Notes under the pieces: model-generated
The model's input: only the letters and a program-made list of their open reading frames with translations
The model's database searches: none
Told to the model about the DNA's origin: nothing
Program-made: the position numbers and the translations under genes
Part shown: piece by piece, positions 1 through 64,000 of the stretch
How the letters are laid out: every line of letters begins with the position of its first letter
How positions within the stretch are numbered: position 1 is the first letter of the stretch
Source: an uncultured Methanosarcinales archaeon
Lineage (GTDB): Archaea > Nanobdellota > Nanobdellia > Woesearchaeales > CAYSVS01
Direction: 5' to 3'
NCBI GenBank assembly: GCA_964589485.1
Contig: CAZPRK010000001.1
Span: 48,369-112,368 of the forward strand
DNA: 64,000 nucleotides

Positions 1-3000
1 TATCTAAGTCAGTAAATATTTTACTATAGAATGAATCACTAAAAGATAAACTATCTCCATCTATTCTTAATTTACTAATTTTATATCCTGGATCAGGTTG
101 AATAATTAAATCATAACTTAATCCTTCAACACCTTCATAGTAATTCCCAACTAAATTAGTATCTCCTATGATAAAAACTTTCCCACCTGTTCCGCTATTA
201 ACTTCAAATCCAGGTTTAGTACGTTTAAAAGTTGCAGAAATTTTCTTATTAGATTTAATATTATTAAAAGTATGTTTATAATTATTACCAATAGCAGTTG
301 GAAGTTTAACATCATCAGCTTTAACTTCACTTATTTCATAACCAACATTTGATTTTACATCAACAGATAAACTTGATTTTTCTTTTACTGAAGTTGAAGC
401 AGGAGTAATTGTTCCTCCTTTCCCTGCTGAAATTTCAACTGAAAAAGTTTCTAAATTTTCATGAACACATAAAGTTTTAGCTTTTTTATTAGTTCTTGAA
501 CCAATAAAAAGTTTTTTATCAGTTGTCAAATTATATTTAGATGAAAACTCTTTTTTAGAATAAGTAGAAAAATATTCATCTTTTAACCAAACTTCATCTA
601 AATCAGATATTTTGAACAACTCATTATTAGTATATTCTATGGTTTTTATTTTTTTAGCTTCATCCAAAGTAGGTAATCTCCAATCAGTTAATTCTCCAAT
701 ATTTAAATCATTACAATACGTTTCAAAATTTCTTACACACATATCAGTTCTTCCATTCACGTTTTTAAAATCACTACATTCTTTTTCTTTGTCTTGAGTT
801 GACCATTTTAAATTATTTTCAAAATCATTTAAAACATTCTGAGTATTTCCCATAGTATAACTATTTTGATTATTTCCTAAACTTAAATCATTTCCATCTC
901 TTACACAAACACTTATTGCATTTCCACCTGATTTTTTACTACTTGATATATCAACATTTACAGGGTAACGTTTATTATTTCTAAAATTTTTTTGTAACCC
1001 CTTAGTCCAAATTCTATCTTGTCCATTAATTCCAAATAAAGAATTATCTTTTACATATAAATCAAATATTTCTCTTACTTCCCCATCATTAGGGTTACGC
1101 CAATCAGTAAATCCACCTAAAGTTGAATCTCCGCAATAGTTTCGTTTAGTACAACCATAAAAATTTGAAGTAGAAGTTCCACATTTATTTTCTTCTCTTT
1201 TTGTAGTAAACATATTATTAGTATGTTCATTTACAACAATACTACCTTTATTATTTAATTTTACTTTTTGTAAATATAATTCAGTTGGAGTTATTGCTCC
1301 CTCTCTTACACATACTGTTTGTCCATATTCTCTAGAGAATCTATCATTAGTTACCCAATAATTTAAATTCCTCTTTAAATCAAATTTATAAGGATATTTG
1401 TAAGTTTTCCCACTCGTTGTTTTACTTTTAACTCCAGATGTCCAAACGTAGTCTCTATTTCTACGACTAAACTTTATATCTAATAAAGAATTATCTGTAT
1501 TTTCTATACCAATCAAAGTTTTAGCTTGATCTATCGTAGGAATTTTCCAATCTGTAAATCCGCCTAATTTCAAATAATAACAATAATTTACAAACCTTCT
1601 ATAACATCCAAATCCACCATATTTATATTTAAAATCGCATGTTTTTTCTTCTTTTGCTACAGTCCAAGTTAAATCATGTTTCTTATCTACTAAAACTCCA
1701 TCTTCTTTAGTCAATTTACTTAACCTTTCTCTCCTTGCTTTCTCTTCAGGAGTTAATCCACAATGTACAACTGCACCTAAGTTAGGGTATTGTGTAAGGG
1801 CATTACTTTTTGTCAATAAATCAGTAGTTCCTAATCTAAAAGGTGGATTATGAGAACTAGAATAACCATCAAAAGCAGTATATGCTTTAAAAACATCATT
1901 TCTACAAACATTTTGATTTAATTCATCAACATTCATTAAACTTCTTAATGGTACAAATTGCCATCCATCATTTAAATTTTTAATTTCCAATTTCCCACTA
2001 TCAACCACATATGCACAATTATTTGAAGTTTTAACAACAAATCCTTGCCCAGATTTTAACGAATTAAGAGTTTTCTTTTCATTATTTTCATATGTATAAA
2101 TAGAAATTGTACCACAATTTACAAATTTATTACTTACTTCAAAATTTTCACTTGTAGTTAATAAATGATACTTATCTTGTTTCAAATGTATTACATCCTG
2201 ATTTGATTTACATTTATAGTTTTGAGATTCATGTTTAACTATACTACCAACACTATCACAAGGTTTACCTGTTAACTCTTCACCCAATTTACAAAAAATA
2301 TTCAAACCATTACATGTATTTTGAGTACTAGCAGTAGTTACATCCCAAACATTTCTCCCAATATTTTCTCCAGGAACATAATCACTAACAACATTTACAT
2401 TATAAGATGCTGAAGCTTCTGCATCATCATCATCAGTAACAGTTAAAGTAACTTTATACGTCTTAGGTATTAAGTATTTATGTCTAAAGAAAGGTTCGCT
2501 ACGAATTCGATTATCTCCAAAATCCCATTTATATGATTTTATTTTCCCATCAACGTCATATGAAGAACTACCGTCATTAAATACATAAGTTCCTAATTTA
2601 ACAGTTATATCTCCTCCAACAATAGGAACAGGTTTTTTATTCAAAGGAGGTAAAATTCTTACTTTACTAGTCTTTATAGTTTTAGCTCTTTTATCATCTG
2701 TTACTTTTAAGGATACTTCAACTTCCTCAGGTAAGTTAAATGAATAATCTTCAACTTTAAACTGGTCTTCACCAGAATATTTAATTGATTGAACATCCCA
2801 ATCATAATTTTTAATAATACCATCTGGATCATTTGAATTACTTCCATCAATGTCAGTAAATTCTTCTGCATGAATTTCGTCTTCAAAAGTTATTTCTGCA
2901 ACTGGAGGTCTATTTATTATATTTAAAGTAGGCAAACGTTTAGTTTCACTTAATAATCCATCTTCATCTCTTACAGTAAGTTTAGGATAATAGTAATTAG

Positions 3001-6000
3001 CAGTAGGATATGAACGTTTAATTTTTGGATTTTCAGTTTCAACCAAAGGTCCATTACCAAAATTCCAAATATATGTTAAACTATCTCCATTTGGATCAAA
3101 AGATTCAGTAGCGTCAAATTCTATTTCTTCATTTGTTAAAGTGCTTACAGGTTTAACAATAACTTTTGCCTCAGGTGGTTCATTAAATATTTTTACATCA
3201 AATGGTTCATTAGATGTATCATATTTATCACGTACAGATAAAATAGCATGATAATCTTCATTTTTATATTCTGAATAAGAATGTTTAGCTACAGGGTCGC
3301 TTGAGAAATCTTTAATAGTATCATCTCCAAAATCCCATCTATATTCTAAGTCACTTTTATCTCCATCAGGGTCATAAGAACCAGAAGCATCAAAAGTAAT
3401 GTCAACATTTTTCTTATTAGTATTTACAAACTCTTTAAGTACTGCTACAGGTTTAATATTTTTCAAATCCAAAGATTTAGAATAAAAAGAAGTTGTATAC
3501 CTGTCATCTAATGTCAATTTAATTATATAATCTCCTTCAACACTAAAAGTCTTTTTCATAATATTAGTTGTAGAAGATTGTTTTACATCATTTATTTTCC
3601 ATTCATAAGTAATACTATCTCCATCAGAATCATAAGAACTAGAAGCATCAAAAATAATTTCATTATTTAATTTTTGTTCGCCATTAATTTCAAAATTAAC
3701 TGTAGGTTCTCTATTATTTATTCTTACAGTTTCAGTAAACGGTATTTCTGCATAATCATCAGCCACTGTTAAAGTTACTAAATAATCTTTGTTAAATTCA
3801 GGGAAAATATATGTATATTGTGAATCTTCAGAATAAGAAGTTTCTACATTACTTCCTATTTTCCATTTATAGTTTAAAGTATCTCCATCGCCATCAGAAG
3901 AACTAGAGGCATCAAAAGTAAGTTTATTCTTTTGATTAATATCAGGTGAATAAGTAAATTTAGGTATTGGGTTTTCATTTGTAAAAGATAAAGTTTGAGT
4001 TGTAGTTGAAGTAACATAACCATCATATACTGTTAATTTAACAGGATAACTACCAAATTCAGTAAAAGTATATTTATATTCTGAATTCTCAGAATAAGAA
4101 GTTTCTGCATTATTTCCAATTTTCCATTTATATTTTAAAGTATCCCCATCACTATCAGAAGAACTAGAAGCATCAAAAGTAATTTCCTGATTAAGTTTTT
4201 TATTACTTCTATCATGATTAAAGGAAGCAACAGGTTCTGTATTAGCTACATTTATTGTAAATGTTTTTGTTACTTCATCCCAATCATCTGAAACAGTTAA
4301 AACAACATTTTTTGATCCAGTGGTACTGAAACTATAACTTTTAATTGAATTACCTGGTTCATTATTCCAAGAGTAATATAAAGTATGACCATCAGAATCT
4401 GAAGACCTAGAAGCATCAAAAGTAATTTCTTCATCAGGCCTAACTGTAGTTGGAATATTATTAGTTTCTATAATTGGTGCAGTATTAGTAACAGTAACAA
4501 CAAAATTATCAGTATGCTCTCCACCTCTATCATCGGTTACAGTTAATGAAGCAGAATATTCACCTAAATCCAAATATGTATATGATACTTTTTTACCTTG
4601 CATATTTGGTTTATCTCCTTCTAACTCAGTATCGAACACCCACTTATATGTTTTAATTTCTCCATCTGAATCAGTTGAACTTCCGCCATCAAATTCAAAT
4701 GGTTTTCCAACAATTATATTTTTATCTCCGCCAGTATTTGCAACAGGCATAACATTAGGACGTAAAATTACTTGAACATTAAGTGTTTTAGAATTACTTC
4801 CTTCTCTATCATCAGTAACAGTTAATGTTACTGGGTACGTTCCAACTTCATTAAAAGTAAATGTAGGTTTTGATGTAGTTAAAATAACATCCCCAGGGAA
4901 ATTCCAATTATAAGCAACTATATTTCCATCATCATTATCGTAAGAACTTGTTCCATCAAATTCTATTGGGTTATTAATAAAAACTACTTTATCTCCAGTA
5001 ACTACAATTCCTTCACTAATAATATCACTTTGACTTACTAAGTCGCTTGATTTAATTGAAAATACAGCAGTAGGTAAAACATTAGGTTTTCTATCAACAG
5101 TAACTTTAATTATATCTGTCGAAGATAATCCTTCTTTATCAGTTACAGTTAATTCAATTTCTTTAACTCCCAATGTATTAAAAATATACTCAGGGTTAAC
5201 TCCTTCCATAATTTGTTCACCATTAAGTTTCCAAGTATAACTTAACTCATCATCTTCATCTGGATCTGTTGATGCTCCACCATTAAATTCAGCTTTATTT
5301 CCTAGATATACATTAAAATCTAAACCTGCTATTGCAGTTGGTGCCCTATTAGGATGGTTTACTATAACTTCATCTCCAAAACTAGACACTGCTCCTTTAC
5401 TATCAATTACATTCAAAAATACAGAATATATTCCAGCGTTATCATAAGCATGCACATTATTAACATCATTAGACTCAACATTATCTCCAAAGTTCCATGC
5501 ATGGATTAATTGATCACCATCAGTGTCTGTTGAAGTTGATGTAAATGTAACATCTTGTCCAATTAAAACTTCTCTTGGTTCAATTGTAAATTCTGATTTA
5601 GGAAATGCATTTATGCCTAACGATCTTTTTGATGGAACAAATTGTAAAGTACGTGTTCCCGTACCAACATCTGCAATTTCATCAAAAATTTCTTTAACAT
5701 CTGCATCATAATCTACTAACAATTTAATATGTTCCCATGCACCAGTGCTTGAATCTCTTGAATTATCTCCTTGATATTGATTATCCTCTGTTTTACACAA
5801 TACAGAATAAGATAACTCAGGAGAAATAGTTGGACAATATAATAAACATCTTGCATTATATTCATTTACATAACCCAAACAATCTTGTTTTTCATTTAAC
5901 CCAGGTTGAACAGAATGAAAAATAATTCTTTGATTTCCAATAACATCTTTTTCTAAAATAGGAGAAATTGTTAATTTAGTTAACTTATTCCTATCTTCAT

Positions 6001-9000
6001 CTTCAAAAACTAAAGTAGATTCAATTCTATATTGATCAGTATGTCCAATAATTTCAATAAACCCTATAAAGTTAGGATTTGAACCAGAAAGAAATATTTC
6101 ATTATTCCCGGCAAGTGAATCCCTCTCGCTTGCAATATTTGCTTCAACTGCTTCGTCTTCTAATTCATTACATAAATCCTCATTGCCTGAAGTAATGGCA
6201 TCAAATAAAACACAATCATTAGAACTAATTAATTTATTATCAGCTGAATCTATATGCTCTTGTGTACAAAATGAATCATCATTAATATATCCTGTACATT
6301 TATCTTTATAATCATCTAAAGTTAAATCTTTACATTGATCAACTTTATTATTTCTAATTGCTCTTAACAATAAACATTGATTTTGTTCTCCTTCTCCATC
6401 TAATGCCAAACAATCTTCTTTTTCTCCTAAATACATAGAAACGCATTCTTTAAATGGTTGATCTAATTCTTTTGGACAATATGCCTGAACATTAGCTTGT
6501 AACAATTCAGTAAAATCAATATTAGTATTTAGATTTTTACCAACGCCATTAAAAAGCTTAGCATAAGTAGAATCATATTCAAAATCAGTAAAATCATGTT
6601 GACATGTAACTTCTTTATTTGCAGTAACTTGAACATTTGTTGATAAAGTAGATAATTTAAATTCTCCAGGACTCACACTATATTCTAAAGACTCACCAAG
6701 ATTACATATTCCATCATTATCATCATCTTGTCCATCATTTGAAACATCTTTTTTACCTGCTACGCTACAATCGTCACAAGTATCTAAGTCAAAATCTCCG
6801 CAAACAAATTTATTTAATGGATCTATATCGTTTTCATCATCCACACCATCATTATCATCGTCATTATCAGGATAAATAGGATTAAAATAATCTAGAGGTT
6901 CATCACATAATCCATCTCCATCAGTATCCGGATGATATTCATGTTCAGAAGAAACTTTTCCATCTGTTATTGAAAATCCAATTCCTTTTCCACAATCATC
7001 ACAACCATCGTTATCAAAATCACCACAAATTGTATAATCATCGTCATTTTCATCAAAATAAGTATCATATTCACAATCAGTAATATTAGTTCCTCGCTTT
7101 CCTAATCCATCTCCATCTACATTTACACAACTTTTTCCGCTAGAATCACAGTTTCCATCTCCATCAAAATCAACTCCATCTTGATCAGGATCAAATCTTC
7201 CTAAAAAAGAACAATCATCACAACTATCTTCATCAGAATCTCCACAGAAATAAATATCTTTACTATAATCTACACCATCTTTATTTTTATCATTAATATC
7301 TAATACACCATCATTATCATCATCTTTATCAGTATTAGTAGCTGAAGGATAATCTTCAGGATCATCACATAACCCATCCCTATCAGTATCAGGCCAAGCT
7401 TCACTTCCACCATCTAATTCATTTGCCACTAAATTATTTTTATTTACAACTCTTATTACTCCAGCTCCACAATCATCACAACCATCATTATCTATATCAC
7501 TACACACTAAAGGATTTGTATCATCTTTATCTAAATCTTCATCTACTCCATCATTATCTCCATCATCATCACATACGTCACCTTTTAAAGTTACTCCAGG
7601 AACTCCATCTTCAGGTTCAAAGTCTTCATCAGAATTAGTTTGATCAAAATTCTTAGTACGCGGACAATTATCTGGACCTGCATTACATTTACATCCACCA
7701 TCTTTAATTAATATTTCTTGTTTACTTAAATCAGGACATTCTTTCAAATATCCATCATTTTCACCATCACAAATCCCATCTCTATCAGAGTCAGGCGTAC
7801 AAACATTTTCATCATTATTATCTCCAAAAATACATATTCTAGATGTAGTTTTTTTATGTTCCCCTAAATCTGTGATAGTTAATAAAGTTACATCTACATA
7901 TCCATCTTGATCACCATACACATTACTTGCAGTTAAAGAAAACTTTCTTCCTTTTTGTTCTCCCTTAACTTTTTCCTTTGTATCAAAATCCCAATAATAA
8001 CTTTGAATATTAGGATCTTCTTCAGCTTCAAAATAAATTTCAGCATCTTTAGCAAAAGAAACGCCATCAATTGGTGAAGTTATTACAGCTTTGGGTTCTT
8101 CTCCTGATTCCTCTATAGAATTTAATCTTAATTTAGCAGTCATATCTAACCAATTTTCAAAAGCATCCATATCATAACTAAAAACATTATAATTTAATTT
8201 TAAATTTTTTTCTTGCGGCAAACATAAAAAATCTACATTATCATTTTGTAAATCATATTTTAATACAGCATCACAAACATCAGCATTAAATCCAGAATAT
8301 TCAACTGTTAAAAATTCACCAATTTCATTTTCATTTTTTTGCACACTTTGTTCTAAAGCTGCAAAAACTTTATTTTTATCATTCCCAGCGGAATAAAATC
8401 TTACAAAATTTTTAATTTCGTTAACAAAACTAATATCTTCTTCACCAAAATTTATAGGTCTTACAAATAATCTAATAAAATTTACAGCAGCATCTGCTGG
8501 GCTTTTAAAAAAAGAAGTAAATAAAGTAGCTAAATTAGTTGATTGTAATTTAATTTCAGAATGTTGTGAAAAAATTAATGTTTTTAATTCTGCATCATAC
8601 CACACTTTTTTATTATTATTACATATTTTAAACCCATTATTTTTAACATTTGAACATAATTCTTCATCTAAATTTAGTTTAGTCAATATTTGACCATCTG
8701 TATCAATATCATCGTTTAAAGAAACCCCTGCAGCAACATCAAAAATTCCATTATCATTTTTATCATATTTTAAAACACAAACATTATTCATTGGTTTATC
8801 TACAGAATTATAATAATCTTCTAAACCAGGAACATCTTCTAAACTATTTACAACTTTATTTAATTCATCACAATGAATGGAGTATTTTGTTCCTGCTAAA
8901 TCAAGTAACTGGTTTGCTACAACTTTAGTTCTAGTAGTCCATTTTCCTTTTTCACAAAAATGATCTCCATCTAAATTATTTATTGATCCACTATTTTTAT

Positions 9001-11857
9001 CAGTATACCAACCATCATTTACACAAGAAATACCATTCCAACATTGAGTATCTTCTAAACAATATCCTCTTGGTTCATAATCTGTAGAATTATCCCACCT
9101 TTCTTTGTAATAAGTTGGTTTCCAAGATGCTTCAAAGTCAAGTGATCCCGTACTTCCAATTTCTTCTTTAACACAAACATATTGACTAAAATCGTTTGAT
9201 TCATTATTATACCCAAAATATTTACTAAACGCATCTGAATGTTTTCCATTAAAATTTAACGGAACACTTGAATAAGATTCATCATATTTAGCATAATCTA
9301 AAGGTTCAGAAATTCCTTCAACACAATAAACTCCATTCCAACAAGATTCTTTAGGACAACATCCTTTATCTCTTGATTGTGCTTCATCTAAATCAAAATA
9401 AATTTTATCTAAAGATGATAAATCATTCTTAGTATTTCTATCAATAGCTATAGCAGTTCCACTACTATCATCACTCCATTGACTTGCAGCATCAATTGTT
9501 TTATTTTTATCATCTCCATATGAACAAAAATAATCTCCTTTAACTGAACAAAAATCTTCTCCAGTATTTGGAGCACCACATTCTTTAAATTGTTTATCAG
9601 TATAGATTTTATTCAAAGGAAAATATTCAAATTTAATCAATTCATTAGGATTAGTAGTTTCAATTCCATTTTCAATTTCAATCGATTCTTTATATACAGA
9701 ACTAATTTTCATAGTACTTGCACCAGTAATTTGTATAGGTGTAACTTTTCCTTCAGAATCTAATGTAACATATTCTTCAGGAATAGAAACATAACAAGTT
9801 TCTCTTAAACAAATATCAGAAAATTCATCGCCATTTATTTTATACAACAAAGTATTATATCTAGCATTATCTAAAATAGGAACTCCATTTTGACATCCTG
9901 CATACGTTCCACCAGCAAAACTTTCTCCTTTTTCATTTCCACAACATGCATTTGTAATTTGATCTTCAGGTGAAGCAGTCCACATATACCCCGGAGTATC
10001 TAAACAAGCTGTTTTTCCAGAAACAGGATTATCCAAGTCATCAAACCATTTATAATCTGCACCACAATATGAATTTTTATTATTACTTAAAAACAATCTA
10101 TCTACAAAATATACATTTGCAAATTTTGAATTTTTCGATTTAAGTTTAACAGAATTTAATTCTTCTTCATTAAAATCATCATTTACTTTAAAAATGATCT
10201 CATTGATTGTGAATTCTTTATCGGTTGTTAATAATTCTTGTAAATTTCCATTTTCTCCAACAAAGTTAATTAAAGGAATTTTTATATGGTGCCAAGTCAT
10301 TGGTTGTTGGCCATTCTCTGAGAAACTTATTACATGATTAGGTACTTCAAAAGTTAATATTTCATTATCAATAGTTTTTCCTTTAAGTTCTAATCTTAAT
10401 TTAGAACTTCTTGCAAAAGCTAAATAAAATTCTAAATGTTCATACCCTCTCCAATCTTGAATATTAAAATTAACTTGAGAATCCGTGTGTCTTAATGGAG
10501 CAGTTCTATAATTATCTGAAAACATAAACACTCCTATTTGATTTCTTCCAGTTCCTGTTGGATCATAATTAAAATCAAATATTGTTGATAACAACTCACC
10601 TTGTCTTCTTGTTCTTTCACAAGGTAAATCTCCATTACAATCATTAACGCAATTAGCTAAATCATGCCCACAACATTCAATAAATTTACTCCCATTATTT
10701 TGTTTACTACACATAAACGAGTCTGATTTTTTATTTTCTACAGAATCTCCAACTTTAACATACTTATCAGCAACTATACCTAATTCTTGTAATTTTTTAT
10801 AATTTTGATCAATAGAAAGACCAAGTTCATCATTTTCAAAATTAATACTTTCTAAATCCAATAATTCAACTTGTTCAAATTCTTGTTTATATGGAATTAA
10901 AAAAATATCAGTACTTACTTTATTTCTATTTTCAATATTTAAAGTAGTTTCAGGTAAAAAAGTAAATCCTTCATTAACATATTCAATTACTGGTTCTTCA
11001 GTTGCAGAACTTGGTTGTTCAAAGTTAGATAATGTAGATGACACTGCAATTCCCGAAGGAACATTATCTCCATTAGATGTACATAAAAACCACTCTTCTC
11101 CATTAGAAATTATATCATTTTTAAAATTATTTACGCTATAAATATGATATTTGTTGTTAGTTGCACTACTCCATAACCATTCTTCACCATCATACCTTTC
11201 AGGATCTGGCAAAGAGTCAAAATTCCTATCAGGTAATAAACAAGCTTCATTTGAAGAAATTAAACCCAAATCACTTGCATTATCGTTCCCACAACAAATA
11301 TTATCTTTCCAAACATCAAGAATTGCACTTTCCATGTCACCAATGTCACCAGTTCCAGCTTTAGTTGGTTTTACTACTCCTGCACATTTTTGATTAAAAG
11401 TTTCAGCAGTATCTCCTGAAAATGAAGGTGGTAATGTACATTTATGTATTCCGAAATCATCCCCTTGAGCAGTACATCCAGGTAAATCAAACCTTGGATC
11501 ATGCCAAAAAGCATTATCCTTAGTACTAGGTAAAACCATTAAAGAATAATATTCATTTTCAGGAAAACATAAACGATGTAATAATCCTTTCCCATCACTT
11601 AAAAGCTTAGAATCATCAAAACAACTTACAGAACAAGTACTTTCTCCAACAGAAGCTGCACTCAAAATTCGACCAAATCTCGTTTCTTGAATCTCACTTC
11701 TTGGTTCAACATTTTCGGTACTTAATGTTCCGTTTCCATAAATCATACATTTTATACCATTTGCAGAAAAAGGATCTCCAAGTTCAGGTTCATCAGCAAA
11801 AACAAAGGTACTTAAAATAAGAAATAACACTAAATAAGTCCAAGATTTCCTCAACAC
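1..11857 (-). CDS. Giant secreted multidomain surface protein (adhesin-like), partial; more than 3,950 aa within the window, C-terminus lies beyond the window start. Not in the supplied ORF track.
   Basis: Reverse-strand translation opens with GTG at 11855..11857 and has an in-frame TAA just upstream at 11861..11863. Frame continuity was spot-checked at plus positions about 10294, 9049, 5497, 1573, 1138 and 718; all share the same frame with no stop encountered. The N-terminus MLRKSWTYLVLFLILSTFVFA-DEPEL is signal-peptide-like. Recognisable repeats: DxDxDGxxD Ca-binding, PKD (WNFGD, FDASSSSDSDGD..Y.W), DUF1566-like GGFTDWRxPT. Confidence 0.8.
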   Translation of the reverse strand, partial: MLRKSWTYLVLFLILSTFVFADEPELGDPFSANGIKCMIYGNGTLSTENVEPRSEIQETRFGRILSAASVGESTCSVSCFDDSKLLSDGKGLLHRLCFPENEYYSLMVLPSTKDNAFWHDPRFDLPGCTAQGDDFGIHKCTLPPSFSGDTAETFNQKCAGVVKPTKAGTGDIGDMESAILDVWKDNICCGNDNASDLGLISSNEACLLPDRNFDSLPDPERYDGEEWLWSSATNNKYHIYSVNNFKNDIISNGEEWFLCTSNGDNVPSGIAVSSTLSNFEQPSSATEEPVIEYVNEGFTFLPETTLNIENRNKVSTDIFLIPYKQEFEQVELLDLESINFENDELGLSIDQNYKKLQELGIVADKYVKVGDSVENKKSDSFMCSKQNNGSKFIECCGHDLANCVNDCNGDLPCERTRRQGELLSTIFDFNYDPTGTGRNQIGVFMFSDNYRTAPLRHTDSQVNFNIQDWRGYEHLEFYLAFARSSKLRLELKGKTIDNEILTFEVPNHVISFSENGQQPMTWHHIKIPLINFVGENGNLQELLTTDKEFTINEIIFKVNDDFNEEELNSVKLKSKNSKFANVYFVDRLFLSNNKNSYCGADYKWFDDLDNPVSGKTACLDTPGYMWTASPEDQITNACCGNEKGESFAGGTYAGCQNGVPILDNARYNTLLYKINGDEFSDICLRETCYVSIPEEYVTLDSEGKVTPIQITGASTMKISSVYKESIEIENGIETTNPNELIKFEYFPLNKIYTDKQFKECGAPNTGEDFCSVKGDYFCSYGDDKNKTIDAASQWSDDSSGTAIAIDRNTKNDLSSLDKIYFDLDEAQSRDKGCCPKESCWNGVYCVEGISEPLDYAKYDESYSSVPLNFNGKHSDAFSKYFGYNNESNDFSQYVCVKEEIGSTGSLDFEASWKPTYYKERWDNSTDYEPRGYCLEDTQCWNGISCVNDGWYTDKNSGSINNLDGDHFCEKGKWTTRTKVVANQLLDLAGTKYSIHCDELNKVVNSLEDVPGLEDYYNSVDKPMNNVCVLKYDKNDNGIFDVAAGVSLNDDIDTDGQILTKLNLDEELCSNVKNNGFKICNNNKKVWYDAELKTLIFSQHSEIKLQSTNLATLFTSFFKSPADAAVNFIRLFVRPINFGEEDISFVNEIKNFVRFYSAGNDKNKVFAALEQSVQKNENEIGEFLTVEYSGFNADVCDAVLKYDLQNDNVDFLCLPQEKNLKLNYNVFSYDMDAFENWLDMTAKLRLNSIEESGEEPKAVITSPIDGVSFAKDAEIYFEAEEDPNIQSYYWDFDTKEKVKGEQKGRKFSLTASNVYGDQDGYVDVTLLTITDLGEHKKTTSRICIFGDNNDENVCTPDSDRDGICDGENDGYLKECPDLSKQEILIKDGGCKCNAGPDNCPRTKNFDQTNSDEDFEPEDGVPGVTLKGDVCDDDGDNDGVDEDLDKDDTNPLVCSDIDNDGCDDCGAGVIRVVNKNNLVANELDGGSEAWPDTDRDGLCDDPEDYPSATNTDKDDDNDGVLDINDKNKDGVDYSKDIYFCGDSDEDSCDDCSFLGRFDPDQDGVDFDGDGNCDSSGKSCVNVDGDGLGKRGTNITDCEYDTYFDENDDDYTICGDFDNDGCDDCGKGIGFSITDGKVSSEHEYHPDTDGDGLCDEPLDYFNPIYPDNDDDNDGVDDENDIDPLNKFVCGDFDLDTCDDCSVAGKKDVSNDGQDDDNDGICNLGESLEYSVSPGEFKLSTLSTNVQVTANKEVTCQHDFTDFEYDSTYAKLFNGVGKNLNTNIDFTELLQANVQAYCPKELDQPFKECVSMYLGEKEDCLALDGEGEQNQCLLLRAIRNNKVDQCKDLTLDDYKDKCTGYINDDSFCTQEHIDSADNKLISSNDCVLFDAITSGNEDLCNELEDEAVEANIASERDSLAGNNEIFLSGSNPNFIGFIEIIGHTDQYRIESTLVFEDEDRNKLTKLTISPILEKDVIGNQRIIFHSVQPGLNEKQDCLGYVNEYNARCLLYCPTISPELSYSVLCKTEDNQYQGDNSRDSSTGAWEHIKLLVDYDADVKEIFDEIADVGTGTRTLQFVPSKRSLGINAFPKSEFTIEPREVLIGQDVTFTSTSTDTDGDQLIHAWNFGDNVESNDVNNVHAYDNAGIYSVFLNVIDSKGAVSSFGDEVIVNHPNRAPTAIAGLDFNVYLGNKAEFNGGASTDPDEDDELSYTWKLNGEQIMEGVNPEYIFNTLGVKEIELTVTDKEGLSSTDIIKVTVDRKPNVLPTAVFSIKSSDLVSQSDIISEGIVVTGDKVVFINNPIEFDGTSSYDNDDGNIVAYNWNFPGDVILTTSKPTFTFNEVGTYPVTLTVTDDREGSNSKTLNVQVILRPNVMPVANTGGDKNIIVGKPFEFDGGSSTDSDGEIKTYKWVFDTELEGDKPNMQGKKVSYTYLDLGEYSASLTVTDDRGGEHTDNFVVTVTNTAPIIETNNIPTTVRPDEEITFDASRSSDSDGHTLYYSWNNEPGNSIKSYSFSTTGSKNVVLTVSDDWDEVTKTFTINVANTEPVASFNHDRSNKKLNQEITFDASSSSDSDGDTLKYKWKIGNNAETSYSENSEYKYTFTEFGSYPVKLTVYDGYVTSTTTQTLSFTNENPIPKFTYSPDINQKNKLTFDASSSSDGDGDTLNYKWKIGSNVETSYSEDSQYTYIFPEFNKDYLVTLTVADDYAEIPFTETVRINNREPTVNFEINGEQKLNNEIIFDASSSYDSDGDSITYEWKINDVKQSSTTNIMKKTFSVEGDYIIKLTLDDRYTTSFYSKSLDLKNIKPVAVLKEFVNTNKKNVDITFDASGSYDPDGDKSDLEYRWDFGDDTIKDFSSDPVAKHSYSEYKNEDYHAILSVRDKYDTSNEPFDVKIFNEPPEAKVIVKPVSTLTNEEIEFDATESFDPNGDSLTYIWNFGNGPLVETENPKIKRSYPTANYYYPKLTVRDEDGLLSETKRLPTLNIINRPPVAEITFEDEIHAEEFTDIDGSNSNDPDGIIKNYDWDVQSIKYSGEDQFKVEDYSFNLPEEVEVSLKVTDDKRAKTIKTSKVRILPPLNKKPVPIVGGDITVKLGTYVFNDGSSSYDVDGKIKSYKWDFGDNRIRSEPFFRHKYLIPKTYKVTLTVTDDDDAEASASYNVNVVSDYVPGENIGRNVWDVTTASTQNTCNGLNIFCKLGEELTGKPCDSVGSIVKHESQNYKCKSNQDVIHLKQDKYHLLTTSENFEVSNKFVNCGTISIYTYENNEKKTLNSLKSGQGFVVKTSNNCAYVVDSGKLEIKNLNDGWQFVPLRSLMNVDELNQNVCRNDVFKAYTAFDGYSSSHNPPFRLGTTDLLTKSNALTQYPNLGAVVHCGLTPEEKARRERLSKLTKEDGVLVDKKHDLTWTVAKEEKTCDFKYKYGGFGCYRRFVNYCYYLKLGGFTDWKIPTIDQAKTLIGIENTDNSLLDIKFSRRNRDYVWTSGVKSKTTSGKTYKYPYKFDLKRNLNYWVTNDRFSREYGQTVCVREGAITPTELYLQKVKLNNKGSIVVNEHTNNMFTTKREENKCGTSTSNFYGCTKRNYCGDSTLGGFTDWRNPNDGEVREIFDLYVKDNSLFGINGQDRIWTKGLQKNFRNNKRYPVNVDISSSKKSGGNAISVCVRDGNDLSLGNNQNSYTMGNTQNVLNDFENNLKWSTQDKEKECSDFKNVNGRTDMCVRNFETYCNDLNIGELTDWRLPTLDEAKKIKTIEYTNNELFKISDLDEVWLKDEYFSTYSKKEFSSKYNLTTDKKLFIGSRTNKKAKTLCVHENLETFSVEISAGKGGTITPASTSVKEKSSLSVDVKSNVGYEISEVKADDVKLPTAIGNNYKHTFNNIKSNKKISATFKRTKPGFEVNSGTGGKVFIIGDTNLVGNYYEGVEGLSYDLIIQPDPGYKISKLRIDGDSLSFSDSFYSKIFTDLD
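640..1760 (-). repeat. Three DUF1566/Lcl-C-terminal-like modules inside the giant CDS
   Basis: Three copies of Cys-flanked modules with motif GGFTDW(K/R)xPT: LKLGGFTDWKIPTIDQ (about 1550), STLGGFTDWRNPNDGE (about 1100), IGELTDWRLPTLDE (about 690). Each was confirmed by direct reverse-complement translation. Confidence 0.55.
2400..5600 (-). repeat. Array of about 12 PKD domains inside the giant CDS
   Basis: Recurrent units of about 85-90 aa carrying FDAS.S.D.DGD.L.Y.W and WNFGD/WDFGD motifs. Several adjacent units are near-identical (TFDASSSSDSDGDTLKYKWKIG / TFDASSSSDGDGDTLNYKWKIG). Confidence 0.65.
6680..7810 (-). repeat. Thrombospondin-type-3-like Ca-binding Asp-rich repeats inside the giant CDS
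   Basis: Repeated DxDxDGxxDxxD with paired Cys, e.g. DTDRDGLCDDPED, DNDDDNDGVDDEND, CGDFDNDGCDDCG. The antisense strand gives a spurious His-rich ORF at 7423..7638. Confidence 0.55.
11795..11857 (-). other. Predicted N-terminal signal peptide of the giant protein
   Basis: Basic N-terminus (LRK), hydrophobic core YLVLFLILSTFVF, then A-DEPE. Confidence 0.5.
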
Positions 11858-11967
11858 CCTTTATAACCTCTTTTATATGATATATTATATTTTAATAATT
11901 AATTTATATATAAACCTTGTGATTTAAAATATAATTATTTATATAGAAATTATTTATCCTTTATCGA

Positions 11968-12654
11968 ATGAAAAGTATGTTTATAGAATTAATCAAAAAA
12001 CTGTTAAATAAAGATATTATTTCAAAAGAAGATTTAAGAGCATTAACTGAAACTAAAGATTTAACTGAAGAATTTGTAAAATGGTACAAAGATTTAGGTT
12101 TTGAAACTCTTTTTCAAAGACAAATGACATTAACCAAATGTCCATTTACAAATGAAGAAATAGAAATTGCAAAAAATAACCAAGAATTTATAATTGCAAT
12201 CCCAAAAAATATTACAGCTAAACAATTTTCTGAATTATTTAGAATTGAATCAGTTCACAATTTAGATGATAAATTAATTCAATTTACTAAAGAAACAGAA
12301 GATACTTGGGTTAAAGTTTCAAGTAAAGACATTCCTGATTTACTTAATCATTCGTTTACCCAAATTAGAAATAAATTTGAAGAAGAAAATAAAGTTGGAA
12401 TGAATCTTCCAAGATATTTAGTTTTTGTTGCTTGGTTTTATAAAAAAAACAATACATACCCTGACATGAATTATTGGAATTACTTAATCGGAAGTAAATA
12501 TGATAAATCAGGAGTAATGATAGCTGGTTTTGACGATAAAAACAAAAAACTAAATTTACATGGTTGGAAAAAAAATCATCCAAATGAAACCTGGCTTGGT
12601 GCAAGATATGCTAAACATCCAAGTAGAATTGAAGTAAGAAAAGAAACTATCTAA
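11968..12654 (+). CDS. Hypothetical protein, 228 aa
   Basis: Complete ORF diverging from the giant gene; no motif recognised. Confidence 0.45.
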   Translation: MKSMFIELIKKLLNKDIISKEDLRALTETKDLTEEFVKWYKDLGFETLFQRQMTLTKCPFTNEEIEIAKNNQEFIIAIPKNITAKQFSELFRIESVHNLDDKLIQFTKETEDTWVKVSSKDIPDLLNHSFTQIRNKFEEENKVGMNLPRYLVFVAWFYKKNNTYPDMNYWNYLIGSKYDKSGVMIAGFDDKNKKLNLHGWKKNHPNETWLGARYAKHPSRIEVRKETI

Positions 12655-13714
12655 GATCTTTAAAATAAACATTTTTACCATCTAATTTAATTTGTTCATG
12701 TGAAATTTTCACTTTCAAATCCATTTTTTTAAAATAATTATTTAACTCAAATTCATTATTTTTTTCATTTAAAAATAAATATAATTTATCTTCATAATTT
12801 ACATCTTTTTTTATTACAAATAAAAAAGGACAATTTACAATATTTCCTACATTATTAATTAATTCTTGTTTACTATACAAATCTCCAAATAATTTAATTA
12901 AATCTCCTTTCCGTTTAATAAAAGTAAAATATCCTTTTTCTAACTTAACATAATCTCCTGTAATGTATCTAACCAAATAAGTTGATTGATTAAATGGATC
13001 TGTAATAACTAAGTCACCTTCTCCTTCAAAAGATGAATTACCATCAATATCTACAACTTCATAAATTAAATTTGAAACTAATTTAAACTTATTAGAACCT
13101 GAAATTTCTTCAATTCCTATGGCTCCGAATTCACTCATCCCGAAACCATTATACACTTTAACATTAAATGTTTTTTCTAATTTTTCACGAAACCAAGAAT
13201 GCAAATATTCCCCGCCAACTATAACTTTTTCCAAAGAGTTTAATTTTAATTTATTCAAAATATTAAATGCTGTTTCAGTTGTTAAAATTGCCATTTTAGG
13301 ATTTAAACCCTTAATAAAAGCTAAATCTAACCAAGTTTTTTCAAAATCATTTCCTAATGGCAATAAAGTACAATTAAAAAATTTAGATGCATATTCAACA
13401 TCTATTCCGGCTTGCCCAAAAGAATAACTGAAATGATTCAAAAAAACACCAGATAACCCAAATATTTTAAAAATTTCAACATACCGTTTAATTATAGCTT
13501 CTTTTCCTTTTTCATCAACATAAACTAAAGATGAAGTTCCAGTTGTCCCACTTGACATTTGAATATATTTTGGAGCTAATAAACAAGTTTCAAATGACCA
13601 TTGTCTTAGATCTTGTTTTGTCATTAAAGGAAGATTTTTAAGTTCATTTAGACTAAATAATTCTTTCTTACCATACAATTTTAAAATATTATTTAATGAA
13701 TTTAAATTATCCAT
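12647..13714 (-). CDS. Adenylate-forming enzyme, phenylacetate-CoA ligase (PaaK) / coenzyme F390 synthetase-like
   Basis: MSSGTTG phosphate-binding motif (S/TSGTTG) and PaaK-like size. Confidence 0.55.
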   Translation of the reverse strand: MDNLNSLNNILKLYGKKELFSLNELKNLPLMTKQDLRQWSFETCLLAPKYIQMSSGTTGTSSLVYVDEKGKEAIIKRYVEIFKIFGLSGVFLNHFSYSFGQAGIDVEYASKFFNCTLLPLGNDFEKTWLDLAFIKGLNPKMAILTTETAFNILNKLKLNSLEKVIVGGEYLHSWFREKLEKTFNVKVYNGFGMSEFGAIGIEEISGSNKFKLVSNLIYEVVDIDGNSSFEGEGDLVITDPFNQSTYLVRYITGDYVKLEKGYFTFIKRKGDLIKLFGDLYSKQELINNVGNIVNCPFLFVIKKDVNYEDKLYLFLNEKNNEFELNNYFKKMDLKVKISHEQIKLDGKNVYFKDLR

Positions 13715-13750
13715 AAACTAAGAAAAAGTTCATATTTATAAAAATATAAC

Positions 13751-14671
13751 TTAAATATTTAATAAATCTTGACCAATAAAATCTTCTTGAAATGTTCTTG
13801 GAACCGCCTTAGCAGTATTACAAGTTTGTTTTAATCCTTCATTTTCCACAACTGAACATACTGATTTTGTTTTCATAGTACTAGCAAAAAATGCATACGA
13901 TAAATCATCTACCCATAGTTTATACATAGATTCATAATTATCTCCACTAAAAACCCTACACATATAATGTGCACCACCATCAAGCTGATCACATAATTTT
14001 TCATTATTTAACAAATAATTAACCCATGCTGCATAAGATTTACAACCTACGTCTTTACAAACACTCAAATCTCTTGAAGTTATAGCTTTACATAAATCAG
14101 TTGTACATTCTGAACTTAACTCAAAACAAGTTTGTTTTATTTCAGAAGATTCTATATTATCACAATTTAAAGAAACTAAATTATTTACATCTTGTTTAAT
14201 TTCTTCAGCTTCTTCACATTCATGTTCATTATGGTGTAAATCATTAGTTTTTAAACAAGAAATATATTCATTACTTCCTTCTTTACACTCTTCACTATAC
14301 AAATCTTCATGAGAAACTTCTACAGGAGTAACTGAATCATGTAAATAAAAGTCATCACCTAAATATTCTCTAGAAACATAGTATTCTTTTATAATGTTTC
14401 CACAATTTTCTGATGTAGAAAAAACTTTTGCCCTTAAATCAAATTCAGAATTTAACAAAACAGTTCTTTGAATTTCTTCTTTAGAATCATGAAGAATTTT
14501 TAATCCTACTGCTGCATCAGTAGTCCCACTTTCACTAAGATATAATTCTACTGCCTTTTTCTCTTTAGCATCAGCATAATTTAATTCAATAGATGATGAA
14601 GGTAAGTAAATTCCAATAAAAACTATAATTAACAGTAACCCTAAAAGAATGTAAATATTTTTTTGTTTCAC
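13751..14671 (-). CDS. Membrane-anchored, Cys-rich (about 16 Cys) acidic extracellular protein
   Basis: N-terminal hydrophobic anchor IYILLGLLLIIVFIGIY followed by an acidic, Cys-rich domain. Confidence 0.5.
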   Translation of the reverse strand: MKQKNIYILLGLLLIIVFIGIYLPSSSIELNYADAKEKKAVELYLSESGTTDAAVGLKILHDSKEEIQRTVLLNSEFDLRAKVFSTSENCGNIIKEYYVSREYLGDDFYLHDSVTPVEVSHEDLYSEECKEGSNEYISCLKTNDLHHNEHECEEAEEIKQDVNNLVSLNCDNIESSEIKQTCFELSSECTTDLCKAITSRDLSVCKDVGCKSYAAWVNYLLNNEKLCDQLDGGAHYMCRVFSGDNYESMYKLWVDDLSYAFFASTMKTKSVCSVVENEGLKQTCNTAKAVPRTFQEDFIGQDLLNI

Positions 14672-14709
14672 TTAATAATTTAATACTTTAAAACTTATAA
14701 AAGTTTCGA

Positions 14710-15663
14710 TTAGATAAAAGAAAATAATATTATCAAAACCATAGAAAATCCAAAATAAGGAGCAAGAGGTAATTCTTGAGATATTTTTAACTTTTTTATG
14801 CCCCATTCTTTTATTTCTTTTATTTCGTTATAATCTAAACCTTCACTTCCTTCAACATATAAAAGTTCATATCCAGAAGCTTGTTCTTTATTATTAAAAA
14901 AAAATATTTTATTATTCTTTCTAGCAATAATATCATGAACCATCATTCCTGGCTTTAAATCAATACTATTAACTTCATAAAAATCAGAAGTTAATAAAGT
15001 TTTAAAATAATCAAACAATAAATAAAATATGAAAGGATAAATTACCCCTCTAAATAAATAAGCACTATAATCATTCACAATTATCAAATTTATTATCACT
15101 AAAATAAAAGTAAATTTACGATAAGATAAAAATTTTCTCAAAAAAGAATTTGTAAAAAAAATGAGAGATAAAAAAAGACTAAATGCTAAATACATATAAT
15201 TATTTAACTCAAAAAAATAATTAAACCCAAAAAATATTAAAAAAATAAGCTGAAAAAAACTAAAATAAAGTAACAATATGGGTAATGAAAAAGTATTTTT
15301 TAATTCAGATATTTTATTATTATAAATTAATTTAATAAGAACTAATAAAGACGGAATTATTAGCCCTATTAATATAACTAATAACATAGGAAAGTTATTA
15401 TTAACTAAAAAAGAAGGAATTCCTAATGCATAAACCATCAATAATTTTGAATCCCCTGCTGGAATTAACCCAGACATCCATAAAAGTATTGCAAAAACAA
15501 ATGTAAAAATAAAATTAAATAAATATTGTGGTGTATATTCTGCTAAAATTAAAAATAATATAGCAAAAATAACCAAATGAACATTTTTTACTTTATGTTC
15601 CTTAATATCAGTATAAGAAGTTAATATAATAAACAACAATAAAGTTAAAATATTTAATATCAT
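14710..15663 (-). CDS. A24-family aspartic prepilin/preflagellin peptidase-like polytopic membrane protein with C-terminal soluble extension
   Basis: Polytopic membrane protein. SYTDIKEHKVKN fits the first catalytic Asp motif (D...R/H..PN) and IPAGDSKLL fits the second (GxGDxKL) of PibD/FlaK/PilD peptidases. Confidence 0.55.
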   Translation of the reverse strand: MILNILTLLLFIILTSYTDIKEHKVKNVHLVIFAILFLILAEYTPQYLFNFIFTFVFAILLWMSGLIPAGDSKLLMVYALGIPSFLVNNNFPMLLVILIGLIIPSLLVLIKLIYNNKISELKNTFSLPILLLYFSFFQLIFLIFFGFNYFFELNNYMYLAFSLFLSLIFFTNSFLRKFLSYRKFTFILVIINLIIVNDYSAYLFRGVIYPFIFYLLFDYFKTLLTSDFYEVNSIDLKPGMMVHDIIARKNNKIFFFNNKEQASGYELLYVEGSEGLDYNEIKEIKEWGIKKLKISQELPLAPYFGFSMVLIILFSFI

Positions 15664-15697
15664 AAAAAAAAGAACTTACTTAATAATTTAAAGTTTA

Positions 15698-15928
15698 CTA
15701 ATAACTGCTATGATTTGCATGATTAACATGGTGACTATGAGATGTAGAAATAGAATTATCACCAGGAGTTACTGCTACACTATTTTGATGACTAGTAGTT
15801 CCAGCAGACGCTTCTTGCGAAAGTACAAAAACTAACCCAGTTGCTATGGCTGCATCTAATAATCCTTTCTTGGATACACTTGCTTTTTCACTTTTTAAAA
15901 AAGAACTTACTTTTCTTACTAATTTCAT
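15698..15928 (-). CDS. Small pilin-like protein with putative class III signal peptide and His/Ser-rich C-terminus (76 aa)
   Basis: Basic N-terminus ...SKKG followed by hydrophobic LLDAAIATGLVFVLS. C-terminus is TSHQNS..SHSHHVNHANHSSY. Lies immediately upstream of the A24 peptidase and diverges from a radical SAM/SPASM gene. Confidence 0.45.
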   Translation of the reverse strand: MKLVRKVSSFLKSEKASVSKKGLLDAAIATGLVFVLSQEASAGTTSHQNSVAVTPGDNSISTSHSHHVNHANHSSY

Positions 15929-16015
15929 TAATTAAAAATAACAAAATCTAATTTATAAATTTTTCTATTAGTTACAACACAAAACTTAATATATACAACT
16001 AAAAGCCTAAATTAG

Positions 16016-16981
16016 ATGAATAAACCTTTAGATTTAACTCTCGAAATCAACAATAAATGTAATTTAAAGTGTAAACATTGTCAAATTTGGAAAGAACGTC
16101 CATTTTATGAATTAAATATCAACGAAATTAAAGATACAATAACTAAACTAAAAAATAAATATTCAGAAATAACTAATATTTCATTAACAGGTGGAGAATG
16201 TTTCTTAAATAAAGATATTGAAAAAATCATAGTATTATTAGCTAAATTACAAACTAACAATATCATTAAAGAATTTGATTTAGTTTCGAATGGATTTTTT
16301 TATGATAAAATTAAAGACATTTTCATCAGAAATAAAGAATTAATAACCAAATCTAAATTTTCAATAGCATTTAGTGTTGACGGTTTAAAAGAAAATCATA
16401 ATAAACAAAGAGGAAATCCAAAAAGTTTTCAAGAATTAGAAAAAAGTATTGATTTTTTTATAACTAATTTCCCTAACATTAACACTTCGGTTAAATTTAC
16501 TGCAACTAACATAAATTATAAAGATACATATAATCTATTTCTTTGGTGTAAAAATAAAAACATTAATTTTGCACCAAAAATAGTAGAATTTGGAACTAAT
16601 AATTATTACCATAGAAATGGAACTTCTGAGTTAAATGAAAACACTCAAGAAATGATAGAATATATGAAAAAAGTTTTTCAAAATTTATTAACTGAACCAT
16701 TAGTAGAAAAAAAAGGGATTAAACTTCATTTAGATTACTTAAATACGAATAAATTTTGTAAAAATAGTTGTTATACTCCTTGGCAAAGTTTATTTATTGA
16801 TTCTAGAGGTAAAATTTTTCCTTGTATTTATTATGACCCTATTACTAACATCCATGAAAATAACTGGGAATTTAAAATTAACAATCAAGAACATAAACAA
16901 TTAATTGCAATGGGTCTTAAGAAAACATGTAAAGGATGTCTTGCATATCATGGGTTCTTAAAACCATATAATTTAAAATGA
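16016..16981 (+). CDS. Radical SAM enzyme with C-terminal SPASM-like Cys cluster
   Basis: CNLKCKHCQ (CxxxCxxC); C-terminal cysteines CKNSCYTPW...PCIYY...CKGC. Confidence 0.75.
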   Translation: MNKPLDLTLEINNKCNLKCKHCQIWKERPFYELNINEIKDTITKLKNKYSEITNISLTGGECFLNKDIEKIIVLLAKLQTNNIIKEFDLVSNGFFYDKIKDIFIRNKELITKSKFSIAFSVDGLKENHNKQRGNPKSFQELEKSIDFFITNFPNINTSVKFTATNINYKDTYNLFLWCKNKNINFAPKIVEFGTNNYYHRNGTSELNENTQEMIEYMKKVFQNLLTEPLVEKKGIKLHLDYLNTNKFCKNSCYTPWQSLFIDSRGKIFPCIYYDPITNIHENNWEFKINNQEHKQLIAMGLKKTCKGCLAYHGFLKPYNLK

Positions 16982-17652
16982 TAATTATACGAAATGACGA
17001 TGTTGGATTAGAAAATAAAACTTTTATTAAATTTAATAATTGGATTAATGAATTAAACATTCCATGTACTTACGCAATCATACCATATTATATCAATAAT
17101 GAATTAAAAAATAAAATAAGTAAAAATATAGAAATAGTTATGCATGGATATAAACACAAAAATTATAGTAACAATGAAATTAAATACGAATTTGGAGATT
17201 CAAGAAATTATGAACAACAATTACATGACTTAACTGAAGCAAATAACATTTTTGAACATCATTTTCCGAATCAAGAAAAAATATTCATTCCTCCTTGGCA
17301 TAAAATAAATCAAGATACAATTAAAGCGTTAAATAAACTAAATTATAATAAAATTAGTCTATCTTATTTAGAAAAAAAACAAAAAACTCCTTTTCAAATT
17401 AGTTGGATTCATATTATTTTTCATCCAAAATTAACTAAAAAGAAAGACCTTCCTGAATTAATAAAAAAAATTATAGCTTTATGTCAAAATCAATGGTATG
17501 TGGGGATTAATATGCATCATCATTTTATGACTAATAGGGAAGAAGAAGAAACGACTAAATTATTCTTAGAATTAATTAAACAAATTTCAATAAAATATAA
17601 CATAAAATTAGGAAAAGTTACTGATTCATACAATAATCACGAACAGAATTAA
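16978..17652 (+). CDS. CE4 (NodB)-like polysaccharide deacetylase family protein, divergent
   Basis: RNDDVG (motif 1, DD), HGYKH (motif 2, HxxxH), IPPW (motif-3-like). Confidence 0.4.
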   Translation: MIIIRNDDVGLENKTFIKFNNWINELNIPCTYAIIPYYINNELKNKISKNIEIVMHGYKHKNYSNNEIKYEFGDSRNYEQQLHDLTEANNIFEHHFPNQEKIFIPPWHKINQDTIKALNKLNYNKISLSYLEKKQKTPFQISWIHIIFHPKLTKKKDLPELIKKIIALCQNQWYVGINMHHHFMTNREEEETTKLFLELIKQISIKYNIKLGKVTDSYNNHEQN

Positions 17653-18703
17653 CAACTAAATTTAATTCTTCATCAGGTAAAAAAGGAGATAATGGAAGAT
17701 GCACACCTTTTTTTTCATATTGCAAAGCTACATCTAATCCTTGAACATCTTGCTTAAATAAATTTAATGAAGTTAAACATTTATAAGACGGATCTAAATC
17801 AATATCTTTTCCTCTTAAATAAGTTCTTAATTTTTCTCTTTCATCTAACTCAATAACATAATGCTGCCTGATAGACTCAGCATACGTGGGATCTTTTGTT
17901 ACTTTAACAACGTCACCTAATTCTTTTTCATAAAAATTTTGCATTTTTAATTTAGATTTTCTAAGTAAATCAAAAACTTTAATTTTTACATTAATATTTG
18001 CCAACTCCAATAAACTTAACCTTGCAGCTGCACGTCCAAAATCCAAAACTGATAAATTATCATTTTCAATATCTAGCATTCCCGGAACTTGTGATGCAAT
18101 TTCATCATCATCATAAACAATACATCCTCCAGTATATCCTGGAACATTTTTATGCATAGTAAAACTAAATGCAGCTACATCGCTAAATTGACCAGTTAAT
18201 TTACCATTGTAAGTACTTCCGTGACTTTGGCAACAATCTTCTACTATTTTCAATCCATGTTTATTTGCAATTTCTTGAATTGCATCCATGTCACAAACAT
18301 GTCCAAACATGTGAACTGGAAGAATTGCTTTTGTTTTAGAAGTAATTTTACTTTCAATTTTAGTATGATCTATAACATAATATTCATTTGCATCTATAAA
18401 TATTGGTTTAGCTCCCAATTCTAATATTGGTAAAGCTGTTGCATAATATGTTAATGCTGGAACAATTATTTCATCTCCAGGTTTAATCCCAATTAATGTT
18501 AATGCTAACTTTAAGGCAGTTGTACCTGAATCTACAAATTTACAATGTCTTCTTCCAATAAAGTTACTCATATTTTTTCCAACTTGAACTTCATATGCTT
18601 CATGATCATGTAAACTCATTAAATCTAATACTTTATCAAACTCAGAAATCAAATGTTTCTTAATTAATTTATTTATCCTTAAATCTGTCGTGTATAAAGT
18701 CAT
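17618..18703 (-). CDS. DegT/DnrJ/EryC1/StrS-family PLP-dependent sugar aminotransferase
   Basis: FSFTMHKNVPGYTGG (SF..K PLP-lysine region), DSGTTAL, and overall architecture. Confidence 0.8.
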   Translation of the reverse strand: MTLYTTDLRINKLIKKHLISEFDKVLDLMSLHDHEAYEVQVGKNMSNFIGRRHCKFVDSGTTALKLALTLIGIKPGDEIIVPALTYYATALPILELGAKPIFIDANEYYVIDHTKIESKITSKTKAILPVHMFGHVCDMDAIQEIANKHGLKIVEDCCQSHGSTYNGKLTGQFSDVAAFSFTMHKNVPGYTGGCIVYDDDEIASQVPGMLDIENDNLSVLDFGRAAARLSLLELANINVKIKVFDLLRKSKLKMQNFYEKELGDVVKVTKDPTYAESIRQHYVIELDEREKLRTYLRGKDIDLDPSYKCLTSLNLFKQDVQGLDVALQYEKKGVHLPLSPFLPDEELNLVVNSVRDYCMNQ

Positions 18704-19814
18704 TTAATAATTCCTCAGTTTTTTCTAATCCCATAAACCATTCAAAGTTTATTGTAGTTTCTTTATTTCTAAGTAAATCTAATTCTGCTTTTATAATTTC
18801 TGGTTCAATTTCGGCAAATTCTATAACTCTAGACCCAAGTATATCTTTTAACATATTGCATCTGTAATACTGTTCTTGATCTATATTTTTTGGTTTAGGA
18901 ATAAGTAAACTTTTAGTTTTATTTGTATATAATAATTGGACTCCTGTACCATACCCACACATACTTACTGAAAATTCAGATTCTGATAAAGTTCCAGTAA
19001 ATTCTTTTTGATTTAAATGTGTATGAAGTACTAACTGTCCATTTTTAATTTGATCTAAATATTTTAAATTTATTTTATTAAACAATTCATCTTCAGATGA
19101 AATTCCTAAAACTAAAACTATTTTTAAATTTGTCAACAAACATCCATCTATAAGTTTAAAAATATATTCATCTCCAACAATTCCACTTCCCCTTGTAATC
19201 ATTATTTGATTAATAACATTATTACTCAAAGTAGAACCTATTGGTAAAATATAATTTGTAAAATATACATTTTTTCTGTTAGATAAATAATCCAAAGTTG
19301 CAGACTTTCCAAAATATTGTCTAATATATTTAGGATCTAAATCTTCAGGACAATGAATTAATATTGCATCATAAAATTCATCAACAATTTTATTTTTATC
19401 TTCTCCGTAAAACCCTAAAGGATATCCTAAACTACAAACAATTTTAGTATTGTTTGACTTCAATTTTTTTAATAAAGGAATCAATTCATATTTTAATTCT
19501 ACATATTGAAAAGGAAAAGATAATATAATAACAATATCTGGATTAAAGTTAATAACTTCTTTAAATAATGTTAAAACTCTAAGTTTCATTACTTTTGTAT
19601 TTACAGTCTTATACAAAAAATCATGTAAAGTTGCTTTATTATGTAAAGGAAAAGGCATATTAATTAAATTATATTCAGATAAATCTAAATTAAATTTAGG
19701 ACCAGCATTAATTATTTTAACTTCATTTTCTTTAGAAAGATGTTTAGCAATACTTAATACTCTTTGAGTTTCACCCAAAGTTTCTGCATGGGTAAAATAA
19801 ATTAAACATTTCAT
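18669..19814 (-). CDS. GT-B fold protein, PseG/MurG (GT28 C-terminal)-like
   Basis: C-terminal SMCGYGTGVQLLYTNKTKSLLIPK resembles the GT28 C-terminal domain; N-terminal ETLGETQRVLSIAKHL resembles PseG/MurG. Confidence 0.4.
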   Translation of the reverse strand: MKCLIYFTHAETLGETQRVLSIAKHLSKENEVKIINAGPKFNLDLSEYNLINMPFPLHNKATLHDFLYKTVNTKVMKLRVLTLFKEVINFNPDIVIILSFPFQYVELKYELIPLLKKLKSNNTKIVCSLGYPLGFYGEDKNKIVDEFYDAILIHCPEDLDPKYIRQYFGKSATLDYLSNRKNVYFTNYILPIGSTLSNNVINQIMITRGSGIVGDEYIFKLIDGCLLTNLKIVLVLGISSEDELFNKINLKYLDQIKNGQLVLHTHLNQKEFTGTLSESEFSVSMCGYGTGVQLLYTNKTKSLLIPKPKNIDQEQYYRCNMLKDILGSRVIEFAEIEPEIIKAELDLLRNKETTINFEWFMGLEKTEELLNDFIHDRFKDK

Positions 19815-19815
19815 T

Positions 19816-21201
19816 TTAAACCCAATTATTTTTTAACCAATGAGAATATGATTGTTCTAATGCTATTTTTTCAAATAAATATGTATATTGAAAAGAATGA
19901 ACTTTATGTGTAAATGTTTCTGTAATTGAAGGAATAGGATTTTTAAATTGTTGATATACTGAAACTTGATCTATACCCATATAAGCTCTAAATGGAGAAT
20001 AATAATAAAATAAATCAGTAAAACTAGACATCCAAAATGCAAGTAAATCGTCATTAGTAAAAACTTCTTTGGCATCCATATCTACTGTTCCAATCTTAAA
20101 AGTGTCATCAGTATACATCCTTCCTTCATCTGAAAAATATAACCCACCATCAAAATTATAAACCATAACTGTCCTCCCGCCAGATGAAAAGTTAGTTAAA
20201 TCAACATATAAAGGATCTTTTTCTGCAATTAATTTACGTAATTTAATATGAGCACCACGTTCATTTACTTCAATCCCTTTAGCATTTAATTCAGAAATAT
20301 AATCCATTGCTTCTTTCCAAAATAAATTAAAATCATCTGCAGAATAAGATAAATTATCCCAAGTTGTTAATGCATCTCCTAAACTATTTAATGGTCTTAG
20401 GTGAATTGACTGTATACCCAATCTTACATATTCATCTATTATTTCTTTTGGATATTTTAAAGAATTTTTAGAAATTGTTGCCAATACTCCAACAAAAGGA
20501 TTAATTCCTCTTTTTTTTTGTTCTTCTTTCACCATTTCTATTTTTTGAATTACTTCATCATAACTTCCTTCTCCAGTTGCAGTTTTTCTATGGAAATTAT
20601 GAACTTCTTTAGGACCATCTAAAGATGTACAAATAGATACATCATTATCTAAAAAAAAATCTAATTTTTCTTTATCTAAAAGTCCTAGATTTGAAACAAT
20701 AGTAATAACCATATTTTTTTTAATGGTTTGATTTAATTTTCGTAAATGAGTAATTATTAATTTAACAGTATTCCAGGCAATTAAACATTCTCCCCCTTGA
20801 AACTCAATTGTTGGAGAATCATTACTATTTTCCATTATCCATTTAACTACTTTCATCGCTACATCTTCTTTCATTAAACTTCTTCCACGACTAACTCCAG
20901 CATGACAATATGTACATCTTTGATTACAAGTATCAGTTACATTAATAATATGTAAACTTGGTTTAAAAAATAAATTTTTATTCAAACTACGATAAGTATT
21001 AACTATATTTTTAGTATTATTTTCATCAATAATAATTCCGCTTTTAATTAGTTTAGTTTGTAAATCTAAATCATAAGAAAAAGTTTTTAATTTTCTCAAC
21101 TCTTCTTTATCTAAAATAGTCCAACCACCAAAATATCCATTTACTACAAATTTATCTTTACTTACTTCTTTTTGAGTGTAAGGTAAAATACGTTCATTCA
21201 T
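19816..21201 (-). CDS. Radical SAM enzyme (single CxxxCxxC, no obvious SPASM), anSME/AslB-like
   Basis: VTDTCNQRCTYCHAG; GGECL motif. Confidence 0.75.
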   Translation of the reverse strand: MNERILPYTQKEVSKDKFVVNGYFGGWTILDKEELRKLKTFSYDLDLQTKLIKSGIIIDENNTKNIVNTYRSLNKNLFFKPSLHIINVTDTCNQRCTYCHAGVSRGRSLMKEDVAMKVVKWIMENSNDSPTIEFQGGECLIAWNTVKLIITHLRKLNQTIKKNMVITIVSNLGLLDKEKLDFFLDNDVSICTSLDGPKEVHNFHRKTATGEGSYDEVIQKIEMVKEEQKKRGINPFVGVLATISKNSLKYPKEIIDEYVRLGIQSIHLRPLNSLGDALTTWDNLSYSADDFNLFWKEAMDYISELNAKGIEVNERGAHIKLRKLIAEKDPLYVDLTNFSSGGRTVMVYNFDGGLYFSDEGRMYTDDTFKIGTVDMDAKEVFTNDDLLAFWMSSFTDLFYYYSPFRAYMGIDQVSVYQQFKNPIPSITETFTHKVHSFQYTYLFEKIALEQSYSHWLKNNWV

Positions 21202-21400
21202 TTTCTCTCACCTTAGCCAAAACATAATTAGCAAATTCAAACGGTAAAATTGAATCATCTTTAAATTCTATAATAACAAAAGAATCTTCTTCAACTAAAC
21301 TTACTTCATATTCTTTTTTAAACTCAAGCATAGTTTCCAAAATATATTTTTTTGGATAAAATTCTAAAGAAAGTTTAATTTTGTGAGACATCTTTCTCAA
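21194..21400 (-). CDS. Small hypothetical protein, 68 aa
   Basis: ORF overlapping the start of the downstream radical SAM gene by 8 nt (translational-coupling arrangement). Confidence 0.3.
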   Translation of the reverse strand: MRKMSHKIKLSLEFYPKKYILETMLEFKKEYEVSLVEEDSFVIIEFKDDSILPFEFANYVLAKVRENE

Positions 21401-21758
21401 CTTCTTCTAATAATTTATTTATTTCTTGTTCTTCGGCATCTTCAACTAATTTTGGTGAAGCTGAAAATAAAGCTCTTTGTAAAACTGCATTTATTACATC
21501 TTTATTTTGTTCAAATTGATTAAAATAATTAGTTATTGAAATTAAGTCATTAAAAAATCGTTGAGCAGTTTGATCTAGATTTACGTCTTTTTTTGGTTTA
21601 ATTTTCACAATAACTTCATCATTTAAATTTCCATCTAATAAAACATAAAAATCATCCAAATAAACATAAGTAGTAGCATATATATTTTTCAAAGAATACA
21701 TTTTTGGATTTAATGTGATTATTAAAGCATTATTTTCAATTTTATAGTCTGTTGTCAT
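21375..21758 (-). CDS. Hypothetical protein, 127 aa
   Basis: ORF in operon position upstream of the 68-aa ORF and the radical SAM gene. Confidence 0.4.
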   Translation of the reverse strand: MTTDYKIENNALIITLNPKMYSLKNIYATTYVYLDDFYVLLDGNLNDEVIVKIKPKKDVNLDQTAQRFFNDLISITNYFNQFEQNKDVINAVLQRALFSASPKLVEDAEEQEINKLLEEVEKDVSQN

Positions 21759-21780
21759 AAAAATAAAAGATAAAATTTCG

Positions 21781-22551
21781 TTATATATAGTTTTCGCTTT
21801 TCGAAACTATCTTTATATATTCTTTATTCTTATTAAGTAATTCATTAAGTAACTCATTCTTCATTAATTCATTTAATAATGATATATCTTTTTCAAGGCA
21901 CCCTTTAGTAACTCCATTTAAAGCTTCTTTTAATTCAACATTCCATTTAGAATTTACACAATTTCGTAATTCTTCAAAATTAATACTTTCTTTTTTAGAT
22001 AATAAAGAAATTTCTTGTGCAAATATAATATCCATATATCTTTGAGAATTTTCTACTAACTTAGATAAAACTGCAATTTTAGGATTTGTCCATATTAAAT
22101 TATTAAAATCCATAAAATTATCCAAAAATTCAATAGTTTTTTCTTTTGATTTTACATCTATAGGTCCAATTACCCTTTTCAAATTAAATATTTGGTGTTG
22201 ATTATCATTTTCACTAAACCTATGTGGAAAAAATGATAAAAAACTATCATTAGAATTAACTTTTTTTATTATATAATCTACATCTTTCAATGAAATAGTT
22301 GATTCAACTAAAATTAAAGGTTTATTTTCAAAATTAATAGAATTAATAATATCTAAAACTTGATTTGAAGTGTATACTGTAATAAAATAATAATCTGCAT
22401 TTATTTCAGAAACAGAATTAAAACAACTAATACCTTGTATAAATTTGTTTGAATCAATATCAACACCAATAACTTCAAAATTATCACAAGGTAACAAATC
22501 CTTTACTAAAGTATTTCCAATCTTACCCAATCCCACTACTGCAATTTTCAT
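21781..22551 (-). CDS. UDP-glucose/GDP-mannose dehydrogenase family protein, C-terminally truncated (no UDP-sugar-binding domain)
   Basis: MKIAVVGLGKIGN Rossmann motif; KLVENSQRYMDIIFAQEISLL matches the central domain; GCLEKD matches the catalytic GGxCxxKD; only 256 aa. Confidence 0.5.
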   Translation of the reverse strand: MKIAVVGLGKIGNTLVKDLLPCDNFEVIGVDIDSNKFIQGISCFNSVSEINADYYFITVYTSNQVLDIINSINFENKPLILVESTISLKDVDYIIKKVNSNDSFLSFFPHRFSENDNQHQIFNLKRVIGPIDVKSKEKTIEFLDNFMDFNNLIWTNPKIAVLSKLVENSQRYMDIIFAQEISLLSKKESINFEELRNCVNSKWNVELKEALNGVTKGCLEKDISLLNELMKNELLNELLNKNKEYIKIVSKSENYI

Positions 22552-23129
22552 TCTAATACTCTAAGAAAAGCTTGTAAATCTTTTCGGTTTCTCATTTCAT
22601 AAGGATCTTTAGCAAAAGAATATATTTGGTTTTTTAATTTATATTTTTTACATAACTTTAAATTTTGAATTATTCTTCCTATAAATTTAACTCTATTTCC
22701 TTTTAATATTTCATTAAAATTAAATCCAATAATTATATCTTTTTTCTTGGCTAAAACACTTAAAACTTGATTTAATCCACTTTCTCTATGATGTACAGAA
22801 TCACTTATTGGACTTAATTCTAAATCATAAACTAAATTGATCTTTTTTTCAAAAAAAGTCCTAGTAGGATTTTTTACAATAATAAAATCAGTTTTTTTCT
22901 TTGCTTTTACCATTTCTTCAATTTTATCTATTTGAATAGCTAATTTAACTTTTATTTTATCGGATTTAAAGTTTACAAAATCCTCTAAACTGTAACAAAA
23001 GTATATTTCATTATATCCTAACTGTAATGCTATTTCTATAAATTCATTTTCATTTCCTTTAGGAAACACAATATCTCCATTCATAATAGGTAGTAACAAG
23101 ATATTGAATTTAAAAGTATTTATTTTCAA
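22548..23129 (-). CDS. rnp3: RNase P protein component 3 (Rpp30/Rnp3)-like
   Basis: C-terminal region KKKDIIIGFNFNEIL...KKYKLKN...SFAKDPYEMRNRKDL parallels archaeal Rpp30 (ValgFsl...kkykv...SSA...d.R.prDL), as judged from memory. Confidence 0.5.
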   Translation of the reverse strand: MKINTFKFNILLLPIMNGDIVFPKGNENEFIEIALQLGYNEIYFCYSLEDFVNFKSDKIKVKLAIQIDKIEEMVKAKKKTDFIIVKNPTRTFFEKKINLVYDLELSPISDSVHHRESGLNQVLSVLAKKKDIIIGFNFNEILKGNRVKFIGRIIQNLKLCKKYKLKNQIYSFAKDPYEMRNRKDLQAFLRVLE

Positions 23130-23141
23130 TATAGAAATAAA

Positions 23142-24017
23142 TTAAACCAATTCATACAATTCGCAAGCCTTACAAATTTCTCCACGCGAAGGTTGATCGC
23201 ATTTCATACACAAGTTAGGTTCCTCAGAAGTTGCAAATTTTTTCTTTAATTTTGGTAAAATATTAATAAAATTATTAATAATATTTTCTTTAGTTCCTTT
23301 GTGATTGTTTTCATATTCATTTAATAAATCTCTTACTGTTGCACGATAACTTAATCCTGTATATTTACATTCAGTATATTTGATTTTAAATTTTTTTATC
23401 AAAGTATACACTAAAACTTCTTTTTCTCTCATAAAATATAAAGGTTTGACACGTTGTGTGAAAAAATGCCTATATTTTTTTAAGCCTGATTTTGGACCAA
23501 GTCTTGCCAATAATTCAACATTTCCTCTAAATAAATTTACTAAAACGCTTTGACATTCATCATCTAAATTATGCCCTGTAATTATTTTATCATACCCTTT
23601 TGAATGTTTATTTAACAAATATCTTCTAAATGTTCCACAAATATGACAAGGTTTAAATTTAGTTTTTTTAATCATTTTATCTAAAGGAGAACCAAATTCT
23701 TTTTCAAAAGCTACAATTTTTAATGGAATTTTATATTCATTACAAAATAATTTTAAATCTTTAAGTGTATGTTCTCTATAATATTTTATTCCTTCATCAA
23801 TAGCTAATGCTGTCACATTTCCAAAAAATTTATTGACTAAATATAAAACAGTTAAACTATCTTTCCCTCCAGAAACTGCAATCATAGTTTTATCTTTTTT
23901 TTCAATTAAGTCAAACTTTTTTATAGTGTTAAATACTTTTTTTTCAAAATATTTAACAAAATGTTCACTACAATATTTAGGATATATTGCTTTTTTTACA
24001 CACTTTGAACATTTCAT
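23142..24017 (-). CDS. ncsA: tRNA 2-thiolation PP-loop ATPase, NcsA/TtuA (Ncs6/Ctu1) family
   Basis: N-terminal CxxC zinc finger, SGGKDS PP-loop, internal CHICG and Cys for an Fe-S cluster, C-terminal CMKCDQ...CKAC zinc finger. Confidence 0.75.
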   Translation of the reverse strand: MKCSKCVKKAIYPKYCSEHFVKYFEKKVFNTIKKFDLIEKKDKTMIAVSGGKDSLTVLYLVNKFFGNVTALAIDEGIKYYREHTLKDLKLFCNEYKIPLKIVAFEKEFGSPLDKMIKKTKFKPCHICGTFRRYLLNKHSKGYDKIITGHNLDDECQSVLVNLFRGNVELLARLGPKSGLKKYRHFFTQRVKPLYFMREKEVLVYTLIKKFKIKYTECKYTGLSYRATVRDLLNEYENNHKGTKENIINNFINILPKLKKKFATSEEPNLCMKCDQPSRGEICKACELYELV

Positions 24018-24212
24018 TTATCCACCACTTACAACTGAAAGTAATTTAATTTCATCTTTATTATCTAACATTTCATCTTCTAAAATCAATTCATTATTTC
24101 TAATTGGTAAAACTTCTTCAGGATTAATCTTAATTTTTTCAAATAATCCTTTTAATTTTCCACTATAATTTATATTAATTGTTTTATTTTTATGTTCAAT
24201 ATATACTTTCAT
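24018..24212 (-). CDS. Small archaeal ubiquitin-like modifier / sulfur carrier (SAMP/TtuB, MoaD-ThiS fold) with C-terminal Gly-Gly
   Basis: 64 aa ending ...DEIKLLSVVSGG-stop; abuts the ncsA start with no gap. Confidence 0.65.
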   Translation of the reverse strand: MKVYIEHKNKTININYSGKLKGLFEKIKINPEEVLPIRNNELILEDEMLDNKDEIKLLSVVSGG

Positions 24213-25054
24213 TTTAATTCCTCAATCTTATTCTTAATTTCTTTATCAGATAATGCAATTAAAGGTCTTAATTCGATCAATTCATCACCTAATACTTTAA
24301 AGTTACTTACATTTTGTCCAAGGACTATAACTTTACTTAATTCCTTTATTTCATTTAATGAATTTATTTTAATTGATTTTAATTTATAATATTTATCAAG
24401 CCATGTTTCGCCTATTTCTTTTTTAGAAATAAGAATTACTTTACTTCCTCTTCTCATCATAAAAAAAGCTGCCAAATAATCTTGATCTTTTTCAATGTAA
24501 CAATATAAAATTTTACTACTACTTATAGGCATTCCTCCGATAGCTTTAATTTTTTTACAATAAATTAAACTAAATTTAGGATAAATTTCAACCCCGATTT
24601 CTTCTTGAAAATCTTTCAAAGAAACTTTTGCGGAAGTATTTTCTAAAACATATTCACCTATTTTTTTTTCTAATTCATTGGATTTAATTTTAAATTTTTT
24701 ATCTATTCGTTTTACACTTACTCTAAATGTAGTTTTATCACCAAAATCAATAACTTCAAGTACTTTTTTATTAATATCTTCTAAATTAGATTGGGTAATT
24801 AAAGCATGACTAAAACCAACTACACCAAAAACCTTACTTAAGTCATATTTTTCATCTGTATGAATAAAAATTCTTCCTCTTCTTTTAGATATTTTATCAT
24901 AACTTAAGTTATTTTCATTTAAATAAAGTTTAATATTATTTACCAATATCTGTTCAAAAGTACTTCTATTTCTACCTTTTAAAGCAATCTCCCCATATCT
25001 AATAATTATCATAATAAACACCAAAAAATCATAATCGTAATTTCTCCACAACAT
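24209..25054 (-). CDS. ThiI-like THUMP-domain protein with degenerate, truncated PP-loop domain
   Basis: N-terminal RYGEIALKGRNR (ThiI NFLD/THUMP signature). The PP-loop position reads YCYIEKDQDYLAAFFMMRRG where canonical ThiI has LLSGGIDSPVAA..MMKRG. Only 281 aa. Confidence 0.55.
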   Translation of the reverse strand: MLWRNYDYDFLVFIMIIIRYGEIALKGRNRSTFEQILVNNIKLYLNENNLSYDKISKRRGRIFIHTDEKYDLSKVFGVVGFSHALITQSNLEDINKKVLEVIDFGDKTTFRVSVKRIDKKFKIKSNELEKKIGEYVLENTSAKVSLKDFQEEIGVEIYPKFSLIYCKKIKAIGGMPISSSKILYCYIEKDQDYLAAFFMMRRGSKVILISKKEIGETWLDKYYKLKSIKINSLNEIKELSKVIVLGQNVSNFKVLGDELIELRPLIALSDKEIKNKIEELK

Positions 25055-26129
25055 ACTTTACTTTTGAAATAACATAATCTAACTCTTTTTTAGTATTATA
25101 TTTACTTAAACTAAACCTTATACTACTCAATGCTTCTTTTCTAGACTTACCTATTGCTGTTAAAACTTTACTTGGTTCAATTTTTTTACTTGTACATGCA
25201 CTACCAGAACTAACTGCAATACCAAAATGATCTAAATGCATTAACAAACTTTCTGCTTCACACCCAATAAATGAAATATTAATATTATTATATAACCTAT
25301 CCAAAGGACCATTTAATTTAGTGTTTGGTATTTTTAATAATTCATTTAATAAATACTTATTTAGCTTTAAAATTTGATCTTTTTGTTGATCCAACGTAAC
25401 AGCAAGAGAAAACCCAAAAATCCCTTGAACATTTTCAGTTCCTGGACGTAACCCTTGCTCTTGATCACCTCCTGACATTAAAGGTTTAAGTTTTATTCCA
25501 TTTCGAATATATAATCCTGCAACACCTTTAGGACCATGAATTTTATGACTTGAAAAACTCAATAAATCAATATTATTTTTATTTACATTAATATCTAATT
25601 TACAAAAACTTTGAACTGCATCTACATGAAATAAAATTTTATTTTCATGACAAATTTTTCCAATTTTTTCAATATCTTGTATAGTCCCTATTTCATTATT
25701 TGCATGAATAATTGAAATTAAAGAAGTATTTTTATCTATTAATTCAAGTAGATGTTTAATATCAACATATCCTTCCTTATCTACTTTAACATATTTTATT
25801 TTTTTTCCAGAATTAATACATGAATTTAAAATAGAAGGATGTTCAATACGAGTTGTAATTATATTTTCTCCATCACTTCCAAAAATAGCTAGGTTATTTG
25901 ACTCTGTGCCAGAGGAAGTAAATATAATTTCTTTACTTTGAGCATTAATTTTTTTTGCAATTATTTCTCTAGATTGTTCTAAAACTTTTCTTGCATCTAG
26001 TCCAAAACTATGTATACTTGAAGCATTACCATATAATTGAAAAGAATTTAATTTTTTTTGTACACTTTTATCAATTTGCGTAGTAGCTGCATTATCTAAA
26101 TATATTTTCATTCGAAACACACCTTGCAA
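25029..26129 (-). CDS. iscS: Cysteine desulfurase (IscS/NifS, class V aminotransferase)
   Basis: SFSSHKIHGPKGVAGLYIR PLP-lysine motif; SSGSACTS active-site Cys loop. Confidence 0.85.
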   Translation of the reverse strand: MQGVFRMKIYLDNAATTQIDKSVQKKLNSFQLYGNASSIHSFGLDARKVLEQSREIIAKKINAQSKEIIFTSSGTESNNLAIFGSDGENIITTRIEHPSILNSCINSGKKIKYVKVDKEGYVDIKHLLELIDKNTSLISIIHANNEIGTIQDIEKIGKICHENKILFHVDAVQSFCKLDINVNKNNIDLLSFSSHKIHGPKGVAGLYIRNGIKLKPLMSGGDQEQGLRPGTENVQGIFGFSLAVTLDQQKDQILKLNKYLLNELLKIPNTKLNGPLDRLYNNINISFIGCEAESLLMHLDHFGIAVSSGSACTSKKIEPSKVLTAIGKSRKEALSSIRFSLSKYNTKKELDYVISKVKYVVEKLRL

Positions 26130-26464
26130 TCATCTTTAATTTCCTCAACTTTTTGATGATAACAACATATTTTTCTTTCAGATTTTATATAATCACATAC
26201 TTGTTGAATTTCTTTCATTATTGAAGAATTTTCTTTAACAATTCGTTTAGCTGCATCTTCAATTTTAGATTTAACATCACTATCTAAAACTATAGCATTT
26301 GCACGTTTTGCTTTTACATATTGATTTACTGCAGCTCTTGAAATTCCTAATTTTTCAGCAATTTTAACTTGACTTAAACCTAAATCTAACATTTTCTTAC
26401 TTAATTCTGATCTAACTGCAGGTAAAATATACCAAACTTCAATTTCTTGTGGCATTAATGTCAT
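26108..26464 (-). CDS. HTH DNA-binding protein with C-terminal Cys cluster (probable regulator of the sulfur-relay operon)
   Basis: MLDLGLSQVKIAEKLGISRAAVNQYV helix-turn-helix; C-terminal CDY..CCYH..CKVC. Confidence 0.5.
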   Translation of the reverse strand: MTLMPQEIEVWYILPAVRSELSKKMLDLGLSQVKIAEKLGISRAAVNQYVKAKRANAIVLDSDVKSKIEDAAKRIVKENSSIMKEIQQVCDYIKSERKICCYHQKVEEIKDDCKVCFE

Positions 26465-26547
26465 TTTAAATATATATTTTGCAGAGTTATTTAAATATTA
26501 TGGGATATATCACAAAATTTAAATAAAAAACAATTTAAATATATTAT

Positions 26548-27396
26548 ATGGTTTTAGAATCATTAACTAATCCTTTTAAGGTAAAGGAAAAACCTTGGCA
26601 TTTATTCTATTATGGTTTTATAATTAGCACAATTGCATTATTTTTTTCAGTATGGATTTTCGAAAAAGAAGCTAGTTTAATCATGGTTTTTTTAACAGTT
26701 TTTGCATGTATTCCTTTTGTAATTAAAGTAATCAAAAACGAAGAAATAAAAACAATTACTATTGAAAAGGAAAGTACTATATTGAAAGAACATTGTAAGG
26801 CATTAATTGGACTCACTATTTTATTTTTAGGAATAACAATTTCATTTTCAATTTGGTATACTCTTTTACCTAAAGAAATGGTAAATAATATTTTTGCAGT
26901 TCAAATTGAAACAATAGCTAGTATAAATTCTAATTTATCCGGAAATTTTTTTAGTAATTCTAGTTTCGGAATAATTTTTATGAATAATATCAAAGTTTTA
27001 AGTTTTTGTATATTATTTTCATTTCTCTATGGAGCAGGTGCAATTTTTATTTTAACTTGGAATGCTTCTGTTATCGGTACAGCTATTGGAAGTTTTGCAA
27101 GGGATTTATTAGTAAACACTTCTACATCATTAGGATTTAATTCTATTGCGAATTATTTCAGTGCCCTTTCGTTAGGTTTATTAAGATATTTATTACATGG
27201 AATTCCAGAAATTTTTGCTTATTTCGTAGGTGGGCTCGCAGGTGGAATAATATCATATGCAATTATTAATCATAATTTTCAAACAAAAAAATTCGAAAAA
27301 GTATTATTAGATTCATCGGAATTAATAATAGCTTCAATACTATTATTAGTTTTTGCAGGATTAGTTGAAGTTTATATTACACCCGCTTTATTCTAA
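26548..27396 (+). CDS. Polytopic membrane protein, SpoIIM/DUF95-like
   Basis: Multiple TM segments; family assignment from general resemblance only. Confidence 0.4.
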   Translation: MVLESLTNPFKVKEKPWHLFYYGFIISTIALFFSVWIFEKEASLIMVFLTVFACIPFVIKVIKNEEIKTITIEKESTILKEHCKALIGLTILFLGITISFSIWYTLLPKEMVNNIFAVQIETIASINSNLSGNFFSNSSFGIIFMNNIKVLSFCILFSFLYGAGAIFILTWNASVIGTAIGSFARDLLVNTSTSLGFNSIANYFSALSLGLLRYLLHGIPEIFAYFVGGLAGGIISYAIINHNFQTKKFEKVLLDSSELIIASILLLVFAGLVEVYITPALF

Positions 27397-27981
27397 AATT
27401 TTTATTTTACCTGGAGATATTTCGAAAATTTCTCCATTTTCTAATAATTTATTTATTAATTTTTCTTCAATTCCTTGAGAAATAAGTTCTTCAATTTTTG
27501 CCCCATCACCAGAATCTTTTTCTTTTATTATTTTAATTACATCGTCGTAATTATTTACAACAACTACATCTTCCACTATTACTTCTTCATGTATTTTTTC
27601 ATAATCTAATTTACTTAATTCTTTTTGTCTTACTTTTAACCACTCAGAATTAATTTTTTTAATTATTTCTATAGCAAAATATTTTTCTTGTTCAAATTCT
27701 CTTGGTCTTCCTATAACTTGTACAATATCCCCTACTTCAAACTCAGAGAAATTTATTACTACATCGAAACTTCTAGTTGCAATAGAAGCACTTCCATCAT
27801 CAATAACTAAATTATCTTCATTTTTAGTTACAATTGTTCCCATAACATTAGCTCTTGAAATTTTTACATTATTATCTGTTAAAATATAATTCGGTTCCCA
27901 CCCTTCTTGTTTAATATACTTACCCAAATTTAAATCTTTAATACTAACTTTTATTGCAACTTGCCTTTTTTTATCTTCCAT
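27388..27981 (-). CDS. RPA32-like OB-fold protein with C-terminal winged-helix-like tail
   Basis: OB-fold-like core (ANVMGTIV...DDGSASIA...VGDIVQVIGRP); immediately downstream of mcm with a 2-nt gap. Confidence 0.45.
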   Translation of the reverse strand: MEDKKRQVAIKVSIKDLNLGKYIKQEGWEPNYILTDNNVKISRANVMGTIVTKNEDNLVIDDGSASIATRSFDVVINFSEFEVGDIVQVIGRPREFEQEKYFAIEIIKKINSEWLKVRQKELSKLDYEKIHEEVIVEDVVVVNNYDDVIKIIKEKDSGDGAKIEELISQGIEEKLINKLLENGEIFEISPGKIKILE

Positions 27982-27983
27982 AA

Positions 27984-30900
27984 TTATAACCTCTGTATTA
28001 AACCTCTTCTTGGTTCAAAAATATCACCACCTCTTTTTAGCTTGTCTACAATTTCTTCTACTTCATTTTCATTTAATCCCTTTTCTTTTGCAGAATTAAC
28101 AATTTCTTCAAGCGGAATAGCTTTTCCATATTGATTTTCTAATTCATTAAGAATTTCTTTTATAATTGAAATTTTATTTCTTGCACTAGATGTAATCCCT
28201 GAAGTAATTCTATCAATATCTATTTTACCAGTATCTGGATCTAATCCAACTTCAGTTAAACAAAAATTCAATAAATCAATTGATTTTTTTGTATCTTCTT
28301 TTAAAACTTCATCGCCTAACCTTAATTTACAAGCAGCTTCAGCCAACCTTATAATTGCTTCAAGCTGTCTTGTTGTAATAGGAACAGCTTTAACTCCTGC
28401 TTCTTCTGAAGAAGAACTATTTCTCATTTGAACATAATATTTTTGAATATCTTCAATTGCTTCATCGGATAATGTAGGAGAAACAAATCTTCTAGCATAT
28501 GCTATATATTTTCTTAATATATCAGTACTTATTTCTGTTTCATCAACATCTGGCGTTTTATGTGATTCTAAAATAAAAGAAGCCATTTTTGCATCTTTTT
28601 TTTCATCTGGAAGATCTTTAATTGGAAATATTAAATCAAATCTTGAAATTAAAGCAGGAGGTAAATTAATTTGTTTTCCTATTATGTCATAAGGGTCAAA
28701 CCTTCCAAATTTCGGATTAGCTGCAGCTAATACTGTTGTTTCACATCTTAATGTTGCTTGTATATTTGCTTTAGAAATTGTAATAGTTTGTCCTTCAAGT
28801 GCTTCATGCATTGCACTTCTATCTTCAGGTGACATTTTATCTAATTCATCTATACATACTAATCCTTTATTAGCTAAAACTAAAGCTCCTGCTTCCAAAC
28901 TCCATCCTCCCAAAAATTCATCCTTAACTACAGCTGCAGTTAATCCTGCACCTGATGCACCCTTTCCACTAACAAATCTTGCTTTAGTTGATATTTTTGA
29001 AGCTCGTTTAAGTAACTGAGAATTGTGTACAACAACTCCATTTGCAATATAATTATGGGTTGATTCTATTTCTAAGTCATAAACAAAATCATCACATAAT
29101 TCTTCTTTAATACTTAAAATTTCATCCCAAAAAACATCAGCATGGGATATTTGATTTAATTTTTTAACATCATTTAAATCTATATTTGATAAATATTGAG
29201 ATATTTTTTTTGTAATACTTACACTAGGTAATCTATTATTTTGTTCATAATGAGCATATGAACTTCTTATAATACCCATTTCCGATTGTTTAAGCTTTAA
29301 ATCAATTCTTATTTTTTTTAATAAATCATTTATATTAGGTATCAAATCTATATTAGTATTATATAATTTTGTATTTTGTATTAATAAATTAATTTCATTT
29401 TTTTTCCTTTTAGACAAAAACCCAATTTTATTGATAAAAGGTTTAACAAATTCTCCACCAATAATAATTTCATAACTTTTTACTTTTCTTTTATTAACTG
29501 TATTTGTAGCAAATTTAATTTTTTCTTTAAATAAACTTATTACACCAAACCTAAGTAAACATAACTGGATATTTTCTGCTAAATTTTTACTAATAGATGA
29601 AAATTCAATTTGTCTCTTTTTTACATTAATATTAGCATCACACTCAAACAAAGCAGAAATAAAATTACTTAATATTTCATCAGAAGATTTCAAGATTAAA
29701 TTAGGTATACTTTTATTTAAAGATCCTTCCATAAGTTCTTTAAAATTTAAATTTAAATAATCTACTAAATTTTTAGATAAAGTATAAATTTCTTTAGTTT
29801 TATTTAATCCATCTCTTTCAGTAACGTTTACATCAAATAAAGATTTTATTAACTTTGAAAAATCATTTAAAACGCAATTATCTTCATTAGTTAAACTAAC
29901 CCATGCGCTAGTTTTTGAATATGCAACATATCCATCTCCACATAAATAGCCTAATAATCTAGATAAATCCAATGATACAAATTCAGGATATTTTAATTTC
30001 TTAGAATTTTTTGCATATTTTGGAATAAAATTACTAATAGTTTGAATTTCATTTTTAATTTTTACACTTCTAGGTGCAGCTATCCGTTCTCCAACCTTAA
30101 AACTTTGAGCATCCTTTGCAATAATTAAACCATTATGTACTTGAAATAAAGGATGGTTTTTAGTGAGTTTTAAAGTTACACCTCTTCTTGTTTTTATCAC
30201 TAATAGTTTTTCATTAATTTTTCTCTTCCAAACTCTAACTCCTTTTCCATTTTTAATTTTACCATCAAAAAATAAACTAGGAAGAGTTAAACTTTCTATT
30301 TCAACATTATCATTAATAATATTATATTCATCAACTAAATCTTTTATTCTTTTTATTTCTCCATTTGATAATAGAATTTTTGTATCTCCATGTAAACATT
30401 TTCCCGCACCAGGGTCCCCTATTAATAATATATGTATATCTCCTCTTGTTGAAGCTCCATCGGTTCTAATTTTTTTTACTCCCCCAATTAAAGAATATAA
30501 TATAGCTTCTTTTATTTTATCATATCCATAAATACTAGGTGCACAAGCTTCAACCATTTTTAAATATATTTTAGGATCTTTCGCCAAAGTTTTTATTGCA
30601 TCAATATCTTCTTTACTAATTTGTATCTCACTATAATCTTCTTCCACAGGATCTATATGATTTGCTTCAATAATTAAATCAAATCTTGTACTTTGTCCAC
30701 CAGATCTCATTATAATTGGAACTTCTTTCACAAACCCAGTAACTTTAATTTTAGTTCCAGGGTTAGTTCTTTTATCAGAAATTGGACTTACTAAATCTTC
30801 TTTAAGTAAAAGATTCATTCTTTTAGGTTGTTCTCCTCCTTCTAAATCATCTGTATTTTCTTCTAAAACAATTCCTTGCGCATCAATTAATTCTTTATTT

Positions 30901-31382
30901 AGTAATCTAAATTTCCCTTTCCTACCACATCCACATTTACTTGGTTCCTTAAATTTTTGATCTAATTGTAAAACATTCAATACATTACCACAAACAGGAC
31001 ATTCAAACTTAGCAGAAGTAACTTGTGGACGTACATCTGATTTTTGCCTAACTACTCCATCAAGAGAAATAAACTTACCAATATGAGCGCTCCTTATTTC
31101 TCTAATTAAAATATCTTGACTATCTGGTAAATTCTTAAAACGAATTCTAAAATTAACAGTTTCTTGAGGTGTATCAAACTGTTCAACTGCTATTTCAGCA
31201 GCTTTAATAGACTCTTCTGGAGTTTCAAGTAACTCGTTAGCTATTTCTATATCAAATTTAGATAAATCTAAAAAATCAATTACAAAGTAATTATTTCCCT
31301 TTCTAATTGATTCCATTAAATCAGTATTACAATTAGTTTCCAAATACTCTTGAAACTTCTTAATCTGCTCTGCAGCGTCCAT
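27984..31382 (-). CDS. mcm: MCM replicative helicase containing a 459-aa intein
   Basis: N-terminal zinc finger CPVCG..CGCG; Walker A GDPGAGK|...|SQLLK split by the intein; Walker B and arginine finger region (DELDKM, SRFDLIF); extein about 673 aa. Confidence 0.95.
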   Translation of the reverse strand: MDAAEQIKKFQEYLETNCNTDLMESIRKGNNYFVIDFLDLSKFDIEIANELLETPEESIKAAEIAVEQFDTPQETVNFRIRFKNLPDSQDILIREIRSAHIGKFISLDGVVRQKSDVRPQVTSAKFECPVCGNVLNVLQLDQKFKEPSKCGCGRKGKFRLLNKELIDAQGIVLEENTDDLEGGEQPKRMNLLLKEDLVSPISDKRTNPGTKIKVTGFVKEVPIIMRSGGQSTRFDLIIEANHIDPVEEDYSEIQISKEDIDAIKTLAKDPKIYLKMVEACAPSIYGYDKIKEAILYSLIGGVKKIRTDGASTRGDIHILLIGDPGAGKCLHGDTKILLSNGEIKRIKDLVDEYNIINDNVEIESLTLPSLFFDGKIKNGKGVRVWKRKINEKLLVIKTRRGVTLKLTKNHPLFQVHNGLIIAKDAQSFKVGERIAAPRSVKIKNEIQTISNFIPKYAKNSKKLKYPEFVSLDLSRLLGYLCGDGYVAYSKTSAWVSLTNEDNCVLNDFSKLIKSLFDVNVTERDGLNKTKEIYTLSKNLVDYLNLNFKELMEGSLNKSIPNLILKSSDEILSNFISALFECDANINVKKRQIEFSSISKNLAENIQLCLLRFGVISLFKEKIKFATNTVNKRKVKSYEIIIGGEFVKPFINKIGFLSKRKKNEINLLIQNTKLYNTNIDLIPNINDLLKKIRIDLKLKQSEMGIIRSSYAHYEQNNRLPSVSITKKISQYLSNIDLNDVKKLNQISHADVFWDEILSIKEELCDDFVYDLEIESTHNYIANGVVVHNSQLLKRASKISTKARFVSGKGASGAGLTAAVVKDEFLGGWSLEAGALVLANKGLVCIDELDKMSPEDRSAMHEALEGQTITISKANIQATLRCETTVLAAANPKFGRFDPYDIIGKQINLPPALISRFDLIFPIKDLPDEKKDAKMASFILESHKTPDVDETEISTDILRKYIAYARRFVSPTLSDEAIEDIQKYYVQMRNSSSSEEAGVKAVPITTRQLEAIIRLAEAACKLRLGDEVLKEDTKKSIDLLNFCLTEVGLDPDTGKIDIDRITSGITSSARNKISIIKEILNELENQYGKAIPLEEIVNSAKEKGLNENEVEEIVDKLKRGGDIFEPRRGLIQRL
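29022..30398 (-). mobile_element. Intein with LAGLIDADG homing endonuclease, inserted in the MCM P-loop between Lys and Ser
   Basis: Starts CLHGDTKILL just after GDPGAGK; ends VVHN followed by +1 Ser (SQLLK); LAGLIDADG-like blocks LLGYLCGDGYV and FISALFECDANI. Confidence 0.85.
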
Positions 31383-31395
31383 TTTCTAAATAAAG

Positions 31396-31989
31396 TTACT
31401 TAACTTTTTTTAAATTAGCCACAAGCATATCTAAAGCTTTATGTACTGCGTCTACACTTTTAGTTCCAGTACAAACAACTTTTCCATTACTAAATAATAA
31501 AAATGTTGCTTTTGCTTCATTCAATTTATAGACTAAACCCGGAAATTGTTCTGGTTCATATTCAGTATTAGGTAACTTCATTGCTAAAGTGTTTAAATTT
31601 AAATCCATACCAACACTTCCACTTGCTACCATATTTTGAATTTTTACTTCAGGTTCAATTTTAATATCGACATTTATTTTTTTTAAACTTTTAATTATTT
31701 TTTTTATCGATTCATGAACTTTTTCCATTGATCTTGCCCCAGTACAAACAACTTTTCCTGAACTGAAAATCAAAGCACTTGTTTTTGGTTCTTTTATTCT
31801 AATTACTAATCCTGGAAACTGTTCAGGGTTATATTCCGTATTACTTAAAGTTGCAGCCATTTTTTCCAATGGAATATCATGTTCCAAAGAAGTACTTACA
31901 ACAATATTTACAATTTCCATACTTGTTTTTTCTTCTTTTTTAGCCATTTTAAATTTACCCCCAAATTCCTTTATAAGCTTTATAAACAC
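31396..31989 (-). CDS. tbp: TATA-box binding protein (TBP); probable true start at ATG 31945..31947 (MAKKEEK)
   Basis: Two TBP repeats (NIVVSTSL..PGLVIRIKEPKTSALIFSSGKVVCTGA and NMVASGSV..PGLVYKLNEAKATFLLFSNGKVVCTGT). The listed ORF starts at GTG. The internal ATG is preceded by GGGGG and TATA-like motifs. Confidence 0.9.
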   Translation of the reverse strand: MFIKLIKEFGGKFKMAKKEEKTSMEIVNIVVSTSLEHDIPLEKMAATLSNTEYNPEQFPGLVIRIKEPKTSALIFSSGKVVCTGARSMEKVHESIKKIIKSLKKINVDIKIEPEVKIQNMVASGSVGMDLNLNTLAMKLPNTEYEPEQFPGLVYKLNEAKATFLLFSNGKVVCTGTKSVDAVHKALDMLVANLKKVK

Positions 31990-32000
31990 ATTTATAAAAG
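31968..32000 (-). promoter_or_regulatory. Candidate TATA/BRE promoter for the tbp-mcm operon
   Basis: Minus strand reads CTTTTATAAATGTGTTTATAAAGCTTATAAAGG, 20-50 nt upstream of ATG 31947, followed by a GGGGG SD-like motif. Confidence 0.4.
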
Positions 32001-32067
32001 ACAGTTAGTATTTAAATACTTTCATTTTTAAATGGTTTTTTCAGATAATATATATTCTTGTTCCTAT

Positions 32068-32089
32068 AACCCCTTTGTTTCTTATGGAG
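32068..32089 (-). promoter_or_regulatory. ORB-like (origin recognition box) candidate
   Basis: Plus strand AACCCCTTTGTTTCTTATGGAG resembles the reverse complement of ORB cores (ACCCCTTTCGTTTCCACTGGAG). Confidence 0.3.
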
Positions 32090-32189
32090 AAAAGAAGAAA
32101 TATGGCTTAATTTACTAAATTAAGCCCAAATTAAGTTCCATTTCATTATAAAGTTTAAAATAAGATTTGTTTTCAATATAGAAATTAAA

Positions 32190-33116
32190 TTAAAGAAAGT
32201 AAATTAAATTACTTATTTTTTTAATTTCATTTAAACCAATATTTTTTTTAAATTCAATTTCTCCATATTTATGCACTATTATTTCAGAATTATTATAATT
32301 TATAATTAAAACAATATTAGCATCTAATTTTATTTTAAATTTTTTCCTTAATTCTTTAAAATTTAAACTAGTTTTCTTTAATGGTTTTGTTTTATATGTA
32401 TTTTTAGATAAGCATTTTTCAATTTTATAATTTTCATCACTTATAATTTCACTATGATTACATTTTTTTTCTTTTTTAACCTTAATTTCCGTTATCCCAT
32501 TATTCCATATATTAATGTGAATTAAATTTTGAGAATATTCTTTATTATTCAAAAATTTTAATGCTTGGGTTATTTGAACAGAAGAAACTATTGCTATTAA
32601 AGAGTTTAAAACACCTTCATTGTCACAATTTTTATTTATATTACTTTTATATACACAATCAAAACAAATATTCGAATCAACAAAAAGAACATTTCCAATA
32701 ACCCCTGTTGCAGCTGCATGAATCCAAGAAATATTAGTTTTTTTTGAATATCTATTTATTACTCTTCTAGTTTCGAAATTATCAGTACAATCTAAAATTA
32801 AATCTGACTTAAGTATTTTTGAATTATTATCATCTAAATGTGTTGCATGTGATTTAATAGTTATATTAGAATTTATTTTTTTTAACTTTTTAATAGCCAC
32901 TTTAGCCTTTAATTCATTAATATCTTTTTCATCATAAAGAATTTGTCTTTGTAAATTATCTAACTGTACTATATCTTGATCAATTAATATTAAATTTACA
33001 CCAGCTCTTGCAAGTAAACTAGAAGCAAAAGTCCCTAATGCTCCAACTCCAACAATTGTAACTGTTTTTTTTTGTGAAGTTTTACCTAATATTGATTCTT
33101 GTCTTACATATCTCAT
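32190..33116 (-). CDS. ubaA: E1-like ubiquitin-activating enzyme homolog (UbaA/ThiF/MoeB family) with about 100-aa C-terminal extension
   Basis: IVGVGALGTFASSLLARAGV Rossmann motif, NLQRQ, CFDC CxxC. Confidence 0.75.
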   Translation of the reverse strand: MRYVRQESILGKTSQKKTVTIVGVGALGTFASSLLARAGVNLILIDQDIVQLDNLQRQILYDEKDINELKAKVAIKKLKKINSNITIKSHATHLDDNNSKILKSDLILDCTDNFETRRVINRYSKKTNISWIHAAATGVIGNVLFVDSNICFDCVYKSNINKNCDNEGVLNSLIAIVSSVQITQALKFLNNKEYSQNLIHINIWNNGITEIKVKKEKKCNHSEIISDENYKIEKCLSKNTYKTKPLKKTSLNFKELRKKFKIKLDANIVLIINYNNSEIIVHKYGEIEFKKNIGLNEIKKISNLIYFL

Positions 33117-33210
33117 TTAAATGCCTAATTGATAAGTATTTTTAAAAGTAACCATTCCAAATCAACATAATTGAATAGATAAATTTGTATTTAGAAAACT
33201 ATTTAAACCT

Positions 33211-33240
33211 CCGCTTCTGATGGAAATTCTCGTAGGGGGT
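33211..33240 (+). promoter_or_regulatory. ORB-like element abutting the cdc6 start (also carries the GGGGG SD)
   Basis: CCGCTTCTGATGGAAATTCTCGTAGGGGGT resembles the euryarchaeal ORB pattern (TTCCAGTGGAAAT...GGGGG) recalled from memory. It lies 4 nt upstream of the cdc6 ATG. Confidence 0.35.
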
Positions 33241-33244
33241 AAAG

Positions 33245-34453
33245 ATGAGCAAAGAATTAAATAATTTTTTTGAAAAATTTCTAACAAGGCAACCATTGTT
33301 CTTAAATAAAACAGTAATACAATCAAATTATTCACCAGAAAAAATTGAACATAGAGATGATCAAATCCAAAAAATTGCAGATATTCTTGCTCCTTCGCTT
33401 AGACTTGAAAAACCTAGTAATTTATTCATTTATGGTAAAACTGGTACAGGAAAAACTCTTAGTGTAAAATATACAACTGATAAAATTTTAGAAGTTGCAG
33501 AAAAAAAAGGAACTCCAATTAAAATTTTTTATTTAAATTGTAAATTAAAAAAAGTAGCTGATACTGAATATAGATTAATTGCACAATTAGCAAGAGAATT
33601 AGGTAAAACTATCCCTGCTACAGGTTTACCAACAGATGAAGTTTATAAAATTTTTTTTGAAGCTTTAGATAAAGATAAAAAATTATTTTTAGTTATTTTA
33701 GATGAAATAGATCAATTAATTAAAAAAGCAGGAGACGAAATATTATATAATTTAACTAGAATTAATACTGAATTAAAAAATTCACAAATTGCTATAATTG
33801 GTATTTCAAACGATTTAGTATTTGCAGATTCGTTAGATCCTAGAGTTAAAAGTTCACTTTCAGAAGAAGAAATTGTTTTTCCTCCATATAATGCAATTCA
33901 AATCCAAGATATCTTAAAACAAAGAGCAAAAATAGGATTTAAAGATGGTGTTATAGAACCAGGTGTAATTGAAAAATGTGCAGCTTATGCGGCAAGGGAA
34001 CATGGAGATGCTAGAAGAGCAATTGAATTATTGAGAGTTTCTGGAGAAATAGCAGAAAGATCAGGTAAAACAATTTTAGAAATAAAAGATTTAGATGAGG
34101 CTGAAGATAAAATTGAAAGGGATAGAATTTTAGATGTAATTATTACTCAACCTAAACAACATCAAGCTACATTATATTCAATATTAGCTGTTAAAGATAA
34201 TAAAAAAAGCACAATATTTACTGGTGAAGTATATGAAGTATACAAAGAAATTTGTCAAAAAGTTAATTTACAATTTCTAACTCAAAGAAGAATATCAGAT
34301 GTTCTTGCAGAATTAGATATGTTGGGCATAATTAACGCTAAAGTTATTTCTAAAGGTCGATATGGTAGAACTAGAGAAATTTCATTATCCCTTCCTGAAG
34401 CATCAGTAAATAAAATTAAAAATTTACTTGAGGAAGGTTTAGACTTATGTTAG
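33245..34453 (+). CDS. cdc6: Cdc6/Orc1 replication initiator
   Basis: Walker A IYGKTGTGKT, AAA+ core, C-terminal winged helix; about 400 aa. Confidence 0.95.
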   Translation: MSKELNNFFEKFLTRQPLFLNKTVIQSNYSPEKIEHRDDQIQKIADILAPSLRLEKPSNLFIYGKTGTGKTLSVKYTTDKILEVAEKKGTPIKIFYLNCKLKKVADTEYRLIAQLARELGKTIPATGLPTDEVYKIFFEALDKDKKLFLVILDEIDQLIKKAGDEILYNLTRINTELKNSQIAIIGISNDLVFADSLDPRVKSSLSEEEIVFPPYNAIQIQDILKQRAKIGFKDGVIEPGVIEKCAAYAAREHGDARRAIELLRVSGEIAERSGKTILEIKDLDEAEDKIERDRILDVIITQPKQHQATLYSILAVKDNKKSTIFTGEVYEVYKEICQKVNLQFLTQRRISDVLAELDMLGIINAKVISKGRYGRTREISLSLPEASVNKIKNLLEEGLDLC

Positions 34454-35988
34454 AATTAAAAAAAAAAAAAGAAGTTATAACAAACAGTTTAAATGAAGGT
34501 TTTTTAGTAGGGAAAACTTTTTTTGAAGAAGAACAGGAATTAAATCTCAAAGAATTAGATAAAAACTGTTTAATTTTAGATGATAGTATTGAAAAATTAA
34601 CTAAAATAGAAAAGCATAATTGGATTGATTTCGACAAAGCTAAAGTTCTTGCCGAAAAAAAAAAAAATAATAAAATTCTAAAAAGTTTTAATGAAGTAAT
34701 AGAAAATGGAGTTGAAGTAGTTAAAGAAAATGAAAATATTCAAATAATTTCATCATATAATAAAGAAATTTGTAAAAAAAGAGAAGTTGAAGATTTTGTT
34801 ATGTATTTTAACAAAAGATTTACTGCACTTGAAAAAATTCTTAGAAATAGACATGAATTATCTGGAAGTATTTCTATTTCTAGAGTATTAAGTAGAAATG
34901 AAAAAGATTCAGTTTCAATTATTGGTATAGTTCAAGATAAAAGATTAACTAAAAATGGACATCTTTTTATTACATTGGAAGATAAAACAGGCATAATTAG
35001 AGTTTTAGTAAGTAAAGATAAACCTGAATTATTCCAACTAGCTCAAGATATTGTATTCGATGAAGTTATAGGTGTAGTTGGAGCAAATGGAGATAAAATT
35101 ATTTTTGCAAACAATATAATTCAACCAGATATTCCTCTTAATAAAGAATTAAAAAAAAGTCCAGATGAAGCTTATGCTTTATTTATGTCAGATGTCCATG
35201 TTGGAAGTTATAATTTTTTAGAAGAAGAATTTAATAAATTTTTAAATTGGATAAATGGTAAATCTGGGGATGAGAAACAAAAATTAATATCCAGTAAAGT
35301 TAAATATATTTTTTTTGCAGGTGATTTAGTAGATGGCGTAGGTATTTATCCTGGACAAGAAAAAGATTTATCAATTCCAGATATATATAAACAATATGAA
35401 AAATGCGCAGAGCTTTTATCTAAAATTCCTGCTAACATCAATATTATAATAGCACCAGGAAATCATGATGCTATGAGAATTGCTGAACCTCAACCAAGGT
35501 TATATGAAGATTTTGCGGGCCCTATACTAAACCTACCTAATGTAACTGTAGTTAGTAACCCTGGTATGGTCAATGTTCATGGTAATGAAGATTTTCCTGG
35601 ATTTGATGTAATGTTATACCATGGTTATTCTTATGATTATTATGTAGCAAATGTTGATAGTTTAAGAAATAAAGGGGGTTATAATAGAGCAGATTTAATT
35701 ATTAAATTTTTACTACAAAGAAGACATTTAGCTCCATCCCATTCATCAACATTATATCTTCCTGAAACAGAATATGATCCTTTAGTGATTGATCATGTTC
35801 CTGATATTTTTGTCTCTGGACATATTCATAAAGCCGTTGTTTCAAATTATAGAAACATTACAATGATTAGTAGTAGTTGTTGGCAAGCTAAAACTGAGTT
35901 TGAAGAAAAAATGGGACATGAGCCTGAACCTGCAAGAATCCCTATGGTTAATTTACAAACAAGGGAAGTTAAAATATTGAGGTTCTAA
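34447..35988 (+). CDS. DNA polymerase II (PolD) small subunit DP1
   Basis: N-terminal OB region and C-terminal calcineurin-like phosphoesterase motifs (DVHVG, GNHD); overlaps the cdc6 stop. Confidence 0.9.
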   Translation: MLELKKKKEVITNSLNEGFLVGKTFFEEEQELNLKELDKNCLILDDSIEKLTKIEKHNWIDFDKAKVLAEKKKNNKILKSFNEVIENGVEVVKENENIQIISSYNKEICKKREVEDFVMYFNKRFTALEKILRNRHELSGSISISRVLSRNEKDSVSIIGIVQDKRLTKNGHLFITLEDKTGIIRVLVSKDKPELFQLAQDIVFDEVIGVVGANGDKIIFANNIIQPDIPLNKELKKSPDEAYALFMSDVHVGSYNFLEEEFNKFLNWINGKSGDEKQKLISSKVKYIFFAGDLVDGVGIYPGQEKDLSIPDIYKQYEKCAELLSKIPANINIIIAPGNHDAMRIAEPQPRLYEDFAGPILNLPNVTVVSNPGMVNVHGNEDFPGFDVMLYHGYSYDYYVANVDSLRNKGGYNRADLIIKFLLQRRHLAPSHSSTLYLPETEYDPLVIDHVPDIFVSGHIHKAVVSNYRNITMISSSCWQAKTEFEEKMGHEPEPARIPMVNLQTREVKILRF

Positions 35989-35989
35989 A

Positions 35990-38900
35990 ATGGTAACTGC
36001 AAGCGAAAATATGCAAAAATATTTTAATAAAATTGAAGAAGATGTGAGTATAGCCTTTACAAAAGCTCAAGAAGCAAAAAAATTAGGTTTTGATTATGAA
36101 AAAGAAGTGGAAATTACTTTAGCTAAAAACATGGCTGAAAGGGTAATTGGTATTATTTCAGTTGTAGCACCCCAAATGAAAAACTCAGGTGCAGCAGAAA
36201 GAATTATTGAATTAGAAAAAAAATATGGAATTTTAGATTGGAAAGTTGCACTTGAAATTGCTTTAGAAATTTCTGAAGAAAAATTTTGTAAATTTAAAGA
36301 TAAAAAAGAAGCTATTGAAATTGGAATTAGGGCGGGATTTGCATATGGGACGGTAGGTGTTGTAAGTAGTCCATTAGAAGGTTTTGTTAGTTTAGATATA
36401 AAACCAAGAAGAGATGGTCAAGGTGAATATTTTTGTATGAATTTTTCCGGACCTATTAGAAATGCAGGAGGAACTGCTGCAAGTTTAAGTGTAATTATTG
36501 CTGATTATGTTAGAGTAAAGTTAGGTTATCAAAAATATGATCCTTCAGAAGAAGAAATTAAAAGAACTTTTGTTGAAATTACAGAATATCATGAACGTGT
36601 TACTAATTTACAATATTTCCCAAGTCAAGAAGAAGTTAATTTTATGACAAAAAATTGTCCTGTTGAAATTAGTGGAGATCCAACTGAAAAATTTGATGTT
36701 CCAACTTATAAAGATTTACCAAGAGTAAACACAAATAAATTAAGAGGTGGATTTTGTTTAATTCATTCTAGTTGTATTCCATTAAAAGCAGAAAAACTTT
36801 GGAAACAATTATCAATATGGGGAAGTAGTTTTAATTTAGAACATTGGTCTTTTTTGGAAGAATTTATTAAAATTAAAAAAAATGCTCACGCTGAAGGATC
36901 TAACGATGAAGAAAAAGAATCAGGAAAAGTTTTACCTGACTTTACATTTATTAAAGATATAGTTGCCGGTAGACCCGTATTAAGTCACCCGTTAGCAAAA
37001 GGAGGGTTTAGATTAAGATATGGAAGAAGTCGATTTTCAGGATATAGTGGCCAAAGTATCCACCCCGCAACTATGTATGTTATGAGAAGTTATATTGCTA
37101 CAGGAACTCAATTAAAAGTTGAACGTCCTGGTAAAGGAGCTGCATTTACTCCATGTGATAAATTACAAGGTCCTATTATTAGATTAAAAAATGGAAGTGT
37201 TGTACAACTAAATAAGGAATCTGAAGCTAAAGAATATGTTAAAGAAATGGAAGAAGTTTTATTTTTAGGGGATGTTTTAATTAATTATGGTGATTTTTTT
37301 GATAGGGCTCACCCTTTAGTTCCAGCAGGTTATTGTGAAGAATGGTGGATTCAAGAACTTGAAAAAGCTACAGTTGATTTATTTGGAAATTTAGATATTG
37401 AAAAATTATCAGATTTAACTTCTATTAATGCAAATATTTTTGAAACTTTATTTGAAGACCCCATAAATGAAGAAATTTCAGCTAAAAATGCAATTAATAT
37501 ATCTAAAAAATTAAAAATACCTTTACATCCTTTTTATACTTATTATTGGGATGATATTTCTATTGAAGATTTTAAAAAATTATACGACTGGCTTTCAAAA
37601 GGAAATATTCAAAAAGAATCTGAAGTAAATAAAATTATTTTAAAAATTAAAGATGAAAAAAAAATCTTAGAATTTATTGGTATGCCTCATTTAGTGGTTA
37701 ATAATGAATTTATTGTAATTGAAAAACAACATGCACAAGCATTATTAGGTACATTAAGTAATTTTGAAAAAAAACTTGAAGATCATAAATCTACATTAGA
37801 GTTAATTAATTCTATTTCTGAAATAAAAATTAGAGATAAATCTGGAACTTATATTGGAGCAAGAATGGGACGTCCAGAAAAAGCTAAAATGAGAAAAATG
37901 AATGGTTCTCCACATTCTTTATTTCCTGTAGGTGAAGAAGGGGGTAGATTAAGAAGTTTTCAAGCTGCAATGGAAGTCGGTAAAATTAAAGCAGAATTAC
38001 CTAATTATAAATGTAAAAAATGTAATAAAAACACAATTTATACTGTTTGTGAAGTTTGTCATGTTACAACTACGCAACTTTTTTTTTGTCAATCATGTGG
38101 ATTAATAGAAACAGAAATATGTAAAACTCATGGCAATACTAAGCCTTATAGTGAACAAGAGATAGATATTCAACATTATTTTAAAAAAGCATCAAGAAAA
38201 TCAAATGGCGCCATTTCAAAATTAATTAAAGGAGTAAAAGGAACTAATAATAAAAACCATAGACCTGAAAATTTAATTAAAGGAATAATTAGATCCAGAT
38301 ATAATTTATTTGTAAATAAAGATGGAACTATTAGATATGATGCTTCTGAATTAACTTGTACTCATTTTAAACCTAAAGAAGTTAATGTTGAAATTGATAA
38401 ATTAATAGAGTTAGGTTATACTAAAGATTACTTAGGTAAAGAATTAACTGACAAAAACCAAATTTTAGAAATTAAACCACAAGATGTAATTTTACCTGCT
38501 TGTCCTATATCCCCAGATGAAAAAAGTGATGATGTTTTATTAAACATAACCAAATATATTGATGACCTTTTAGTAAACTTCTATGGTTTACCTCCTTTTT
38601 ATAAATCAAAATCAAAAAAAGATTTAATAGGCCAATATATTCTTGGACTTGCTCCTCATACTTCAGCTGCAATGGTTGGACGTATTATTGGATTTAGTCA
38701 AACCCAAGCATTTTTAGCGCACCCTTATTTCCATGCTGCAGAAAGAAGAGATACTGATGGGGATGAACTTGGTTTTATTCTTTTAATGGACGCTTTCCTT
38801 AATTTTTCTAAATCATTTCTCCCAGAACATAGAGGAAGTACAATGGATGCTCCTTTAGTAATGACTTCAATTTTAAATCCCTCTGAAGTTGATGATATGG

Positions 38901-39502
38901 CATTTAATGTAGATATTGTTAATAAATATCCTTTAGAGTTATATGAAGCGGCTTTGGAACATAAAATGCCTTGGGAAGTTAAAATTAAATTAATTAAAGA
39001 TGTTCTAGATACAGAAAACCAATATGAAAATATGAAATTTACACATGATACTGATAATGTAAATACAGGAATTCTTTGTTCTGCTTATAAAACACTCCCA
39101 TCAATGGAGGATAAATTAAAAGGTCAAATGTTAATTGCTGAAACTTTACGTAGTGTTGAACCTATGGATGTAGCAAGGTTAGTAATTGAAAAACATTTTT
39201 TAAAAGATACAAAAGGTAATTTAAGAAAATTTTCAATGCAACAATTTAGATGTGTAAAATGTAATGAAAAATTTAGACGTCCACCTTTAATAGGAAAATG
39301 TACTAGTTGTAGTGGTAAAATTTTATTTACAATTGCACATGGTAGTGTAATAAAATATTTAGAACCAAGTATTAGTTTAGCTAATAAATATAATGTTCCT
39401 GCTTATTTAAAACAAACTTTAACCTTATTACAAAGAAGAGTAGATGGAGTTTTTGGAAAAGAAAAAGATAAACAAGAGGGGTTAGGGAAATGGTTTGGTT
39501 AA
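35990..39502 (+). CDS. DNA polymerase II (PolD) large subunit DP2, no intein
   Basis: 1170 aa with characteristic DP2 blocks and zinc-finger Cys clusters (CKKCNK..CEVCH, CVKCNEKF..CTSCSG). Confidence 0.95.
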   Translation: MVTASENMQKYFNKIEEDVSIAFTKAQEAKKLGFDYEKEVEITLAKNMAERVIGIISVVAPQMKNSGAAERIIELEKKYGILDWKVALEIALEISEEKFCKFKDKKEAIEIGIRAGFAYGTVGVVSSPLEGFVSLDIKPRRDGQGEYFCMNFSGPIRNAGGTAASLSVIIADYVRVKLGYQKYDPSEEEIKRTFVEITEYHERVTNLQYFPSQEEVNFMTKNCPVEISGDPTEKFDVPTYKDLPRVNTNKLRGGFCLIHSSCIPLKAEKLWKQLSIWGSSFNLEHWSFLEEFIKIKKNAHAEGSNDEEKESGKVLPDFTFIKDIVAGRPVLSHPLAKGGFRLRYGRSRFSGYSGQSIHPATMYVMRSYIATGTQLKVERPGKGAAFTPCDKLQGPIIRLKNGSVVQLNKESEAKEYVKEMEEVLFLGDVLINYGDFFDRAHPLVPAGYCEEWWIQELEKATVDLFGNLDIEKLSDLTSINANIFETLFEDPINEEISAKNAINISKKLKIPLHPFYTYYWDDISIEDFKKLYDWLSKGNIQKESEVNKIILKIKDEKKILEFIGMPHLVVNNEFIVIEKQHAQALLGTLSNFEKKLEDHKSTLELINSISEIKIRDKSGTYIGARMGRPEKAKMRKMNGSPHSLFPVGEEGGRLRSFQAAMEVGKIKAELPNYKCKKCNKNTIYTVCEVCHVTTTQLFFCQSCGLIETEICKTHGNTKPYSEQEIDIQHYFKKASRKSNGAISKLIKGVKGTNNKNHRPENLIKGIIRSRYNLFVNKDGTIRYDASELTCTHFKPKEVNVEIDKLIELGYTKDYLGKELTDKNQILEIKPQDVILPACPISPDEKSDDVLLNITKYIDDLLVNFYGLPPFYKSKSKKDLIGQYILGLAPHTSAAMVGRIIGFSQTQAFLAHPYFHAAERRDTDGDELGFILLMDAFLNFSKSFLPEHRGSTMDAPLVMTSILNPSEVDDMAFNVDIVNKYPLELYEAALEHKMPWEVKIKLIKDVLDTENQYENMKFTHDTDNVNTGILCSAYKTLPSMEDKLKGQMLIAETLRSVEPMDVARLVIEKHFLKDTKGNLRKFSMQQFRCVKCNEKFRRPPLIGKCTSCSGKILFTIAHGSVIKYLEPSISLANKYNVPAYLKQTLTLLQRRVDGVFGKEKDKQEGLGKWFG

Positions 39503-39507
39503 AAAAA

Positions 39508-39804
39508 TTATGTATCATCACTTAAAATAACCTGAGCATGTTCAATTCCTTGAATTTTAATTGTTTCTTGTATTAAACCTAAATTTCTAAAAAATTCAAT
39601 TGATTTATTACCCACTATATTTAAAATATGAACTTCTTTAATAATTTCTTTAATTTCTTCTTCTGGTTTTTCTTCACCTTTATAAAAATTTGAAGTTAAA
39701 TCTAATTGTAAATTTTTTTCTTCAAATTTCTTTCCTAATACATCACTATCACAAATAGCCAAAATAACTTGTCCTTCTAAATTTATATGTTTTTTAATTA
39801 TCAT
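39508..39804 (-). CDS. Conserved hypothetical protein, 98 aa
   Basis: ORF overlapping aIF2-beta stop/start by 4 nt. Confidence 0.4.
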   Translation of the reverse strand: MIIKKHINLEGQVILAICDSDVLGKKFEEKNLQLDLTSNFYKGEEKPEEEIKEIIKEVHILNIVGNKSIEFFRNLGLIQETIKIQGIEHAQVILSDDT

Positions 39805-40208
39805 ATTTTACTTTTCACAGGATGTCTTGCTCCACAAGCCATACATTTAATATTAGAAAAACCAGATTCTTTTGTTATTTTAGTATCAGGTTTACCACAA
39901 TCTGGACATAAAACAAAATCTTGTGCATATTTTTTTATCTTATCATTAATTCTTAATGCAGGTATTTTAGCTCCAAGTATTAATCCTGTTTTTTTAAGAT
40001 CACCCGGTGTAGCTAACTCTTTTAATATATATTTCAATAAATGTTCTTCTTCTCTTGCTAAAGTTTGAGAAATTTGTTTAAAATTACTAATAATAGTTTT
40101 ATTTCCTTGAATATGTCCTTTAACTGTTGGTATTTCGAATCTTGCTGATTCAAACACCGATTTAGGTAACTTATCCCTTCCTTCTTTTAGCATCTTTTTA
40201 TAATCCAT
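39801..40208 (-). CDS. eif2b: Translation initiation factor aIF2 beta subunit
   Basis: C-terminal C4 zinc ribbon CPDCGKPDT...CMACGA; about 135 aa. Confidence 0.85.
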   Translation of the reverse strand: MDYKKMLKEGRDKLPKSVFESARFEIPTVKGHIQGNKTIISNFKQISQTLAREEEHLLKYILKELATPGDLKKTGLILGAKIPALRINDKIKKYAQDFVLCPDCGKPDTKITKESGFSNIKCMACGARHPVKSKI

Positions 40209-40432
40209 AATTTTTAGTTAAAATCTCTTATATTTAAATCTGATGTTTAACTCCTACCCCTTAATTTCCTTTAGAACTCTATATTATAATAATAAATATT
40301 AATATATTTCTTTATTTTCTATATTGTAAATAAATAAAATAATAATAAATATAAATAATAAAATATATGTTTCCATAAGAAATAAAGGGGTAAGTGTAGG
40401 TAAAATATAGTAAATGTTTAAATACAACTAAG

Positions 40433-40447
40433 AACTACCTGGTAGTT
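40433..40447. promoter_or_regulatory. Perfect 7-bp inverted repeat (AACTACC-t-GGTAGTT) 17 nt upstream of the TrmB-family regulator gene; candidate operator
   Basis: Palindrome read directly from sequence. Confidence 0.35.
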
Positions 40448-40463
40448 GTAACAGGTACTAAAT

Positions 40464-41228
40464 ATGATTATTGAAAAAGAAATATTATCTAAACTTAAAG
40501 ATTTTGGTTTAAATTCTTATGAATCAAAACTTTGGACAGCATTATTGTCTAGAGGAAGTAGTACATCTAGTGAATTAAGTGATATAGCCAATGTTCCAAG
40601 AAGTAGGAGTTATGATGTTTTAGAAAGTTTGGAAAGAAAAGGATTCGTTATACTTAAGTTGGGTAAACCAATAAAATATGTAGCAGTTCCACCATCTCAA
40701 GTACTTAATTTAATTAAAAATAATGCAGATAAAGAAGCTCAAGAAAAAATAAATCAATTAGAAAAATTAAAAAATAGTGATATTATCAAAGAATTAAACT
40801 CTTTACATCAAGAGGGAAAAAATACTATTGATAAAATAGATTTAAGTGGAAGCATTAAAGGACAACCAAATATTCATAATCATTTAGAACAAATGATAAA
40901 AAAAGCAAAAAATTCTATTTTAATGGTAGCTCCTAGTGCATCATTAAAAGGAAATAAAAGTTTTATTTTAGAAAAATTAGAAGAATCTAAAAAAACAGGT
41001 ATAAAAACAAAATTAATTCTTAATGGAAAAAAAGAAGACGATATTATTAAAAAAGTTGATTATTATAAAAAAGATATGGATGGTATGTTTTGTGTTGTAG
41101 ATAATAGTGAAGTATTATTTATGTTAACTGATGAAAAAACACATCCAACTTATGAAGCTGCTGTTTGGTTAAATTCAGACTTTTTTGCAAATTCTCTTAG
41201 TTCAATTGTTGATGAATTTACTAAATAA
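40464..41228 (+). CDS. TrmB-family winged-helix transcriptional regulator
   Basis: N-terminal YESKLWTALLSRGSSTSSELSDIANVPRSRSYDVLESLERKGFV matches the TrmB HTH signature. Confidence 0.75.
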   Translation: MIIEKEILSKLKDFGLNSYESKLWTALLSRGSSTSSELSDIANVPRSRSYDVLESLERKGFVILKLGKPIKYVAVPPSQVLNLIKNNADKEAQEKINQLEKLKNSDIIKELNSLHQEGKNTIDKIDLSGSIKGQPNIHNHLEQMIKKAKNSILMVAPSASLKGNKSFILEKLEESKKTGIKTKLILNGKKEDDIIKKVDYYKKDMDGMFCVVDNSEVLFMLTDEKTHPTYEAAVWLNSDFFANSLSSIVDEFTK

Positions 41229-41267
41229 TACAAATAATTTTAAATAAATTCATTTTTTAGTTTCTTA

Positions 41268-42584
41268 ATGCAAAATATATTATTAATAGGTAATGGCGCT
41301 AGGGAACATGTTATTGCTGAAGTTTTAAAAAGAAATGAATGTAAACTTTTTTCTTATTTAGCTTCTAATAATCCAGGAATAATTTCTTTATCTGAAGATT
41401 ATATTATAGGTAATTTAACAAATTTAGAAAAAATAACAGAATTCGCATTAAAACATAATATTAATTTTGCTATTATTGGTCCAGAAGCGCCATTAGAAAA
41501 CGGAATTGTAGATAAATTAAAAGAAAATAATATTCAAAGTATAGGACCTACTCAATCTTTAGCAAGATTAGAAACAAGTAAATCTTTTACTAGAAATTTA
41601 TTATTTAAATATAATATAAAAGGAAACCCAAAATTTAAAACTTTTACTTCATTGGAAGGAATAGAGAAGTTTATGAATGAATTAAATGGAAACTATGTAG
41701 TTAAAGCAGATGGTTTATGCGGGGGAAAAGGAGTAAAACTTAGCGGTGAACATTTACTTAATATTAAAGAAGGTTTAAATTTTTGTAATGAATCAATTGA
41801 AAAGTTTGGAAAGGTAGTTGTTGAAGAAAAATTTATTGGAGAAGAATTTTCATTAATGAGTTTTGTTGATGGTGAAACTATAATTGATTTTCCAACGGTT
41901 CAGGATCATAAACGAGCTTTTGAAAATGATGTAGGTCCAAATACAGGGGGTATGGGTAGTTATTCTGACAAAAATTATTTACCTTTCTTAGATCAAAATA
42001 GTTTAGACGAAGCTCATAAAATAACTGAACAAACCATGCATGCTTTGTTTAAAGAAACCAATGAAAAATATAAAGGTATAATGTATGGTGGATTTATAAG
42101 AACACAAACTGGTGTAAAGTTAATTGAATATAATGCTAGATTTGGAGACCCTGAAGTTTTAAATGTATTACCTTTATTAAATACAAATTTTGTAGAAATA
42201 TGTCAAGCTATTATAAATGGTACATTAAATACTTTTAATATTTCTTTTTTAAATAAAGCAACAGTTTGTAAATATGTAGTTCCTGAAGGATATCCAATTA
42301 ATGCAGTTAAAGGTGAAAAAATTAGCTTTGAGAATGATAAAAATATTTCAATTTATTATGCAAGTATTAATAAAGTAAATGAAGATTTAATTATGTTGGG
42401 TTCTAGAGCTTTAGCATTTGTTTCTCAAGCTGATTCTATTATTGAAGCAGAAAATAATGTAGAAAATGCGATAAGTAAAGTAAAAGGAAGAGTGTTTCAT
42501 AGAAAGGATATAGGAACAAAAGAATTAATTCAAAAAAAATTAAATAGAATGAATTTAATTTTACAAAATGAAAAATCAACTTAG
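41268..42584 (+). CDS. purD: Phosphoribosylamine-glycine ligase (GAR synthetase)
   Basis: ATP-grasp architecture with PurD-like N-terminal ILLIGNGAREH. Confidence 0.9.
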   Translation: MQNILLIGNGAREHVIAEVLKRNECKLFSYLASNNPGIISLSEDYIIGNLTNLEKITEFALKHNINFAIIGPEAPLENGIVDKLKENNIQSIGPTQSLARLETSKSFTRNLLFKYNIKGNPKFKTFTSLEGIEKFMNELNGNYVVKADGLCGGKGVKLSGEHLLNIKEGLNFCNESIEKFGKVVVEEKFIGEEFSLMSFVDGETIIDFPTVQDHKRAFENDVGPNTGGMGSYSDKNYLPFLDQNSLDEAHKITEQTMHALFKETNEKYKGIMYGGFIRTQTGVKLIEYNARFGDPEVLNVLPLLNTNFVEICQAIINGTLNTFNISFLNKATVCKYVVPEGYPINAVKGEKISFENDKNISIYYASINKVNEDLIMLGSRALAFVSQADSIIEAENNVENAISKVKGRVFHRKDIGTKELIQKKLNRMNLILQNEKST

Positions 42585-43113
42585 ATTAGATTTTATAAAT
42601 AAAAGAAAAAATTTATCAAATATAGAAATAGCTTCAAAAAGTAATAAAATAATAATTAATTTAAAAAATTTAGACTTAATTAAAAAAGCAAAAAACATTT
42701 TTATTTATGCTTCAAATAAATATGAAGTACAAACTTTAAATTTTATAAAAGATAATTTAATTAAAAAAAACATATTTTTACCTTTTAAAGATGAATTAGA
42801 GAATGTATACCAAGTACAAAATATAAATGAATTAATTTTTGATTCTAGGGGAATATTACAACCAATAAAAAATCAACCATTATCTTTAAGTAATATTGAC
42901 ATTTTTGTTATTCCAGGAGTTGTTTTTGATAAAAAATTCAATAGAATAGGACACGGGAGTGGTTTTTTTGATAAGTTATTAAAAATAATAAATAAACCTA
43001 AAGTTGCTTTAGCTTATAAATTTCAAATTATTAATGAAATTCCAAATGAAAAACATGATATTGAAATGAATTACATTGTTAATGAAGAAGGTGTGTTAAA
43101 AAATGATAATTGA
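42568..43113 (+). CDS. 5-formyltetrahydrofolate cyclo-ligase (MTHFS)
   Basis: About 180 aa with GHGSGFFD-type motif. Confidence 0.65.
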   Translation: MKNQLRLDFINKRKNLSNIEIASKSNKIIINLKNLDLIKKAKNIFIYASNKYEVQTLNFIKDNLIKKNIFLPFKDELENVYQVQNINELIFDSRGILQPIKNQPLSLSNIDIFVIPGVVFDKKFNRIGHGSGFFDKLLKIINKPKVALAYKFQIINEIPNEKHDIEMNYIVNEEGVLKNDN

Positions 43114-43930
43114 TGGGAAAAATATTGCTTTACAAATAAGAGAAAAAATTAAACAAGAAGTTTTAAAATTAGAAAAAAAGCCAGGATTAGCTGTAGTTTT
43201 AGTTGGAGAAAATTCTGCTTCAAAAGTATATGTAAATATGAAAAGTGTAGCATGTGATGATGTTGGGTTTTATTCTGAAAAACATCAATTATCTGAAAAT
43301 GTAAGTGAAACTGAATTAATAAATTTAGTTCAAAAATTAAATAATGATGAAAATATACACGGAATACTTGTTCAATTACCCTTACCAAACCATATTAATG
43401 AAATAAATGTATTGAATACAGTTACTCCAAAAAAAGATGTAGATGGTTTTCATCCTTTAAATGTTGGTGAATTTCATACAAACCAAGGAACAATTGTTCC
43501 TTGTACACCTTTAGGAGTATTAAGGTTGTTACAGGCAACTAATACTGAAATAGTAGGAAAAAATGTAGTAGTTGTTGGAAGAAGTAATATTGTAGGAAAA
43601 CCTGCTGCTATGTTAATGTTAAACGAAGGAGCAACAGTTTCTATATGTCATTCAAAAACTAAAAATTTAAGTGAATATACAAAAATAGCTGATATTTTAA
43701 TTGTTGCAGTTGGTAAATCTAAATTAATTAAAGCTGATATGGTTAAAGAAAATTCTATTATTATTGATGTTGGAGTTAATAGAGTTGATGGAAAGTTATG
43801 CGGAGATGTTGATTTTGAAAATGTTTCAAAAATTGCAAGTCATATTACTCCAGTCCCAGGTGGAGTAGGACCTATGACTATTGCAATGTTGTTGGAAAAT
43901 ACTTTGAAATGTTATAGGGGATTAAACTGA
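43103..43930 (+). CDS. folD: Bifunctional methylene-THF dehydrogenase / methenyl-THF cyclohydrolase
   Basis: IIDGK..; VGxNxAS; PVPGGVGPMT. Confidence 0.9.
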   Translation: MIIDGKNIALQIREKIKQEVLKLEKKPGLAVVLVGENSASKVYVNMKSVACDDVGFYSEKHQLSENVSETELINLVQKLNNDENIHGILVQLPLPNHINEINVLNTVTPKKDVDGFHPLNVGEFHTNQGTIVPCTPLGVLRLLQATNTEIVGKNVVVVGRSNIVGKPAAMLMLNEGATVSICHSKTKNLSEYTKIADILIVAVGKSKLIKADMVKENSIIIDVGVNRVDGKLCGDVDFENVSKIASHITPVPGGVGPMTIAMLLENTLKCYRGLN

Positions 43931-44517
43931 ACATTGCAGTTTTAGGATCAACCAAAGGGACTGATTTACAAGCTATAATAGATAGTAAATATAAACAAAA
44001 TATAAAATTAGTTTTAAGTAATAAAAAAGATGCTTATATTTTAGAAAGGTCTAAAAAAGTTAATTTAAATTCAATATTTCTTGATTCAGAAGGAAAATCA
44101 AGAGAAGAATATGATTTAGAATTACATAATTTATTTATAAAACATGAAATAGATATAGTTCTTCTTATTGGTTATATGAAGTTACTATCTGAAGATTTAG
44201 TTAACAAATGGAAAATTTTCAATATTCATCCTTCTTTACTTCCTGCTTTTGCAGGACAAATAAATTTAAATGTACACCAAGCAGTATTAGATAGAGGGTG
44301 TAAAGTAACAGGATGTACTTTAATTTTAGTAGATGAAGGTGCAGATACAGGTCCAATCATTATACAGAAGAGTACAAAAATTGATAAAGAAGACACAATT
44401 TTCTCATTAAAAGAAAAAGTTCAAAAATTAGAACAAGAAACTCTACTTGAATTTTTAAGTCTATATCAAGATGAAAAAATTAAGCTAATAAATAATAAGG
44501 TCGAAATTCATGGATAA
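43927..44517 (+). CDS. purN: Phosphoribosylglycinamide formyltransferase (GAR Tfase); start is non-canonical (CTG at 43927 or ATT at 43921/43933)
   Basis: Conserved N-terminus LNIAVLGSTKGTDLQAIID aligns with E. coli MNIVVLISGNGSNLQAIID. It lies upstream of the first in-frame ATG (44176) and after an in-frame TAG at 43915. GGGG lies 6 nt before the CTG. NIHPSLLP motif present. Confidence 0.75.
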   Translation: MNIAVLGSTKGTDLQAIIDSKYKQNIKLVLSNKKDAYILERSKKVNLNSIFLDSEGKSREEYDLELHNLFIKHEIDIVLLIGYMKLLSEDLVNKWKIFNIHPSLLPAFAGQINLNVHQAVLDRGCKVTGCTLILVDEGADTGPIIIQKSTKIDKEDTIFSLKEKVQKLEQETLLEFLSLYQDEKIKLINNKVEIHG

Positions 44518-45895
44518 ATTTGATAACATAAGCCCTATAGATTTTAGATATTATGGAAATAATAAAATATTATATGATAAATCTAACTTATATCTTTCAG
44601 AAAAAGCATTTATTAATTATTTTATTAAAGTAGAATTAGCTTTAGTAAGGGTTCTTTATAGAAGAAATTTAATTAGTCTAAATATTTTAGAGGAAATAGA
44701 AAAAGCTTGTCATGAAGTTACTTCAAATGAAGTATACGAAGAAGAATTAAGAATAAAACATAATGTAAGAGCTTTAGTAAATTGTATAAGGAGTAAAGTT
44801 TCAGATGAAGCTAAACCTTTTATTCATTTAACAGCTACTTCTCATGATATAATCTGTACAGCTGAAGCATTAAGGCTAAAAGAATTTACTTTTGACATAA
44901 TTTTACCTGAATTATTAAATTTTCATAAAATTCTTTCAGATTTAGCCATACGTGAAAAACATACTTTACAAACAGGAAGAACTCATGGACAACATGCTGT
45001 TCCAATTACTTTTGGGTTTACTATTTCAGAATATGTTGCAAGGTTAGGTGAACAAATTTTAAAAATTAAAGAAAACGCATATGATCTAAGAGGAAAATTA
45101 TCTGGTGCAGTTGGAGCATATAATGCATCTACTTTATTATTTGAAGATTCAATTGAATTTGAGAAAGAAGTTTTATTAGAATTAAAATTAAAACCATCAA
45201 CTCACTCAACTCAAATTCTACCCCCTGAATTTATTTTAAATTTAACACATTCAATTGTCACATGTTATGGAGTGTTGGCAAATTTAAGTGATGATATGAG
45301 ACATTTACAAAGAAGTGAAATTTTGGAAATTGCAGAAGAGTTTGATAAAAATCAAGTCGGAAGTTCTACTATGCCTCATAAAAGAAATCCAATTAATTTT
45401 GAAAATGTAAAAAGTATGTGGAAAGTTATAATGCCTAGAATGATTACAATGTATTCAGATCAAATCTCCGAACATCAGCGAGATTTAACTAACTCAGCTT
45501 CTTCTAGATTTATTCCTGAAATATATGTTTGTTTTTTAGAATCAGTATTAAGGTTAAGTAAACAAATGTTAAAATTAATTGTAGATAAAAAAAACATTCA
45601 AAAAAATTTTGATCTTAATAAAAATATGATTATTGCAGAACCTTTGTATATTTTATTAGCATATTATAAACATCCTAATGCTCATGAAGTTATAAGAAAA
45701 TTGACTTTACAAAGTCAAACTGAAGATATTTCATTATCTGAATTAGTATTTAAAAGTGAAGAATTGAAATTTTATTTAGATAAGATGACAGATACTCAAA
45801 AGGAAATAATATCTTTCCCTGAAAAATATATTGGCAAATCAATTAAAAAAGTTGATTTAGTAGTTGATTATTGGAGGGAAAAATTAAATGAGTAA
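44510..45895 (+). CDS. purB: Adenylosuccinate lyase
   Basis: Fumarate-lyase family SSTMPHKRNP signature. Confidence 0.9.
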   Translation: MDKFDNISPIDFRYYGNNKILYDKSNLYLSEKAFINYFIKVELALVRVLYRRNLISLNILEEIEKACHEVTSNEVYEEELRIKHNVRALVNCIRSKVSDEAKPFIHLTATSHDIICTAEALRLKEFTFDIILPELLNFHKILSDLAIREKHTLQTGRTHGQHAVPITFGFTISEYVARLGEQILKIKENAYDLRGKLSGAVGAYNASTLLFEDSIEFEKEVLLELKLKPSTHSTQILPPEFILNLTHSIVTCYGVLANLSDDMRHLQRSEILEIAEEFDKNQVGSSTMPHKRNPINFENVKSMWKVIMPRMITMYSDQISEHQRDLTNSASSRFIPEIYVCFLESVLRLSKQMLKLIVDKKNIQKNFDLNKNMIIAEPLYILLAYYKHPNAHEVIRKLTLQSQTEDISLSELVFKSEELKFYLDKMTDTQKEIISFPEKYIGKSIKKVDLVVDYWREKLNE

Positions 45896-47165
45896 TGCTA
45901 TAGTTTTAGGAAGTCAATTTGGAGATGAAGGAAAAGGAAAAATTGTAGATTATTTAGCAGACAAATTTAATTATATTATACGTTTTCAAGGTGGAAATAA
46001 TGCAGGTCATACTGTTGTTGTGGGTAATAAAACATATAAATTTCATTTAATTCCATCAGGAGTAATAAAAGGTATTCCTTCCATTTTGGGAAATGGTGTT
46101 GTTATTGATGTTGATGTTTTATTACAAGAAATGTCTCAATTAGAAAATATTAATTCTGAAAACTTTCTTATAAGTGAAAAAGCTCATGTGATTTTATTTT
46201 ATCATAAACTATTAGATTCATTACAAGAAATGATTAGAGAAAATAAAATAGGAACAACAGGAAGAGGAATAGGTCCATGTTATACTGATAAAATATCTCG
46301 ATCTGGAGTTCGTATAATGGATTTAGAAAATATAGATTTAACTTCTAAAGTTCAAGAAATATTAAAACATTCAATTTCCATTGTTGGGGAAGAAAAAGTT
46401 AAAGAATATATAAAATCAACTGATTTTTATTCTGAAGAAAATATTATAGATATAGATAAAGTTAATTTACATTATAATGAATTGTTTACTAAGATAAAAC
46501 CATTTGTAAAAGATATAACTTTATTTTTATCAAAATCAGAAAACATACTTTTTGAAGGAGCTCAAGGTACAATGTTAGATGTAGACCATGGAACATATCC
46601 TTTTGTTACTAGTAGTAGTCCAAGTATAGGTGGAGCATTTACTGGAACTGGTGTTTACAAAAATATTTCTCAAAGAATAGGAATAGTTAAAGCATATTTA
46701 ACAAGAGTTGGTGCAGGTGTAATGCCTACTGAATTAAATGATGATATTGGAAAACAAATTCAAACTAAAGGTCATGAATTTGGTACAACAACCGGAAGAA
46801 CAAGAAGATGTGGATGGCTTGACTTGATTCAATTAAAATACTCTTGTATAATTAATGGGTTTACTGAGTTTGTTTTAACAAAACTAGATGTATTGGATAC
46901 TTTGGATGTAATTAAAATTTGTGTGGGGTATGAGTATAACGGGGAAGTATTACAAAATTATCCAACAGATGTTAAAATTTTAGAAAAATGTACTCCTGTT
47001 TTTATTGAATTAAAAGGTTGGAATCAAGATATAACCAATATTAAAAATTATTCAGATTTACCAAAGAATGCTAAATTATATATCTCTAAAATTGAAGAAT
47101 TAAGTAATGTTCGGGTTAGTATAGTTTCAGTTGGTCCTGAAAGAGAACAAAGTATCATGAAGTAA
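45888..47165 (+). CDS. purA: Adenylosuccinate synthetase
   Basis: GSQFGDEGKGK P-loop; GNNAGHT. Confidence 0.9.
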   Translation: MSNAIVLGSQFGDEGKGKIVDYLADKFNYIIRFQGGNNAGHTVVVGNKTYKFHLIPSGVIKGIPSILGNGVVIDVDVLLQEMSQLENINSENFLISEKAHVILFYHKLLDSLQEMIRENKIGTTGRGIGPCYTDKISRSGVRIMDLENIDLTSKVQEILKHSISIVGEEKVKEYIKSTDFYSEENIIDIDKVNLHYNELFTKIKPFVKDITLFLSKSENILFEGAQGTMLDVDHGTYPFVTSSSPSIGGAFTGTGVYKNISQRIGIVKAYLTRVGAGVMPTELNDDIGKQIQTKGHEFGTTTGRTRRCGWLDLIQLKYSCIINGFTEFVLTKLDVLDTLDVIKICVGYEYNGEVLQNYPTDVKILEKCTPVFIELKGWNQDITNIKNYSDLPKNAKLYISKIEELSNVRVSIVSVGPEREQSIMK

Positions 47166-48255
47166 TTTTATCCAATGTATTTTTCTCAATAGCTTCTTTA
47201 ATATCCGTAGCTATTCTTTCACCATAACTAATACTTTCTCCATATAAATACCCAGAATAAGGTGTAAACATTGTCCCAGGAGATCCAGGTATTCTCATAC
47301 TTACGTCAAAAATTACAATAACTTCTTTTCCATCTTCAGTAGAAACTGCTCCTTGTAGAGCAAATGGACCAATTATTCCAGGTGAACATTCTTCTTGAGT
47401 TGTTTTAACAAATTTTTCACCAATTTCGAAAGCTTTTTCCAAGATACTTTCTTTTATTGTAACTCCGTAATGTCCGCTTTCTATTATTTTAGGTTTTACA
47501 TATTCTAAAACCTTTAACTGTTCATCTGCTGGCAAACGTAACAATCCATCTAAATTAGTTTGTCTTCTTGTATCAGTCCCCATTAATTCTAATTCATTTG
47601 AATAAAAATAATTAAAATTTACATGCGCGCCTAAAATATACTCTTCTATTATGGCTTTATTTAAAGCTTCTTTGGTTATGGTTCCTTCATTTATCATTTT
47701 TTGACTTTTATCTAAATAATCCTCATAAGATATAGCAAAAAAGAAAGCTCTTTCATACCCTCTTGCAGCTTCATTTACTTTAACAATAACTAATTTATTT
47801 ATTTCTTTTGGCGAAATAAATATTTTAGGAAATCTTATTCCTGCTTTTTCTAATAAATAGTATTGATTTTTTTCAACATCTCTTTCTTCTAATTTTAACA
47901 TTTCTCTACTCCCGTATATTGGTACTTTAAAGTCATTTTCAATTTCATTAAAATTACAATAAACCCAAAAATATCTATTATGGATAAAAATAGTATTCCT
48001 GGATATTAATTCATCTTGAATGTTAATTATATCTTTAAAATTATCAACTAAAATAACTTCATCTATTATTCCTTTTCCATCTCTAGTTTTATAATATTGA
48101 GAATAAGTTTTATCTCTTCCTTTTTGACATATAGCTAATGTCTTAAATCCTAACTTTTTAGCTCCATGGCATACATCTAATGCACTATGCCCTCCTAATA
48201 CGCCTATTGTAACATTATTTTTATCATATTTAGATAAAATTTCAGAAACATCCAT
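47155..48255 (-). CDS. purP: FAICAR synthetase PurP (ATP-grasp, archaeal)
   Basis: PurP-family N-terminus IGVLGGHSALDV.GAKKLGFKT and ATP-grasp layout. Confidence 0.8.
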   Translation of the reverse strand: MDVSEILSKYDKNNVTIGVLGGHSALDVCHGAKKLGFKTLAICQKGRDKTYSQYYKTRDGKGIIDEVILVDNFKDIINIQDELISRNTIFIHNRYFWVYCNFNEIENDFKVPIYGSREMLKLEERDVEKNQYYLLEKAGIRFPKIFISPKEINKLVIVKVNEAARGYERAFFFAISYEDYLDKSQKMINEGTITKEALNKAIIEEYILGAHVNFNYFYSNELELMGTDTRRQTNLDGLLRLPADEQLKVLEYVKPKIIESGHYGVTIKESILEKAFEIGEKFVKTTQEECSPGIIGPFALQGAVSTEDGKEVIVIFDVSMRIPGSPGTMFTPYSGYLYGESISYGERIATDIKEAIEKNTLDKITS

Positions 48256-49278
48256 TTAATGTAACACCTTATTTAATTCGTTTTTTTCAATTGCTTGTTT
48301 AATATCTAACGCTATCCTTCTTCCTGTACTCATCGGAACATCATATTTTAAATCAGTATATGGAGATCCATTAATGTAAGGATTTGTTCCTGCCACAATT
48401 CTTGCACTTATTTCAAAGACAAAAAACTCTTGTTCAGGGGTTAATATAGCTTCTAAGCAAAAAGGTCCAAACAATCCTGGAGAACAAATTTCTTGAGATA
48501 CTTTAACTACTTTTTCTCCCATTTCAATAACTATTGGAAGTAAACTTTCCCGTAAAACTAATGGAATGTTTCCTACAATGACATAAGATGGATCTACTTT
48601 TTTTAATGCTATTTGATCTCTTGCTGATATTCTTCCTAGGCTATCAACATTACTTTCATACCTTTTATCAAAACTCATAATTTCAAGTTCATTAGTTAAT
48701 GGAGAATAAAAAAAATGTACATATATAGGAACTCCAATTATATATTCTTGTATAACTAACTTTTTTTTTTCTTTTTCACTATAAGTTTTAGTTTTTGCAA
48801 CAAAGTCATTATATGAATTTGCAATAAAATATCCTTCTCCCCCTTTTGCTCCATGATGTTTAACAATAACTGGACAATCTATTTTTTCAGGTGAATCAAA
48901 AATTCTAGGTAATTTAAGTCCGGCTTTACTTAACCATTCCCTTTCTTTATTTCTATCACTTTCCCATTTTAAAATTTTTTTATTTCCATAATACATTCCT
49001 TGTAAATTTTCACACCTTTCATGACCTAAGTAAGCAACAAAACTACCATGCGGAATCATTATAACATTTTTTTCTAATAATTCTTTATCTATTTTTTCAT
49101 AATCATCAAAATTATCAACTTCAATAATTTCATCTGCAACGTTAAACATTTTATAAACTTTAGATTTATTTTTTTGACAAATTACAACAGTTTTAAAACC
49201 TTCATCTTTAGCTCCTTTTAGAATTTGTAAAGCACTGTGACTTCCAATTGTTCCAATAGTATAATCTTGAAAACCCAT
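48256..49278 (-). CDS. PurP-family paralog (ATP-grasp)
   Basis: IGTIGSHSALQILKGAKDEGFKT, paralogous to the adjacent PurP. Confidence 0.75.
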   Translation of the reverse strand: MGFQDYTIGTIGSHSALQILKGAKDEGFKTVVICQKNKSKVYKMFNVADEIIEVDNFDDYEKIDKELLEKNVIMIPHGSFVAYLGHERCENLQGMYYGNKKILKWESDRNKEREWLSKAGLKLPRIFDSPEKIDCPVIVKHHGAKGGEGYFIANSYNDFVAKTKTYSEKEKKKLVIQEYIIGVPIYVHFFYSPLTNELEIMSFDKRYESNVDSLGRISARDQIALKKVDPSYVIVGNIPLVLRESLLPIVIEMGEKVVKVSQEICSPGLFGPFCLEAILTPEQEFFVFEISARIVAGTNPYINGSPYTDLKYDVPMSTGRRIALDIKQAIEKNELNKVLH

Positions 49279-49375
49279 AATTAAAGAAATAGTTGACTTT
49301 ATTTAAACTTTTCTCATGTAAAATAAACAAAAGGATATATAGGACGTTTATAATATATGAATAAAAAAGTAGTAT

Positions 49376-51214
49376 TTGAGTCTAGAAATCCTTATAAACG
49401 CATTGTTAAGTTTTTATTTCATGTCTGTTGCTATAATGGATTTTGGTGCTCAATATGCAAAAGTTATTGATAGGAGAGTTAGAGAATTAAATATATATTC
49501 TGAAATAATTGATCCAAAATCATCATTAGATAAGTTAAAAGAATATGATGCAATTATTTTATCTGGTGGACCTAATAGTGTATATAAAAACAAAATTAAA
49601 TATAATAAAAATTTATTTAAATTAAAAAAACCAATTTTAGGAATATGTTATGGGATGCAGTTAATTAATTTTCATTTTAAAGGAAAAGTTAATTCTTCAA
49701 ATGTTAAAGAATATGGAGAAACTATTATTTCAACTCAACCTTGTAAATTATTTAAAAATTTAGATGAAAATCAAGAAGTCTTAATGAGTCATGGTGATAG
49801 TATAAGTAAGTTAGGAACTGGGTTTGAAGCAATTGCAAAATCAAATGACATTATAGCTGGAATTGCTAATGAAAAAAATAAAATATATGGTTTACAATTC
49901 CATCCTGAAGTAGATCTAACAAAAAATGGAAAAAAAATGTTAGAAAACTTTTTATTTGAAATTTCAGATTTAAAATCAAATTATACTTTAACAAATAGAA
50001 TTTCTTCTACATTAAATGAAATAAAAACTATTGTTAAAGATAATAAAATTTTAGTTTTAGTTTCAGGGGGAGTTGATTCTGCTGTAACTGCGGCCTTATT
50101 AATTAGAGCTTTAAATGAAGATCAAGTTTATGCTTTACACATTGATCATGGTTTTATGAGAAAAAATGAAAGTAAATCTGTATGTGTGGCTTTAAAAGAT
50201 ATAGGGTTAAAAAATTTGGTACATGTTAATGCTAAAGATAAATTTTTTGATGAATTACACAAAGTAACTGATCCTGAAAAAAAGAGACAAAAAATAGGAG
50301 ACTTATTTATGAAAATTGTAGATGAAGAAGTTGAAAAATTAAACTTACCTATTAATACATTTATTGCTCAAGGTACATTGAGACCTGATTTGATAGAGAG
50401 TGCAAGTTCTTTGGTAACGACTAAAGCTAATAAAATTAAAACTCATCACAATGATTCCAAATTAGTTAGAGAAAAACGAAAGTTAGGGTTAGTTTTAGAA
50501 ACAAATAAAGATTTACATAAAGATGAAGTAAGAAAAGTTGGTCAATTATTAGGCTTACCTGAATATATTGTTAACAGGCACCCTTTTCCAGGTCCAGGTT
50601 TGGCGATAAGAATTATATGTGCGGATAAACCATATGATAAAAACTATGATAAAATATCTAAACAAATAGAAAATATTGTTAAACCATATAACTTAAAATC
50701 AAAATTAATTCCTGTAAGATCGGTTGGTGTTCAGGGAGACCATAGAAGTTATAGTTATGTTGTAGGAATAATAGGAAAAGGCCATTACCCTAATTTAAGG
50801 GAATTAGCATTAAAAATTCCCAAAAAAGTTCATGAAGTTAACAGGGTAATATATTTTTTCGAAGAAAATTCATTAGATTTTAAATTTCATAAAACAGAAT
50901 TAAATAATGAAAATGTAAATCAATTACAAGAAGCTGATTTTATTGTTAGGCAAAAATTTAAAAAACATAACCTTATGCATAAAATTAGTCAAGCAGTAAT
51001 TGTATCTTTACCAATTGGTATTTCAGGAAAAACCATTGTTATTAGACCATTCGTTACTAATGATTTTATGACTGGTAGACCGGCTAACTGGGGGGAAGAG
51101 GTTACAATTAAGTGTTTAAAAGAAATAGTAAAAGAATTAAAAAATTTAAAAGGAATATCTAATGTGGCATATGATTTAACAAGTAAACCGCCAGGAACTA
51201 CGGAGTGGGAATAA
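49376..51214 (+). CDS. guaA: GMP synthase, fused GATase plus ATP-pyrophosphatase (probable true start at internal Met about 49421-49436)
   Basis: FGAQY...GICYGMQ class-I GATase; SGGVDS PP-loop; C-terminal dimerisation domain. Confidence 0.9.
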   Translation: MSLEILINALLSFYFMSVAIMDFGAQYAKVIDRRVRELNIYSEIIDPKSSLDKLKEYDAIILSGGPNSVYKNKIKYNKNLFKLKKPILGICYGMQLINFHFKGKVNSSNVKEYGETIISTQPCKLFKNLDENQEVLMSHGDSISKLGTGFEAIAKSNDIIAGIANEKNKIYGLQFHPEVDLTKNGKKMLENFLFEISDLKSNYTLTNRISSTLNEIKTIVKDNKILVLVSGGVDSAVTAALLIRALNEDQVYALHIDHGFMRKNESKSVCVALKDIGLKNLVHVNAKDKFFDELHKVTDPEKKRQKIGDLFMKIVDEEVEKLNLPINTFIAQGTLRPDLIESASSLVTTKANKIKTHHNDSKLVREKRKLGLVLETNKDLHKDEVRKVGQLLGLPEYIVNRHPFPGPGLAIRIICADKPYDKNYDKISKQIENIVKPYNLKSKLIPVRSVGVQGDHRSYSYVVGIIGKGHYPNLRELALKIPKKVHEVNRVIYFFEENSLDFKFHKTELNNENVNQLQEADFIVRQKFKKHNLMHKISQAVIVSLPIGISGKTIVIRPFVTNDFMTGRPANWGEEVTIKCLKEIVKELKNLKGISNVAYDLTSKPPGTTEWE

Positions 51215-52782
51215 TGAAAGTTTTAATAAGCGTATTTGATAAAAAAAATGTTGTTTCTTTTGCTAGAAGTTTGATTAATTTGAATTATGAAATATTATCT
51301 ACAGGTGGAACAGCTACTTTACTTAGAGAAAATGGAATTCAAGTAACTGAAGTTTCTGATGTAACTGAACATCCTGAAATTTTAAATGGAAGAGTAAAAA
51401 CAATGCATCCTAAAATTCTAGGAGGTATTTTAGCTTTAAATAATGATATTCATTTAAAAGACTTGAATGATAATAATATTTCACGTATAAATTTAGTTGT
51501 AGTTAATTTATATCCATTTGAAGAAACTATTTCAAAAGAAGGAATAAATTTAAGTGAAGTTTTAGAAAACATTGATATTGGTGGCCCAAGTTTATTAAGA
51601 AGTGCAGCTAAAAATTTTCATAACTGTCTTCCAGTTTGTAGTCCTGATGATTACGATTTAGTAATATCAAACCTGAAAAATGAAAATTTAACAACAGAGT
51701 TTAAAGAATATTTAGCTGTAAAAGCTTTTGAAAAAACAGCTGATTATGATGCAAAAATTCATAGTTATTTAAGTGAAAAATTATTATCTAAAAAAATATT
51801 AAGTTTAAAATATGGAGAAGGTAAAAATCTAAGATATGGTGAAAATTCACATCAAAATGCAGCATTTTTTAAAACTAAATCAAAAGAACCAAGTGTTTCC
51901 AATGCAAAAAAATTAAACGGAAAAGAATTATCTTACAATAATATAATTGATATAAATTCTGCATTAGAAGTTATAAAAGAACTAAATACAAAAAATACTG
52001 TATCTGTTGTAAAACATAATAATCCTTGTGGTTTAGCTACAGGTGAAACTTTAAAAGAAGCATTAGAAGCAGCTTGGAGCGGAGATACAGTTTCAGCTTT
52101 CGGAAGTATAATTGCTATGTCATCAGAAGTTGATATAGAGACTGCAAAGTTTTTTGAAGGAAAGTTTGTTGAAGTTATTATAGCTCCTTCTTATGCTTTA
52201 GATGCTTTAGAATATTTAAAACAAAAAAGTAAAAATTTAAGACTTTTAGAAACAGGTGAATTAACAAGTAGTAAAAGTAAAAAAAGTTATAAATCTGTAA
52301 CTGGTGGAATATTAGAACAGGATTCGAATGTATTAAATTATGAAACATGGAACTGCGTTACAAATGAACCTTTTCCAAATAATAAAAATGAATTAGCAAA
52401 ATTTACTAACATTGCTGCAAAAAATACTAAATCTAATGCTGTTGTTTTAGGTTATGAATACAAACCTGGTTTTTATAAAGTATTAGGTATGGGTGCAGGT
52501 CAACCTAATAGAGTAGATGCATTACGAAAATTATCTATTCCTAAAGCTATAGAAAATTTAAAATCAAAAGATGAAACTTATATTAAATCACAATTAAATG
52601 AATGCGTATTAGCTTCAGATGCTTTTTTCCCTTTTGATGATACTGTTAGGGAAGCTTTTACTTACGGAATAAAATACATTGTCCAACCAGGTGGAAGTAT
52701 ACGAGATGAAGAAGTTATTAATGCTTGTAATGAATTAAAACAAGCAATGGTTTTTACTAACACTAGGCATTTTTTACATTAA
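51205..52782 (+). CDS. purH: Bifunctional AICAR transformylase / IMP cyclohydrolase
   Basis: MGS-like domain ILSTGGTATLL...KTMHPKILGGIL followed by AICARFT domain. Confidence 0.85.
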   Translation: MGIMKVLISVFDKKNVVSFARSLINLNYEILSTGGTATLLRENGIQVTEVSDVTEHPEILNGRVKTMHPKILGGILALNNDIHLKDLNDNNISRINLVVVNLYPFEETISKEGINLSEVLENIDIGGPSLLRSAAKNFHNCLPVCSPDDYDLVISNLKNENLTTEFKEYLAVKAFEKTADYDAKIHSYLSEKLLSKKILSLKYGEGKNLRYGENSHQNAAFFKTKSKEPSVSNAKKLNGKELSYNNIIDINSALEVIKELNTKNTVSVVKHNNPCGLATGETLKEALEAAWSGDTVSAFGSIIAMSSEVDIETAKFFEGKFVEVIIAPSYALDALEYLKQKSKNLRLLETGELTSSKSKKSYKSVTGGILEQDSNVLNYETWNCVTNEPFPNNKNELAKFTNIAAKNTKSNAVVLGYEYKPGFYKVLGMGAGQPNRVDALRKLSIPKAIENLKSKDETYIKSQLNECVLASDAFFPFDDTVREAFTYGIKYIVQPGGSIRDEEVINACNELKQAMVFTNTRHFLH

Positions 52783-54170
52783 TCTTTTCTGGAAAGAACT
52801 CTACTCATTGCCATTTCATTTTTTTGTTTATCTGATATAGATAATGGATATTTTCCATTCAAACACGCCATACATAAATCTATTTTTTTTGTAGCCTCAA
52901 TAATATTTTCAATTTTTTGATAAGTTAAAGAATCAGCATCAATATAATTTCTAATTTCTTCAATTTCTTGATTATTTGCAATTAATTCTTCTTTTGTCGG
53001 CATATCTATTCCATAATGGCATGGATATTTTATTGGTGGACATGTTGAAATAAAATGTACTTCTTTTGCTCCAGCGTTTCTTAACAATTTAATGATTTTT
53101 TTAGATGTAGTTCCTCTAACAATACTATCGTCAATTACAGCAACTCTTTTTCCATTAACTACAGCCTTAATTGGATTTAATTTAACTCTTACTGCATTTT
53201 CTCTTTTTTTTTGAGTTGGCATAATAAAAGTTCTACCTAAATATCTATTCTTAACCAGCCCTTCTCTATATTTTATACCCAAAACTTCTGCAAATTTTAT
53301 GGCGGCAGCTCTTGCAGTATCTGGAACAGGAATTACTACATCTATTTCTTTTTTCCAATCTCTTGCTAACAGTTCTCCTAGTTTTAATCTAGCATTATAT
53401 ACAGATCTATCATCGATGAATGATTCTGGTCTAGCAAAATAAACCCATTCAAACATACAATGTGCTCTTTTTGTTTGTTTAATTATTTTAGATGTAATGT
53501 TTAAATTTTTATCAATAACAACTGCTTCACCTGGTTGAACATCTTTTATTCGTTTAAATCCTAATGTTTGAAATACAACACTTTCAGATGCAACACAAAT
53601 TTCACCTTCTTTTTCCCCAATTACTAATGGCCTAAACCCGTTTGGGTCACGGAAAGCTATAATACTTTTATTACCAACTGCTGCAACAACGCTATAACTT
53701 CCTTCAATTCTCCCCATTAAAGTCTCAATAGCCTCAAAATAACTTTGTTTAGTTTCAATTTCATAAGCAAGAATTTTATTTATTATTTCAGCATCTGAAG
53801 ATGAATCAAGAAAAATTCCTTTTTTTAATAATAATTGTTTAATTTCTTCATAATTTGTTAAATTTCCATTATGCGCTGTAGCAATTTTATGGGACGCATT
53901 TGCAAGAAAAGGTTGAGTTTCATTATCTGAATCAGTTCCTGCTGTTGGATATCTTGTATGTCCAATTCCTAAATTTCCTTGAACATTTTCAACAACGTTG
54001 CTTTCAAAAATATCATTTATAAGCCCTTTACTTTTTTTAATAAAGTGAGAATTTTCGTTAAATACTGCAACACCTGCAGCATCTTGTCCTCTATGTTGTA
54101 GCGCTGTCATTCCAAAAATCAAATTATGAATTACTGGTTTATCACCTATAAGCCCAATCACACCACACAT
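52779..54170 (-). CDS. purF: Amidophosphoribosyltransferase
   Basis: MCGVIGL N-terminal Cys nucleophile and PRTase domain. Confidence 0.9.
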   Translation of the reverse strand: MCGVIGLIGDKPVIHNLIFGMTALQHRGQDAAGVAVFNENSHFIKKSKGLINDIFESNVVENVQGNLGIGHTRYPTAGTDSDNETQPFLANASHKIATAHNGNLTNYEEIKQLLLKKGIFLDSSSDAEIINKILAYEIETKQSYFEAIETLMGRIEGSYSVVAAVGNKSIIAFRDPNGFRPLVIGEKEGEICVASESVVFQTLGFKRIKDVQPGEAVVIDKNLNITSKIIKQTKRAHCMFEWVYFARPESFIDDRSVYNARLKLGELLARDWKKEIDVVIPVPDTARAAAIKFAEVLGIKYREGLVKNRYLGRTFIMPTQKKRENAVRVKLNPIKAVVNGKRVAVIDDSIVRGTTSKKIIKLLRNAGAKEVHFISTCPPIKYPCHYGIDMPTKEELIANNQEIEEIRNYIDADSLTYQKIENIIEATKKIDLCMACLNGKYPLSISDKQKNEMAMSRVLSRKD

Positions 54171-54184
54171 TATAATTTCCTCTA

Positions 54185-56449
54185 TTATTCCATCATATAA
54201 GAACTTTGCGTTCCTGCATTTTGAAGTTTTTCTATTTTTTCAATATTTTTCTGTAATAAGTAATTTTTAGCTTTATCATTCACTAAACTTAACATTTGTG
54301 CTATATGTCTTACTACATTTTTTATATTTAAAATTAATGAATTTGAACTACCGGGGGGGTTATTTATACAGGAAGAATATTCTTTTGAATCTGGCGGACA
54401 ACTTATTACAGGATGTATTGAATGAAAAGAAACTACTCCACTTAATGCATCTGTGCCACCAGCTATTGTAACAAAAACAATAGGTTCTAACGAATTATTA
54501 AATTTTTTAATAAATTCTTCACTTTCTGCAGGTTGTTTATGAGCTGAACAAATTTTAGTTTGATATGCTATTCCGTAATTTTTAAGCTCAAGTACAATTT
54601 TATCAATATGTTCTTGGTCACTATCACTTCCTGCCATTATAACTACCGTACTTCCACTTATATATTGTGATTCTTTTAAGTTATGTATTAAATTATTTCT
54701 AACATTTCCTTCAGGGAACTTAAACACTTCTCCAGTTAATTGTTCATAAAGTTTAATATATCTATATGAGCATTCAATAATATCTTCATCTGCTAATTTA
54801 GGGATTTCTCCTGAGCTATCGTAACTAAATCCTTTTTCTGTTAAAACATCCCTAATGAATTGTTTAGATAGTTCTTTAATTTTTAAATTAGGATTTTGTT
54901 TTAATACTTCATTAACATCATTCCCTAAAGAAGAAATTTCTTTAAACTTTTCATATTCTTCAATGGTACAATATCTTGAAGAGTCTGGTGTATTAGCTTC
55001 ATCAATTAAACATAACTCGTTATTTTCATCTAATCCAAATTCATACTTAGTGTCAATAAAAACTAATCCTGATTTTTGAGCTAATTCTTCTCCTCTTTTG
55101 TACAATTTAAGTGAAATTTCTTTTACTTTAAGAGCTAATTCTTTTCCTATTTTATTTTCAACTTCTTCAAACGTCATAGGTTCATCGTGTTCAGATTTGG
55201 TTGTGGGAGTAAATATAGGTTCATTTAATTTCTGGTATCTTTTTAATCCATCTTTTAAAATGTTACCACAAAAATTTCTATCACCTTTTTCATAAGCTTT
55301 AGCCATACTTCCCCAAACATATCCTCTTACAACACATTCAACCATTATATTTTTACAATATTTTTGTATAAGTACATTTTTATCTGGACTTTTAATATTA
55401 GCGTTTTTAACAATATCAACTGTTTGATTCATAGACCAATCATTTATCTGGTTAAGAACCATTCCTTTAAATGGAATTTGTCTATCTAAAACATGATCAA
55501 ATGCACTAACTCTGTCACTTGCAATCATAAAATTTTTTTCTCCAATTTGTTTTTTTCCTAGATGCACATGTCGCACTTTACCTTTAATTTCTTCTCCTAA
55601 TTCAGGAACATATGCATAATTTAATGTATTGTTTAAATTCAATTTTATAATTTCTTTGTAATCCATTTTATTTTCCTCCTTGAAATAATTAACAGCATTT
55701 TGAAAAATTTGTAAATTATTTTTAAAAAAACCATTTTCTTTTTTATGATAAAAATCAGGTGAATTTATTTTATAAATTGCTCTTTCAGGATGAGGCATCA
55801 TTCCCATAATTCTTCCAGAGAAGTCACATATTCCTGCTATATCTTCCATAGAACCGTTAGGGTTAAATGGATATTCTCCATTAGCAAATGTAGAGTTATT
55901 CATATATTTGAAAACAATTTGATTTTTTTCTTTTAATAAATTTAATATATTTTTATTACAATAAAATTTACCTTCTCCATGTGCAATAGGCATTTTAATA
56001 ACTTTTATGTTTTTTGTAAAAACGCAATTGGTTTCTAAAGTTTGTAATTTTACCCATCTACATTCATATCTTTCTTGATTATTTGGAATTAATGCTACAT
56101 TTCTTTCACCGTATTCTTTTTCATTTAATGCAAATAGTCCTAAGTTAACCATTACTTGAAAACCATTACATATTCCAAGAATAAGTTTTTTATCTTGAAT
56201 AAACGTTATTAATTTATCCCATAAATTATTTTTTATTTTATTAGCTAATGCATTTCCACTTCCTGTGTCGTCTCCATATGAAAATCCCCCGGGGAACATA
56301 AGAATATCGTAATTAGTTAGATTAACTTTATTGGAAATTAAATCATTTACATGAACTATTTCAGAAGTAGCTCCAACTAATTCGAATGCATGTGCACTTT
56401 CTTTTTCACAATTAATCCCATACCCTGATAATATTAAAACTTTTACCAT
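54185..56449 (-). CDS. Trifunctional fusion: FGAM synthase glutaminase (PurQ) - SAICAR synthetase (PurC) - AIR carboxylase (PurE)
   Basis: Residues about 1-260 are PurQ-like (GICNGFQ, HGEG, MPHPER). Residues about 265-610 are PurC (ASDRVSAFD). Residues about 615-754 are PurE (VVIMAGSDSD, AGGTDALSG). Confidence 0.8.
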   Translation of the reverse strand: MVKVLILSGYGINCEKESAHAFELVGATSEIVHVNDLISNKVNLTNYDILMFPGGFSYGDDTGSGNALANKIKNNLWDKLITFIQDKKLILGICNGFQVMVNLGLFALNEKEYGERNVALIPNNQERYECRWVKLQTLETNCVFTKNIKVIKMPIAHGEGKFYCNKNILNLLKEKNQIVFKYMNNSTFANGEYPFNPNGSMEDIAGICDFSGRIMGMMPHPERAIYKINSPDFYHKKENGFFKNNLQIFQNAVNYFKEENKMDYKEIIKLNLNNTLNYAYVPELGEEIKGKVRHVHLGKKQIGEKNFMIASDRVSAFDHVLDRQIPFKGMVLNQINDWSMNQTVDIVKNANIKSPDKNVLIQKYCKNIMVECVVRGYVWGSMAKAYEKGDRNFCGNILKDGLKRYQKLNEPIFTPTTKSEHDEPMTFEEVENKIGKELALKVKEISLKLYKRGEELAQKSGLVFIDTKYEFGLDENNELCLIDEANTPDSSRYCTIEEYEKFKEISSLGNDVNEVLKQNPNLKIKELSKQFIRDVLTEKGFSYDSSGEIPKLADEDIIECSYRYIKLYEQLTGEVFKFPEGNVRNNLIHNLKESQYISGSTVVIMAGSDSDQEHIDKIVLELKNYGIAYQTKICSAHKQPAESEEFIKKFNNSLEPIVFVTIAGGTDALSGVVSFHSIHPVISCPPDSKEYSSCINNPPGSSNSLILNIKNVVRHIAQMLSLVNDKAKNYLLQKNIEKIEKLQNAGTQSSYMME

Positions 56450-59283
56450 TCTTTAAACCTTTCACGATATATTTTATCTAATTCATTAACTTTAATATTG
56501 AGAACTTCTTTATTATCTTTTATTACAAAATCTTGACCTTCAACTACACCTATGTGAAATAAATTAAATTCTTTAAGTTCTTCTTCTATAATATTTTTAT
56601 GTTTTTTATTTATTGTAACAACAAATCGAGATTGAGATTCAGAATATGATTTAGTAAACGTGTTAATAGAGGGTATTGCTTTAATGTCAACATTAACACC
56701 AAGTTGTCCTGCGATTGACATTTTTGCTAAACATGTTATCAATCCCCCTCTTTCAATTGATGCACAGGAATTAAAAATTTCTTTTTGATGTATTTCATAC
56801 ATTTTTTCATATAATTGCCTAGCTTTTTTCGCATTAACTTTTGGAGACTTAAAGCTCTTTTTACCTAATATGTAAAATACTTCACTGCCTCCCATTTCAT
56901 CAAAAGTATCCCCTATTAAATAAATTAAATCTCCTTCTTTTTTTATATCCATTGAACAAGTTTTGTTTACATCTTCAATTACACCTATGCTGGAAATTAA
57001 TAAAGTTGGATTTATGGAAATGTTTATTTCTTCATTTTTATCATTAAATCCTTTAAAGTCATTAAACATACTATCTTTCCCAGAAATAAAAGGAGTCATA
57101 AATTCAGTAGCATAGTTATAACATCCTCTGGCTGCAGCTTCCAATTGAAATAATTTTTTAGAATCATTAGAACTACACCAACAAAAATTATCAAGTAATG
57201 CTAAATGATTAATATTTCCTCCAACAGCTACACAATTTCTGATAGCAGTATCTATCGCATTTGCAGCCATATCGTAACAATTTATTTCACTTAACCTTGG
57301 ATTTAAATGTTGGGATAAAACAACACCTTTATTAGAATTAAAAAGTGGTTTAATTATGGATGTATTTCCGTTAACTCTTCCTTTCCCTTGCAACGGTTTT
57401 AATATTGAATTACTTTGAACTTCATGATCATATTGTTTAGAAATAAATTCAGTACTACAAATATTATGACTTCCAATAACTTTTTTAAATAAAGCTAATT
57501 GATCAATTTCTTCAATTTCATCTTCATAATCAATATAATTATATTTTTCAGTTTTTAATATTTTAACTGGGTTTCCATTATGCAAAAATTCCATATCCAA
57601 ATTTAAAATCTCTTTTCCATAAAAATTCACAATAGCTTTTTCACTTGAATTAAATTTTCCTATTATTGTTGTTTCTACATCTCTACTTTCCATTAAATTA
57701 ATAAATTCTTGTAATTTATTATCTGAAATTGACAAAGTCATTCTTTCTTGAGATTCAGAAATCCAAATTTCCCATGGATCAAGTCCAGGATATTTTAGTT
57801 TAACTTTTTCTAAGTCTACAATAAATCCACCGCATTCTTTAGCCATTTCCGCAACACTACAACTTAATCCGCCTGCGCCATTATCAGTTATACTGTTAAA
57901 TAAATTTAAATCTCTTGCTTCTTTTATTACTGCATCTGATAATTTTTTTTGTGTTATAGGATCTCCAATTTGAACCGCTGTAGCTGGACTTTTTTCATCT
58001 AATGTTTCCGATGAAAAAGTTGCTCCATGTATACCATCTTTTCCAACTCTTCCTCCTATAATAACAATATTGTCATTAGGAAGTGCCTTTTTTTCATAAT
58101 AAATTCTATTTTTTTTTTTTCTTGGAATTAAACCAATTGTTCCAACAAAAACTAAAGGCTTTCCTTTATAACTTTCATCAAAATTAACAAACCCTGTAGG
58201 TGTAGGAATGCCTGAACAATTACCTCCAACATTTACACCTTCAATTATTCCTTTTAATATTCTAGACGGAGGTAACATGGCATTATTTTGATTTTTTCCT
58301 CTAAATAATAATGAATTATCTTCAGGTTTTGCAACACAAAATCCATACCTGTTTGCGATTGGTAATGCTCCAATACCAAAACCAATAATATCTCTATTAA
58401 CTCCAACTATGCCTGTTATAGCGCCTCCAAATGGGTCTAAGGCACTTGGGCTATTATGAGTTTCTACTTTATCTGCGATAATATATTCATCATTAAATAT
58501 TATTCCGCCAGCATTATCATGAAATACACTTAAACAAAAATCATTTTTTTTTCTAATTTTTTCAGTTGCACCTTTAATATATTTTTTATATAATCCTTCT
58601 TTAACTTCTCCTAAAGGTGAGGCAAAAATAGTATGTTTACAATGTTCACTCCAAGTTTGAGCAATACTTTCAATTTCAATATCTCTAGGCTTCCTATTTT
58701 TAAAATATTCTTTTATTTTTTTCATATCTAATTCATCTAATGCTAATGTTCCTCTCCTAACATTATTAGAATCTAGAATACCTTTTTTTCCTAATTCAAT
58801 TAAATCAGCAGTTTCTAAATCTATTTCTAAAATTTCACCTTTAGAGTTAATTGAAACTTTTGGAATAATTAAATCCATATCTTTATCTTTTAAATATTGT
58901 TCATATGTTTTAATATGATATCTTTCAATTAATGGATTTATTTTTTTTAAAGCTATTTTTTCAACTTCATCTTTATTTAATTTTTCTGAAATAAAAATAG
59001 TATTAGAACTATATACAAAACTATTATCTTTTAATTTAAACATATCTTTAATTATTTCACTTGCAGTTTTTCCAACATTATCAGTAACCCCTGGAAGAAA
59101 GCCTAATTCTAAAACCCAATGACATTCAACTTTCTTTGGTTCATTAATCCTTATTTCTTCTATTACTGGGTTGTGTAGGGCATTAGCAATTCGATTAATT
59201 TCAGTTTCTGAGAAATTTCGATCTATAGTGTAAACTTTACTAAATAACTTAGAATTAATTTTAGAATCGATTGAAATCCTCAT
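56443..59283 (-). CDS. purL: FGAM synthase PurL with about 200-aa N-terminal PurS-like / lgPurL-N-like extension
   Basis: 946 aa. The conserved SEHCKHTIF sits about 215 residues in. The N-terminus LGFLPGVTDNVGKTASEII resembles PurS. Confidence 0.85.
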   Translation of the reverse strand: MRISIDSKINSKLFSKVYTIDRNFSETEINRIANALHNPVIEEIRINEPKKVECHWVLELGFLPGVTDNVGKTASEIIKDMFKLKDNSFVYSSNTIFISEKLNKDEVEKIALKKINPLIERYHIKTYEQYLKDKDMDLIIPKVSINSKGEILEIDLETADLIELGKKGILDSNNVRRGTLALDELDMKKIKEYFKNRKPRDIEIESIAQTWSEHCKHTIFASPLGEVKEGLYKKYIKGATEKIRKKNDFCLSVFHDNAGGIIFNDEYIIADKVETHNSPSALDPFGGAITGIVGVNRDIIGFGIGALPIANRYGFCVAKPEDNSLLFRGKNQNNAMLPPSRILKGIIEGVNVGGNCSGIPTPTGFVNFDESYKGKPLVFVGTIGLIPRKKKNRIYYEKKALPNDNIVIIGGRVGKDGIHGATFSSETLDEKSPATAVQIGDPITQKKLSDAVIKEARDLNLFNSITDNGAGGLSCSVAEMAKECGGFIVDLEKVKLKYPGLDPWEIWISESQERMTLSISDNKLQEFINLMESRDVETTIIGKFNSSEKAIVNFYGKEILNLDMEFLHNGNPVKILKTEKYNYIDYEDEIEEIDQLALFKKVIGSHNICSTEFISKQYDHEVQSNSILKPLQGKGRVNGNTSIIKPLFNSNKGVVLSQHLNPRLSEINCYDMAANAIDTAIRNCVAVGGNINHLALLDNFCWCSSNDSKKLFQLEAAARGCYNYATEFMTPFISGKDSMFNDFKGFNDKNEEINISINPTLLISSIGVIEDVNKTCSMDIKKEGDLIYLIGDTFDEMGGSEVFYILGKKSFKSPKVNAKKARQLYEKMYEIHQKEIFNSCASIERGGLITCLAKMSIAGQLGVNVDIKAIPSINTFTKSYSESQSRFVVTINKKHKNIIEEELKEFNLFHIGVVEGQDFVIKDNKEVLNIKVNELDKIYRERFKEW

Positions 59284-59346
59284 AAAAACACCTTACTTTA
59301 GGCTTTAAACTTCTTTATTTAAAGATTATTCTTGTTGAGAATATAG

Positions 59347-60018
59347 TTATTGACTTACCATCAATAAAGAACCATTTCCATCTAAAAATACTGGTTTAAC
59401 GTATGCTATTTGAGTAAAGTTTAATTTTTTTGAATATATTATTGTACTTGGACTTCCTTCCATAGCTTCTACAATTATTTGTTTACCTTTTAACCTTTTA
59501 ATTCTTTCATTTACAAGTTTCATTGCAATTCCTTTTCCTTGATATTTTGGTATAACTCCTAAATCAGTAAGGTGAGCTAATTTATTTGGCTTTAAGATAA
59601 CTTTATTTCTAGCAAAAAGAATATTTACTTTAGGTTCGCCTGGTTGCTCATAACTAGTTTCAAAATGCTCAAACCCTTCAGCAGCATCATAAAATCCAAT
59701 ATTGACCCCATATTTACTTTTCCAAGGATCATGTTTTATTTTCTCAAGACTTAATCTAATTAAGTGTTCATTTGGTTTTTTAAAATTAAGGTGTTTTAAT
59801 AACATCAAACCTTCTATTCTTTCATTAGTTAAATCATCTGTTGTTTCAGTATACATACCATAACCTATAACTTTATCATCAATTTCTGCTACAATAGTTT
59901 TAGTATTTTTATCATTTAAATTACAAAATAACTCTTCTTCATTAAGCGTTGGAAAACAAAGTTTAATAACTTCTTCAATATTATCTTTTTTCTCTAATTC
60001 TCTGATAGTTGTTTCCAT
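59347..60018 (-). CDS. GNAT-family N-acetyltransferase
   Basis: LGVIPKYQGKGIAMKL (motif A, Q/RxxGxG/A). Confidence 0.55.
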   Translation of the reverse strand: METTIRELEKKDNIEEVIKLCFPTLNEEELFCNLNDKNTKTIVAEIDDKVIGYGMYTETTDDLTNERIEGLMLLKHLNFKKPNEHLIRLSLEKIKHDPWKSKYGVNIGFYDAAEGFEHFETSYEQPGEPKVNILFARNKVILKPNKLAHLTDLGVIPKYQGKGIAMKLVNERIKRLKGKQIIVEAMEGSPSTIIYSKKLNFTQIAYVKPVFLDGNGSLLMVSQ

Positions 60019-60042
60019 AAACTTATACTTTGTTTAGTATAC

Positions 60043-61134
60043 TTAAAAAACTAACTCTCCACCATTAAAACCTTTACTTTTAATTTTAATATCTGGGTTT
60101 TCAGTTACTTTCCCACAAACTTTAGCATTAATATTATATTTTAAAGCAATTTCAATTACTTTTTCAGGTTCAGGAGAAATTATCAATAACCCTTGCCCCA
60201 TACACCATGTTTTATACGCTTCAGAATCAGATATATTACCAATTTCTTGACAATGTAACATTAAAGAACATGGGTTAAATAAATTATCTAAAATAGCACC
60301 ATACCCATTAGTTTCTAAAACTCTTCTTAATTTTCCTACAACTCCTCCACCTGTAACATGTACAACTCCATTTAATTTAACTTTAGCTTCATTTTCAATT
60401 CCGCCAAACATATCACATACAGCTTTAGAGTAAATTTTACTAGGAAATAATGCAATATTACCAATTTTTTCTCCATTTAATTCAGAATTATGCCATTCGT
60501 CTCCATATTTCTCTGAAAGAACTTTTCTTAATAACGAAAACCCATTACTTCTAAACCCTTTTTCTTCTAAAGCGATAATAGAATCCCCGACTGAAATATT
60601 TTTTCCAGTAATAATTTTATTTTTATTTACAAACCATACAACTGTTGAACCCCAGTTATAGTTAAATTTACCAAATCCATTAACTCTTTTTCCAATTTCA
60701 GCAATTTCTCCGTTTACAACTACAACATTAGCTTCCTCAGCAGCTTTAATATATCCTTGAGCTAATTCTTTCATTAAATTAACATTTATACTATTTACGT
60801 CTAATATACTTCCAATTATAACTGGTTCAGCTCCTCTAACGATGGCATCATCACAAACCATTGCAAATAAATCAAATGCTATTGTATTATGTTTATTCAT
60901 TCTTTCGGCTATTTCAATTTTAGTTCCAACTCCATCAAATCCGATGTTCATTAAAGTACCTTGTGGCAAAGAAGAAATATCAATAACTCTTAATCCTGAA
61001 AAATCATCCGTTGGCGTAATAACTTTTCCTAATCCTTGTCTATTTTTCCAAGTTTCTTTAGCAGCATTATAAAAAATTTTACTAACTTCATCACCTAATT
61101 CAGTATTAACGCCAGATTCAGCATAATTAGTCAT
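60043..61134 (-). CDS. purM: AIR synthetase
   Basis: DGVGTK motif and overall match to E. coli PurM. Confidence 0.9.
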   Translation of the reverse strand: MTNYAESGVNTELGDEVSKIFYNAAKETWKNRQGLGKVITPTDDFSGLRVIDISSLPQGTLMNIGFDGVGTKIEIAERMNKHNTIAFDLFAMVCDDAIVRGAEPVIIGSILDVNSINVNLMKELAQGYIKAAEEANVVVVNGEIAEIGKRVNGFGKFNYNWGSTVVWFVNKNKIITGKNISVGDSIIALEEKGFRSNGFSLLRKVLSEKYGDEWHNSELNGEKIGNIALFPSKIYSKAVCDMFGGIENEAKVKLNGVVHVTGGGVVGKLRRVLETNGYGAILDNLFNPCSLMLHCQEIGNISDSEAYKTWCMGQGLLIISPEPEKVIEIALKYNINAKVCGKVTENPDIKIKSKGFNGGELVF

Positions 61135-61234
61135 ATTTTTTACAATAATATAATCTCATATATATTCATTTTGGAAAGCTTTAAATATTAATTATATATA
61201 TTAAGAAGTATAAGTTAAAAGAGAGGTGTAGCTT

Positions 61235-61423
61235 ATGGCTTTTGGTATGGCTGAAGTAACTTTAGCAATTATTGTTGGAACTTTACTTTCAATTGTATAT
61301 AGTTTAAGAGTTTTAGTTTTAATGGACAGAAGGATTGAAAGAATAGAAGAACATATAGAATCTGTAGTAGAAAGAATTTTGCGTGAAGAACTTTCTATTA
61401 AAAAGAAAAGAAAAAGAAAGTAA
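61235..61423 (+). CDS. Small membrane protein with basic C-terminal tail (62 aa)
   Basis: GAGAGGTG SD 7 nt upstream; one TM helix then a charged helix. Preferred over the antisense ORF 61201..61431. Confidence 0.4.
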   Translation: MAFGMAEVTLAIIVGTLLSIVYSLRVLVLMDRRIERIEEHIESVVERILREELSIKKKRKRK

Positions 61424-61425
61424 AA

Positions 61426-62280
61426 ATGCAAAATTTTAATTTTCTTTTAAAGAAGCTAAATAATTTAAAAACTTCTGAAATGAAAGTTAATACTGGCTTA
61501 GATTTTATAAGAGGTTCTTTAAATAAAAAGAATGTTTCTAATTTTTTACATTCATGTAAAAATAAATTAGATAATAGTAATCAAACTTTAATTAATTCGT
61601 TTAATTATTTATTACATAACTCACATCAGTTAGATAAAACTGAAGATTTGCAAGATTTAGTTAATGGACGAATTCTTAGACTTAAAAAACATTTTCATGT
61701 TTCTCAAGATAAAATTGCAGAATATACTTCAAATAAAATAACAAATAAAATGATAGTTTTTGTTCACGGAAATTGTAATCTTATATCCAATTCTTTAATA
61801 TTGGCTGGTAAGAATAAAAAATTTGAAGTTCATTTAACTGAAGGAAAGCCATTTAATCATGGTAAAGAATTTATTAAAAAACTAAATAAATCTAAACTTC
61901 CACTTAAATTTTATTATGATGCTGCTGTTAGACAAGCATTAAAAAAAACAGATTTAATTCTATTAAGTGCAAATTCTATAACGAGCGAAGGTAAAATTAT
62001 GTCTCCTATTGGATCTGAGGTTATTGCTGAATTGGCAAGAAACTATGATATTCCTGTTTATTGTTGTGTTAATTCTCTTAATTTTAATCCTGAATCTATT
62101 AAGGGAGTTGAAGAATTTGAAGATGTTCATGTAAAAAAATCAAAATATTTAACTCAAGATCAAACATCATACGAAATAATTTCTCCTGATTTAATTACTG
62201 GGGTTATTTCTGAGTTAGGTGTATTTAAGCCTGAAGTTTATGTTGAAGAAATTAAACAAAATTATCATTGGATGTTTTAA
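61426..62280 (+). CDS. eIF-2B alpha/beta/delta family protein (aIF-2B / sugar-phosphate isomerase-like)
   Basis: IVFVHGNCNLISNSL...LLSANSITSEGKIMSPIGSEVIAELARNYDIPVYCC matches the family core. Confidence 0.7.
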   Translation: MQNFNFLLKKLNNLKTSEMKVNTGLDFIRGSLNKKNVSNFLHSCKNKLDNSNQTLINSFNYLLHNSHQLDKTEDLQDLVNGRILRLKKHFHVSQDKIAEYTSNKITNKMIVFVHGNCNLISNSLILAGKNKKFEVHLTEGKPFNHGKEFIKKLNKSKLPLKFYYDAAVRQALKKTDLILLSANSITSEGKIMSPIGSEVIAELARNYDIPVYCCVNSLNFNPESIKGVEEFEDVHVKKSKYLTQDQTSYEIISPDLITGVISELGVFKPEVYVEEIKQNYHWMF

Positions 62281-62460
62281 CGTTTTTTAACTTTTTTTTT
62301 AATTACTTTTTTCTTGACTACTTTTTTTGATTTTACAGTTTTCTTTTTTACTGTTTTTTTAACAACCTTTTTTTTGGTTGGTTTTTTTAGTTTTGTAACT
62401 TTTTTCTTAATAACTTTCTTTTTTACTACTTTTTTCTTATTTTCTTTAGGTTGTTCTGGT
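62277..62460 (-). repeat. Tandem lysine-codon repeat encoding the TFE tail (poly-T rich on plus strand)
   Basis: Plus strand is T-rich with a roughly 21-24 nt periodicity; protein KKKVVKKKVIKKKVTKLKK... Confidence 0.6.
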
Positions 62461-62990
62461 TCAGTAGCTACTTGTTTTATTATTTTCTTATTGGCTAATT
62501 CTTTTTCAAGATTTTTAATTTGTTTTTCAATTTCGTTTATAACTTTACTATTATCTTTTTGATTCATTAAATCTCCACATTCAGGACATTTAAATTCAAA
62601 GTTCATAGCTTGTTCAAAATTAAGTCTCATACATTCGCTTGCGCATATAAAAAATTGTCCAGAACTTTCTCTTTTTAATCTTTCTTTTAGATTTTCAAGC
62701 CTTTCGCTTTTAACTTTTGCAGCTAAATGTAAAATTTTCTTTTTATCAAATGTCCAATAGTATATGTACCAACCTTTTCTTTTATCTTTTCTTCTAATAA
62801 AACTTACAAGATTGGCATCATAAAGCCTATAAAGCATATTTCTAGTTAAATTTACTTCTGCTTTAATTTCTTCAGCTAATTTAAATTCTGAAACATTATT
62901 TTTAGTTTTTAGTATTTGAATTAACGGAACAACATCTTCGCCAGCTACATCTGCTACTATTTCATCAATTAATTTACTAGTTATTTTCAT
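62277..62990 (-). CDS. tfe: Transcription factor E alpha (TFIIE-alpha homolog) with lysine-rich C-terminal tail
   Basis: N-terminal winged helix, zinc ribbon CASEC...CPECG, then a roughly 55-aa KKKV(V/I)KK tail. Confidence 0.75.
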   Translation of the reverse strand: MKITSKLIDEIVADVAGEDVVPLIQILKTKNNVSEFKLAEEIKAEVNLTRNMLYRLYDANLVSFIRRKDKRKGWYIYYWTFDKKKILHLAAKVKSERLENLKERLKRESSGQFFICASECMRLNFEQAMNFEFKCPECGDLMNQKDNSKVINEIEKQIKNLEKELANKKIIKQVATEPEQPKENKKKVVKKKVIKKKVTKLKKPTKKKVVKKTVKKKTVKSKKVVKKKVIKKKVKKR

Positions 62991-63098
62991 TAATAATCTC
63001 TATTGTTTTCTTGGGAAGTAATTTTATAAATCTTTCTGATTTAGTAGTATTCTTGTTTTATTTTTTGTCAAAATAATAACTAAATCTTAATAATGCTA

Positions 63099-63494
63099 TC
63101 AATTAGATAATTCTATTAATTCTTCAAAAGTAAGGCCTTTTAGCTTTGCATCATTATTATTAATGCTAAGATTAAAACTTTTAGTCTGTTTTAAGTCTTC
63201 TGGGCTAATAAAATACCATTCTTTGTTAAATTTTATAGCAATCCATGGTTCTGCTCCAAAAATTGCTGCAAATTCTTTAAGGTGTTCAATTTCTAATTCT
63301 GGAAAATATTTAGAATCTTCTTTTGTAATTTTGGCTTCTATTGCTATTTTTCTAATATTATTTCCGGCAATAAGGTCTGGACAAGGATATTTATTGCTTC
63401 CACTCCCTGCGACTCTAATGCAAGCCCAGTTATGTTTCCAAAATAAATGAACAAGTTCTCTTTCGCCATCAATTCCTTTTGATTTTCTTGACAT
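63099..63494 (-). CDS. hjc: Holliday junction resolvase Hjc
   Basis: GERELVHLFWKHNWACIRVAGSG...DLIAGNN.RKIAIEAK aligns with Pyrococcus Hjc. Confidence 0.85.
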   Translation of the reverse strand: MSRKSKGIDGERELVHLFWKHNWACIRVAGSGSNKYPCPDLIAGNNIRKIAIEAKITKEDSKYFPELEIEHLKEFAAIFGAEPWIAIKFNKEWYFISPEDLKQTKSFNLSINNNDAKLKGLTFEELIELSN

Positions 63495-64000
63495 TTAAAC
63501 TTTTATTTTTAAAAAATCGTGAGCAATAATTACATTTTGATATGTATTTTTAGCATCCTCTAAAATAACATTATAATCTTTATATCTTTGACTAAAATGA
63601 TATAATACTAATTTTTTAACATTACTTTGATTAGCAATATTAGCTGCTTCCTCTGCTGTTAAATGTTTATATTGAATTGCTTTTTCTTGCTCATTACTAG
63701 TATATGTAGCTTCGCTAATTAACATATCACAATCTTCAGCAATTTTTAAACAATTAGAACAATATGCAGTATCTGCAATGTGTCCCACTATTTTACCTTT
63801 AATAGTGTACGTAACATCCTTGGAATTTATAATTTTATCATTAAATTTAACATTTTTTCCTGATTGAAGTTTTCCAAGTAAAGGGCCGTCAGGAATTTTT
63901 AATTTTTTTATTTTAGCTACATTAATTCTTTTTTTATCTTTTTCAATAAATTTAAATCCAAAACATAACATTTTATGATCTAATTTATAAGCTTCTAATG
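63495..64000 (-). CDS. rnz: Ribonuclease Z (tRNase Z), partial: N-terminus beyond window end
   Basis: Metallo-beta-lactamase C-terminal motifs (HIADTAY, LISEATY, LYHFSQRY). The reading frame stays open upstream of the listed ATG to the window edge. Confidence 0.6.
   Translation of the reverse strand, partial: LEAYKLDHKMLCFGFKFIEKDKKRINVAKIKKLKIPDGPLLGKLQSGKNVKFNDKIINSKDVTYTIKGKIVGHIADTAYCSNCLKIAEDCDMLISEATYTSNEQEKAIQYKHLTAEEAANIANQSNVKKLVLYHFSQRYKDYNVILEDAKNTYQNVIIAHDFLKIKV

Follow-up and report, generated by a model that had tools for sequence, protein, structure and literature searches.

A conserved sulfur-mobilisation and tRNA-thiolation gene cluster in DPANN archaea with a probable ThiI pseudoenzyme

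The locus described here appears to be the local form of a cluster for sulfur mobilisation and tRNA thiolation that, judged from gene order, is conserved in one clade of DPANN archaea, and its most interesting part is a ThiI-like tRNA-binding protein that seems to be catalytically dead (ThiIs, a short ThiI paralogue without a PP-loop). In the window (the whole 64-kb stretch of DNA analysed), a cysteine desulfurase (IscS), a Gly-Gly carrier (SAMP), this THUMP protein and a TtuA/NcsA thiolase are encoded side by side, very probably on one transcript. We favour, with moderate confidence, a reading in which IscS and an E1 supply a carrier thiocarboxylate to an NcsA-like thiolase, ThiIs acts as a non-catalytic tRNA-binding partner, the gene string results from a fusion after the loss of iscU, and the RNase P subunit Rpp30 stands apart.

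Layout and transcription of the locus

The six packed minus-strand genes that the original prediction had placed between 22548 and 26464 are all there, with their overlaps and abutments readable from the sequence, and profile and structure searches uphold all six family assignments (Table 1). At the level of single profiles the picture is mixed: HTH_3 and ThiS exceed their gathering scores and Aminotran_5, ThiI_fer and THUMP were matched, whereas Pfam RNase_P_p30 (26.8 bits, short of the gathering score of 35), the NCBIfam TtuA and NcsA models and the SAMP2 model (21.8 bits) stay below their cut-offs. Rpp30 is matched in the PDB by 6K0A_C (E=4.5e-6) and PH1877 (1.8e-5), and the carrier, ending in …SVVSGG, by Thermus TtuB (top match, 5ZTB_E, E=2e-5).

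Table 1. Genes and promoter-like elements of the locus
Feature	Length	Coordinates	Strand	Evidence or position
ThiF/MoeB/UbaA-type E1	308 aa	32190..33116	-	ThiF PF00899 6.9e-51
Archaeal TATA-box consensus, TTTAAATA		26488..26495	-	23 nt upstream of HTH start codon
HTH/Cys protein	118 aa	26108..26464	-	HTH_3 27.2 bits vs gathering score 23
IscS/NifS-type (class I) cysteine desulfurase	360 aa	25029..26111	-	Aminotran_5 3.8e-80
ThiIs, short PP-loop-less ThiI paralogue	267 aa	24209..25012	-	ThiI_fer 1.9e-18, THUMP 7.6e-11
Ubiquitin-fold sulfur carrier (TtuB/SAMP2/Urm1-like)	64 aa	24018..24212	-	ThiS PF02597 24.0 bits vs gathering 22.5
TtuA/NcsA-family [4Fe-4S]-type PP-loop tRNA 2-thiouridine synthetase	291 aa	23142..24017	-	TtuA/NcsA profiles
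TATA-like octamer, TTTAAATT		23107..23114	-	22 nt upstream of Rpp30 ATG
RNase P protein subunit Rpp30 (component 3)	178 aa	22548..23084	-	NF046111 5.4e-14

HTH/Cys and IscS are joined by an ATGA (a 4-nt overlap of the IscS ATG with the HTH stop codon), IscS and ThiIs are separated by a 16-nt spacer containing GGTG, a 4-nt overlap links the ThiIs stop to the carrier gene, which runs straight into the thiolase ATG (0 nt), a 57-nt spacer precedes Rpp30, and the Rpp30 stop overlaps the ATG of the following gene. Desulfurase, carrier and thiolase are thus coupled in translation. From there six more same-strand genes carry the string to 17618, including the unrelated nucleotide-sugar dehydrogenase-like, HxsD/HxsB and DegT genes. 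Genes lie this close as a rule in this genome, and the packing is not special to the cluster, the other same-strand pairs in the window (n=28) having a median gap of 0.5 nt, with 19 of the 28 no more than 20 nt apart. Could compaction alone, then, have lined up six unrelated housekeeping genes on one strand? The window-wide rule of overlap or abutment and the run into unrelated genes would fit that explanation, but it is improbable. The neighbours recur in 25 independent related loci, with ThiIs 28-60% identical and despite several rearrangements, which raises the arrangement above what chance would give; of the six products, five share a single biochemical pathway; and IscS, SAMP, thiolase and Rpp30 are conserved as neighbours, whereas the genes past Rpp30 are not.

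A strict search for TTTAWATA on the minus strand from 27500 to 11914 returned a single match, the box ahead of the HTH/Cys gene, which is the putative promoter of a leaderless transcript running to the thiolase. TATA-to-ATG spacings of 19-23 nt are found before 10 of 47 window genes against some 0.3-0.7 expected, and no TATA-like box lies at that distance from IscS, ThiIs, SAMP or the thiolase in the window. The octamer within the 57-nt spacer is a putative internal promoter, and its geometry recurs before Rpp30 in three related loci (L009, L010 and L012). Since Rpp30 has a TATA-like box of its own and the four genes between HTH/Cys and Rpp30 have none, the likely transcription unit comprises five genes, from HTH/Cys to the thiolase. 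Rpp30, whose start is the ATG at 23084 and not the TTG at 23129 (alignment with 14 homologues beginning M..DIVFP), is probably a conserved neighbour that heads the next unit. The continuation of the operon into Rpp30 is accordingly doubtful, as the internal box would split the six-gene unit; of the single transcription unit first proposed, the five-gene part stands as a prediction. Neither does the relay fit completely into one operon, as had been claimed: the E1 gene, whose product the carrier needs for its adenylation, lies outside the interval, some 6 kb upstream, beyond MCM and TBP. This E1 is devoid of a rhodanese domain, has E. coli ThiF as its top PDB match (95 bits), and has homologues beside the cluster or close to it in L001, L009 and L022.

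The product of the leading gene carries near its C-terminus the conserved motif C…(L/I)CxxH…CxxC, in which C100, C113 and C116 hardly vary and most members have His103. The family search gave 27 matches in all, with Nanoarchaeota and Woesearchaeota as the sources of those that are named, and in 12 related loci the gene directly precedes IscS. Comparison of its AF2 model (pLDDT 88) with PDB folds gave no match with E below 0.26. The HTH match and the gene's position point to a putative regulator of the isc unit that would sense metal or Fe-S.

Synteny in relatives and the loss of iscU

Other genomes have the cluster too, and the predicted clustering of IscS, carrier, THUMP protein and thiolase is borne out by related archaea. 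Across 25 clade-I loci, all from DPANN, ThiIs lies near IscS in 17, near the thiolase in 15 (a sixteenth contig stops at SAMP) and near Rpp30, located downstream, in 16. Carrier orthologues ending in SV(V/I)SGG stand ahead of the thiolase in eight related loci, and another lies at the cut end of L001. Conserved to this extent, the arrangement is therefore no accident of the window. The closest relative comes from a marine metagenome.

The usual order in relatives is HTH-IscS-IscU, then ThiIs-SAMP-thiolase, then Rpp30, and the ISC and thiolation parts usually look like separate units. There, ThiIs appears to lead a transcription unit of its own: a TATA-like box stands exactly 22 nt before it in 8 of 22 loci, compared with 0/15 for IscS, 0/15 for IscU, 0/9 for SAMP and 1/15 for the thiolase.

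How, then, did the two parts come together in the window? Neither iscU nor a second thiI was found within its 64 kb. IscS is well recognised by NifS/IscS models (1e-102 to 5e-124; TIGR03402 NifS 5e-124, IscS 4e-106) and shows SSHK as its PLP-Lys motif and SSGSACTS as its Cys loop. It naturally lacks, however, the C-terminal ‘…SPL…’ tail kept in 13 of 13 IscU-linked homologues; the tail is also absent in L001, and its absence coincides exactly with that of iscU. In E. coli IscS, deletion of residues 376-404 abrogates IscU binding (PMC2854127). The window lineage appears to have lost both iscU and the IscU-docking tail, a loss that would have brought HTH-IscS-IscU and ThiIs-SAMP-thiolase together, so that the single unit is best seen as a derived fusion, subsequent to the loss of iscU, with IscS presumably left as a dedicated donor.

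ThiIs and its neighbouring thiolase

The earlier description of a ThiI-like THUMP protein holds for the family, but the protein is not a thiouridine synthetase. ThiIs consists of NFLD, THUMP and a vestigial Rossmann-like domain; its TIGR00342 match is confined to profile positions 1-206 of 373; and its AF2 model (pLDDT 95.5) has Pyrococcus horikoshii PH1313 (1VBK, TM 0.87) as the top fold match. IEKDQ-D replaces SGGxDS, the segment with Arg264/Met267 is deleted, the DI-loop (QVASQT) is lost, and nothing remains of the region that would hold Cys344 or the CXXC+C motif (for residue roles in ThiI, see PMC4041423, PMC9825150). The NFLD loop, by contrast, is intact (RYGEIALKGRNR). This division holds throughout a set of 26 ThiIs proteins, with the loop conserved in 26/26 and the catalytic motifs lost in 26/26: the Asp of SGGxDS is deleted in 23, leaving acidic or variable residues at the motif's position, the Arg264/Met267 segment is deleted in every member, and no conserved Cys is left, neither of the two in the window protein being conserved. 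The loop and the THUMP fold are retained as strictly as in active ThiI. Might ThiIs nevertheless be an active s4U8 synthetase with an unconventional nucleotide-binding site? Its ThiI domain order and the conserved ‘MMKRG’ and ‘RPL’ motifs in the Rossmann-like remnant speak for it, but set against the losses just listed this is very improbable. With the PP-loop, the ATP contacts and the catalytic-Cys region gone, ThiIs should be unable to adenylate or thiolate, and it is best read as a pseudoenzyme whose tRNA-binding half is kept under selection. The family numbers at least 150 clusters (50% identity), with stand-alone proteins throughout, and no natural fusion occurs among its best 150 representatives.

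ThiI itself acts in trans across its dimer, NFLD and THUMP presenting the tRNA to the other subunit's active site (PMC4041423). Because ThiIs keeps the NFLD loop and the THUMP fold, it is proposed to be a non-catalytic tRNA-binding partner that would bind the acceptor/CCA end and present the tRNA to, or scaffold, the sulfur-inserting enzyme next to it, and possibly IscS as well; the partnership with thiolase or IscS is proposed from gene order.

A rather unlikely alternative makes ThiIs independent of the thiolase, as a general tRNA-binding protein or chaperone, or as a dead subunit heterodimerising with a canonical ThiI encoded elsewhere, its position being a relic of an old iscS-thiI and thiI-ncsA neighbourhood. 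Adjacency of iscS (nifZ) to an active thiI is indeed widespread in bacteria (PMC5372739). TtuI and NcsA of Methanococcus maripaludis are MMP1354 and MMP1356, six clade-I loci (L012, L013, L015, L016, L018 and L021) carry ThiIs by IscS-IscU and/or Rpp30 but lack a thiolase inside 3.5 kb, sulfur-related neighbours are missing in a Thermoplasmata clade of dead ThiI, and some Woesearchaeota (P0021) encode full-length ThiI. Yet in relatives ThiIs begins a promoter-headed unit with SAMP and thiolase, and where SAMP is missing (L027, L028, L053 and L088) it directly adjoins the thiolase or is 14 nt from it. Moreover, in a sister clade dead ThiI has moved immediately upstream of a methylthiotransferase of the MiaB/MtaB type, likewise an Fe-S enzyme that inserts sulfur into tRNA; this speaks for a link by function more than by history. 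The lack of a second thiI within 64 kb adds weak evidence in the same direction.

The thiolase, with SGGKDS, three cluster cysteines and both zinc fingers in place, appears catalytically intact, and its residues lean towards the NcsA (U34) type. Going by UbaA-SAMP2-NcsA of Haloferax and TtuA-D of Thermus, we infer a relay in which IscS would draw sulfur from cysteine, the E1 would adenylate the C-terminal Gly of the carrier, which would then become a thiocarboxylate, and the thiolase would adenylate the target uridine and pass on sulfur via its Fe-S cluster. The product would be 2-thiouridine, most likely s2U34, as the second-sphere signature (E,R,R,I) is NcsA-type at three of four positions, with Ile in place of Glu at the fourth (criteria from PMC10067955).

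The thiolase may instead be a TtuA, making s2U54/s2T54 in the T-loop, with ThiIs as a ruler from the acceptor end to the tRNA elbow, much as the THUMP of Pus10 serves 54/55; this is possible, if tentative. The thiolase's best pairwise and NCBIfam matches are to Pyrococcus TtuA and not NcsA (PDB: PhTtuA 168.6 bits, MmNcsA 154, TthTtuA 126; NF049949, TtuA: 9e-55, 186 bits; NF047749, NcsA: 5.7e-48, 164 bits), the carrier matches TtuB best, and six cluster-linked thiolases of relatives are TtuA-like at three of the four signature positions. Distances are measured by THUMP enzymes from the CCA end, with Pus10 reaching 54/55 (PMC9957541, PMC4041423). The two NCBIfam scores are, however, both far below their cut-offs (450 and 500, respectively), s2T54 is known mainly from thermophiles whereas the source of the closest relative is a marine metagenome, s2U34 is a near-universal need and the window has one such thiolase gene, and Glu, Arg and Arg at the signature positions favour NcsA. 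As to a partnership with ThiIs, the characterised TtuA is not known to have a partner of this kind, and M. maripaludis NcsA was reported active alone (PMC10067955), which counts against a need for it. The THUMP enzymes listed in PMC9957541 and PMC9825150 act on positions 6-12 or 54/55 rather than 34, a range that sits awkwardly with the NcsA-like signature.

Comparison with known systems

The thiolase shares SGGKDS, three [4Fe-4S] cysteines and two zinc fingers with NcsA of Haloferax volcanii (UbaA-SAMP2-NcsA) and M. maripaludis, and the window resembles their s2U34 pathway in its Gly-Gly ubiquitin-fold carrier, its ThiF-type E1 and most of the NcsA second sphere, apart from the fourth signature residue and the low NcsA score. 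In Haloferax the genes are dispersed, whereas here they are clustered, with IscS included and a dead ThiI paralogue interposed. Methanococcales lack a cysteine desulfurase (PMC10067955). With TtuA-TtuB-TtuC-TtuD of Thermus thermophilus and TtuA of P. horikoshii, the source of the best pairwise matches, the window shares the chemistry from IscS or SufS to a thiocarboxylated carrier (PMC10067955); it differs in that no rhodanese TtuD was seen, most second-sphere residues are of the NcsA kind, the TtuA score is below cut-off and the closest relative is not from a thermophilic source.

For ThiIs, the closest sequence is PH1313 (125 bits, against 76 for genuine ThiI), an orphan ThiI-like protein of unconfirmed activity that shares the plan of NFLD, THUMP and small C-terminal domain and a degenerate PP-loop (LHDELS in PH1313); ThiIs is 40 aa shorter, has a further reduced C-terminal domain and is 31% identical. 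The iscS-thiI adjacency recalls NifZ-ThiI of B. subtilis (PMC5372739). Like canonical ThiI/TtuI (T. maritima ThiI-RNA complex), ThiIs conserves NFLD, THUMP and the Lys-rich NFLD loop, which in ThiI reaches into the partner subunit's active site (PMC4041423); lacking the catalytic half, it should therefore not make s4U8 by the known mechanism. The concept of a non-catalytic partner, here drawn from gene order, has precedents in eukaryotic Ctu2/Ncs2, a diverged PP-loop-family paralogue without cluster cysteines that is required beside Ctu1/Ncs6 (PMC10067955), and in the THUMP-only Tan1/THUMPD1, required beside Kre33/NAT10 (PMC9957541), both of which probably orient the tRNA (PMC10067955, PMC9957541). 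Unlike Ctu2, to which it is unrelated in sequence, ThiIs descends from ThiI and not from NcsA.

Proteins of the thiolation cluster and their surroundings

The window (~25% G+C) is archaeal, encoding TBP, an intein-containing MCM, Cdc6 and the small subunit of PolD, and it holds, as the original prediction had it, a minus-strand cluster of six ORFs whose family assignments are all backed by profile searches (Aminotran_5, THUMP, ThiS and TtuA/NcsA models lend support; Rpp30 is divergent and stays below the Pfam gathering score). The functional theme read into these genes, sulfur on its way to tRNA, was right. The claim of a relay complete within one operon was wrong: E1, the predicted carrier-activating enzyme, lies outside the interval, and it is in the wider neighbourhood that the relay is complete.

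Coordinates of the cluster, its promoter-like boxes and other features of the window
Feature	Position	Strand	Remarks
Six-gene cluster	22548-26464	minus	HTH/Cys, IscS, ThiIs, carrier, thiolase, Rpp30
Rpp30 start codon	23084	minus	ATG
TATA-like box ahead of HTH	26495-26488	minus	23 nt from start codon
TATA-like box ahead of Rpp30	23114-23107	minus	22 nt from start codon, in 57-nt spacer
E1	33116-32190		ThiF/MoeB-type, without rhodanese domain; ~6 kb upstream of cluster, beyond MCM and TBP
Truncated dehydrogenase-like gene	21781-22551	minus	256 aa
HxsD-like and HxsB-like genes	within 19816-21758	minus	same gene string as Rpp30
Giant ORF	1-11860	minus	at least 3953 aa; runs off left window end
MCM helicase	27984-31382	minus	1132 aa
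Gene directly behind MCM	27388-27981	minus	197 aa; no Pfam match
Cdc6	33245-34453	plus	
PolD small subunit	34447-35988	plus	
Apparent replication-origin neighbourhood	~32000-36000		

Read from the sequence, the junctions comprise an ATGA overlap between HTH and IscS, a 16-nt spacer with an internal GGTG between IscS and ThiIs, a second ATGA overlap between ThiIs and the carrier gene, and a gap of 0 nt between the carrier and thiolase genes. The start of Rpp30 was placed by alignment with 14 homologues, and it is this start that leaves the spacer behind the thiolase gene. Since the median gap among the other 28 same-strand pairs of the window is 0.5 nt, tight packing is no evidence in itself here; the same-strand string runs on for six genes past Rpp30. 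Scans for Rfam families and tRNAs came up empty across the window, with no RNase P RNA and no tRNA gene beside the cluster, and a literature search (PH1313; DPANN with ThiI or IscS; a link between NcsA and RNase P) returned no description of the cluster nor of any function of PH1313, the structurally characterised protein closest to ThiIs.

The HTH/Cys protein (118 aa, HTH_3; model pLDDT 88) has 27 family matches, the few source-named ones coming from Nanoarchaeota or Woesearchaeota, with a nearly invariant C-terminal motif, (L/I)CxxH...CxxC, and in related loci its gene always lies directly upstream of IscS. No named regulator family can be given for it, as a fold search of the model found no PDB match better than E=0.26; from position and motif only, a role analogous to that of IscR is plausible. 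IscS matches PF00266 (Aminotran_5) at 3.8e-80 over residues 9-353 and NifS/IscS models at 1e-102 to 5e-124, scoring below the cut-offs of both TIGR03402 (414 bits; equivalog cut-off 531) and NF010611 (355 bits; cut-off 548). Two motifs of class I desulfurases can be read in its translation, SSHK with the PLP-binding Lys and SSGSACTS of the mobile catalytic Cys loop, and by sequence its active site is intact.

The same is true of the thiolase, which aligns from end to end with the TtuA (9e-55) and NcsA (5.7e-48) models and possesses the PP-loop SGGKDS, N- and C-terminal zinc fingers, and three [4Fe-4S] cysteines (CxxC + C) aligning with Cys128, Cys131 and Cys220 of PhTtuA. Which uridine would it thiolate? 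A decision by score was abandoned, because neither the pairwise values (168.6 bits for PhTtuA, 154 for MmNcsA, 126 for TthTtuA) nor the NCBIfam ones (186 bits for TtuA versus 164 for NcsA, a slight lean to TtuA) are far enough apart to decide. Four second-sphere residues differ between MmNcsA (Glu88, Arg94, Arg241, Glu267) and PhTtuA (Leu81, Ser87, Thr228, Leu254), and are only ‘potentially involved’ in specificity according to the authors (Bimai et al., PMC10067955). With Glu, Arg, Arg and Ile at these positions, the window enzyme is NcsA-type at three of four, and its predicted product thus leans towards s2U34, while bit scores slightly favour TtuA models.

The 64-aa carrier ends in ...SVVSGG, the Gly-Gly terminus of beta-grasp carriers, and passes PF02597 (ThiS) with 24.0 bits (gathering score 22.5); its best PDB match is Thermus TtuB (5ZTB_E, E=2e-5), followed by SAMP2, and the SAMP2 model reaches 21.8, under the threshold of 27. 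For Rpp30, the Pfam score is 26.8 bits (gathering score 35) and NF046111 matches at 5.4e-14 with 52 bits (cut-off 200). Together with matches to PDB chains of Rpp30 (RNase P component 3; E=4.5e-6 and 1.8e-5) and a recorded PF01876 match of the syntenic orthologue in the related locus L007, these values make the assignment divergent yet credible by homology.

Several neighbours merit a brief description. ATGA-coupled to the Rpp30 stop codon is a truncated UDP-glucose/GDP-mannose-dehydrogenase-like gene, of which just the NAD-binding start and central domain are present; in related loci its place beside the cluster is not conserved. Farther along this string an HxsD-like protein is encoded (TIGR03976, 2.8e-8), as is a radical SAM maturase resembling HxsB (TIGR03978, 2.8e-98; its 330 bits fall slightly short of the 370 cut-off). 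Both are unexpected in an archaeon because the His-Xaa-Ser system is known from bacteria; the 68-aa ORF separating them showed no sign of an HxS-repeat precursor. With its high content of D, N, S and T and its hydrophobic N-terminal segment, the giant ORF at the left end resembles the giant surface proteins that are common in DPANN genomes. The MCM helicase carries an intein-like insert directly after Walker A (GDPGAGKC/LHGDT ... VVVHN/S), missing from the 673-aa homologue in L001, the closest relative of the window. A 199-aa protein occupies the same L001 position as the 197-aa one behind MCM, and the gene may, on size and position in both, be a conserved MCM-associated one. Cdc6 and the PolD small subunit diverge from the E1, TBP and MCM genes, and GC skew changes sign at ~34 kb, the minimum of the cumulative skew; the region looks like the neighbourhood of a replication origin.

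ThiIs, a short ThiI paralogue

The label ‘ThiI-like’ suits the NFLD (N-terminal ferredoxin-like domain) and THUMP domain of the third protein, but not the notion of a thiouridine synthetase, since the protein, here called ThiIs like its family, is a pseudoenzyme by its sequence. It matches PF22025 (ThiI_fer, 1.9e-18) and PF02926 (THUMP, 7.6e-11), its NFLD loop RYGEIALKGRNR is intact, and in an alignment the pattern RYGE(I/L)ALKG(K/R)NR is as invariant in the ThiIs clade as in 40 active enzymes. TIGR00342 matches only over profile positions 1-206 of 373, and PF02568 finds no match in ThiIs. The PP-loop SGGxDS is replaced by IEKDQ-D, the Arg264/Met267 segment is deleted, and the DI-loop (GxNxxQxxxQ; QVASQT) is lost and reads GQNVSNFKVLG, three losses common to all 26 members of clade I, the DPANN group that contains the window protein. 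The region for Cys344, the archaeal CXXC+C [4Fe-4S] motif or a rhodanese domain is likewise absent throughout these 26, the window chain ending ~110 residues past the linker with two cysteines only, neither of them conserved. By sequence, ThiIs is thus catalytically dead but has kept its RNA-binding elements. This sets it against published accounts, in which ThiI/TtuI proteins are all described as possessing a PP-loop catalytic domain (PMC9825150).

Is ThiIs perhaps just a decaying gene? A profile search of 1.84 billion representatives retrieved at least 150 clusters at 50% identity (E <=3e-69), and nearly all of the best 150 representatives are 245-310 aa long with full-length matches, so that ThiIs is a large stable family, not a gene in decay. 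In a homologue search, relatives of 243-292 aa without PF02568 rank before ordinary ThiI proteins of ~390 aa. The AlphaFold model (pLDDT 95.5) finds in PH1313 (1VBK) its best Foldseek match (E=3.8e-25, TM 0.87), compared with TM 0.78-0.79 for ThiI structures 2C5S and 4KR7, and phmmer agrees (125 bits for 1VBK versus 76 for 2C5S and 71 for 4KR6). ThiIs has the reduced C-terminal domain and degenerate PP-loop of PH1313-like short paralogues; the PP-loop of PH1313 itself is degenerate too, and its activity was never confirmed (PMC9957541).

Gene order in relatives and transcription units

ThiI-like genes and their neighbours were collected from homologue look-ups and a GTDB genome scan with a five-sequence alignment, giving 88 loci annotated with phmmer, in which dead ThiI proteins form three groups: DPANN clades I and II and a Thermoplasmata clade. 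Clade I comprises 26 loci including one duplicate, hence 25 distinct ones, plus the window. The arrangement is not peculiar to this genome but common to the clade: IscS lies within 3.5 kb of ThiIs in 17 of the 25 other loci, Rpp30 in 16 and the thiolase in 15 (a sixteenth contig ends at the carrier), with the consensus order [HTH]-IscS-IscU-ThiIs-[DUF218]-[carrier-thiolase]-Rpp30. One locus (L009) reads E1 (divergent), HTH, IscS, IscU, ThiIs, carrier, thiolase, one further gene and Rpp30; L007 reads IscS, IscU, ThiIs, carrier, thiolase, Rpp30. Carriers ending in GG were found only next to thiolases with the E-R-R signature. Four loci (L027, L028, L053, L088) encode a thiolase that is TtuA-like at three of the signature positions and has no carrier gene next to it; there ThiIs abuts the thiolase directly or lies 14 nt away. 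In clade II (six loci, L004, L011, L017, L019, L024 and L026; dead ThiI of 243-261 aa), ThiIs lies directly upstream of a MiaB/MtaB-type methylthiotransferase (UPF0004+Radical_SAM) in five.

Two further candidates were set aside. A sulfur link for the Thermoplasmata dead ThiI (303-311 aa) was dropped, its neighbours being ApbA-like and 2-hydroxyacid-dehydrogenase-like by sequence reading, and the 367-aa proteins of Methanofastidiosa, with SSGIDS and CxxC and an adjacent SepCysS-like gene, are real TtuI. Among variants of the locus, one subclade (L006, L008, L013-L015, L018, L021, L025) has a DUF218 gene (~162 aa) directly after ThiIs, standing between it and the carrier/thiolase genes or Rpp30; the L010 IscU gene (4490-6004 of that locus) carries an intein and encodes 504 aa versus ~125 aa; and L075 (4908-6930) pairs another ThiI derivative with sulfur-carrier machinery, a 312-aa protein with the half-degenerate PP-loop SGKRDV placed 1 nt behind a 360-aa ThiF-type E1.

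Neither the window nor L001, a marine-metagenome locus with a ThiIs 60% identical to that of the window, has iscU between IscS and ThiIs, and tblastn of the 64-kb window detected no iscU, mtaB, DUF218 or second thiI. Both IscS chains, 360 and 359 aa long, terminate in ...KLR(L/F), that of the window in ...EKLRL, and lack the C-terminal IscU-docking tail, whose (I/V/L)SPL... sequence is present in all 13 IscU-linked IscS homologues. In Escherichia coli, the equivalent residues 376-404 are part of the IscS-IscU interface, and their removal abrogates IscU binding (PMC2854127). With both iscU and the docking tail missing, the desulfurase of this lineage seems to have been freed of IscU while its gene stayed beside the thiolation genes; the co-loss would then illustrate how, in nature, a desulfurase comes to serve a single acceptor route.

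Where, then, do transcripts begin? A sigma-70 scan (78 promoter-like sites versus ~62 in shuffles) is uninformative for an archaeon and was replaced by an analysis of archaeal TATA spacing; a scan for intrinsic terminators, equally uninformative here, found no such site in the window. TATA-like octamers (TTTAWATW or WTTAWATA) 19-23 nt ahead of the start codon, a geometry that is a signature of leaderless-mRNA promoters, precede 10 of 47 window genes, versus ~0.3-0.7 expected. One such box precedes HTH and is the only strict TTTAWATA match on the minus strand between 27500 and 11914; another precedes Rpp30; at this spacing there is none ahead of IscS, ThiIs, the carrier, the thiolase or the six genes that follow Rpp30. 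Among 22 loci of relatives, 8 carry such a box exactly 22 nt ahead of ThiIs, compared with none for IscS (0/15), IscU (0/15), the carrier (0/9) or DUF218 (0/7), one for the thiolase (1/15) and three for Rpp30 (3/16). From this distribution we infer that the usual layout is [HTH-IscS-IscU] / [ThiIs-carrier-thiolase] / [Rpp30...] as separate units. In the window, loss of iscU would have joined the first two into one five-gene unit from HTH to thiolase, across which all junctions are <=16 nt and free of a box at promoter spacing. The proposal that the operon continues into Rpp30 is doubtful given the internal promoter-like box, and Rpp30 probably starts the next unit.

Sulfur flow and a possible role for ThiIs

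By analogy with characterised systems, sulfur would pass from IscS to the E1-adenylated carrier, and from the resulting thiocarboxylate via the [4Fe-4S] thiolase to s2U. What could a ThiI without catalysis contribute? ThiIs may be a non-catalytic tRNA-binding partner or scaffold of the thiolase, and of MtaB in clade II, for which Ctu2 and Tan1/THUMPD1 are precedents (PMC10067955, PMC9957541). It would act by the in-trans logic of the ThiI dimer: in the RNA-bound structure of Thermotoga maritima ThiI, one protomer grips the acceptor stem and CCA end with its NFLD and THUMP domains and brings U8 to the PP-loop domain of its partner, whose active site is entered by the NFLD Lys loop of the first protomer (PMC4041423). 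Against such a partnership stand the lack of any fusion to a thiolase or other domain among the best 150 of 6742 family matches, some loci without a thiolase, and the fact that the known THUMP rulers serve positions 6-12 and 54/55 rather than 34. Moreover, MmNcsA is reportedly active alone (PMC10067955). A bolder version, which we consider rather unlikely, would make the family an obligate non-catalytic THUMP subunit, docking both on IscS and on the [4Fe-4S] enzymes that insert sulfur into tRNA (an NcsA/TtuA-type thiolase in one clade, an MtaB-type methylthiotransferase in another) and delivering tRNA in trans. If true, ThiIs would be an archaeal parallel, evolved independently, to eukaryotic Ctu2 or Tan1; it could retarget or gate thiolation, and the 20-year-old orphan structure PH1313 would gain a function.

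Published descriptions treat archaeal NcsA as a thiolase of one protein, as opposed to the eukaryotic Ctu1/Ctu2 pair (PMC10067955). The picture from this locus and its relatives is different: ThiI-derived pseudoenzymes with the tRNA-binding half only repeatedly head a carrier-thiolase unit and adjoin IscS-IscU, while a sister clade adjoins a methylthiotransferase, which provides a concrete, testable hypothesis for orphan PH1313-type proteins and suggests how archaea with reduced genomes organise sulfur flow to tRNA. Pairing of iscS with an active thiI is common in bacteria, Bacillus subtilis nifZ-thiI being one desulfurase-thiI case (PMC5372739), and in Methanococcus maripaludis TtuI and NcsA are MMP1354 and MMP1356; the iscS-thiI/thiI-ncsA neighbourhood is thus probably an old one. 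What sets the DPANN version apart from those with an active ThiI is that its thiI has lost catalysis. Known chemistry is not overturned by this; the value lies in a component and an architecture that are both new to an otherwise known pathway.

Follow-up and report, generated by a model that had tools for sequence, protein, structure and literature searches.

The replication origin of the window, by which we mean the whole 64-kb stretch of DNA analysed here, is probably a compact module at 40256-40391 that a rearrangement has displaced from the initiator gene cdc6. The source genome is that of an uncultured marine Woesearchaeota (DPANN) with a GC content of about 26%. An earlier note on this DNA had proposed the interval 31990-33244, immediately upstream of cdc6, as a candidate origin with origin recognition boxes (ORBs). 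Both of its motifs do belong to the ORB family and, judged by sequence and conservation, the ORB-like boxes of the interval are genuine, beyond chance. They share one orientation, however, with no A+T-rich unwinding element and with a gene in the gap between them, and an origin at 31990-33244 is not supported. Under the reading that we favour, the interval would carry two satellite Orc1/Cdc6 boxes, both in promoters.

An inverted ORB pair flanks the least stable DNA of the window

Archaeal origins consist of an A+T-rich unwinding element flanked by ORBs (PMC4010727; PMC5333045); in the literature that we searched, no definition of a DPANN archaeal origin was found. We built a position weight matrix (PWM) from 129 ORBs located upstream of cdc6 in relatives. 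The full PWM spans 28 nt and reached a maximum score of 16.9 in a shuffle control (n = 50). Its matches in the window score 36.6 (40370-40397, plus strand), 31.4 (32063-32090, minus strand), 30.8 (40250-40277, minus strand) and 14.6 (33199-33226, minus strand), and a degenerate clade consensus finds three matches where 0.06 are expected. Simple consensus searches had given few or misleading matches before the clade-specific consensus was derived from relatives. The first and third of the PWM matches delimit the module, which has the following parts and neighbours:

33245-39502, plus strand: cdc6-DP1-DP2 operon (33245-34453, 34447-35988 and 35990-39502), in identical order in all 80 related loci
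40256-40275, minus strand: candidate oriC ORB TCTAAAGGAAATTAAGGGGT next to aIF2-beta, G-string away from the spacer, PWM 30.8
40276-40371: candidate duplex unwinding element, a 96-bp spacer of 6% GC (94% A+T)
40372-40391, plus strand: candidate oriC ORB TCCATAAGAAATAAAGGGGT next to trmB, G-string away from the spacer, PWM 36.6, the best in the window
40464-41228, plus strand: trmB-family regulator (Pfam TrmB), the usual neighbour of oriC in the clade

The module combines an inverted ORB pair with an A+T-rich unwinding element, and no 90-bp stretch of the 64-kb window is less stable than the one within its spacer at 40278-40368 (GC 4.4%). It is not adjacent to the initiator gene, lying 7 kb from the cdc6 start across DP1, DP2, a DUF424 gene and aIF2-beta. 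The gene calls of the operon itself, Orc1/Cdc6 followed by PolD DP1 and PolD DP2, were confirmed as first noted. Duplex stability, ORB scans and skew covered the 64-kb window, and another ORB pair may lie elsewhere on the chromosome. Scans of the window for tRNA genes and Rfam families returned no match, and no 16S rRNA gene is present in it.

Relatives have an origin module to which this one is orthologous. Directly upstream of cdc6, 60 of the 62 relatives with enough upstream sequence carry an inverted ORB pair with an A+T-rich spacer; counted from cdc6, ORB(-) lies at -200 to -1100 and ORB(+) at -25 to -300. The spacers of these relatives measure 90-999 bp, with the 96-bp spacer of the window near the short end of the range, and have a GC content of 19%, compared with 37% across the loci. 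About two dozen relatives have trmB in divergent orientation upstream of origin and cdc6, as does L095, an 81% relative whose order is cdc6, box, TATA, ORB, an A+T spacer of about 126 bp, ORB and trmB. The flank of the cdc6-proximal ORB in L095, GGGGTAGGAAT, is resembled by the flank of the ORB on the aIF2-beta side here, GGGGTAGGAGT. In a TARA relative (L091-L093; TrmB 70% identical), the module also stands away from cdc6, in the order aIF2-beta, ORB(-) (39.2), 89-bp spacer, ORB(+) (36.4) and trmB, and origin module and cdc6 are on separate contigs. On the strength of these comparisons, we regard 40256-40391 as this genome's copy of the canonical origin module of the clade. Elsewhere in the data set, a Pfam search of the open reading frames that contain orphan ORBs in four relatives gave sub-threshold HTH matches only.

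Separation of the module from cdc6

As it still does in 60 of 62 relatives, the module would have lain directly upstream of cdc6 in the ancestor, with trmB adjoining it. The origin would then have been separated from cdc6 by a rearrangement that broke the DNA between the TATA box of cdc6 and the ORB nearest to it, leaving this gene with only its core promoter and an operator box, which now abut a ThiF-family gene. A single inversion of the segment from cdc6 to aIF2-beta, starting from the order trmB-origin-cdc6, would account for the junction on the right but leave the orientation of the flank on the left unexplained. An alternative path would be a block swap from an order of the L038 type (aIF2-beta, origin, cdc6-DP1-DP2, trmB). 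Misassembly was considered as the cause of the gene order and rejected, the same order having been assembled independently in contigs of several different samples.

The WHD and ISM of Orc1 mediate its binding to DNA, which Orc1 deforms (PMC3089459). By analogy with characterised origins of archaea, one Orc1/Cdc6 monomer would sit on each ORB of the module through its winged-helix and AAA+ ISM elements, and the bound protein would deform the DNA, with MCM being loaded from both sides onto the A+T-rich spacer. The cdc6 gene, 7 kb away, would supply the initiator in trans; in two haloarchaea, cdc6 in cis is not required for autonomous replication (PMC4010727; PMC5333045). The sequences, their conservation, orientation, spacing and synteny and the stability of the DNA were observed directly, and from them we infer Orc1 binding and origin firing.

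That the module is instead a relic or a pair of promoter operators, with the active origin outside the window or with no fixed origin needed, we consider unlikely. The window covers 64 kb out of a contig that measures at least 255 kb, the skew optimum described below is broad, and every ORB lies upstream of a promoter. Each origin ORB stands just upstream of one (aIF2-beta or trmB), so a purely regulatory role would be possible from the layout of the sequence. Replication independent of cdc6 and of an origin also has a precedent: cdc6 and the presumed origin are reported to be unnecessary for genome replication in Thermococcus kodakarensis (PMC5663688), so that the presence of a canonical module is no proof of its use. 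A decaying relic, however, would be expected to lose its G-strings in a genome of 26% GC, whereas both strong ORBs and the extreme A+T spacer have been kept in two lineages with TrmB proteins 70% identical, in a module orthologous to the cdc6-adjacent one of 60 of 62 relatives.

Strand-corrected GC skew

The raw cumulative GC skew has its minimum near 33 kb, at the switch from minus- to plus-strand genes, and this coincidence means that it provides no independent evidence. We therefore replaced raw skew by a model with a gene-strand term, applied to third-position and four-fold degenerate sites. For strand-corrected third-position GC skew, a change point at 40336 gives a negative log-likelihood of 1173.7, against 1187.4 for one at 33180; at four-fold degenerate sites, the values are 289.2 and 294.6, respectively. 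The likelihood is flat over 40-54 kb, with a slightly better whole-window optimum at 53-54 kb, and the gene-level signal comes mainly from five genes, of which two have very few third positions with G or C. The earlier note had named a skew minimum elsewhere, together with a lack of further ORB copies, as what would refute its proposal. This outcome is borne out in part: the strand-corrected change point fits better at 40.3 kb or a position to the right of it, and extra ORBs do exist, as the pair at 40256-40391.

Two promoter boxes upstream of tbp-mcm and cdc6

The interval upstream of cdc6 and the adjoining tbp-mcm operon contain the following features:

27984-31382, minus strand: mcm with intein, the gene after tbp in the tbp-mcm operon (Pfam MCM, MCM_OB, MCM_lid, Intein_splicing and LAGLIDADG_3)
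31396-31947, minus strand: tbp, encoding TATA-binding protein (Pfam TBP, 208 bits)
31948-32062, minus strand: tbp-mcm control region with several TATA-like elements, ATTTAAAAAT, GTATTTAAATAC, TTTTATAAAT, TTTATAAAG and TTATAAAGG
32069-32088, minus strand: full ORB TCCATAAGAAACAAAGGGGT (distal box), in the same orientation as tbp, about 143 nt upstream of the tbp ATG, PWM 31.4
32104-32126: 11-nt perfect inverted repeat, arms 32104-32114 and 32116-32126, located 64 nt past the ThiF-family gene, with a U-rich tract after it on the minus strand
32190-33116, minus strand: ThiF-family E1-like adenylyltransferase (Pfam ThiF, 173 bits)
33200-33207, plus strand: cdc6 TATA box TATTTAAA, with TTTATATA or TTTAAATA at the same place in relatives
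33207-33225, minus strand: candidate auto-operator, a promoter-embedded ORB TTCCATCAGAAGCGGAGGT (proximal box) lying after the TATA box and before the cdc6 start, truncated PWM 21.0
33235-33240, plus strand: GGGGGT, Shine-Dalgarno-like, 4 nt before the cdc6 ATG (33245)

The distal box had first been described as a second ORB-like motif at 32068-32089 (AACCCCTTTGTTTCTTATGGAG) in inverted orientation. The motif is real and, as the minus-strand word TCCATAAGAAACAAAGGGGT, has no mismatch to the degenerate clade consensus; it does not form an inverted pair with the cdc6-proximal box, both being on the minus strand. The box goes with tbp-mcm wherever cdc6 sits, including in genomes with tbp 5 kb from a complete origin. 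ORB-like boxes occur upstream of tbp in 49 of 72 independent metagenomic tbp loci (co-oriented with tbp in 46 of the 49), against a background of two matches in 192 kb, or 0.01 per kb, and in 72 of 80 tbp loci the next gene downstream on the same strand is mcm. L081 and L082 have kept the distal box, and L040, L079, L051 and L048 have an equivalent upstream of tbp. The control region is nearly identical in the window and in L081, with the sequences diverging beyond the ORB, and its ATTTAAAAA...GTATTTATAAATA array is found again in most tbp loci. As judged from this conservation, the distal box is an upstream element of the widely conserved tbp-mcm operon; it is missing from about a third of tbp loci and so is not obligatory. 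The true start of tbp is likely the ATG at 31947 rather than the GTG at 31989, with the family alignments beginning at residues 18-24 of the GTG-started open reading frame and a GGGGGT preceding the ATG.

Between the tbp ORB and the cdc6 promoter, a ThiF-family gene is found only in this lineage, where it is present in L081-L083 and L085-L089; no ThiF-family match was obtained upstream of cdc6 in the 80 related loci, and the 81% relative L095 has a normal ORB where the gene sits here. The name ubaA first given to this gene could not be maintained: it scores 98 bits against NCBIfam UbaA (NF047750), for which the cut-off is 450, and ThiF-family membership alone is supported. The inverted repeat beside it had been described as one of 9 bp at 32105-32125 and is real, with arms that extend to 11 nt. 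Folded as RNA, it reaches -10.3 kcal/mol (z = -1.5), and 15 of 200 shuffles fold equally well; it is possibly a terminator hairpin after the ThiF-family gene. As an origin element it was rejected, being no more stable than shuffles and not kept in L081, whose Cdc6 is 90% identical.

Directly before the cdc6 ATG, the motif CTTCTGATGGAAATTCTCGTAGGGGGT (33214-33240) is present as first described and ends 4 nt before the start codon, but it does not parse as a single plus-strand ORB. Its exact string is unique in the window, which has two occurrences of the looser pattern TGGAAA-N6-11-GGGG where 0.27 are expected. On the minus strand, the proximal box TTCCATCAGAAGCGGAGGT adjoins the TATA box TATTTAAA; it is the core of this motif, taken from the opposite strand. 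The full-PWM score of 14.6 is within the reach of shuffles (maximum 16.9), so the significance of the box rests on positional conservation: such a box lies at -60 to +6 of cdc6 in 38 of 80 relatives but in only 0.09% of random 66-bp segments. L081, L083 and L084 have kept it.

The G-run that ends the motif, at first taken for the G-string of an ORB, keeps its place relative to the start codon. Its distance from the ATG in relatives is 4-9 nt, with one outlier at 28 nt in which the start codon was probably mis-called, and its distance from the core varies over 5-17 nt. It is absent in 19 of the 41 loci where the ATG directly follows the box (leaderless relatives), and in the closest relatives GGGGGT is replaced, by AGGGAT in L081 and by GGTGTT in L084. 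The same hexamer precedes the tbp ATG, and such a motif precedes only 6 of 46 genes of the window. To judge from these sequences, GGGGGT before cdc6 behaves as a Shine-Dalgarno (SD) element. A plus-strand, long-spacer ORB reading of 33214-33240 was rejected, with the G-run tracking the ATG rather than the core and often being absent. A Thermococcales-type long ORB (TTCCAGTGGAAA - 9 nt - GGGGG) likewise failed as a description of 33214-33240, the distance of the G-string to the core not being fixed in relatives, and no plus-strand ORB with a PWM score of at least 8 was found in 33117-33244. The first description had carried the caveat that 33211-33240 may simply be an SD element or promoter; this is right for the SD element and the promoter location, but the box itself is also a conserved ORB-family element.

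Could the interval nevertheless be the origin, or a second one, with Orc1 at 32069-32088 and at the proximal box and unwinding either between them or in the 128-bp spacer between the ThiF-family gene and cdc6? Both boxes are real and lie beside the initiator gene (cdc6 start at 33245), the usual place of an origin (PMC4010727), and the raw skew minimum and the gene-strand divergence fall at about 33 kb. The proximal core is nearly palindromic, so that binding in either orientation is conceivable, and the plus-strand reading of the box resembles the long-spacer Pyrococcus ORB TTCCAGTGGAAATGAAACTCTGGGGGG. That long-spacer reading is not conserved, however, and by the conserved reading the boxes (32069-32088 and 33207-33225, both on the minus strand) are direct repeats rather than an inverted pair. 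There is no A+T-rich unwinding element between them, the 1.1-kb gap being ThiF-family coding sequence, and the two intergenic regions, with 21% and 28% GC against 26% genome-wide, lie at about the 10th percentile of duplex stability and have no stretch of the unwinding-element kind. Neither box occupies the position of an origin element of relatives: the distal box tracks tbp-mcm, the proximal box corresponds to an extra promoter box beside the origin pair, and the cdc6-proximal ORB(+) that relatives have is missing in this genome. Strand-corrected skew, moreover, disfavours 33.2 kb by about 14 log-likelihood units. Taken together, these observations make an origin in the interval improbable.

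It is less probable still, to the point of being very hard to sustain, that the motifs have no initiator role, with the proximal one being promoter plus SD element (its full-length PWM score is in the shuffle range, and GGGGGT acts as an SD) and the distal one a G-rich word that arose by chance or a site read by a different regulator, given a distal box that matches the origin ORB consensus without mismatch and recurs at 49 of 72 tbp loci against 0.01 per kb, and a proximal box in 38 of 80 cdc6 promoters against 0.09%.

A possible Orc1/Cdc6 regulon

The boxes in the promoters have the same sequence as those at the origin, which makes the same protein their most economical reader. Bound to the box between the TATA box and the cdc6 start, Orc1/Cdc6 would block assembly of the pre-initiation complex, and the single Orc1/Cdc6 would thereby act as a repressor of the cdc6-polD operon that encodes it; the sign of regulation here and at the tbp-mcm promoter is a prediction. 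More broadly, and tentatively, the Orc1/Cdc6 of Woesearchaeota may also serve as a transcription factor, its small regulon being recognisable by boxes of the origin type (tbp-mcm and its own cdc6-polD promoter), which would couple licensing to the supply of helicase, polymerase and TBP; we put this suggestion forward as a conceivable one, at somewhat less than an even chance. If it is true, control in trans would leave the origin free to drift away from cdc6, as in this lineage. The origin-type box upstream of tbp-mcm in two thirds of loci makes the regulatory link testable.

Locating the origin has a practical side. A 2026 preprint on 208 complete Nanobdellota genomes, which lists ORC1/Cdc6 among the single-copy core genes of the phylum, rotated the genomes to ORC1/Cdc6 as a proxy (10.64898/2026.05.13.725050). 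For this marine lineage, the ORC1/Cdc6 proxy for the origin would be off by 7 kb. In 60 of 62 relatives, the ORB model places an origin of the inverted-pair type upstream of cdc6. It is common for contigs to end right within the A+T-rich spacer of the origin, with the result that metagenome-assembled genomes systematically lose their origins.

Comparison with known origins and initiator boxes

The module shares with canonical origins of the oriC1 type (Pyrococcus, Sulfolobus oriC1, Aeropyrum and haloarchaeal oriC1) an A+T-rich spacer and, around it, a pair of inverted ORBs, each with a TCCA-N3-GGAAA core and a G-string. The spacing of core to G-string is nearest that of the 22-bp Aeropyrum ORB rather than that of the 34-bp Pyrococcus ORB. 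It differs from these origins in lying 7 kb from the cdc6 start and in having two ORBs only, with a 96-bp spacer and no mini-ORB array seen, and it is known from sequence alone. As in the oriC of Thermococcales, the relatives studied here carry the module directly upstream of cdc6-DP1-DP2.

The two promoter boxes have their closest counterpart in the satellite ORB cluster at dp1 of Thermococcales (Matsunaga et al. 2007, PMC1904270), which likewise comprises ORBs outside the unwinding origin, close to replication genes and conserved within the order. In Pyrococcus, these satellite ORBs are bound by Cdc6/Orc1 and are no initiation site (PMC1904270). The dp1 satellites lie inside coding sequence; by contrast, the boxes described here are in promoter regions, and the one associated with tbp is independent of the distance to the origin.

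Finally, Orc1-2 of Sulfolobus/Saccharolobus (PMC6061795) offers an analogy for initiator boxes in promoters, which would suggest transcription control by a protein of the Orc1/Cdc6 family. As a dedicated paralogue without initiator function, Orc1-2 has a motif of its own, whereas the boxes here are the same as the origin ORBs. A further comparison for an initiator as transcription regulator is bacterial DnaA, which autoregulates.

Gene content of the locus

The interval 31990–33244, proposed as a replication origin in an earlier note, lies among the following genes of the 64-kb window, whose GC content is ~26%.

Genes at the locus (coordinates, strand, product)
27984–31382, minus, mcm (with intein)
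31396–31947, minus, tbp
32190–33116, minus, ThiF-family E1-like gene
33245–34453, plus, orc1/cdc6
34447–35988, plus, polD small subunit DP1
35990–39502, plus, polD large subunit DP2
39508–39804, minus, DUF424
39801–40208, minus, aIF2-beta
40464–41228, plus, trmB-family regulator

The window Cdc6 shares 60–72% identity with hundreds of proteins that carry a Woesearchaeota or Nanoarchaeota label, indicating that the organism is a DPANN archaeon. The name ubaA, which the earlier note gave to 32190–33116, is unjustified (its score with the UbaA model is 98 bits, where the cut-off is 450); the predicted product can safely be called only a ThiF-family adenylyltransferase, with no narrower assignment. 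The intein in the MCM gene has a LAGLIDADG homing-endonuclease domain (residues ~329–788), and the length gap between the window MCM and the 673-aa MCM of L081, a relative with 90% identical Cdc6, fits the intein. Elsewhere, 2–11860 (minus strand) is a single open reading frame of at least 3,953 codons that continues past the window start, and the window contains no rRNA gene.

A predicted origin beside trmB

We inspected the DNA upstream of cdc6 in 80 loci that encode related Cdc6 proteins in species-representative genomes. A recurrent feature of these upstream regions is the 20-nt element TCCAYAGGAAAYNAAGGGGT, nearly absent elsewhere in 866 kb. A position weight matrix (PWM) for this origin recognition box (ORB), derived from 129 instances, gives four scores above 12 in the window.

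PWM matches in the window (coordinates, strand, score)
40370–40397, plus, 36.6
32063–32090, minus, 31.4
40250–40277, minus, 30.8
33199–33226, minus, 14.6

The highest score over fifty shuffles was 16.9, and a degenerate ORB consensus matches the window three times against 0.06 expected. Two further and better boxes lie ~7 kb downstream, beyond the flagged interval.

An inverted ORB pair precedes cdc6 in 60 of the 62 related loci that have at least 700 bp upstream of the gene, with a minus-strand ORB at −200 to −1100, a plus-strand ORB at −25 to −300 and the G-strings facing outward. The spacer between paired ORBs is 90–999 bp long (median 268) and has 19% GC, compared with 37% for the loci, its most A+T-rich 60 bp averaging 6.6%. 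Such a pair and spacer beside cdc6 have the architecture of the textbook archaeal origin, in which an A+T-rich unwinding element sits between ORBs and adjoins the initiator gene (PMC5333045; PMC4010727).

In the window, the predicted replication origin is the module at 40256–40391, which has two full ORBs oriented as in the relatives.

ORBs of the origin module (coordinates, strand, description)
40256–40275, minus, full ORB, G-string outward
40372–40391, plus, full ORB, G-string outward

Their 96-bp spacer has 6% GC; of all 90-bp stretches in the window, the least stable (4.4% GC, about 4.5 SD off the mean) lies within it. Next to the module lies the 5′ end of trmB, and about two dozen relatives likewise have trmB as the divergent neighbour of their origin. 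Between the trmB TATA box (around 40416–40424) and ATG, the palindrome AACTACC-T-GGTAGTT at 40433–40447 is a candidate TrmB auto-operator; GGTTGTAACA in this region is conserved in relatives.

The module recurs in other genomes. In a relative with 81% identity, Logan contig L095 carries in one piece cdc6, the promoter box, TATA, an ORB (score 35.8), an A+T spacer of ~126 bp, an ORB (28.1) and trmB; this order, with cdc6 beside origin and trmB, is probably ancestral. A TARA relative (L091–L093) has aIF2-beta, a minus-strand ORB (39.2), an 89-bp A+T spacer, a plus-strand ORB (36.4) and trmB, and since its TrmB is only 70% identical to that of the window, the displaced module has been kept across substantial divergence. 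There, DUF424 has a gene other than DP2 on its left, and in L081, the cdc6-DP1-DP2 contig of the same sample, the cluster runs on into a different gene, with no ORB pair within the 16 kb of the contig. If both contigs represent one genome, cdc6 and origin are unlinked in the TARA relative too.

Misassembly as the source of the window's gene order is excluded by contigs assembled independently from several different samples, which give the order tbp, ThiF-family gene, cdc6, DP1, DP2, DUF424, aIF2-beta, ORB pair, trmB and purine genes, with an almost identical origin region. Among population variants of the locus, L085 (1782–4525) has a cdc6 of 404 aa and a DP1 of 395 aa, and in L089 (8060–8730) DUF424 and aIF2-beta are split or shortened; these altered gene calls may be frameshifts or assembly errors.

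In the 81% relative, NCBI contigs L084 (1–210) and L094 (1–278) both break inside the A+T-rich spacer that L095 of the same genome spans, and 15 of the 80 contigs of the cdc6 set (L001–L080, metagenome-assembled genomes) stop 300 bp or less upstream of cdc6. In these genomes, assemblies seem to break systematically at origins. Strong orphan ORBs occur 4–5 kb upstream of cdc6 in L057 (~1947), L059 (~825), L065 (~831) and L078 (~2190), ~200 nt within an ORF for a 210–229-aa coiled-coil protein with sub-threshold HTH matches; these are either mis-called starts or another gene bearing an initiator box.

Strand composition

The raw cumulative GC skew, a check suggested in the earlier note, does reach its minimum near 33 kb, but genes switch strand there. 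Per-gene third-position skew contains both a coding-strand and a replication-like term: left of the locus it is ~+0.5 in minus-strand and ~−0.1 in plus-strand genes, a pattern followed by cdc6 (−0.03), DP1 (0.00) and DP2 (+0.13), all ~0, and by DUF424 (+1.0) and aIF2-beta (+0.86). In a binomial change-point model with both terms, the negative log-likelihood is 1173.7 for 40336, the best change point when limited to 11–53 kb, versus 1187.4 for 33180; four-fold degenerate sites give 289.2 versus 294.6. Strand-corrected skew is supportive of 40336 over 33180, not decisive, because between 40 and 54 kb the likelihood surface is flat, and because five genes carry the local contrast.

Boxes upstream of tbp and cdc6

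Several lines of evidence indicate that no origin lies in the flagged interval. First, by their conserved reading both of its boxes lie on the minus strand, forming a direct repeat and not an inverted pair. Second, the 1.1 kb separating them is a gene. Third, GC content in the two intergenic regions is 21% and 28%, and their duplex stability is unremarkable. Finally, the plus-strand ORB found 70–150 nt upstream of cdc6 in relatives is absent at the window cdc6; the 81% relative (L084) retains it at −148 and lacks a ThiF-family gene on the side of cdc6 that faces the origin.

The distal motif is located as the earlier note had it and, read on the minus strand as TCCATAAGAAACAAAGGGGT (32069–32088), is indeed a full ORB (31.4 versus the shuffle maximum of 16.9). 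The adjacent inverted repeat was also correctly placed, but its perfect arms are 11 nt (32104–32114 and 32116–32126) and not 9 bp. The tbp start, the ORB and the DNA between them are almost identical in window and L081; past the ORB, inverted repeat included, this near-identity ends.

We surveyed 80 independent metagenomic tbp loci, 72 of them with at least 300 bp upstream, at PWM scores of at least 16 from −600 to −80. An ORB lies upstream of tbp in 49 of the 72 (co-oriented with tbp in 46), against two matches across the remaining 192 kb, and 72 of the 80 have a same-strand mcm after tbp. Tandem ORBs ~84 bp apart (~8 helical turns) occur in 12 loci, both copies co-oriented with tbp (L135, L137, L139–L143, L148, L150, L155, L160). 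In L040, L079 and L051 (more weakly L048), a complete origin is 5 kb away from tbp, and an ORB lies upstream of tbp in the same orientation, 58–78 nt from the equivalent tbp position (up to 215 nt in L048). Since its position (−143 from tbp) and orientation match this pattern, the window's distal box is best read as belonging to a conserved tbp-mcm operon, upstream of which it lies, and not as the border of an origin. In L131 (+805) and L172 (+758 from the tbp ATG), a strong ORB replaces the upstream one, ~200–250 nt past the end of the ~550-nt tbp. A TATA-like array is also conserved upstream of tbp (window 31948–32062; L096–L175), with ATTTAAAAA, ~5 nt, GTATTTATAAATA and then one or two TTTATAAA; this is a hint that TBP might itself titrate or autoregulate the tbp promoter.

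The proximal string, CTTCTGATGGAAATTCTCGTAGGGGGT, lies as described at 33214–33240, 4 nt before the cdc6 ATG. It contains part of a conserved promoter box, on the minus strand and not the plus strand assumed before: TTCCATCAGAAGCGGAGGT (33207–33225) abuts the TATA box TATTTAAA (33200–33207). An additional weaker minus-strand box between cdc6 TATA box and ATG is present in 38 of the 80 relatives, its degenerate G-string (AGGT) fused with the TATA box; among random 66-bp segments, just 0.09% reach such a score. The plus-strand parse (TGGAAA, 8 nt, GGGGG) does look like the Pyrococcus ORB TTCCAGTGGAAATGAAACTCTGGGGGG, an oligonucleotide sequence in PMC1904270. We rejected the G-run as an ORB G-string: its distance is tied to the ATG (4–9 nt in relatives, with a single 28-nt outlier that is probably a mis-called start), not to the box (5–17 nt), and it is often absent. 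Because its spacing follows the ATG, it is missing in 19 of 41 loci (those with the ATG 6 nt or less after the box), the closest relatives have AGGGAT or GGTGTT instead, and GGGGGT also precedes the tbp ATG in the window, GGGGGT before cdc6 appears to behave as a Shine-Dalgarno element.

Probable rearrangement history

The breakpoint probably falls in the stretch from the cdc6-proximal ORB to the TATA box of cdc6, at 33117–33198 in the window. Inversion of the cdc6-to-aIF2-beta block from the order trmB-origin-cdc6 would yield the window's right-hand junction and move the old cdc6-proximal ORB beside aIF2-beta; the flank of the ORB there, GGGGTAGGAGT, matches GGGGTAGGAAT of the 81% relative. 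The window's left flank would require an additional inversion; a block swap starting from an L038-type order is an alternative. The ThiF-family/cdc6 junction is common to the window and the 90% relative, so the rearrangement is older than their split.

Proposed mechanism and comparison with known systems

All functional statements here are readings of sequence. On the model of characterised systems, a single Orc1/Cdc6 monomer would bind each origin ORB with its winged-helix domain and its AAA+ initiator-specific motif, and the DNA would be bent and underwound (PMC3089459); the inverted ORBs would steer MCM loading onto the A+T-rich spacer from either side. The 7-kb distance of the initiator gene should in principle be no obstacle, since Haloferax volcanii and Haloarcula hispanica are reported not to need cdc6 in cis for autonomous replication (PMC4010727). 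We read the cdc6 promoter box as a putative auto-repressing operator, because a protein sitting between the TATA box and start would keep TFB and RNA polymerase from being recruited. The tbp-mcm box, upstream of the TATA array, could serve activation or repression.

We found no account of ORBs or origins for Woesearchaeota in the literature searched; a recent study of a large set of genomes takes the position of ORC1 as a proxy for the origin and leaves ORBs unmentioned (preprint 10.64898/2026.05.13.725050). The predicted origin itself belongs to a well-known kind. Less expected are its separation from cdc6 in the window's lineage and the strong tie of an origin-type box to the tbp-mcm operon across Woesearchaeota. 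For initiator boxes at promoters or away from the origin, precedents are Orc1-2, an Orc1/Cdc6-family protein working at promoters (PMC6061795), and the dp1 cluster of Thermococcales, with conserved satellite ORBs outside the origin (PMC1904270).

Follow-up and report, generated by a model that had tools for sequence, protein, structure and literature searches.

We found one open reading frame that encodes three enzymes of purine biosynthesis in the 64-kb stretch of DNA that we analysed (the window), which comes from a low-GC archaeon that is probably similar to DPANN/Nanoarchaeota. The gene, which we call purQCE, joins a PurQ glutaminase, a SAICAR synthetase (PurC) and a class II-like PurE in a single chain of 754 amino acids. 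We think it very likely that the protein is genuine and has three functions in purine biosynthesis, and we infer its activities from its domains. The first-pass annotation had proposed that one polypeptide links step 4 of the pathway with steps 6-7, and the domain content of the frame bears this out; step 5, which lies between the fused activities, is supplied by purM. The features discussed below are collected in Table 1.

Table 1. Positions in the window of purQCE, its parts and the neighbouring genes.
Feature	Position	Strand	Basis or description
purF (amidophosphoribosyltransferase)	52779..54170	(-)	GATase_7 and Pribosyltran matches; 14 nt downstream of purQCE
purQCE	54185..56449	(-)	Single 754-aa ORF: PurQ glutaminase, SAICAR synthetase and class II-like PurE
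PurE domain (class II-like), residues 597-754	54188..54661	(-)	AIRC, PDB scores, motifs
PurC domain (SAICAR synthetase, long yeast/mycobacterial type), residues 262-596	54662..55666	(-)	SAICAR_synt, NF009251, PDB, Foldseek
Linker EENK (4 residues), formerly the purQ-purCE intergenic spacer	55667..55678	(-)	Sequence, comparison with L001
PurQ domain (FGAM synthetase glutaminase), residues 1-257	55679..56449	(-)	GATase_5, TIGR01737, triad, Foldseek
purSL ("mdPurL"), FGAM synthetase subunit with PurS-like N-domain	56443..59283	(-)	TIGR01736, homologues, AF2
GNAT gene	59347..60018	(-)	GNAT matches (Pfam); between purM and purSL
purM (AIR synthetase, step 5)	60043..61134	(-)	AIRS and AIRS_C matches; upstream of the GNAT gene and purSL

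The frame begins with an ATG and, on inspection of the sequence, has no internal stops. Pfam placed GATase_5 (PF13507) at residues 2-256 with 280 bits against a cut-off of 27, SAICAR_synt (PF01259) at residues 289-503 with 175.5 bits against 20, and AIRC (PF00731) at residues 602-734 with 74.9 bits against 30. NCBIfam gave the same order. The PurQ part scored above the curated cut-off of its model (TIGR01737, 201.4 against 177.8). The PurC part was found below the equivalog cut-offs by NF009251 (residues 273-593, 281 against 371), NF010568 (224.5 against 251) and TIGR00081 (133.9 against 189.9), and the PurE part was found below the cut-off by TIGR01162 (purE, residues 602-744, 70.5 against 149.6). 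An AlphaFold2 model of the whole 754-aa protein had a mean pLDDT of 93.1, and the top Foldseek match of this model was PAICS (6yb8_A, E 7e-28), with both the PurC and the PurE domain aligned in order. The three domain assignments proposed at first hold in Pfam, NCBIfam, sequence matches to PDB entries and Foldseek, and with the continuous frame and the structure superpositions they confirm the three-domain fusion.

The PurQ domain has an intact catalytic triad of Cys94 (in GICNGFQ), His220 and Glu222 (both in MMPHPER). The Cys-His-Glu triad is the one named for the triad glutaminase in PMC3261824. When we aligned the domain to the glutaminase domain of Salmonella lgPurL, the first motif read GICNGFQ against GVCNGCQ and the second was identical. 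Foldseek superposed the PurQ part on the lgPurL glutaminase domain with an rmsd of 2.2-2.6 Å and on T. maritima PurQ (3d54_D) with a TM score of 0.86.

The gene directly upstream encodes the predicted partner of this glutaminase. PurSL matches TIGR01736 with 539 bits over residues 182-945, and neither Pfam nor NCBIfam found a GATase domain in it, in agreement with the earlier remark that the adjacent PurL lacks one. A tblastn search of the 64-kb window found no second purQ, purC or purE. Because PurSL has no glutaminase domain and there is no second purQ in these 64 kb, the obvious reading is that the PurQ domain is the trans glutaminase of PurSL, as had been suggested, with a predicted glutaminase activity in the complex. 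In archaea and Gram-positive bacteria PurQ normally acts in trans (PMC3261824), and the unusual part is its fusion to PurC-PurE.

The N-terminus of PurSL took more work to assign. Pfam gave no direct PurS match there, even at E-values up to 1, and a profile of five sequences searched against the PDB gave only a weak PurS match (E 0.31). The homologues and the structure model settle the matter: the N-domain is PurS-like and is fused to a small PurL, as in the mdPurL concept (PMC3261824). Pfam PurS is matched by 22 of the 63 homologues of residues 1-215, one PurSL homologue carries the NCBI name PurSL, and the AF2 model (pLDDT 94) matches the N-domain of lgPurL (E 1.7e-5) and the PurS structures 1vq3, 1gtd and 1twj.

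In the window and in every fused homologue that we examined (L082, L083 and L086), purSL lies directly upstream of the fusion and overlaps its start. In the window the stop of purSL overlaps the start of purQCE by 7 nt (ATGGTAA), and we treated this overlap as ordinary translational coupling. We also considered a programmed frameshift between the two genes at ATGGTAA and rejected it on inspection, since the 0-frame codons TTT-AAA-GAA-TGG form no X-XXY-YYZ slippery site. On the downstream side, purF is probably the last gene of a purM-GNAT-purSL-purQCE-purF transcription unit. An Rfam scan of the window gave no match, and when we looked beside cdc6 for repeats resembling origin recognition boxes, we found AT-rich chance repeats only.

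The PurC domain belongs to a divergent subfamily that is covered by no equivalog model. Its best sequence matches in the PDB were yeast Ade1 and PurC of M. abscessus, and Foldseek superposed it on yeast Ade1 (2cnq) with a TM score of 0.83 and an rmsd of 2.9 Å.

The PurE domain has the motifs GSDSD (residues 607-611), SAHK (635-638) and SCPP (683-686), together with a variant 70s loop, AGGTDALSG (663-671). It scored higher against class II entries of the PDB, with 71.5 bits (T. denticola PurE), 69.6, 57 (human PAICS) and 53 (Bombyx PAICS), than against class I entries (50 and 45 bits at best, and 19 for E. coli PurE). GSDSD, the counterpart of the Gly-Ser-x-Ser-Asp that binds phosphate and ribose, aligns with Gly273-Asp277 of human PAICS, and SAHK, the 40s loop with its universally conserved His, aligns with Ser301-Lys304. 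From the published list of 18 active-site residues of the human PAICS AIR carboxylase (PMC9376930), the domain shares 11 (Gly, Ser, Ser, Asp; Ser-Ala-His-Lys; Ala-Gly; Leu). A tblastn search of the 64-kb window, where the rest of the pathway is encoded, found no purK. The class II-like domain probably carboxylates AIR directly with CO2, with no need of PurK or ATP. However, where class II enzymes have AGRSN(A/G)L, the 70s loop departs from the consensus at three positions (Arg to Gly, Ser to Thr and Asn to Asp), so direct carboxylation with CO2 is not assured.

The alternative is that the domain is an N5-CAIR mutase with class I chemistry, or uses N5-CAIR formed non-enzymatically, with PurK encoded elsewhere, and so is no PAICS-like direct carboxylase. 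We consider this unlikely, but it deserves some weight: the three loop substitutions and the TIGR01162 score, which is far under its cut-off, fit it, a Nanoarchaeota relative (L083) has a PurQ-PurC-PurK fusion and a separate PurE, and Brown et al. noted that some archaeal PurEs belong to neither of the two classes (PMC3261824). The best sequence matches are nevertheless class II enzymes, and the rest of the pathway lies in the window without purK. The domain also has SAHK rather than SAHR, and the CPP motif and the C-terminal helix are common to it, PAICS and T. denticola PurE. Where the aligned class I PurE (3trh) carries the His of its 70s loop, this domain and T. denticola PurE carry Ala. 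Lastly, P0082, a fusion whose domains also run in the order Q-C-E, has a canonical AGRSNALSG loop. On balance we favor the class II-like direct carboxylase for the PurE domain.

The closest genomic relative, locus L001, has the same genes unfused. There purSL is followed by purQ with a TAG stop, a 12-nt spacer (AAAGGAATAACT) and then the ATG of a 500-aa purCE. Identity to the window is 65%, 55% and 63% over the Q, C and E parts. Most of the 167 related loci also have purQ and purCE unfused. Judging from these sequences, the fusion is derived and came about by loss of the stop codon between purQ and the adjacent gene of the operon, in which purC and purE had been fused before; the spacer of roughly 12 nt, including its ribosome-binding site, would then have become the four-residue linker. 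The more distant fused relatives have linkers of 30-85 aa that are unlike the one in the window. Since the nearer L001 is unfused and these distant fusions have different linkers, the comparison points to repeated fusion events across the relatives.

A search of the databases for the same architecture did find it elsewhere. A Tara Oceans relative shares the junction, and other Q-C-E proteins have different linkers; the Q-C-E order with a four-residue first linker was seen in the window organism and the Tara relative only. Among the best 150 representatives of clusters at 50% identity we found no protein that spans all three domains, although shorter proteins may represent clusters with fused members. 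The search for homologues spanning the junction returned one protein (P0389) and did not return the query's own cluster (P0001), so this census of Q-C fusions is incomplete. In the literature that we covered, which took in a minority of the subscription journals, we found no description of a PurQ-PurC-PurE protein.

Other fusions of these enzymes are plentiful. The PurC-PurE module is frequent among DPANN archaea and some alveolates, and relatives fuse PurC-PurE or PurQ with PurN, PurD, PurK or PurM. The metagenomic fusions that we found are PurQ-PurC, PurQ-PurM, PurQ-PurC-PurK, PurQ-PurE-PurC, PurN-PurC-PurE, PurD-PurC-PurE, PurE-PurM-PurC and PurB-PurM. Simple loss of a stop codon, in a lineage where such fusions abound, makes purQCE less remarkable than the first-pass annotation judged it to be. 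The triple fusion is rare and is a mechanistically ordinary variant, which is confined to a small number of lineages and could be neutral under selection.

The start signal of the former purCE is still present at the junction. A Shine-Dalgarno-like AAGGAGG (55681..55675) lies 8 nt upstream of the ATG at 55666..55664, which encodes Met262 and was the purCE start codon, and this AAGGAGG-N8-ATG has been retained in frame. Of all Shine-Dalgarno-like start signals in the window it is the strongest, and it is the sole instance of AGGAGG-N5-10-ATG on either strand. Shine-Dalgarno-like motifs stand before roughly one gene in four, and most of these genes are internal to operons. With a strong Shine-Dalgarno motif and ATG retained, much PurC-PurE could be made separately.

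It is possible to go further and propose that the internal start at Met262 still works, that free PurC-PurE is made together with the full-length fusion, and that the fusion is a recent, nearly neutral read-through. The uniqueness of the motif and the use of such motifs mainly inside operons agree with this, as do the short linker derived directly from the spacer and the Met at the same position in the Tara homologue. We nonetheless regard it as improbable, because the full-length frame is open in the Tara homologue at 74% identity and Q-C-E fusions with quite different linkers occur in other lineages. Our preferred reading is still the full-length trifunctional protein.

We checked whether that protein could have been created by a sequencing or assembly error. 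The frame runs on through both domain junctions (at about 55660 and about 54640), where the linkers have ~4-8 residues. The gene is 100% identical in ENA ERZ23498905, Logan SRR9166051 and ENA ERZ23499047, and in a fourth further contig (L081), which is from a different sample, it has a single non-synonymous SNP. An internal stop is absent from all five contigs (the window and the four others). The Tara Oceans homologue (P0002) and an overlapping fragment (P0389) have 74% identity and share the in-frame junction, which reads YFKEETKMDY in the homologue. A hidden stop or frameshift, against which the first-pass annotation had cautioned, was thus not found at either place, and we rejected such an artefact in view of the continuous frames, the agreement of five assemblies and the junction shared with the divergent homologue. 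That a one-base indel in the A-runs of the junction (GAAAATAAAATG) merged two overlapping genes into one ORF is extremely improbable, for although the A/T-rich sequence around the junction has short homopolymers and the identical contigs all come from one environment or study, those homopolymers are of 4 nt only, the junction is base-for-base equal in five assemblies from at least four samples, a 26%-divergent organism in a Tara sample shares the in-frame junction, and Q-C-E or Q-E-C fusions occur in four other lineages.

The PurC-PurE half had been likened to the eukaryotic PAICS arrangement, and part of this likeness stands. As in animal PAICS (PDB 2h31, 6yb8, 4ja0), the SAICAR synthetase is N-terminal to PurE in one chain, and the PurE part, which is closest to class II, has SAHK, a PVISCPP motif and a C-terminal helix. 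The likeness fails for the PurC type, which is the long yeast/mycobacterial one, with the sequence match to PAICS running via the PurE part only, and for the 70s loop, which is AGGTDALSG in purQCE and AGRSNGLGP in PAICS. Unlike PAICS, purQCE also has the additional N-terminal PurQ domain, and the predicted packing of PurC against PurE differs (two-domain rmsd of about 23 Å and TM score of 0.51, from a monomer model that is silent on assembly). The ~500-aa PurC-PurE proteins of DPANN archaea and some alveolates, named "AIR carboxylase family protein" by NCBI, form the family to which residues 262-754 belong, with 55-64% identity and the AGGTDALSG loop in common. They differ in having no PurQ; in the closest genomes purQ is separate, either adjacent or 3.5-6.5 kb away. 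This subfamily is missed by current equivalog models, and its chemistry may be of class I or class II.

In the working of the protein that we propose, the N-terminal PurQ would dock onto PurSL, whose gene lies upstream and is translationally coupled, and together they would carry out step 4, from FGAR to FGAM. PurM from the same cluster would make AIR, the C-terminal class II-like PurE would probably convert AIR to CAIR with CO2 and without PurK or ATP, and the central PurC would convert CAIR to SAICAR, as in PAICS. If the tether has a benefit, it may lie in a fixed 1:1:1 stoichiometry or in holding FGAM synthetase physically to a PAICS-like oligomer. In other respects the case is ordinary: both the enzymes and the pathway are known, and the genes were fused in a simple way.

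The fusion of several enzymes is a classic sign that they associate, physically or functionally, and the purinosome of human cells contains both FGAMS and PAICS. The main value of purQCE is that it hints, in the manner of a "Rosetta stone", at an association of FGAM synthetase with a PAICS-like enzyme. PAICS has been placed at the core of the purinosome, and bacterial assemblies centred on PurK-PurE-PurC have been proposed (bioRxiv 10.1101/2025.07.15.664858). A bolder version for a prokaryotic purinosome is speculative, and we doubt it: a PAICS-like octameric PurE core would display eight PurQ domains, each recruiting PurSL, and FGAM synthetase and the PAICS-like enzyme would be united in one megadalton particle. 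The sibling fusions (PurQ-PurM, PurE-PurM-PurC, PurB-PurM and PurQ-PurC-PurK) would then map metabolon contacts, and the internal start would set how much PurC-PurE is free and how much is tethered. In any case purQCE is a ready-made construct for testing enzyme assembly and the channelling of intermediates, and with its sibling fusions it illustrates the passage from operon adjacency to multi-domain enzymes in small archaeal genomes.

Two other groups of known systems can be set beside purQCE. PurLQS (T. maritima 3d54; B. subtilis) and the large PurL (Salmonella 1t3t) have the same parts, namely a PurS-like domain, a PurL synthetase and a PurQ with a Cys-His-Glu triad, and the domain order of lgPurL is collinear with the gene order purS-purL-purQ in the window. 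They differ in that PurS in the window is fused to PurL, with PurQ on a separate chain together with PurC and PurE. TrifGART (GARS-AIRS-GART), Ade2 (PurK-PurE) and PurH/ATIC are similar in being covalently joined enzymes of one pathway, often for non-consecutive steps, from adjacent genes. The Q-C-E order with a four-residue first linker sets purQCE apart from these three and from the metagenomic fusions.

The gene at window 54185..56449 (-), which the first-pass annotation had read as a PurQ-PurC-PurE triple fusion (purQCE), is one ORF of 754 aa with an ATG start and zero internal stops, and both Pfam and NCBIfam models placed all three domains within it. The Pfam matches were GATase_5 (residues 2-256, 280 bits), SAICAR_synt (residues 289-503, 175.5 bits) and AIRC (residues 602-734, 74.9 bits). 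In NCBIfam, the PurQ model TIGR01737 scored 201.4 (cut-off 177.8), and the PurC model NF009251 (residues 273-593, 281 bits, cut-off 371) and the purE model TIGR01162 (residues 602-744, 70.5 bits, cut-off 149.6) scored below their cut-offs.

Parts of the purQCE gene within the window
Feature	Position	Strand	Basis
PurQ part	55679-56449	-	sequence + motif positions
Linker EENK	55667-55678	-	sequence
PurC part	54662-55666	-	sequence + motif positions
PurE part	54188-54661	-	sequence + motif positions

An AlphaFold2 monomer model of the protein, made with a 76-sequence alignment, had a mean pLDDT of 93.1 and a pTM of 0.71. With Foldseek, its PurQ part matched the glutaminase domain of Salmonella lgPurL (rmsd 2.2-2.6 A) and T. 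maritima PurQ of the PurLQS complex (TM 0.86), its PurC part matched yeast SAICAR synthase (TM 0.83, rmsd 2.9 A), and both domains of human PAICS were matched in order (E 7e-28). The PurQ triad is intact, with Cys94 in GICNGFQ and His220 and Glu222 in MMPHPER, a motif that is identical in the aligned Salmonella lgPurL.

We rejected a sequencing or assembly artefact as the source of the fusion, because other contigs agree and a homologue with 74% identity has the junction in frame. The window is 100% identical to ENA ERZ23498905 scaffold_26 (306 kb) across a 17.6-kb overlap, and the fusion gene is identical base for base in the Logan assembly of SRR9166051 and in ERZ23499047. A fourth sample (ERZ23498677, locus L081) has one non-synonymous SNP, Q334P. 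The first-pass annotation had flagged a possible frameshift or hidden stop, but the gene is open throughout in every one of the compared contigs. The 74% homologue is from Tara Oceans (P0002 and the overlapping fragment P0389) and reads YFKEETKMDYKEII at the junction, compared with YFKEENKMDYKEII in the window. The longest homopolymers at the Q-C junction are 4 nt.

The C/E junction is old. In protein searches the predominant homologue type was a roughly 500-aa PurC-PurE protein (55-64% identity), found in Woesearchaeota and Nanoarchaeota MAGs under the NCBI label 'AIR carboxylase family protein' and also in alveolates, e.g. Amoebophrya and Vitrella. The Q/C junction is young. The closest relative in the genome collection, L001 (59% overall), has the order purSL (1015 aa), purQ (269 aa, TAG stop), a 12-nt spacer AAAGGAATAACT and purCE (500 aa); at the spacer position the window has ...TAT TTC AAG GAG GAA AAT AAA ATG GAT... 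The linker EENK is the former purQ-purCE spacer. The linker region retains AAGGAGG 8 nt upstream of Met262, the former purCE start codon. The junction is the sole instance of AGGAGG-N5-10-ATG on both strands of the 64 kb, and SD-like motifs lie upstream of about a quarter of the window genes. With the SD and ATG retained, PurC-PurE may also be synthesised separately.

A scripted survey of 167 related loci found Q-C-E as a single ORF in only four (L081, L082, L085, L087), along with a Q-E-C fusion in L086 and, in both L083 and L084, Q-C-PurK; L168-L170, added after this survey, bear the window's own fusion gene. The nearest relatives are unfused, with purQ next to purCE in L001 and 3.5-6.5 kb from it in L002-L004 and L089. 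Judged by sequence comparison, the fusion probably arose more than once, because unfused L001 (65/55/63% identity over Q/C/E) is closer to the window than fused L082 and L087 (56/54/52%), and the linkers of the other fused proteins (30-85 aa) are unrelated.

The upstream gene, purSL (56443..59283, 946 aa), has a stop codon that overlaps the fusion start (ATGGTAA). Residues 182-945 match small PurL (TIGR01736, 539 bits), and, as had been claimed for this neighbour, no glutaminase domain was found with Pfam or NCBIfam. Residues 1-215 had no direct Pfam PurS match; 22 of 63 homologues of this segment did match PurS (best E 3e-10), and one bears the NCBI name PurSL. An AF2 model of the N-terminal segment (pLDDT 94) matched the PurS structures 1vq3, 1gtd and 1twj and, at E 1.7e-5, the lgPurL N-terminal domain of Salmonella. 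The gene is an 'mdPurL', as described by Brown et al. from archaea without purS (PMC3261824). In L082, L083 and L086 too, PurSL lies directly upstream of the fusion gene, with ends overlapping or abutting. A second purQ, purC or purE, or any purK, was not detectable within the 64-kb window.

The highest scores of the PurE part were with class II enzymes (T. denticola PurE 71.5 bits, human PAICS 57, Bombyx PAICS 53), compared with 50 and 45 bits for the best class I matches and 19 for E. coli PurE. It carries the SAHK and PVISCPP motifs of PAICS, and its 70s loop has Ala at the position of a His in the class I PurE of the alignment (3trh). Among the substrate-binding and deprotonating residues listed for human PAICS (PMC9376930), Gly273, Ser274, Ser276, Asp277, Ser301, Ala302, His303, Lys304, Ala329, Gly330 and Leu335 are retained in the alignment. 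The 70s loop is AGGTDALSG, compared with AGRSN(A/G)L in class II structures, with Gly, Thr and Asp in place of PAICS Arg331, Ser332 and Asn333. This loop is common to the whole DPANN/alveolate PurC-PurE subfamily, and the canonical AGRSNALSG is present in the more distant Q-C-E fusion P0082. Given this loop, and because a Nanoarchaeota relative works via PurK (fused as PurQ-PurC-PurK, with PurE separate), class I-type chemistry is conceivable in the window protein.

The PAICS resemblance noted in the first-pass annotation stands for domain order and PurE class rather than for proven common descent or quaternary structure, because the monomer model orients C and E differently from PAICS (rmsd about 23 A). 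The PurC part is of the yeast/mycobacterial long type, and PAICS matches the window protein by sequence only via PurE. The PAICS-like enzyme of alveolates is a DPANN-type PurC-PurE with the AGGTDALSG loop (P0003, P0004, P0105; about 50% identity), in tandem in Amoebophrya (PurC-PurE-PurC-PurE, about 1070-1090 aa) and also present in Vitrella. This implies either archaea-eukaryote transfer or an old lineage that both share and that is separate from animal PAICS.

We infer a scheme in which the PurQ domain would dock on PurSL and provide ammonia for FGAR -> FGAM, PurM (60043..61134) would produce AIR, the PurE domain would carboxylate it and the PurC domain would make SAICAR. Fusion guarantees equimolar synthesis of its parts and might hold FGAM synthetase on a PAICS-like oligomer. 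We speculate that such a tether would resemble the association of FGAMS with PAICS that is reported from the human purinosome, as well as the proposed PurK-PurE-PurC core of bacteria (bioRxiv 10.1101/2025.07.15.664858).

The triple fusion is real, rare and neat, and its mechanism and parts are ordinary: PAICS, PurLQS, lgPurL, PurSL and the archaeal PurC-PurE fusion are already known or annotated. Searches for the same architecture found Q-C-E in few other proteins or loci: a handful among the best 120 matches (5.8 billion clusters searched), none with a descriptive name, and no protein spanning the three domains among the 150 top-scoring representatives of 50%-identity clusters. The literature searched, with incomplete coverage, held no description of a PurQ-PurC-PurE protein. 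Other fusions in public metagenomes include PurQ-PurC, PurQ-PurM, PurE-PurM-PurC, PurD-PurC-PurE, PurN-PurC-PurE and PurB-PurM. We attribute such sibling fusions to gene adjacency, because L004 and L088 have the order folD, purN, purCE and PurN-PurC-PurE proteins exist (P0011, P0221).

Proteins P0089, P0133, P0178, P0191, P0017 and P0011 from related genomes include PurQ-PurE-PurC, PurQ-PurM, PurE-PurM-PurC, PurD-PurC-PurE and PurN-PurC-PurE, and L083 8001-14627 (Nanoarchaeota GCA_030698805.1) encodes PurQ-PurC-PurK (1021 aa), a 317-aa PurE and PurB-PurM (873 aa). This suggests that small archaeal genomes fuse neighbouring pur genes combinatorially. L093 3989-5911 has a PurQ homologue (61% identity) in a stop-to-stop ORF of ~640 aa without a PurC or PurE match, which may be a PurQ-PurM type fusion.

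The window (GC content 23-31%) is archaeal, with TFIIE-alpha, Hjc, aIF-2B, Cdc6/Orc1, PolD subunits DP1 and DP2 and two PurP paralogues; the DPANN assignment is putative and was taken solely from taxon labels of the closest homologues. The complete route between PRPP and IMP is encoded within 41268-61134, as are purA and guaA. This 20-kb supercluster brings together nearly the entire purine pathway: purD, MTHFS, folD, purN, purB, purA, two purP, guaA, purH, purF, purQCE, purSL, a GNAT gene inside the purine operon, and purM. The two PurP-like ATP-grasp proteins look redundant beside a full PurH. The purN (GAR formyltransferase) homologue at 43921-44517 (+) shares 44.6% identity with the PurN part of P0011. 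Its first ATG/GTG/TTG comes only at residue 86 or so, and its frame opens right after a stop within the folD end, at GGG ATT AAA CTG. Either purN has a non-canonical start (ATT/CTG), or altering the GGGG run at ~43918-43921 by 1 nt would fuse FolD-PurN in frame; in L004 and L088 folD and purN are separate and overlapping.

At 33117-39502, the gene for Cdc6/Orc1 (33245-34453) precedes those for the two PolD subunits, first small and then large (34447-39502). The location of these genes at the cumulative GC-skew minimum, about 32-34 kb, is suggestive of an origin of replication immediately upstream of cdc6; a search near cdc6 in the window yielded no ORB-like repeats that were convincing. A giant ORF at 2-11860 (-), at least 3953 aa and extending past the window start, has at least 12 PKD-type repeats with Lcl_C and Big_9 domains and probably encodes a huge surface or adhesion protein.
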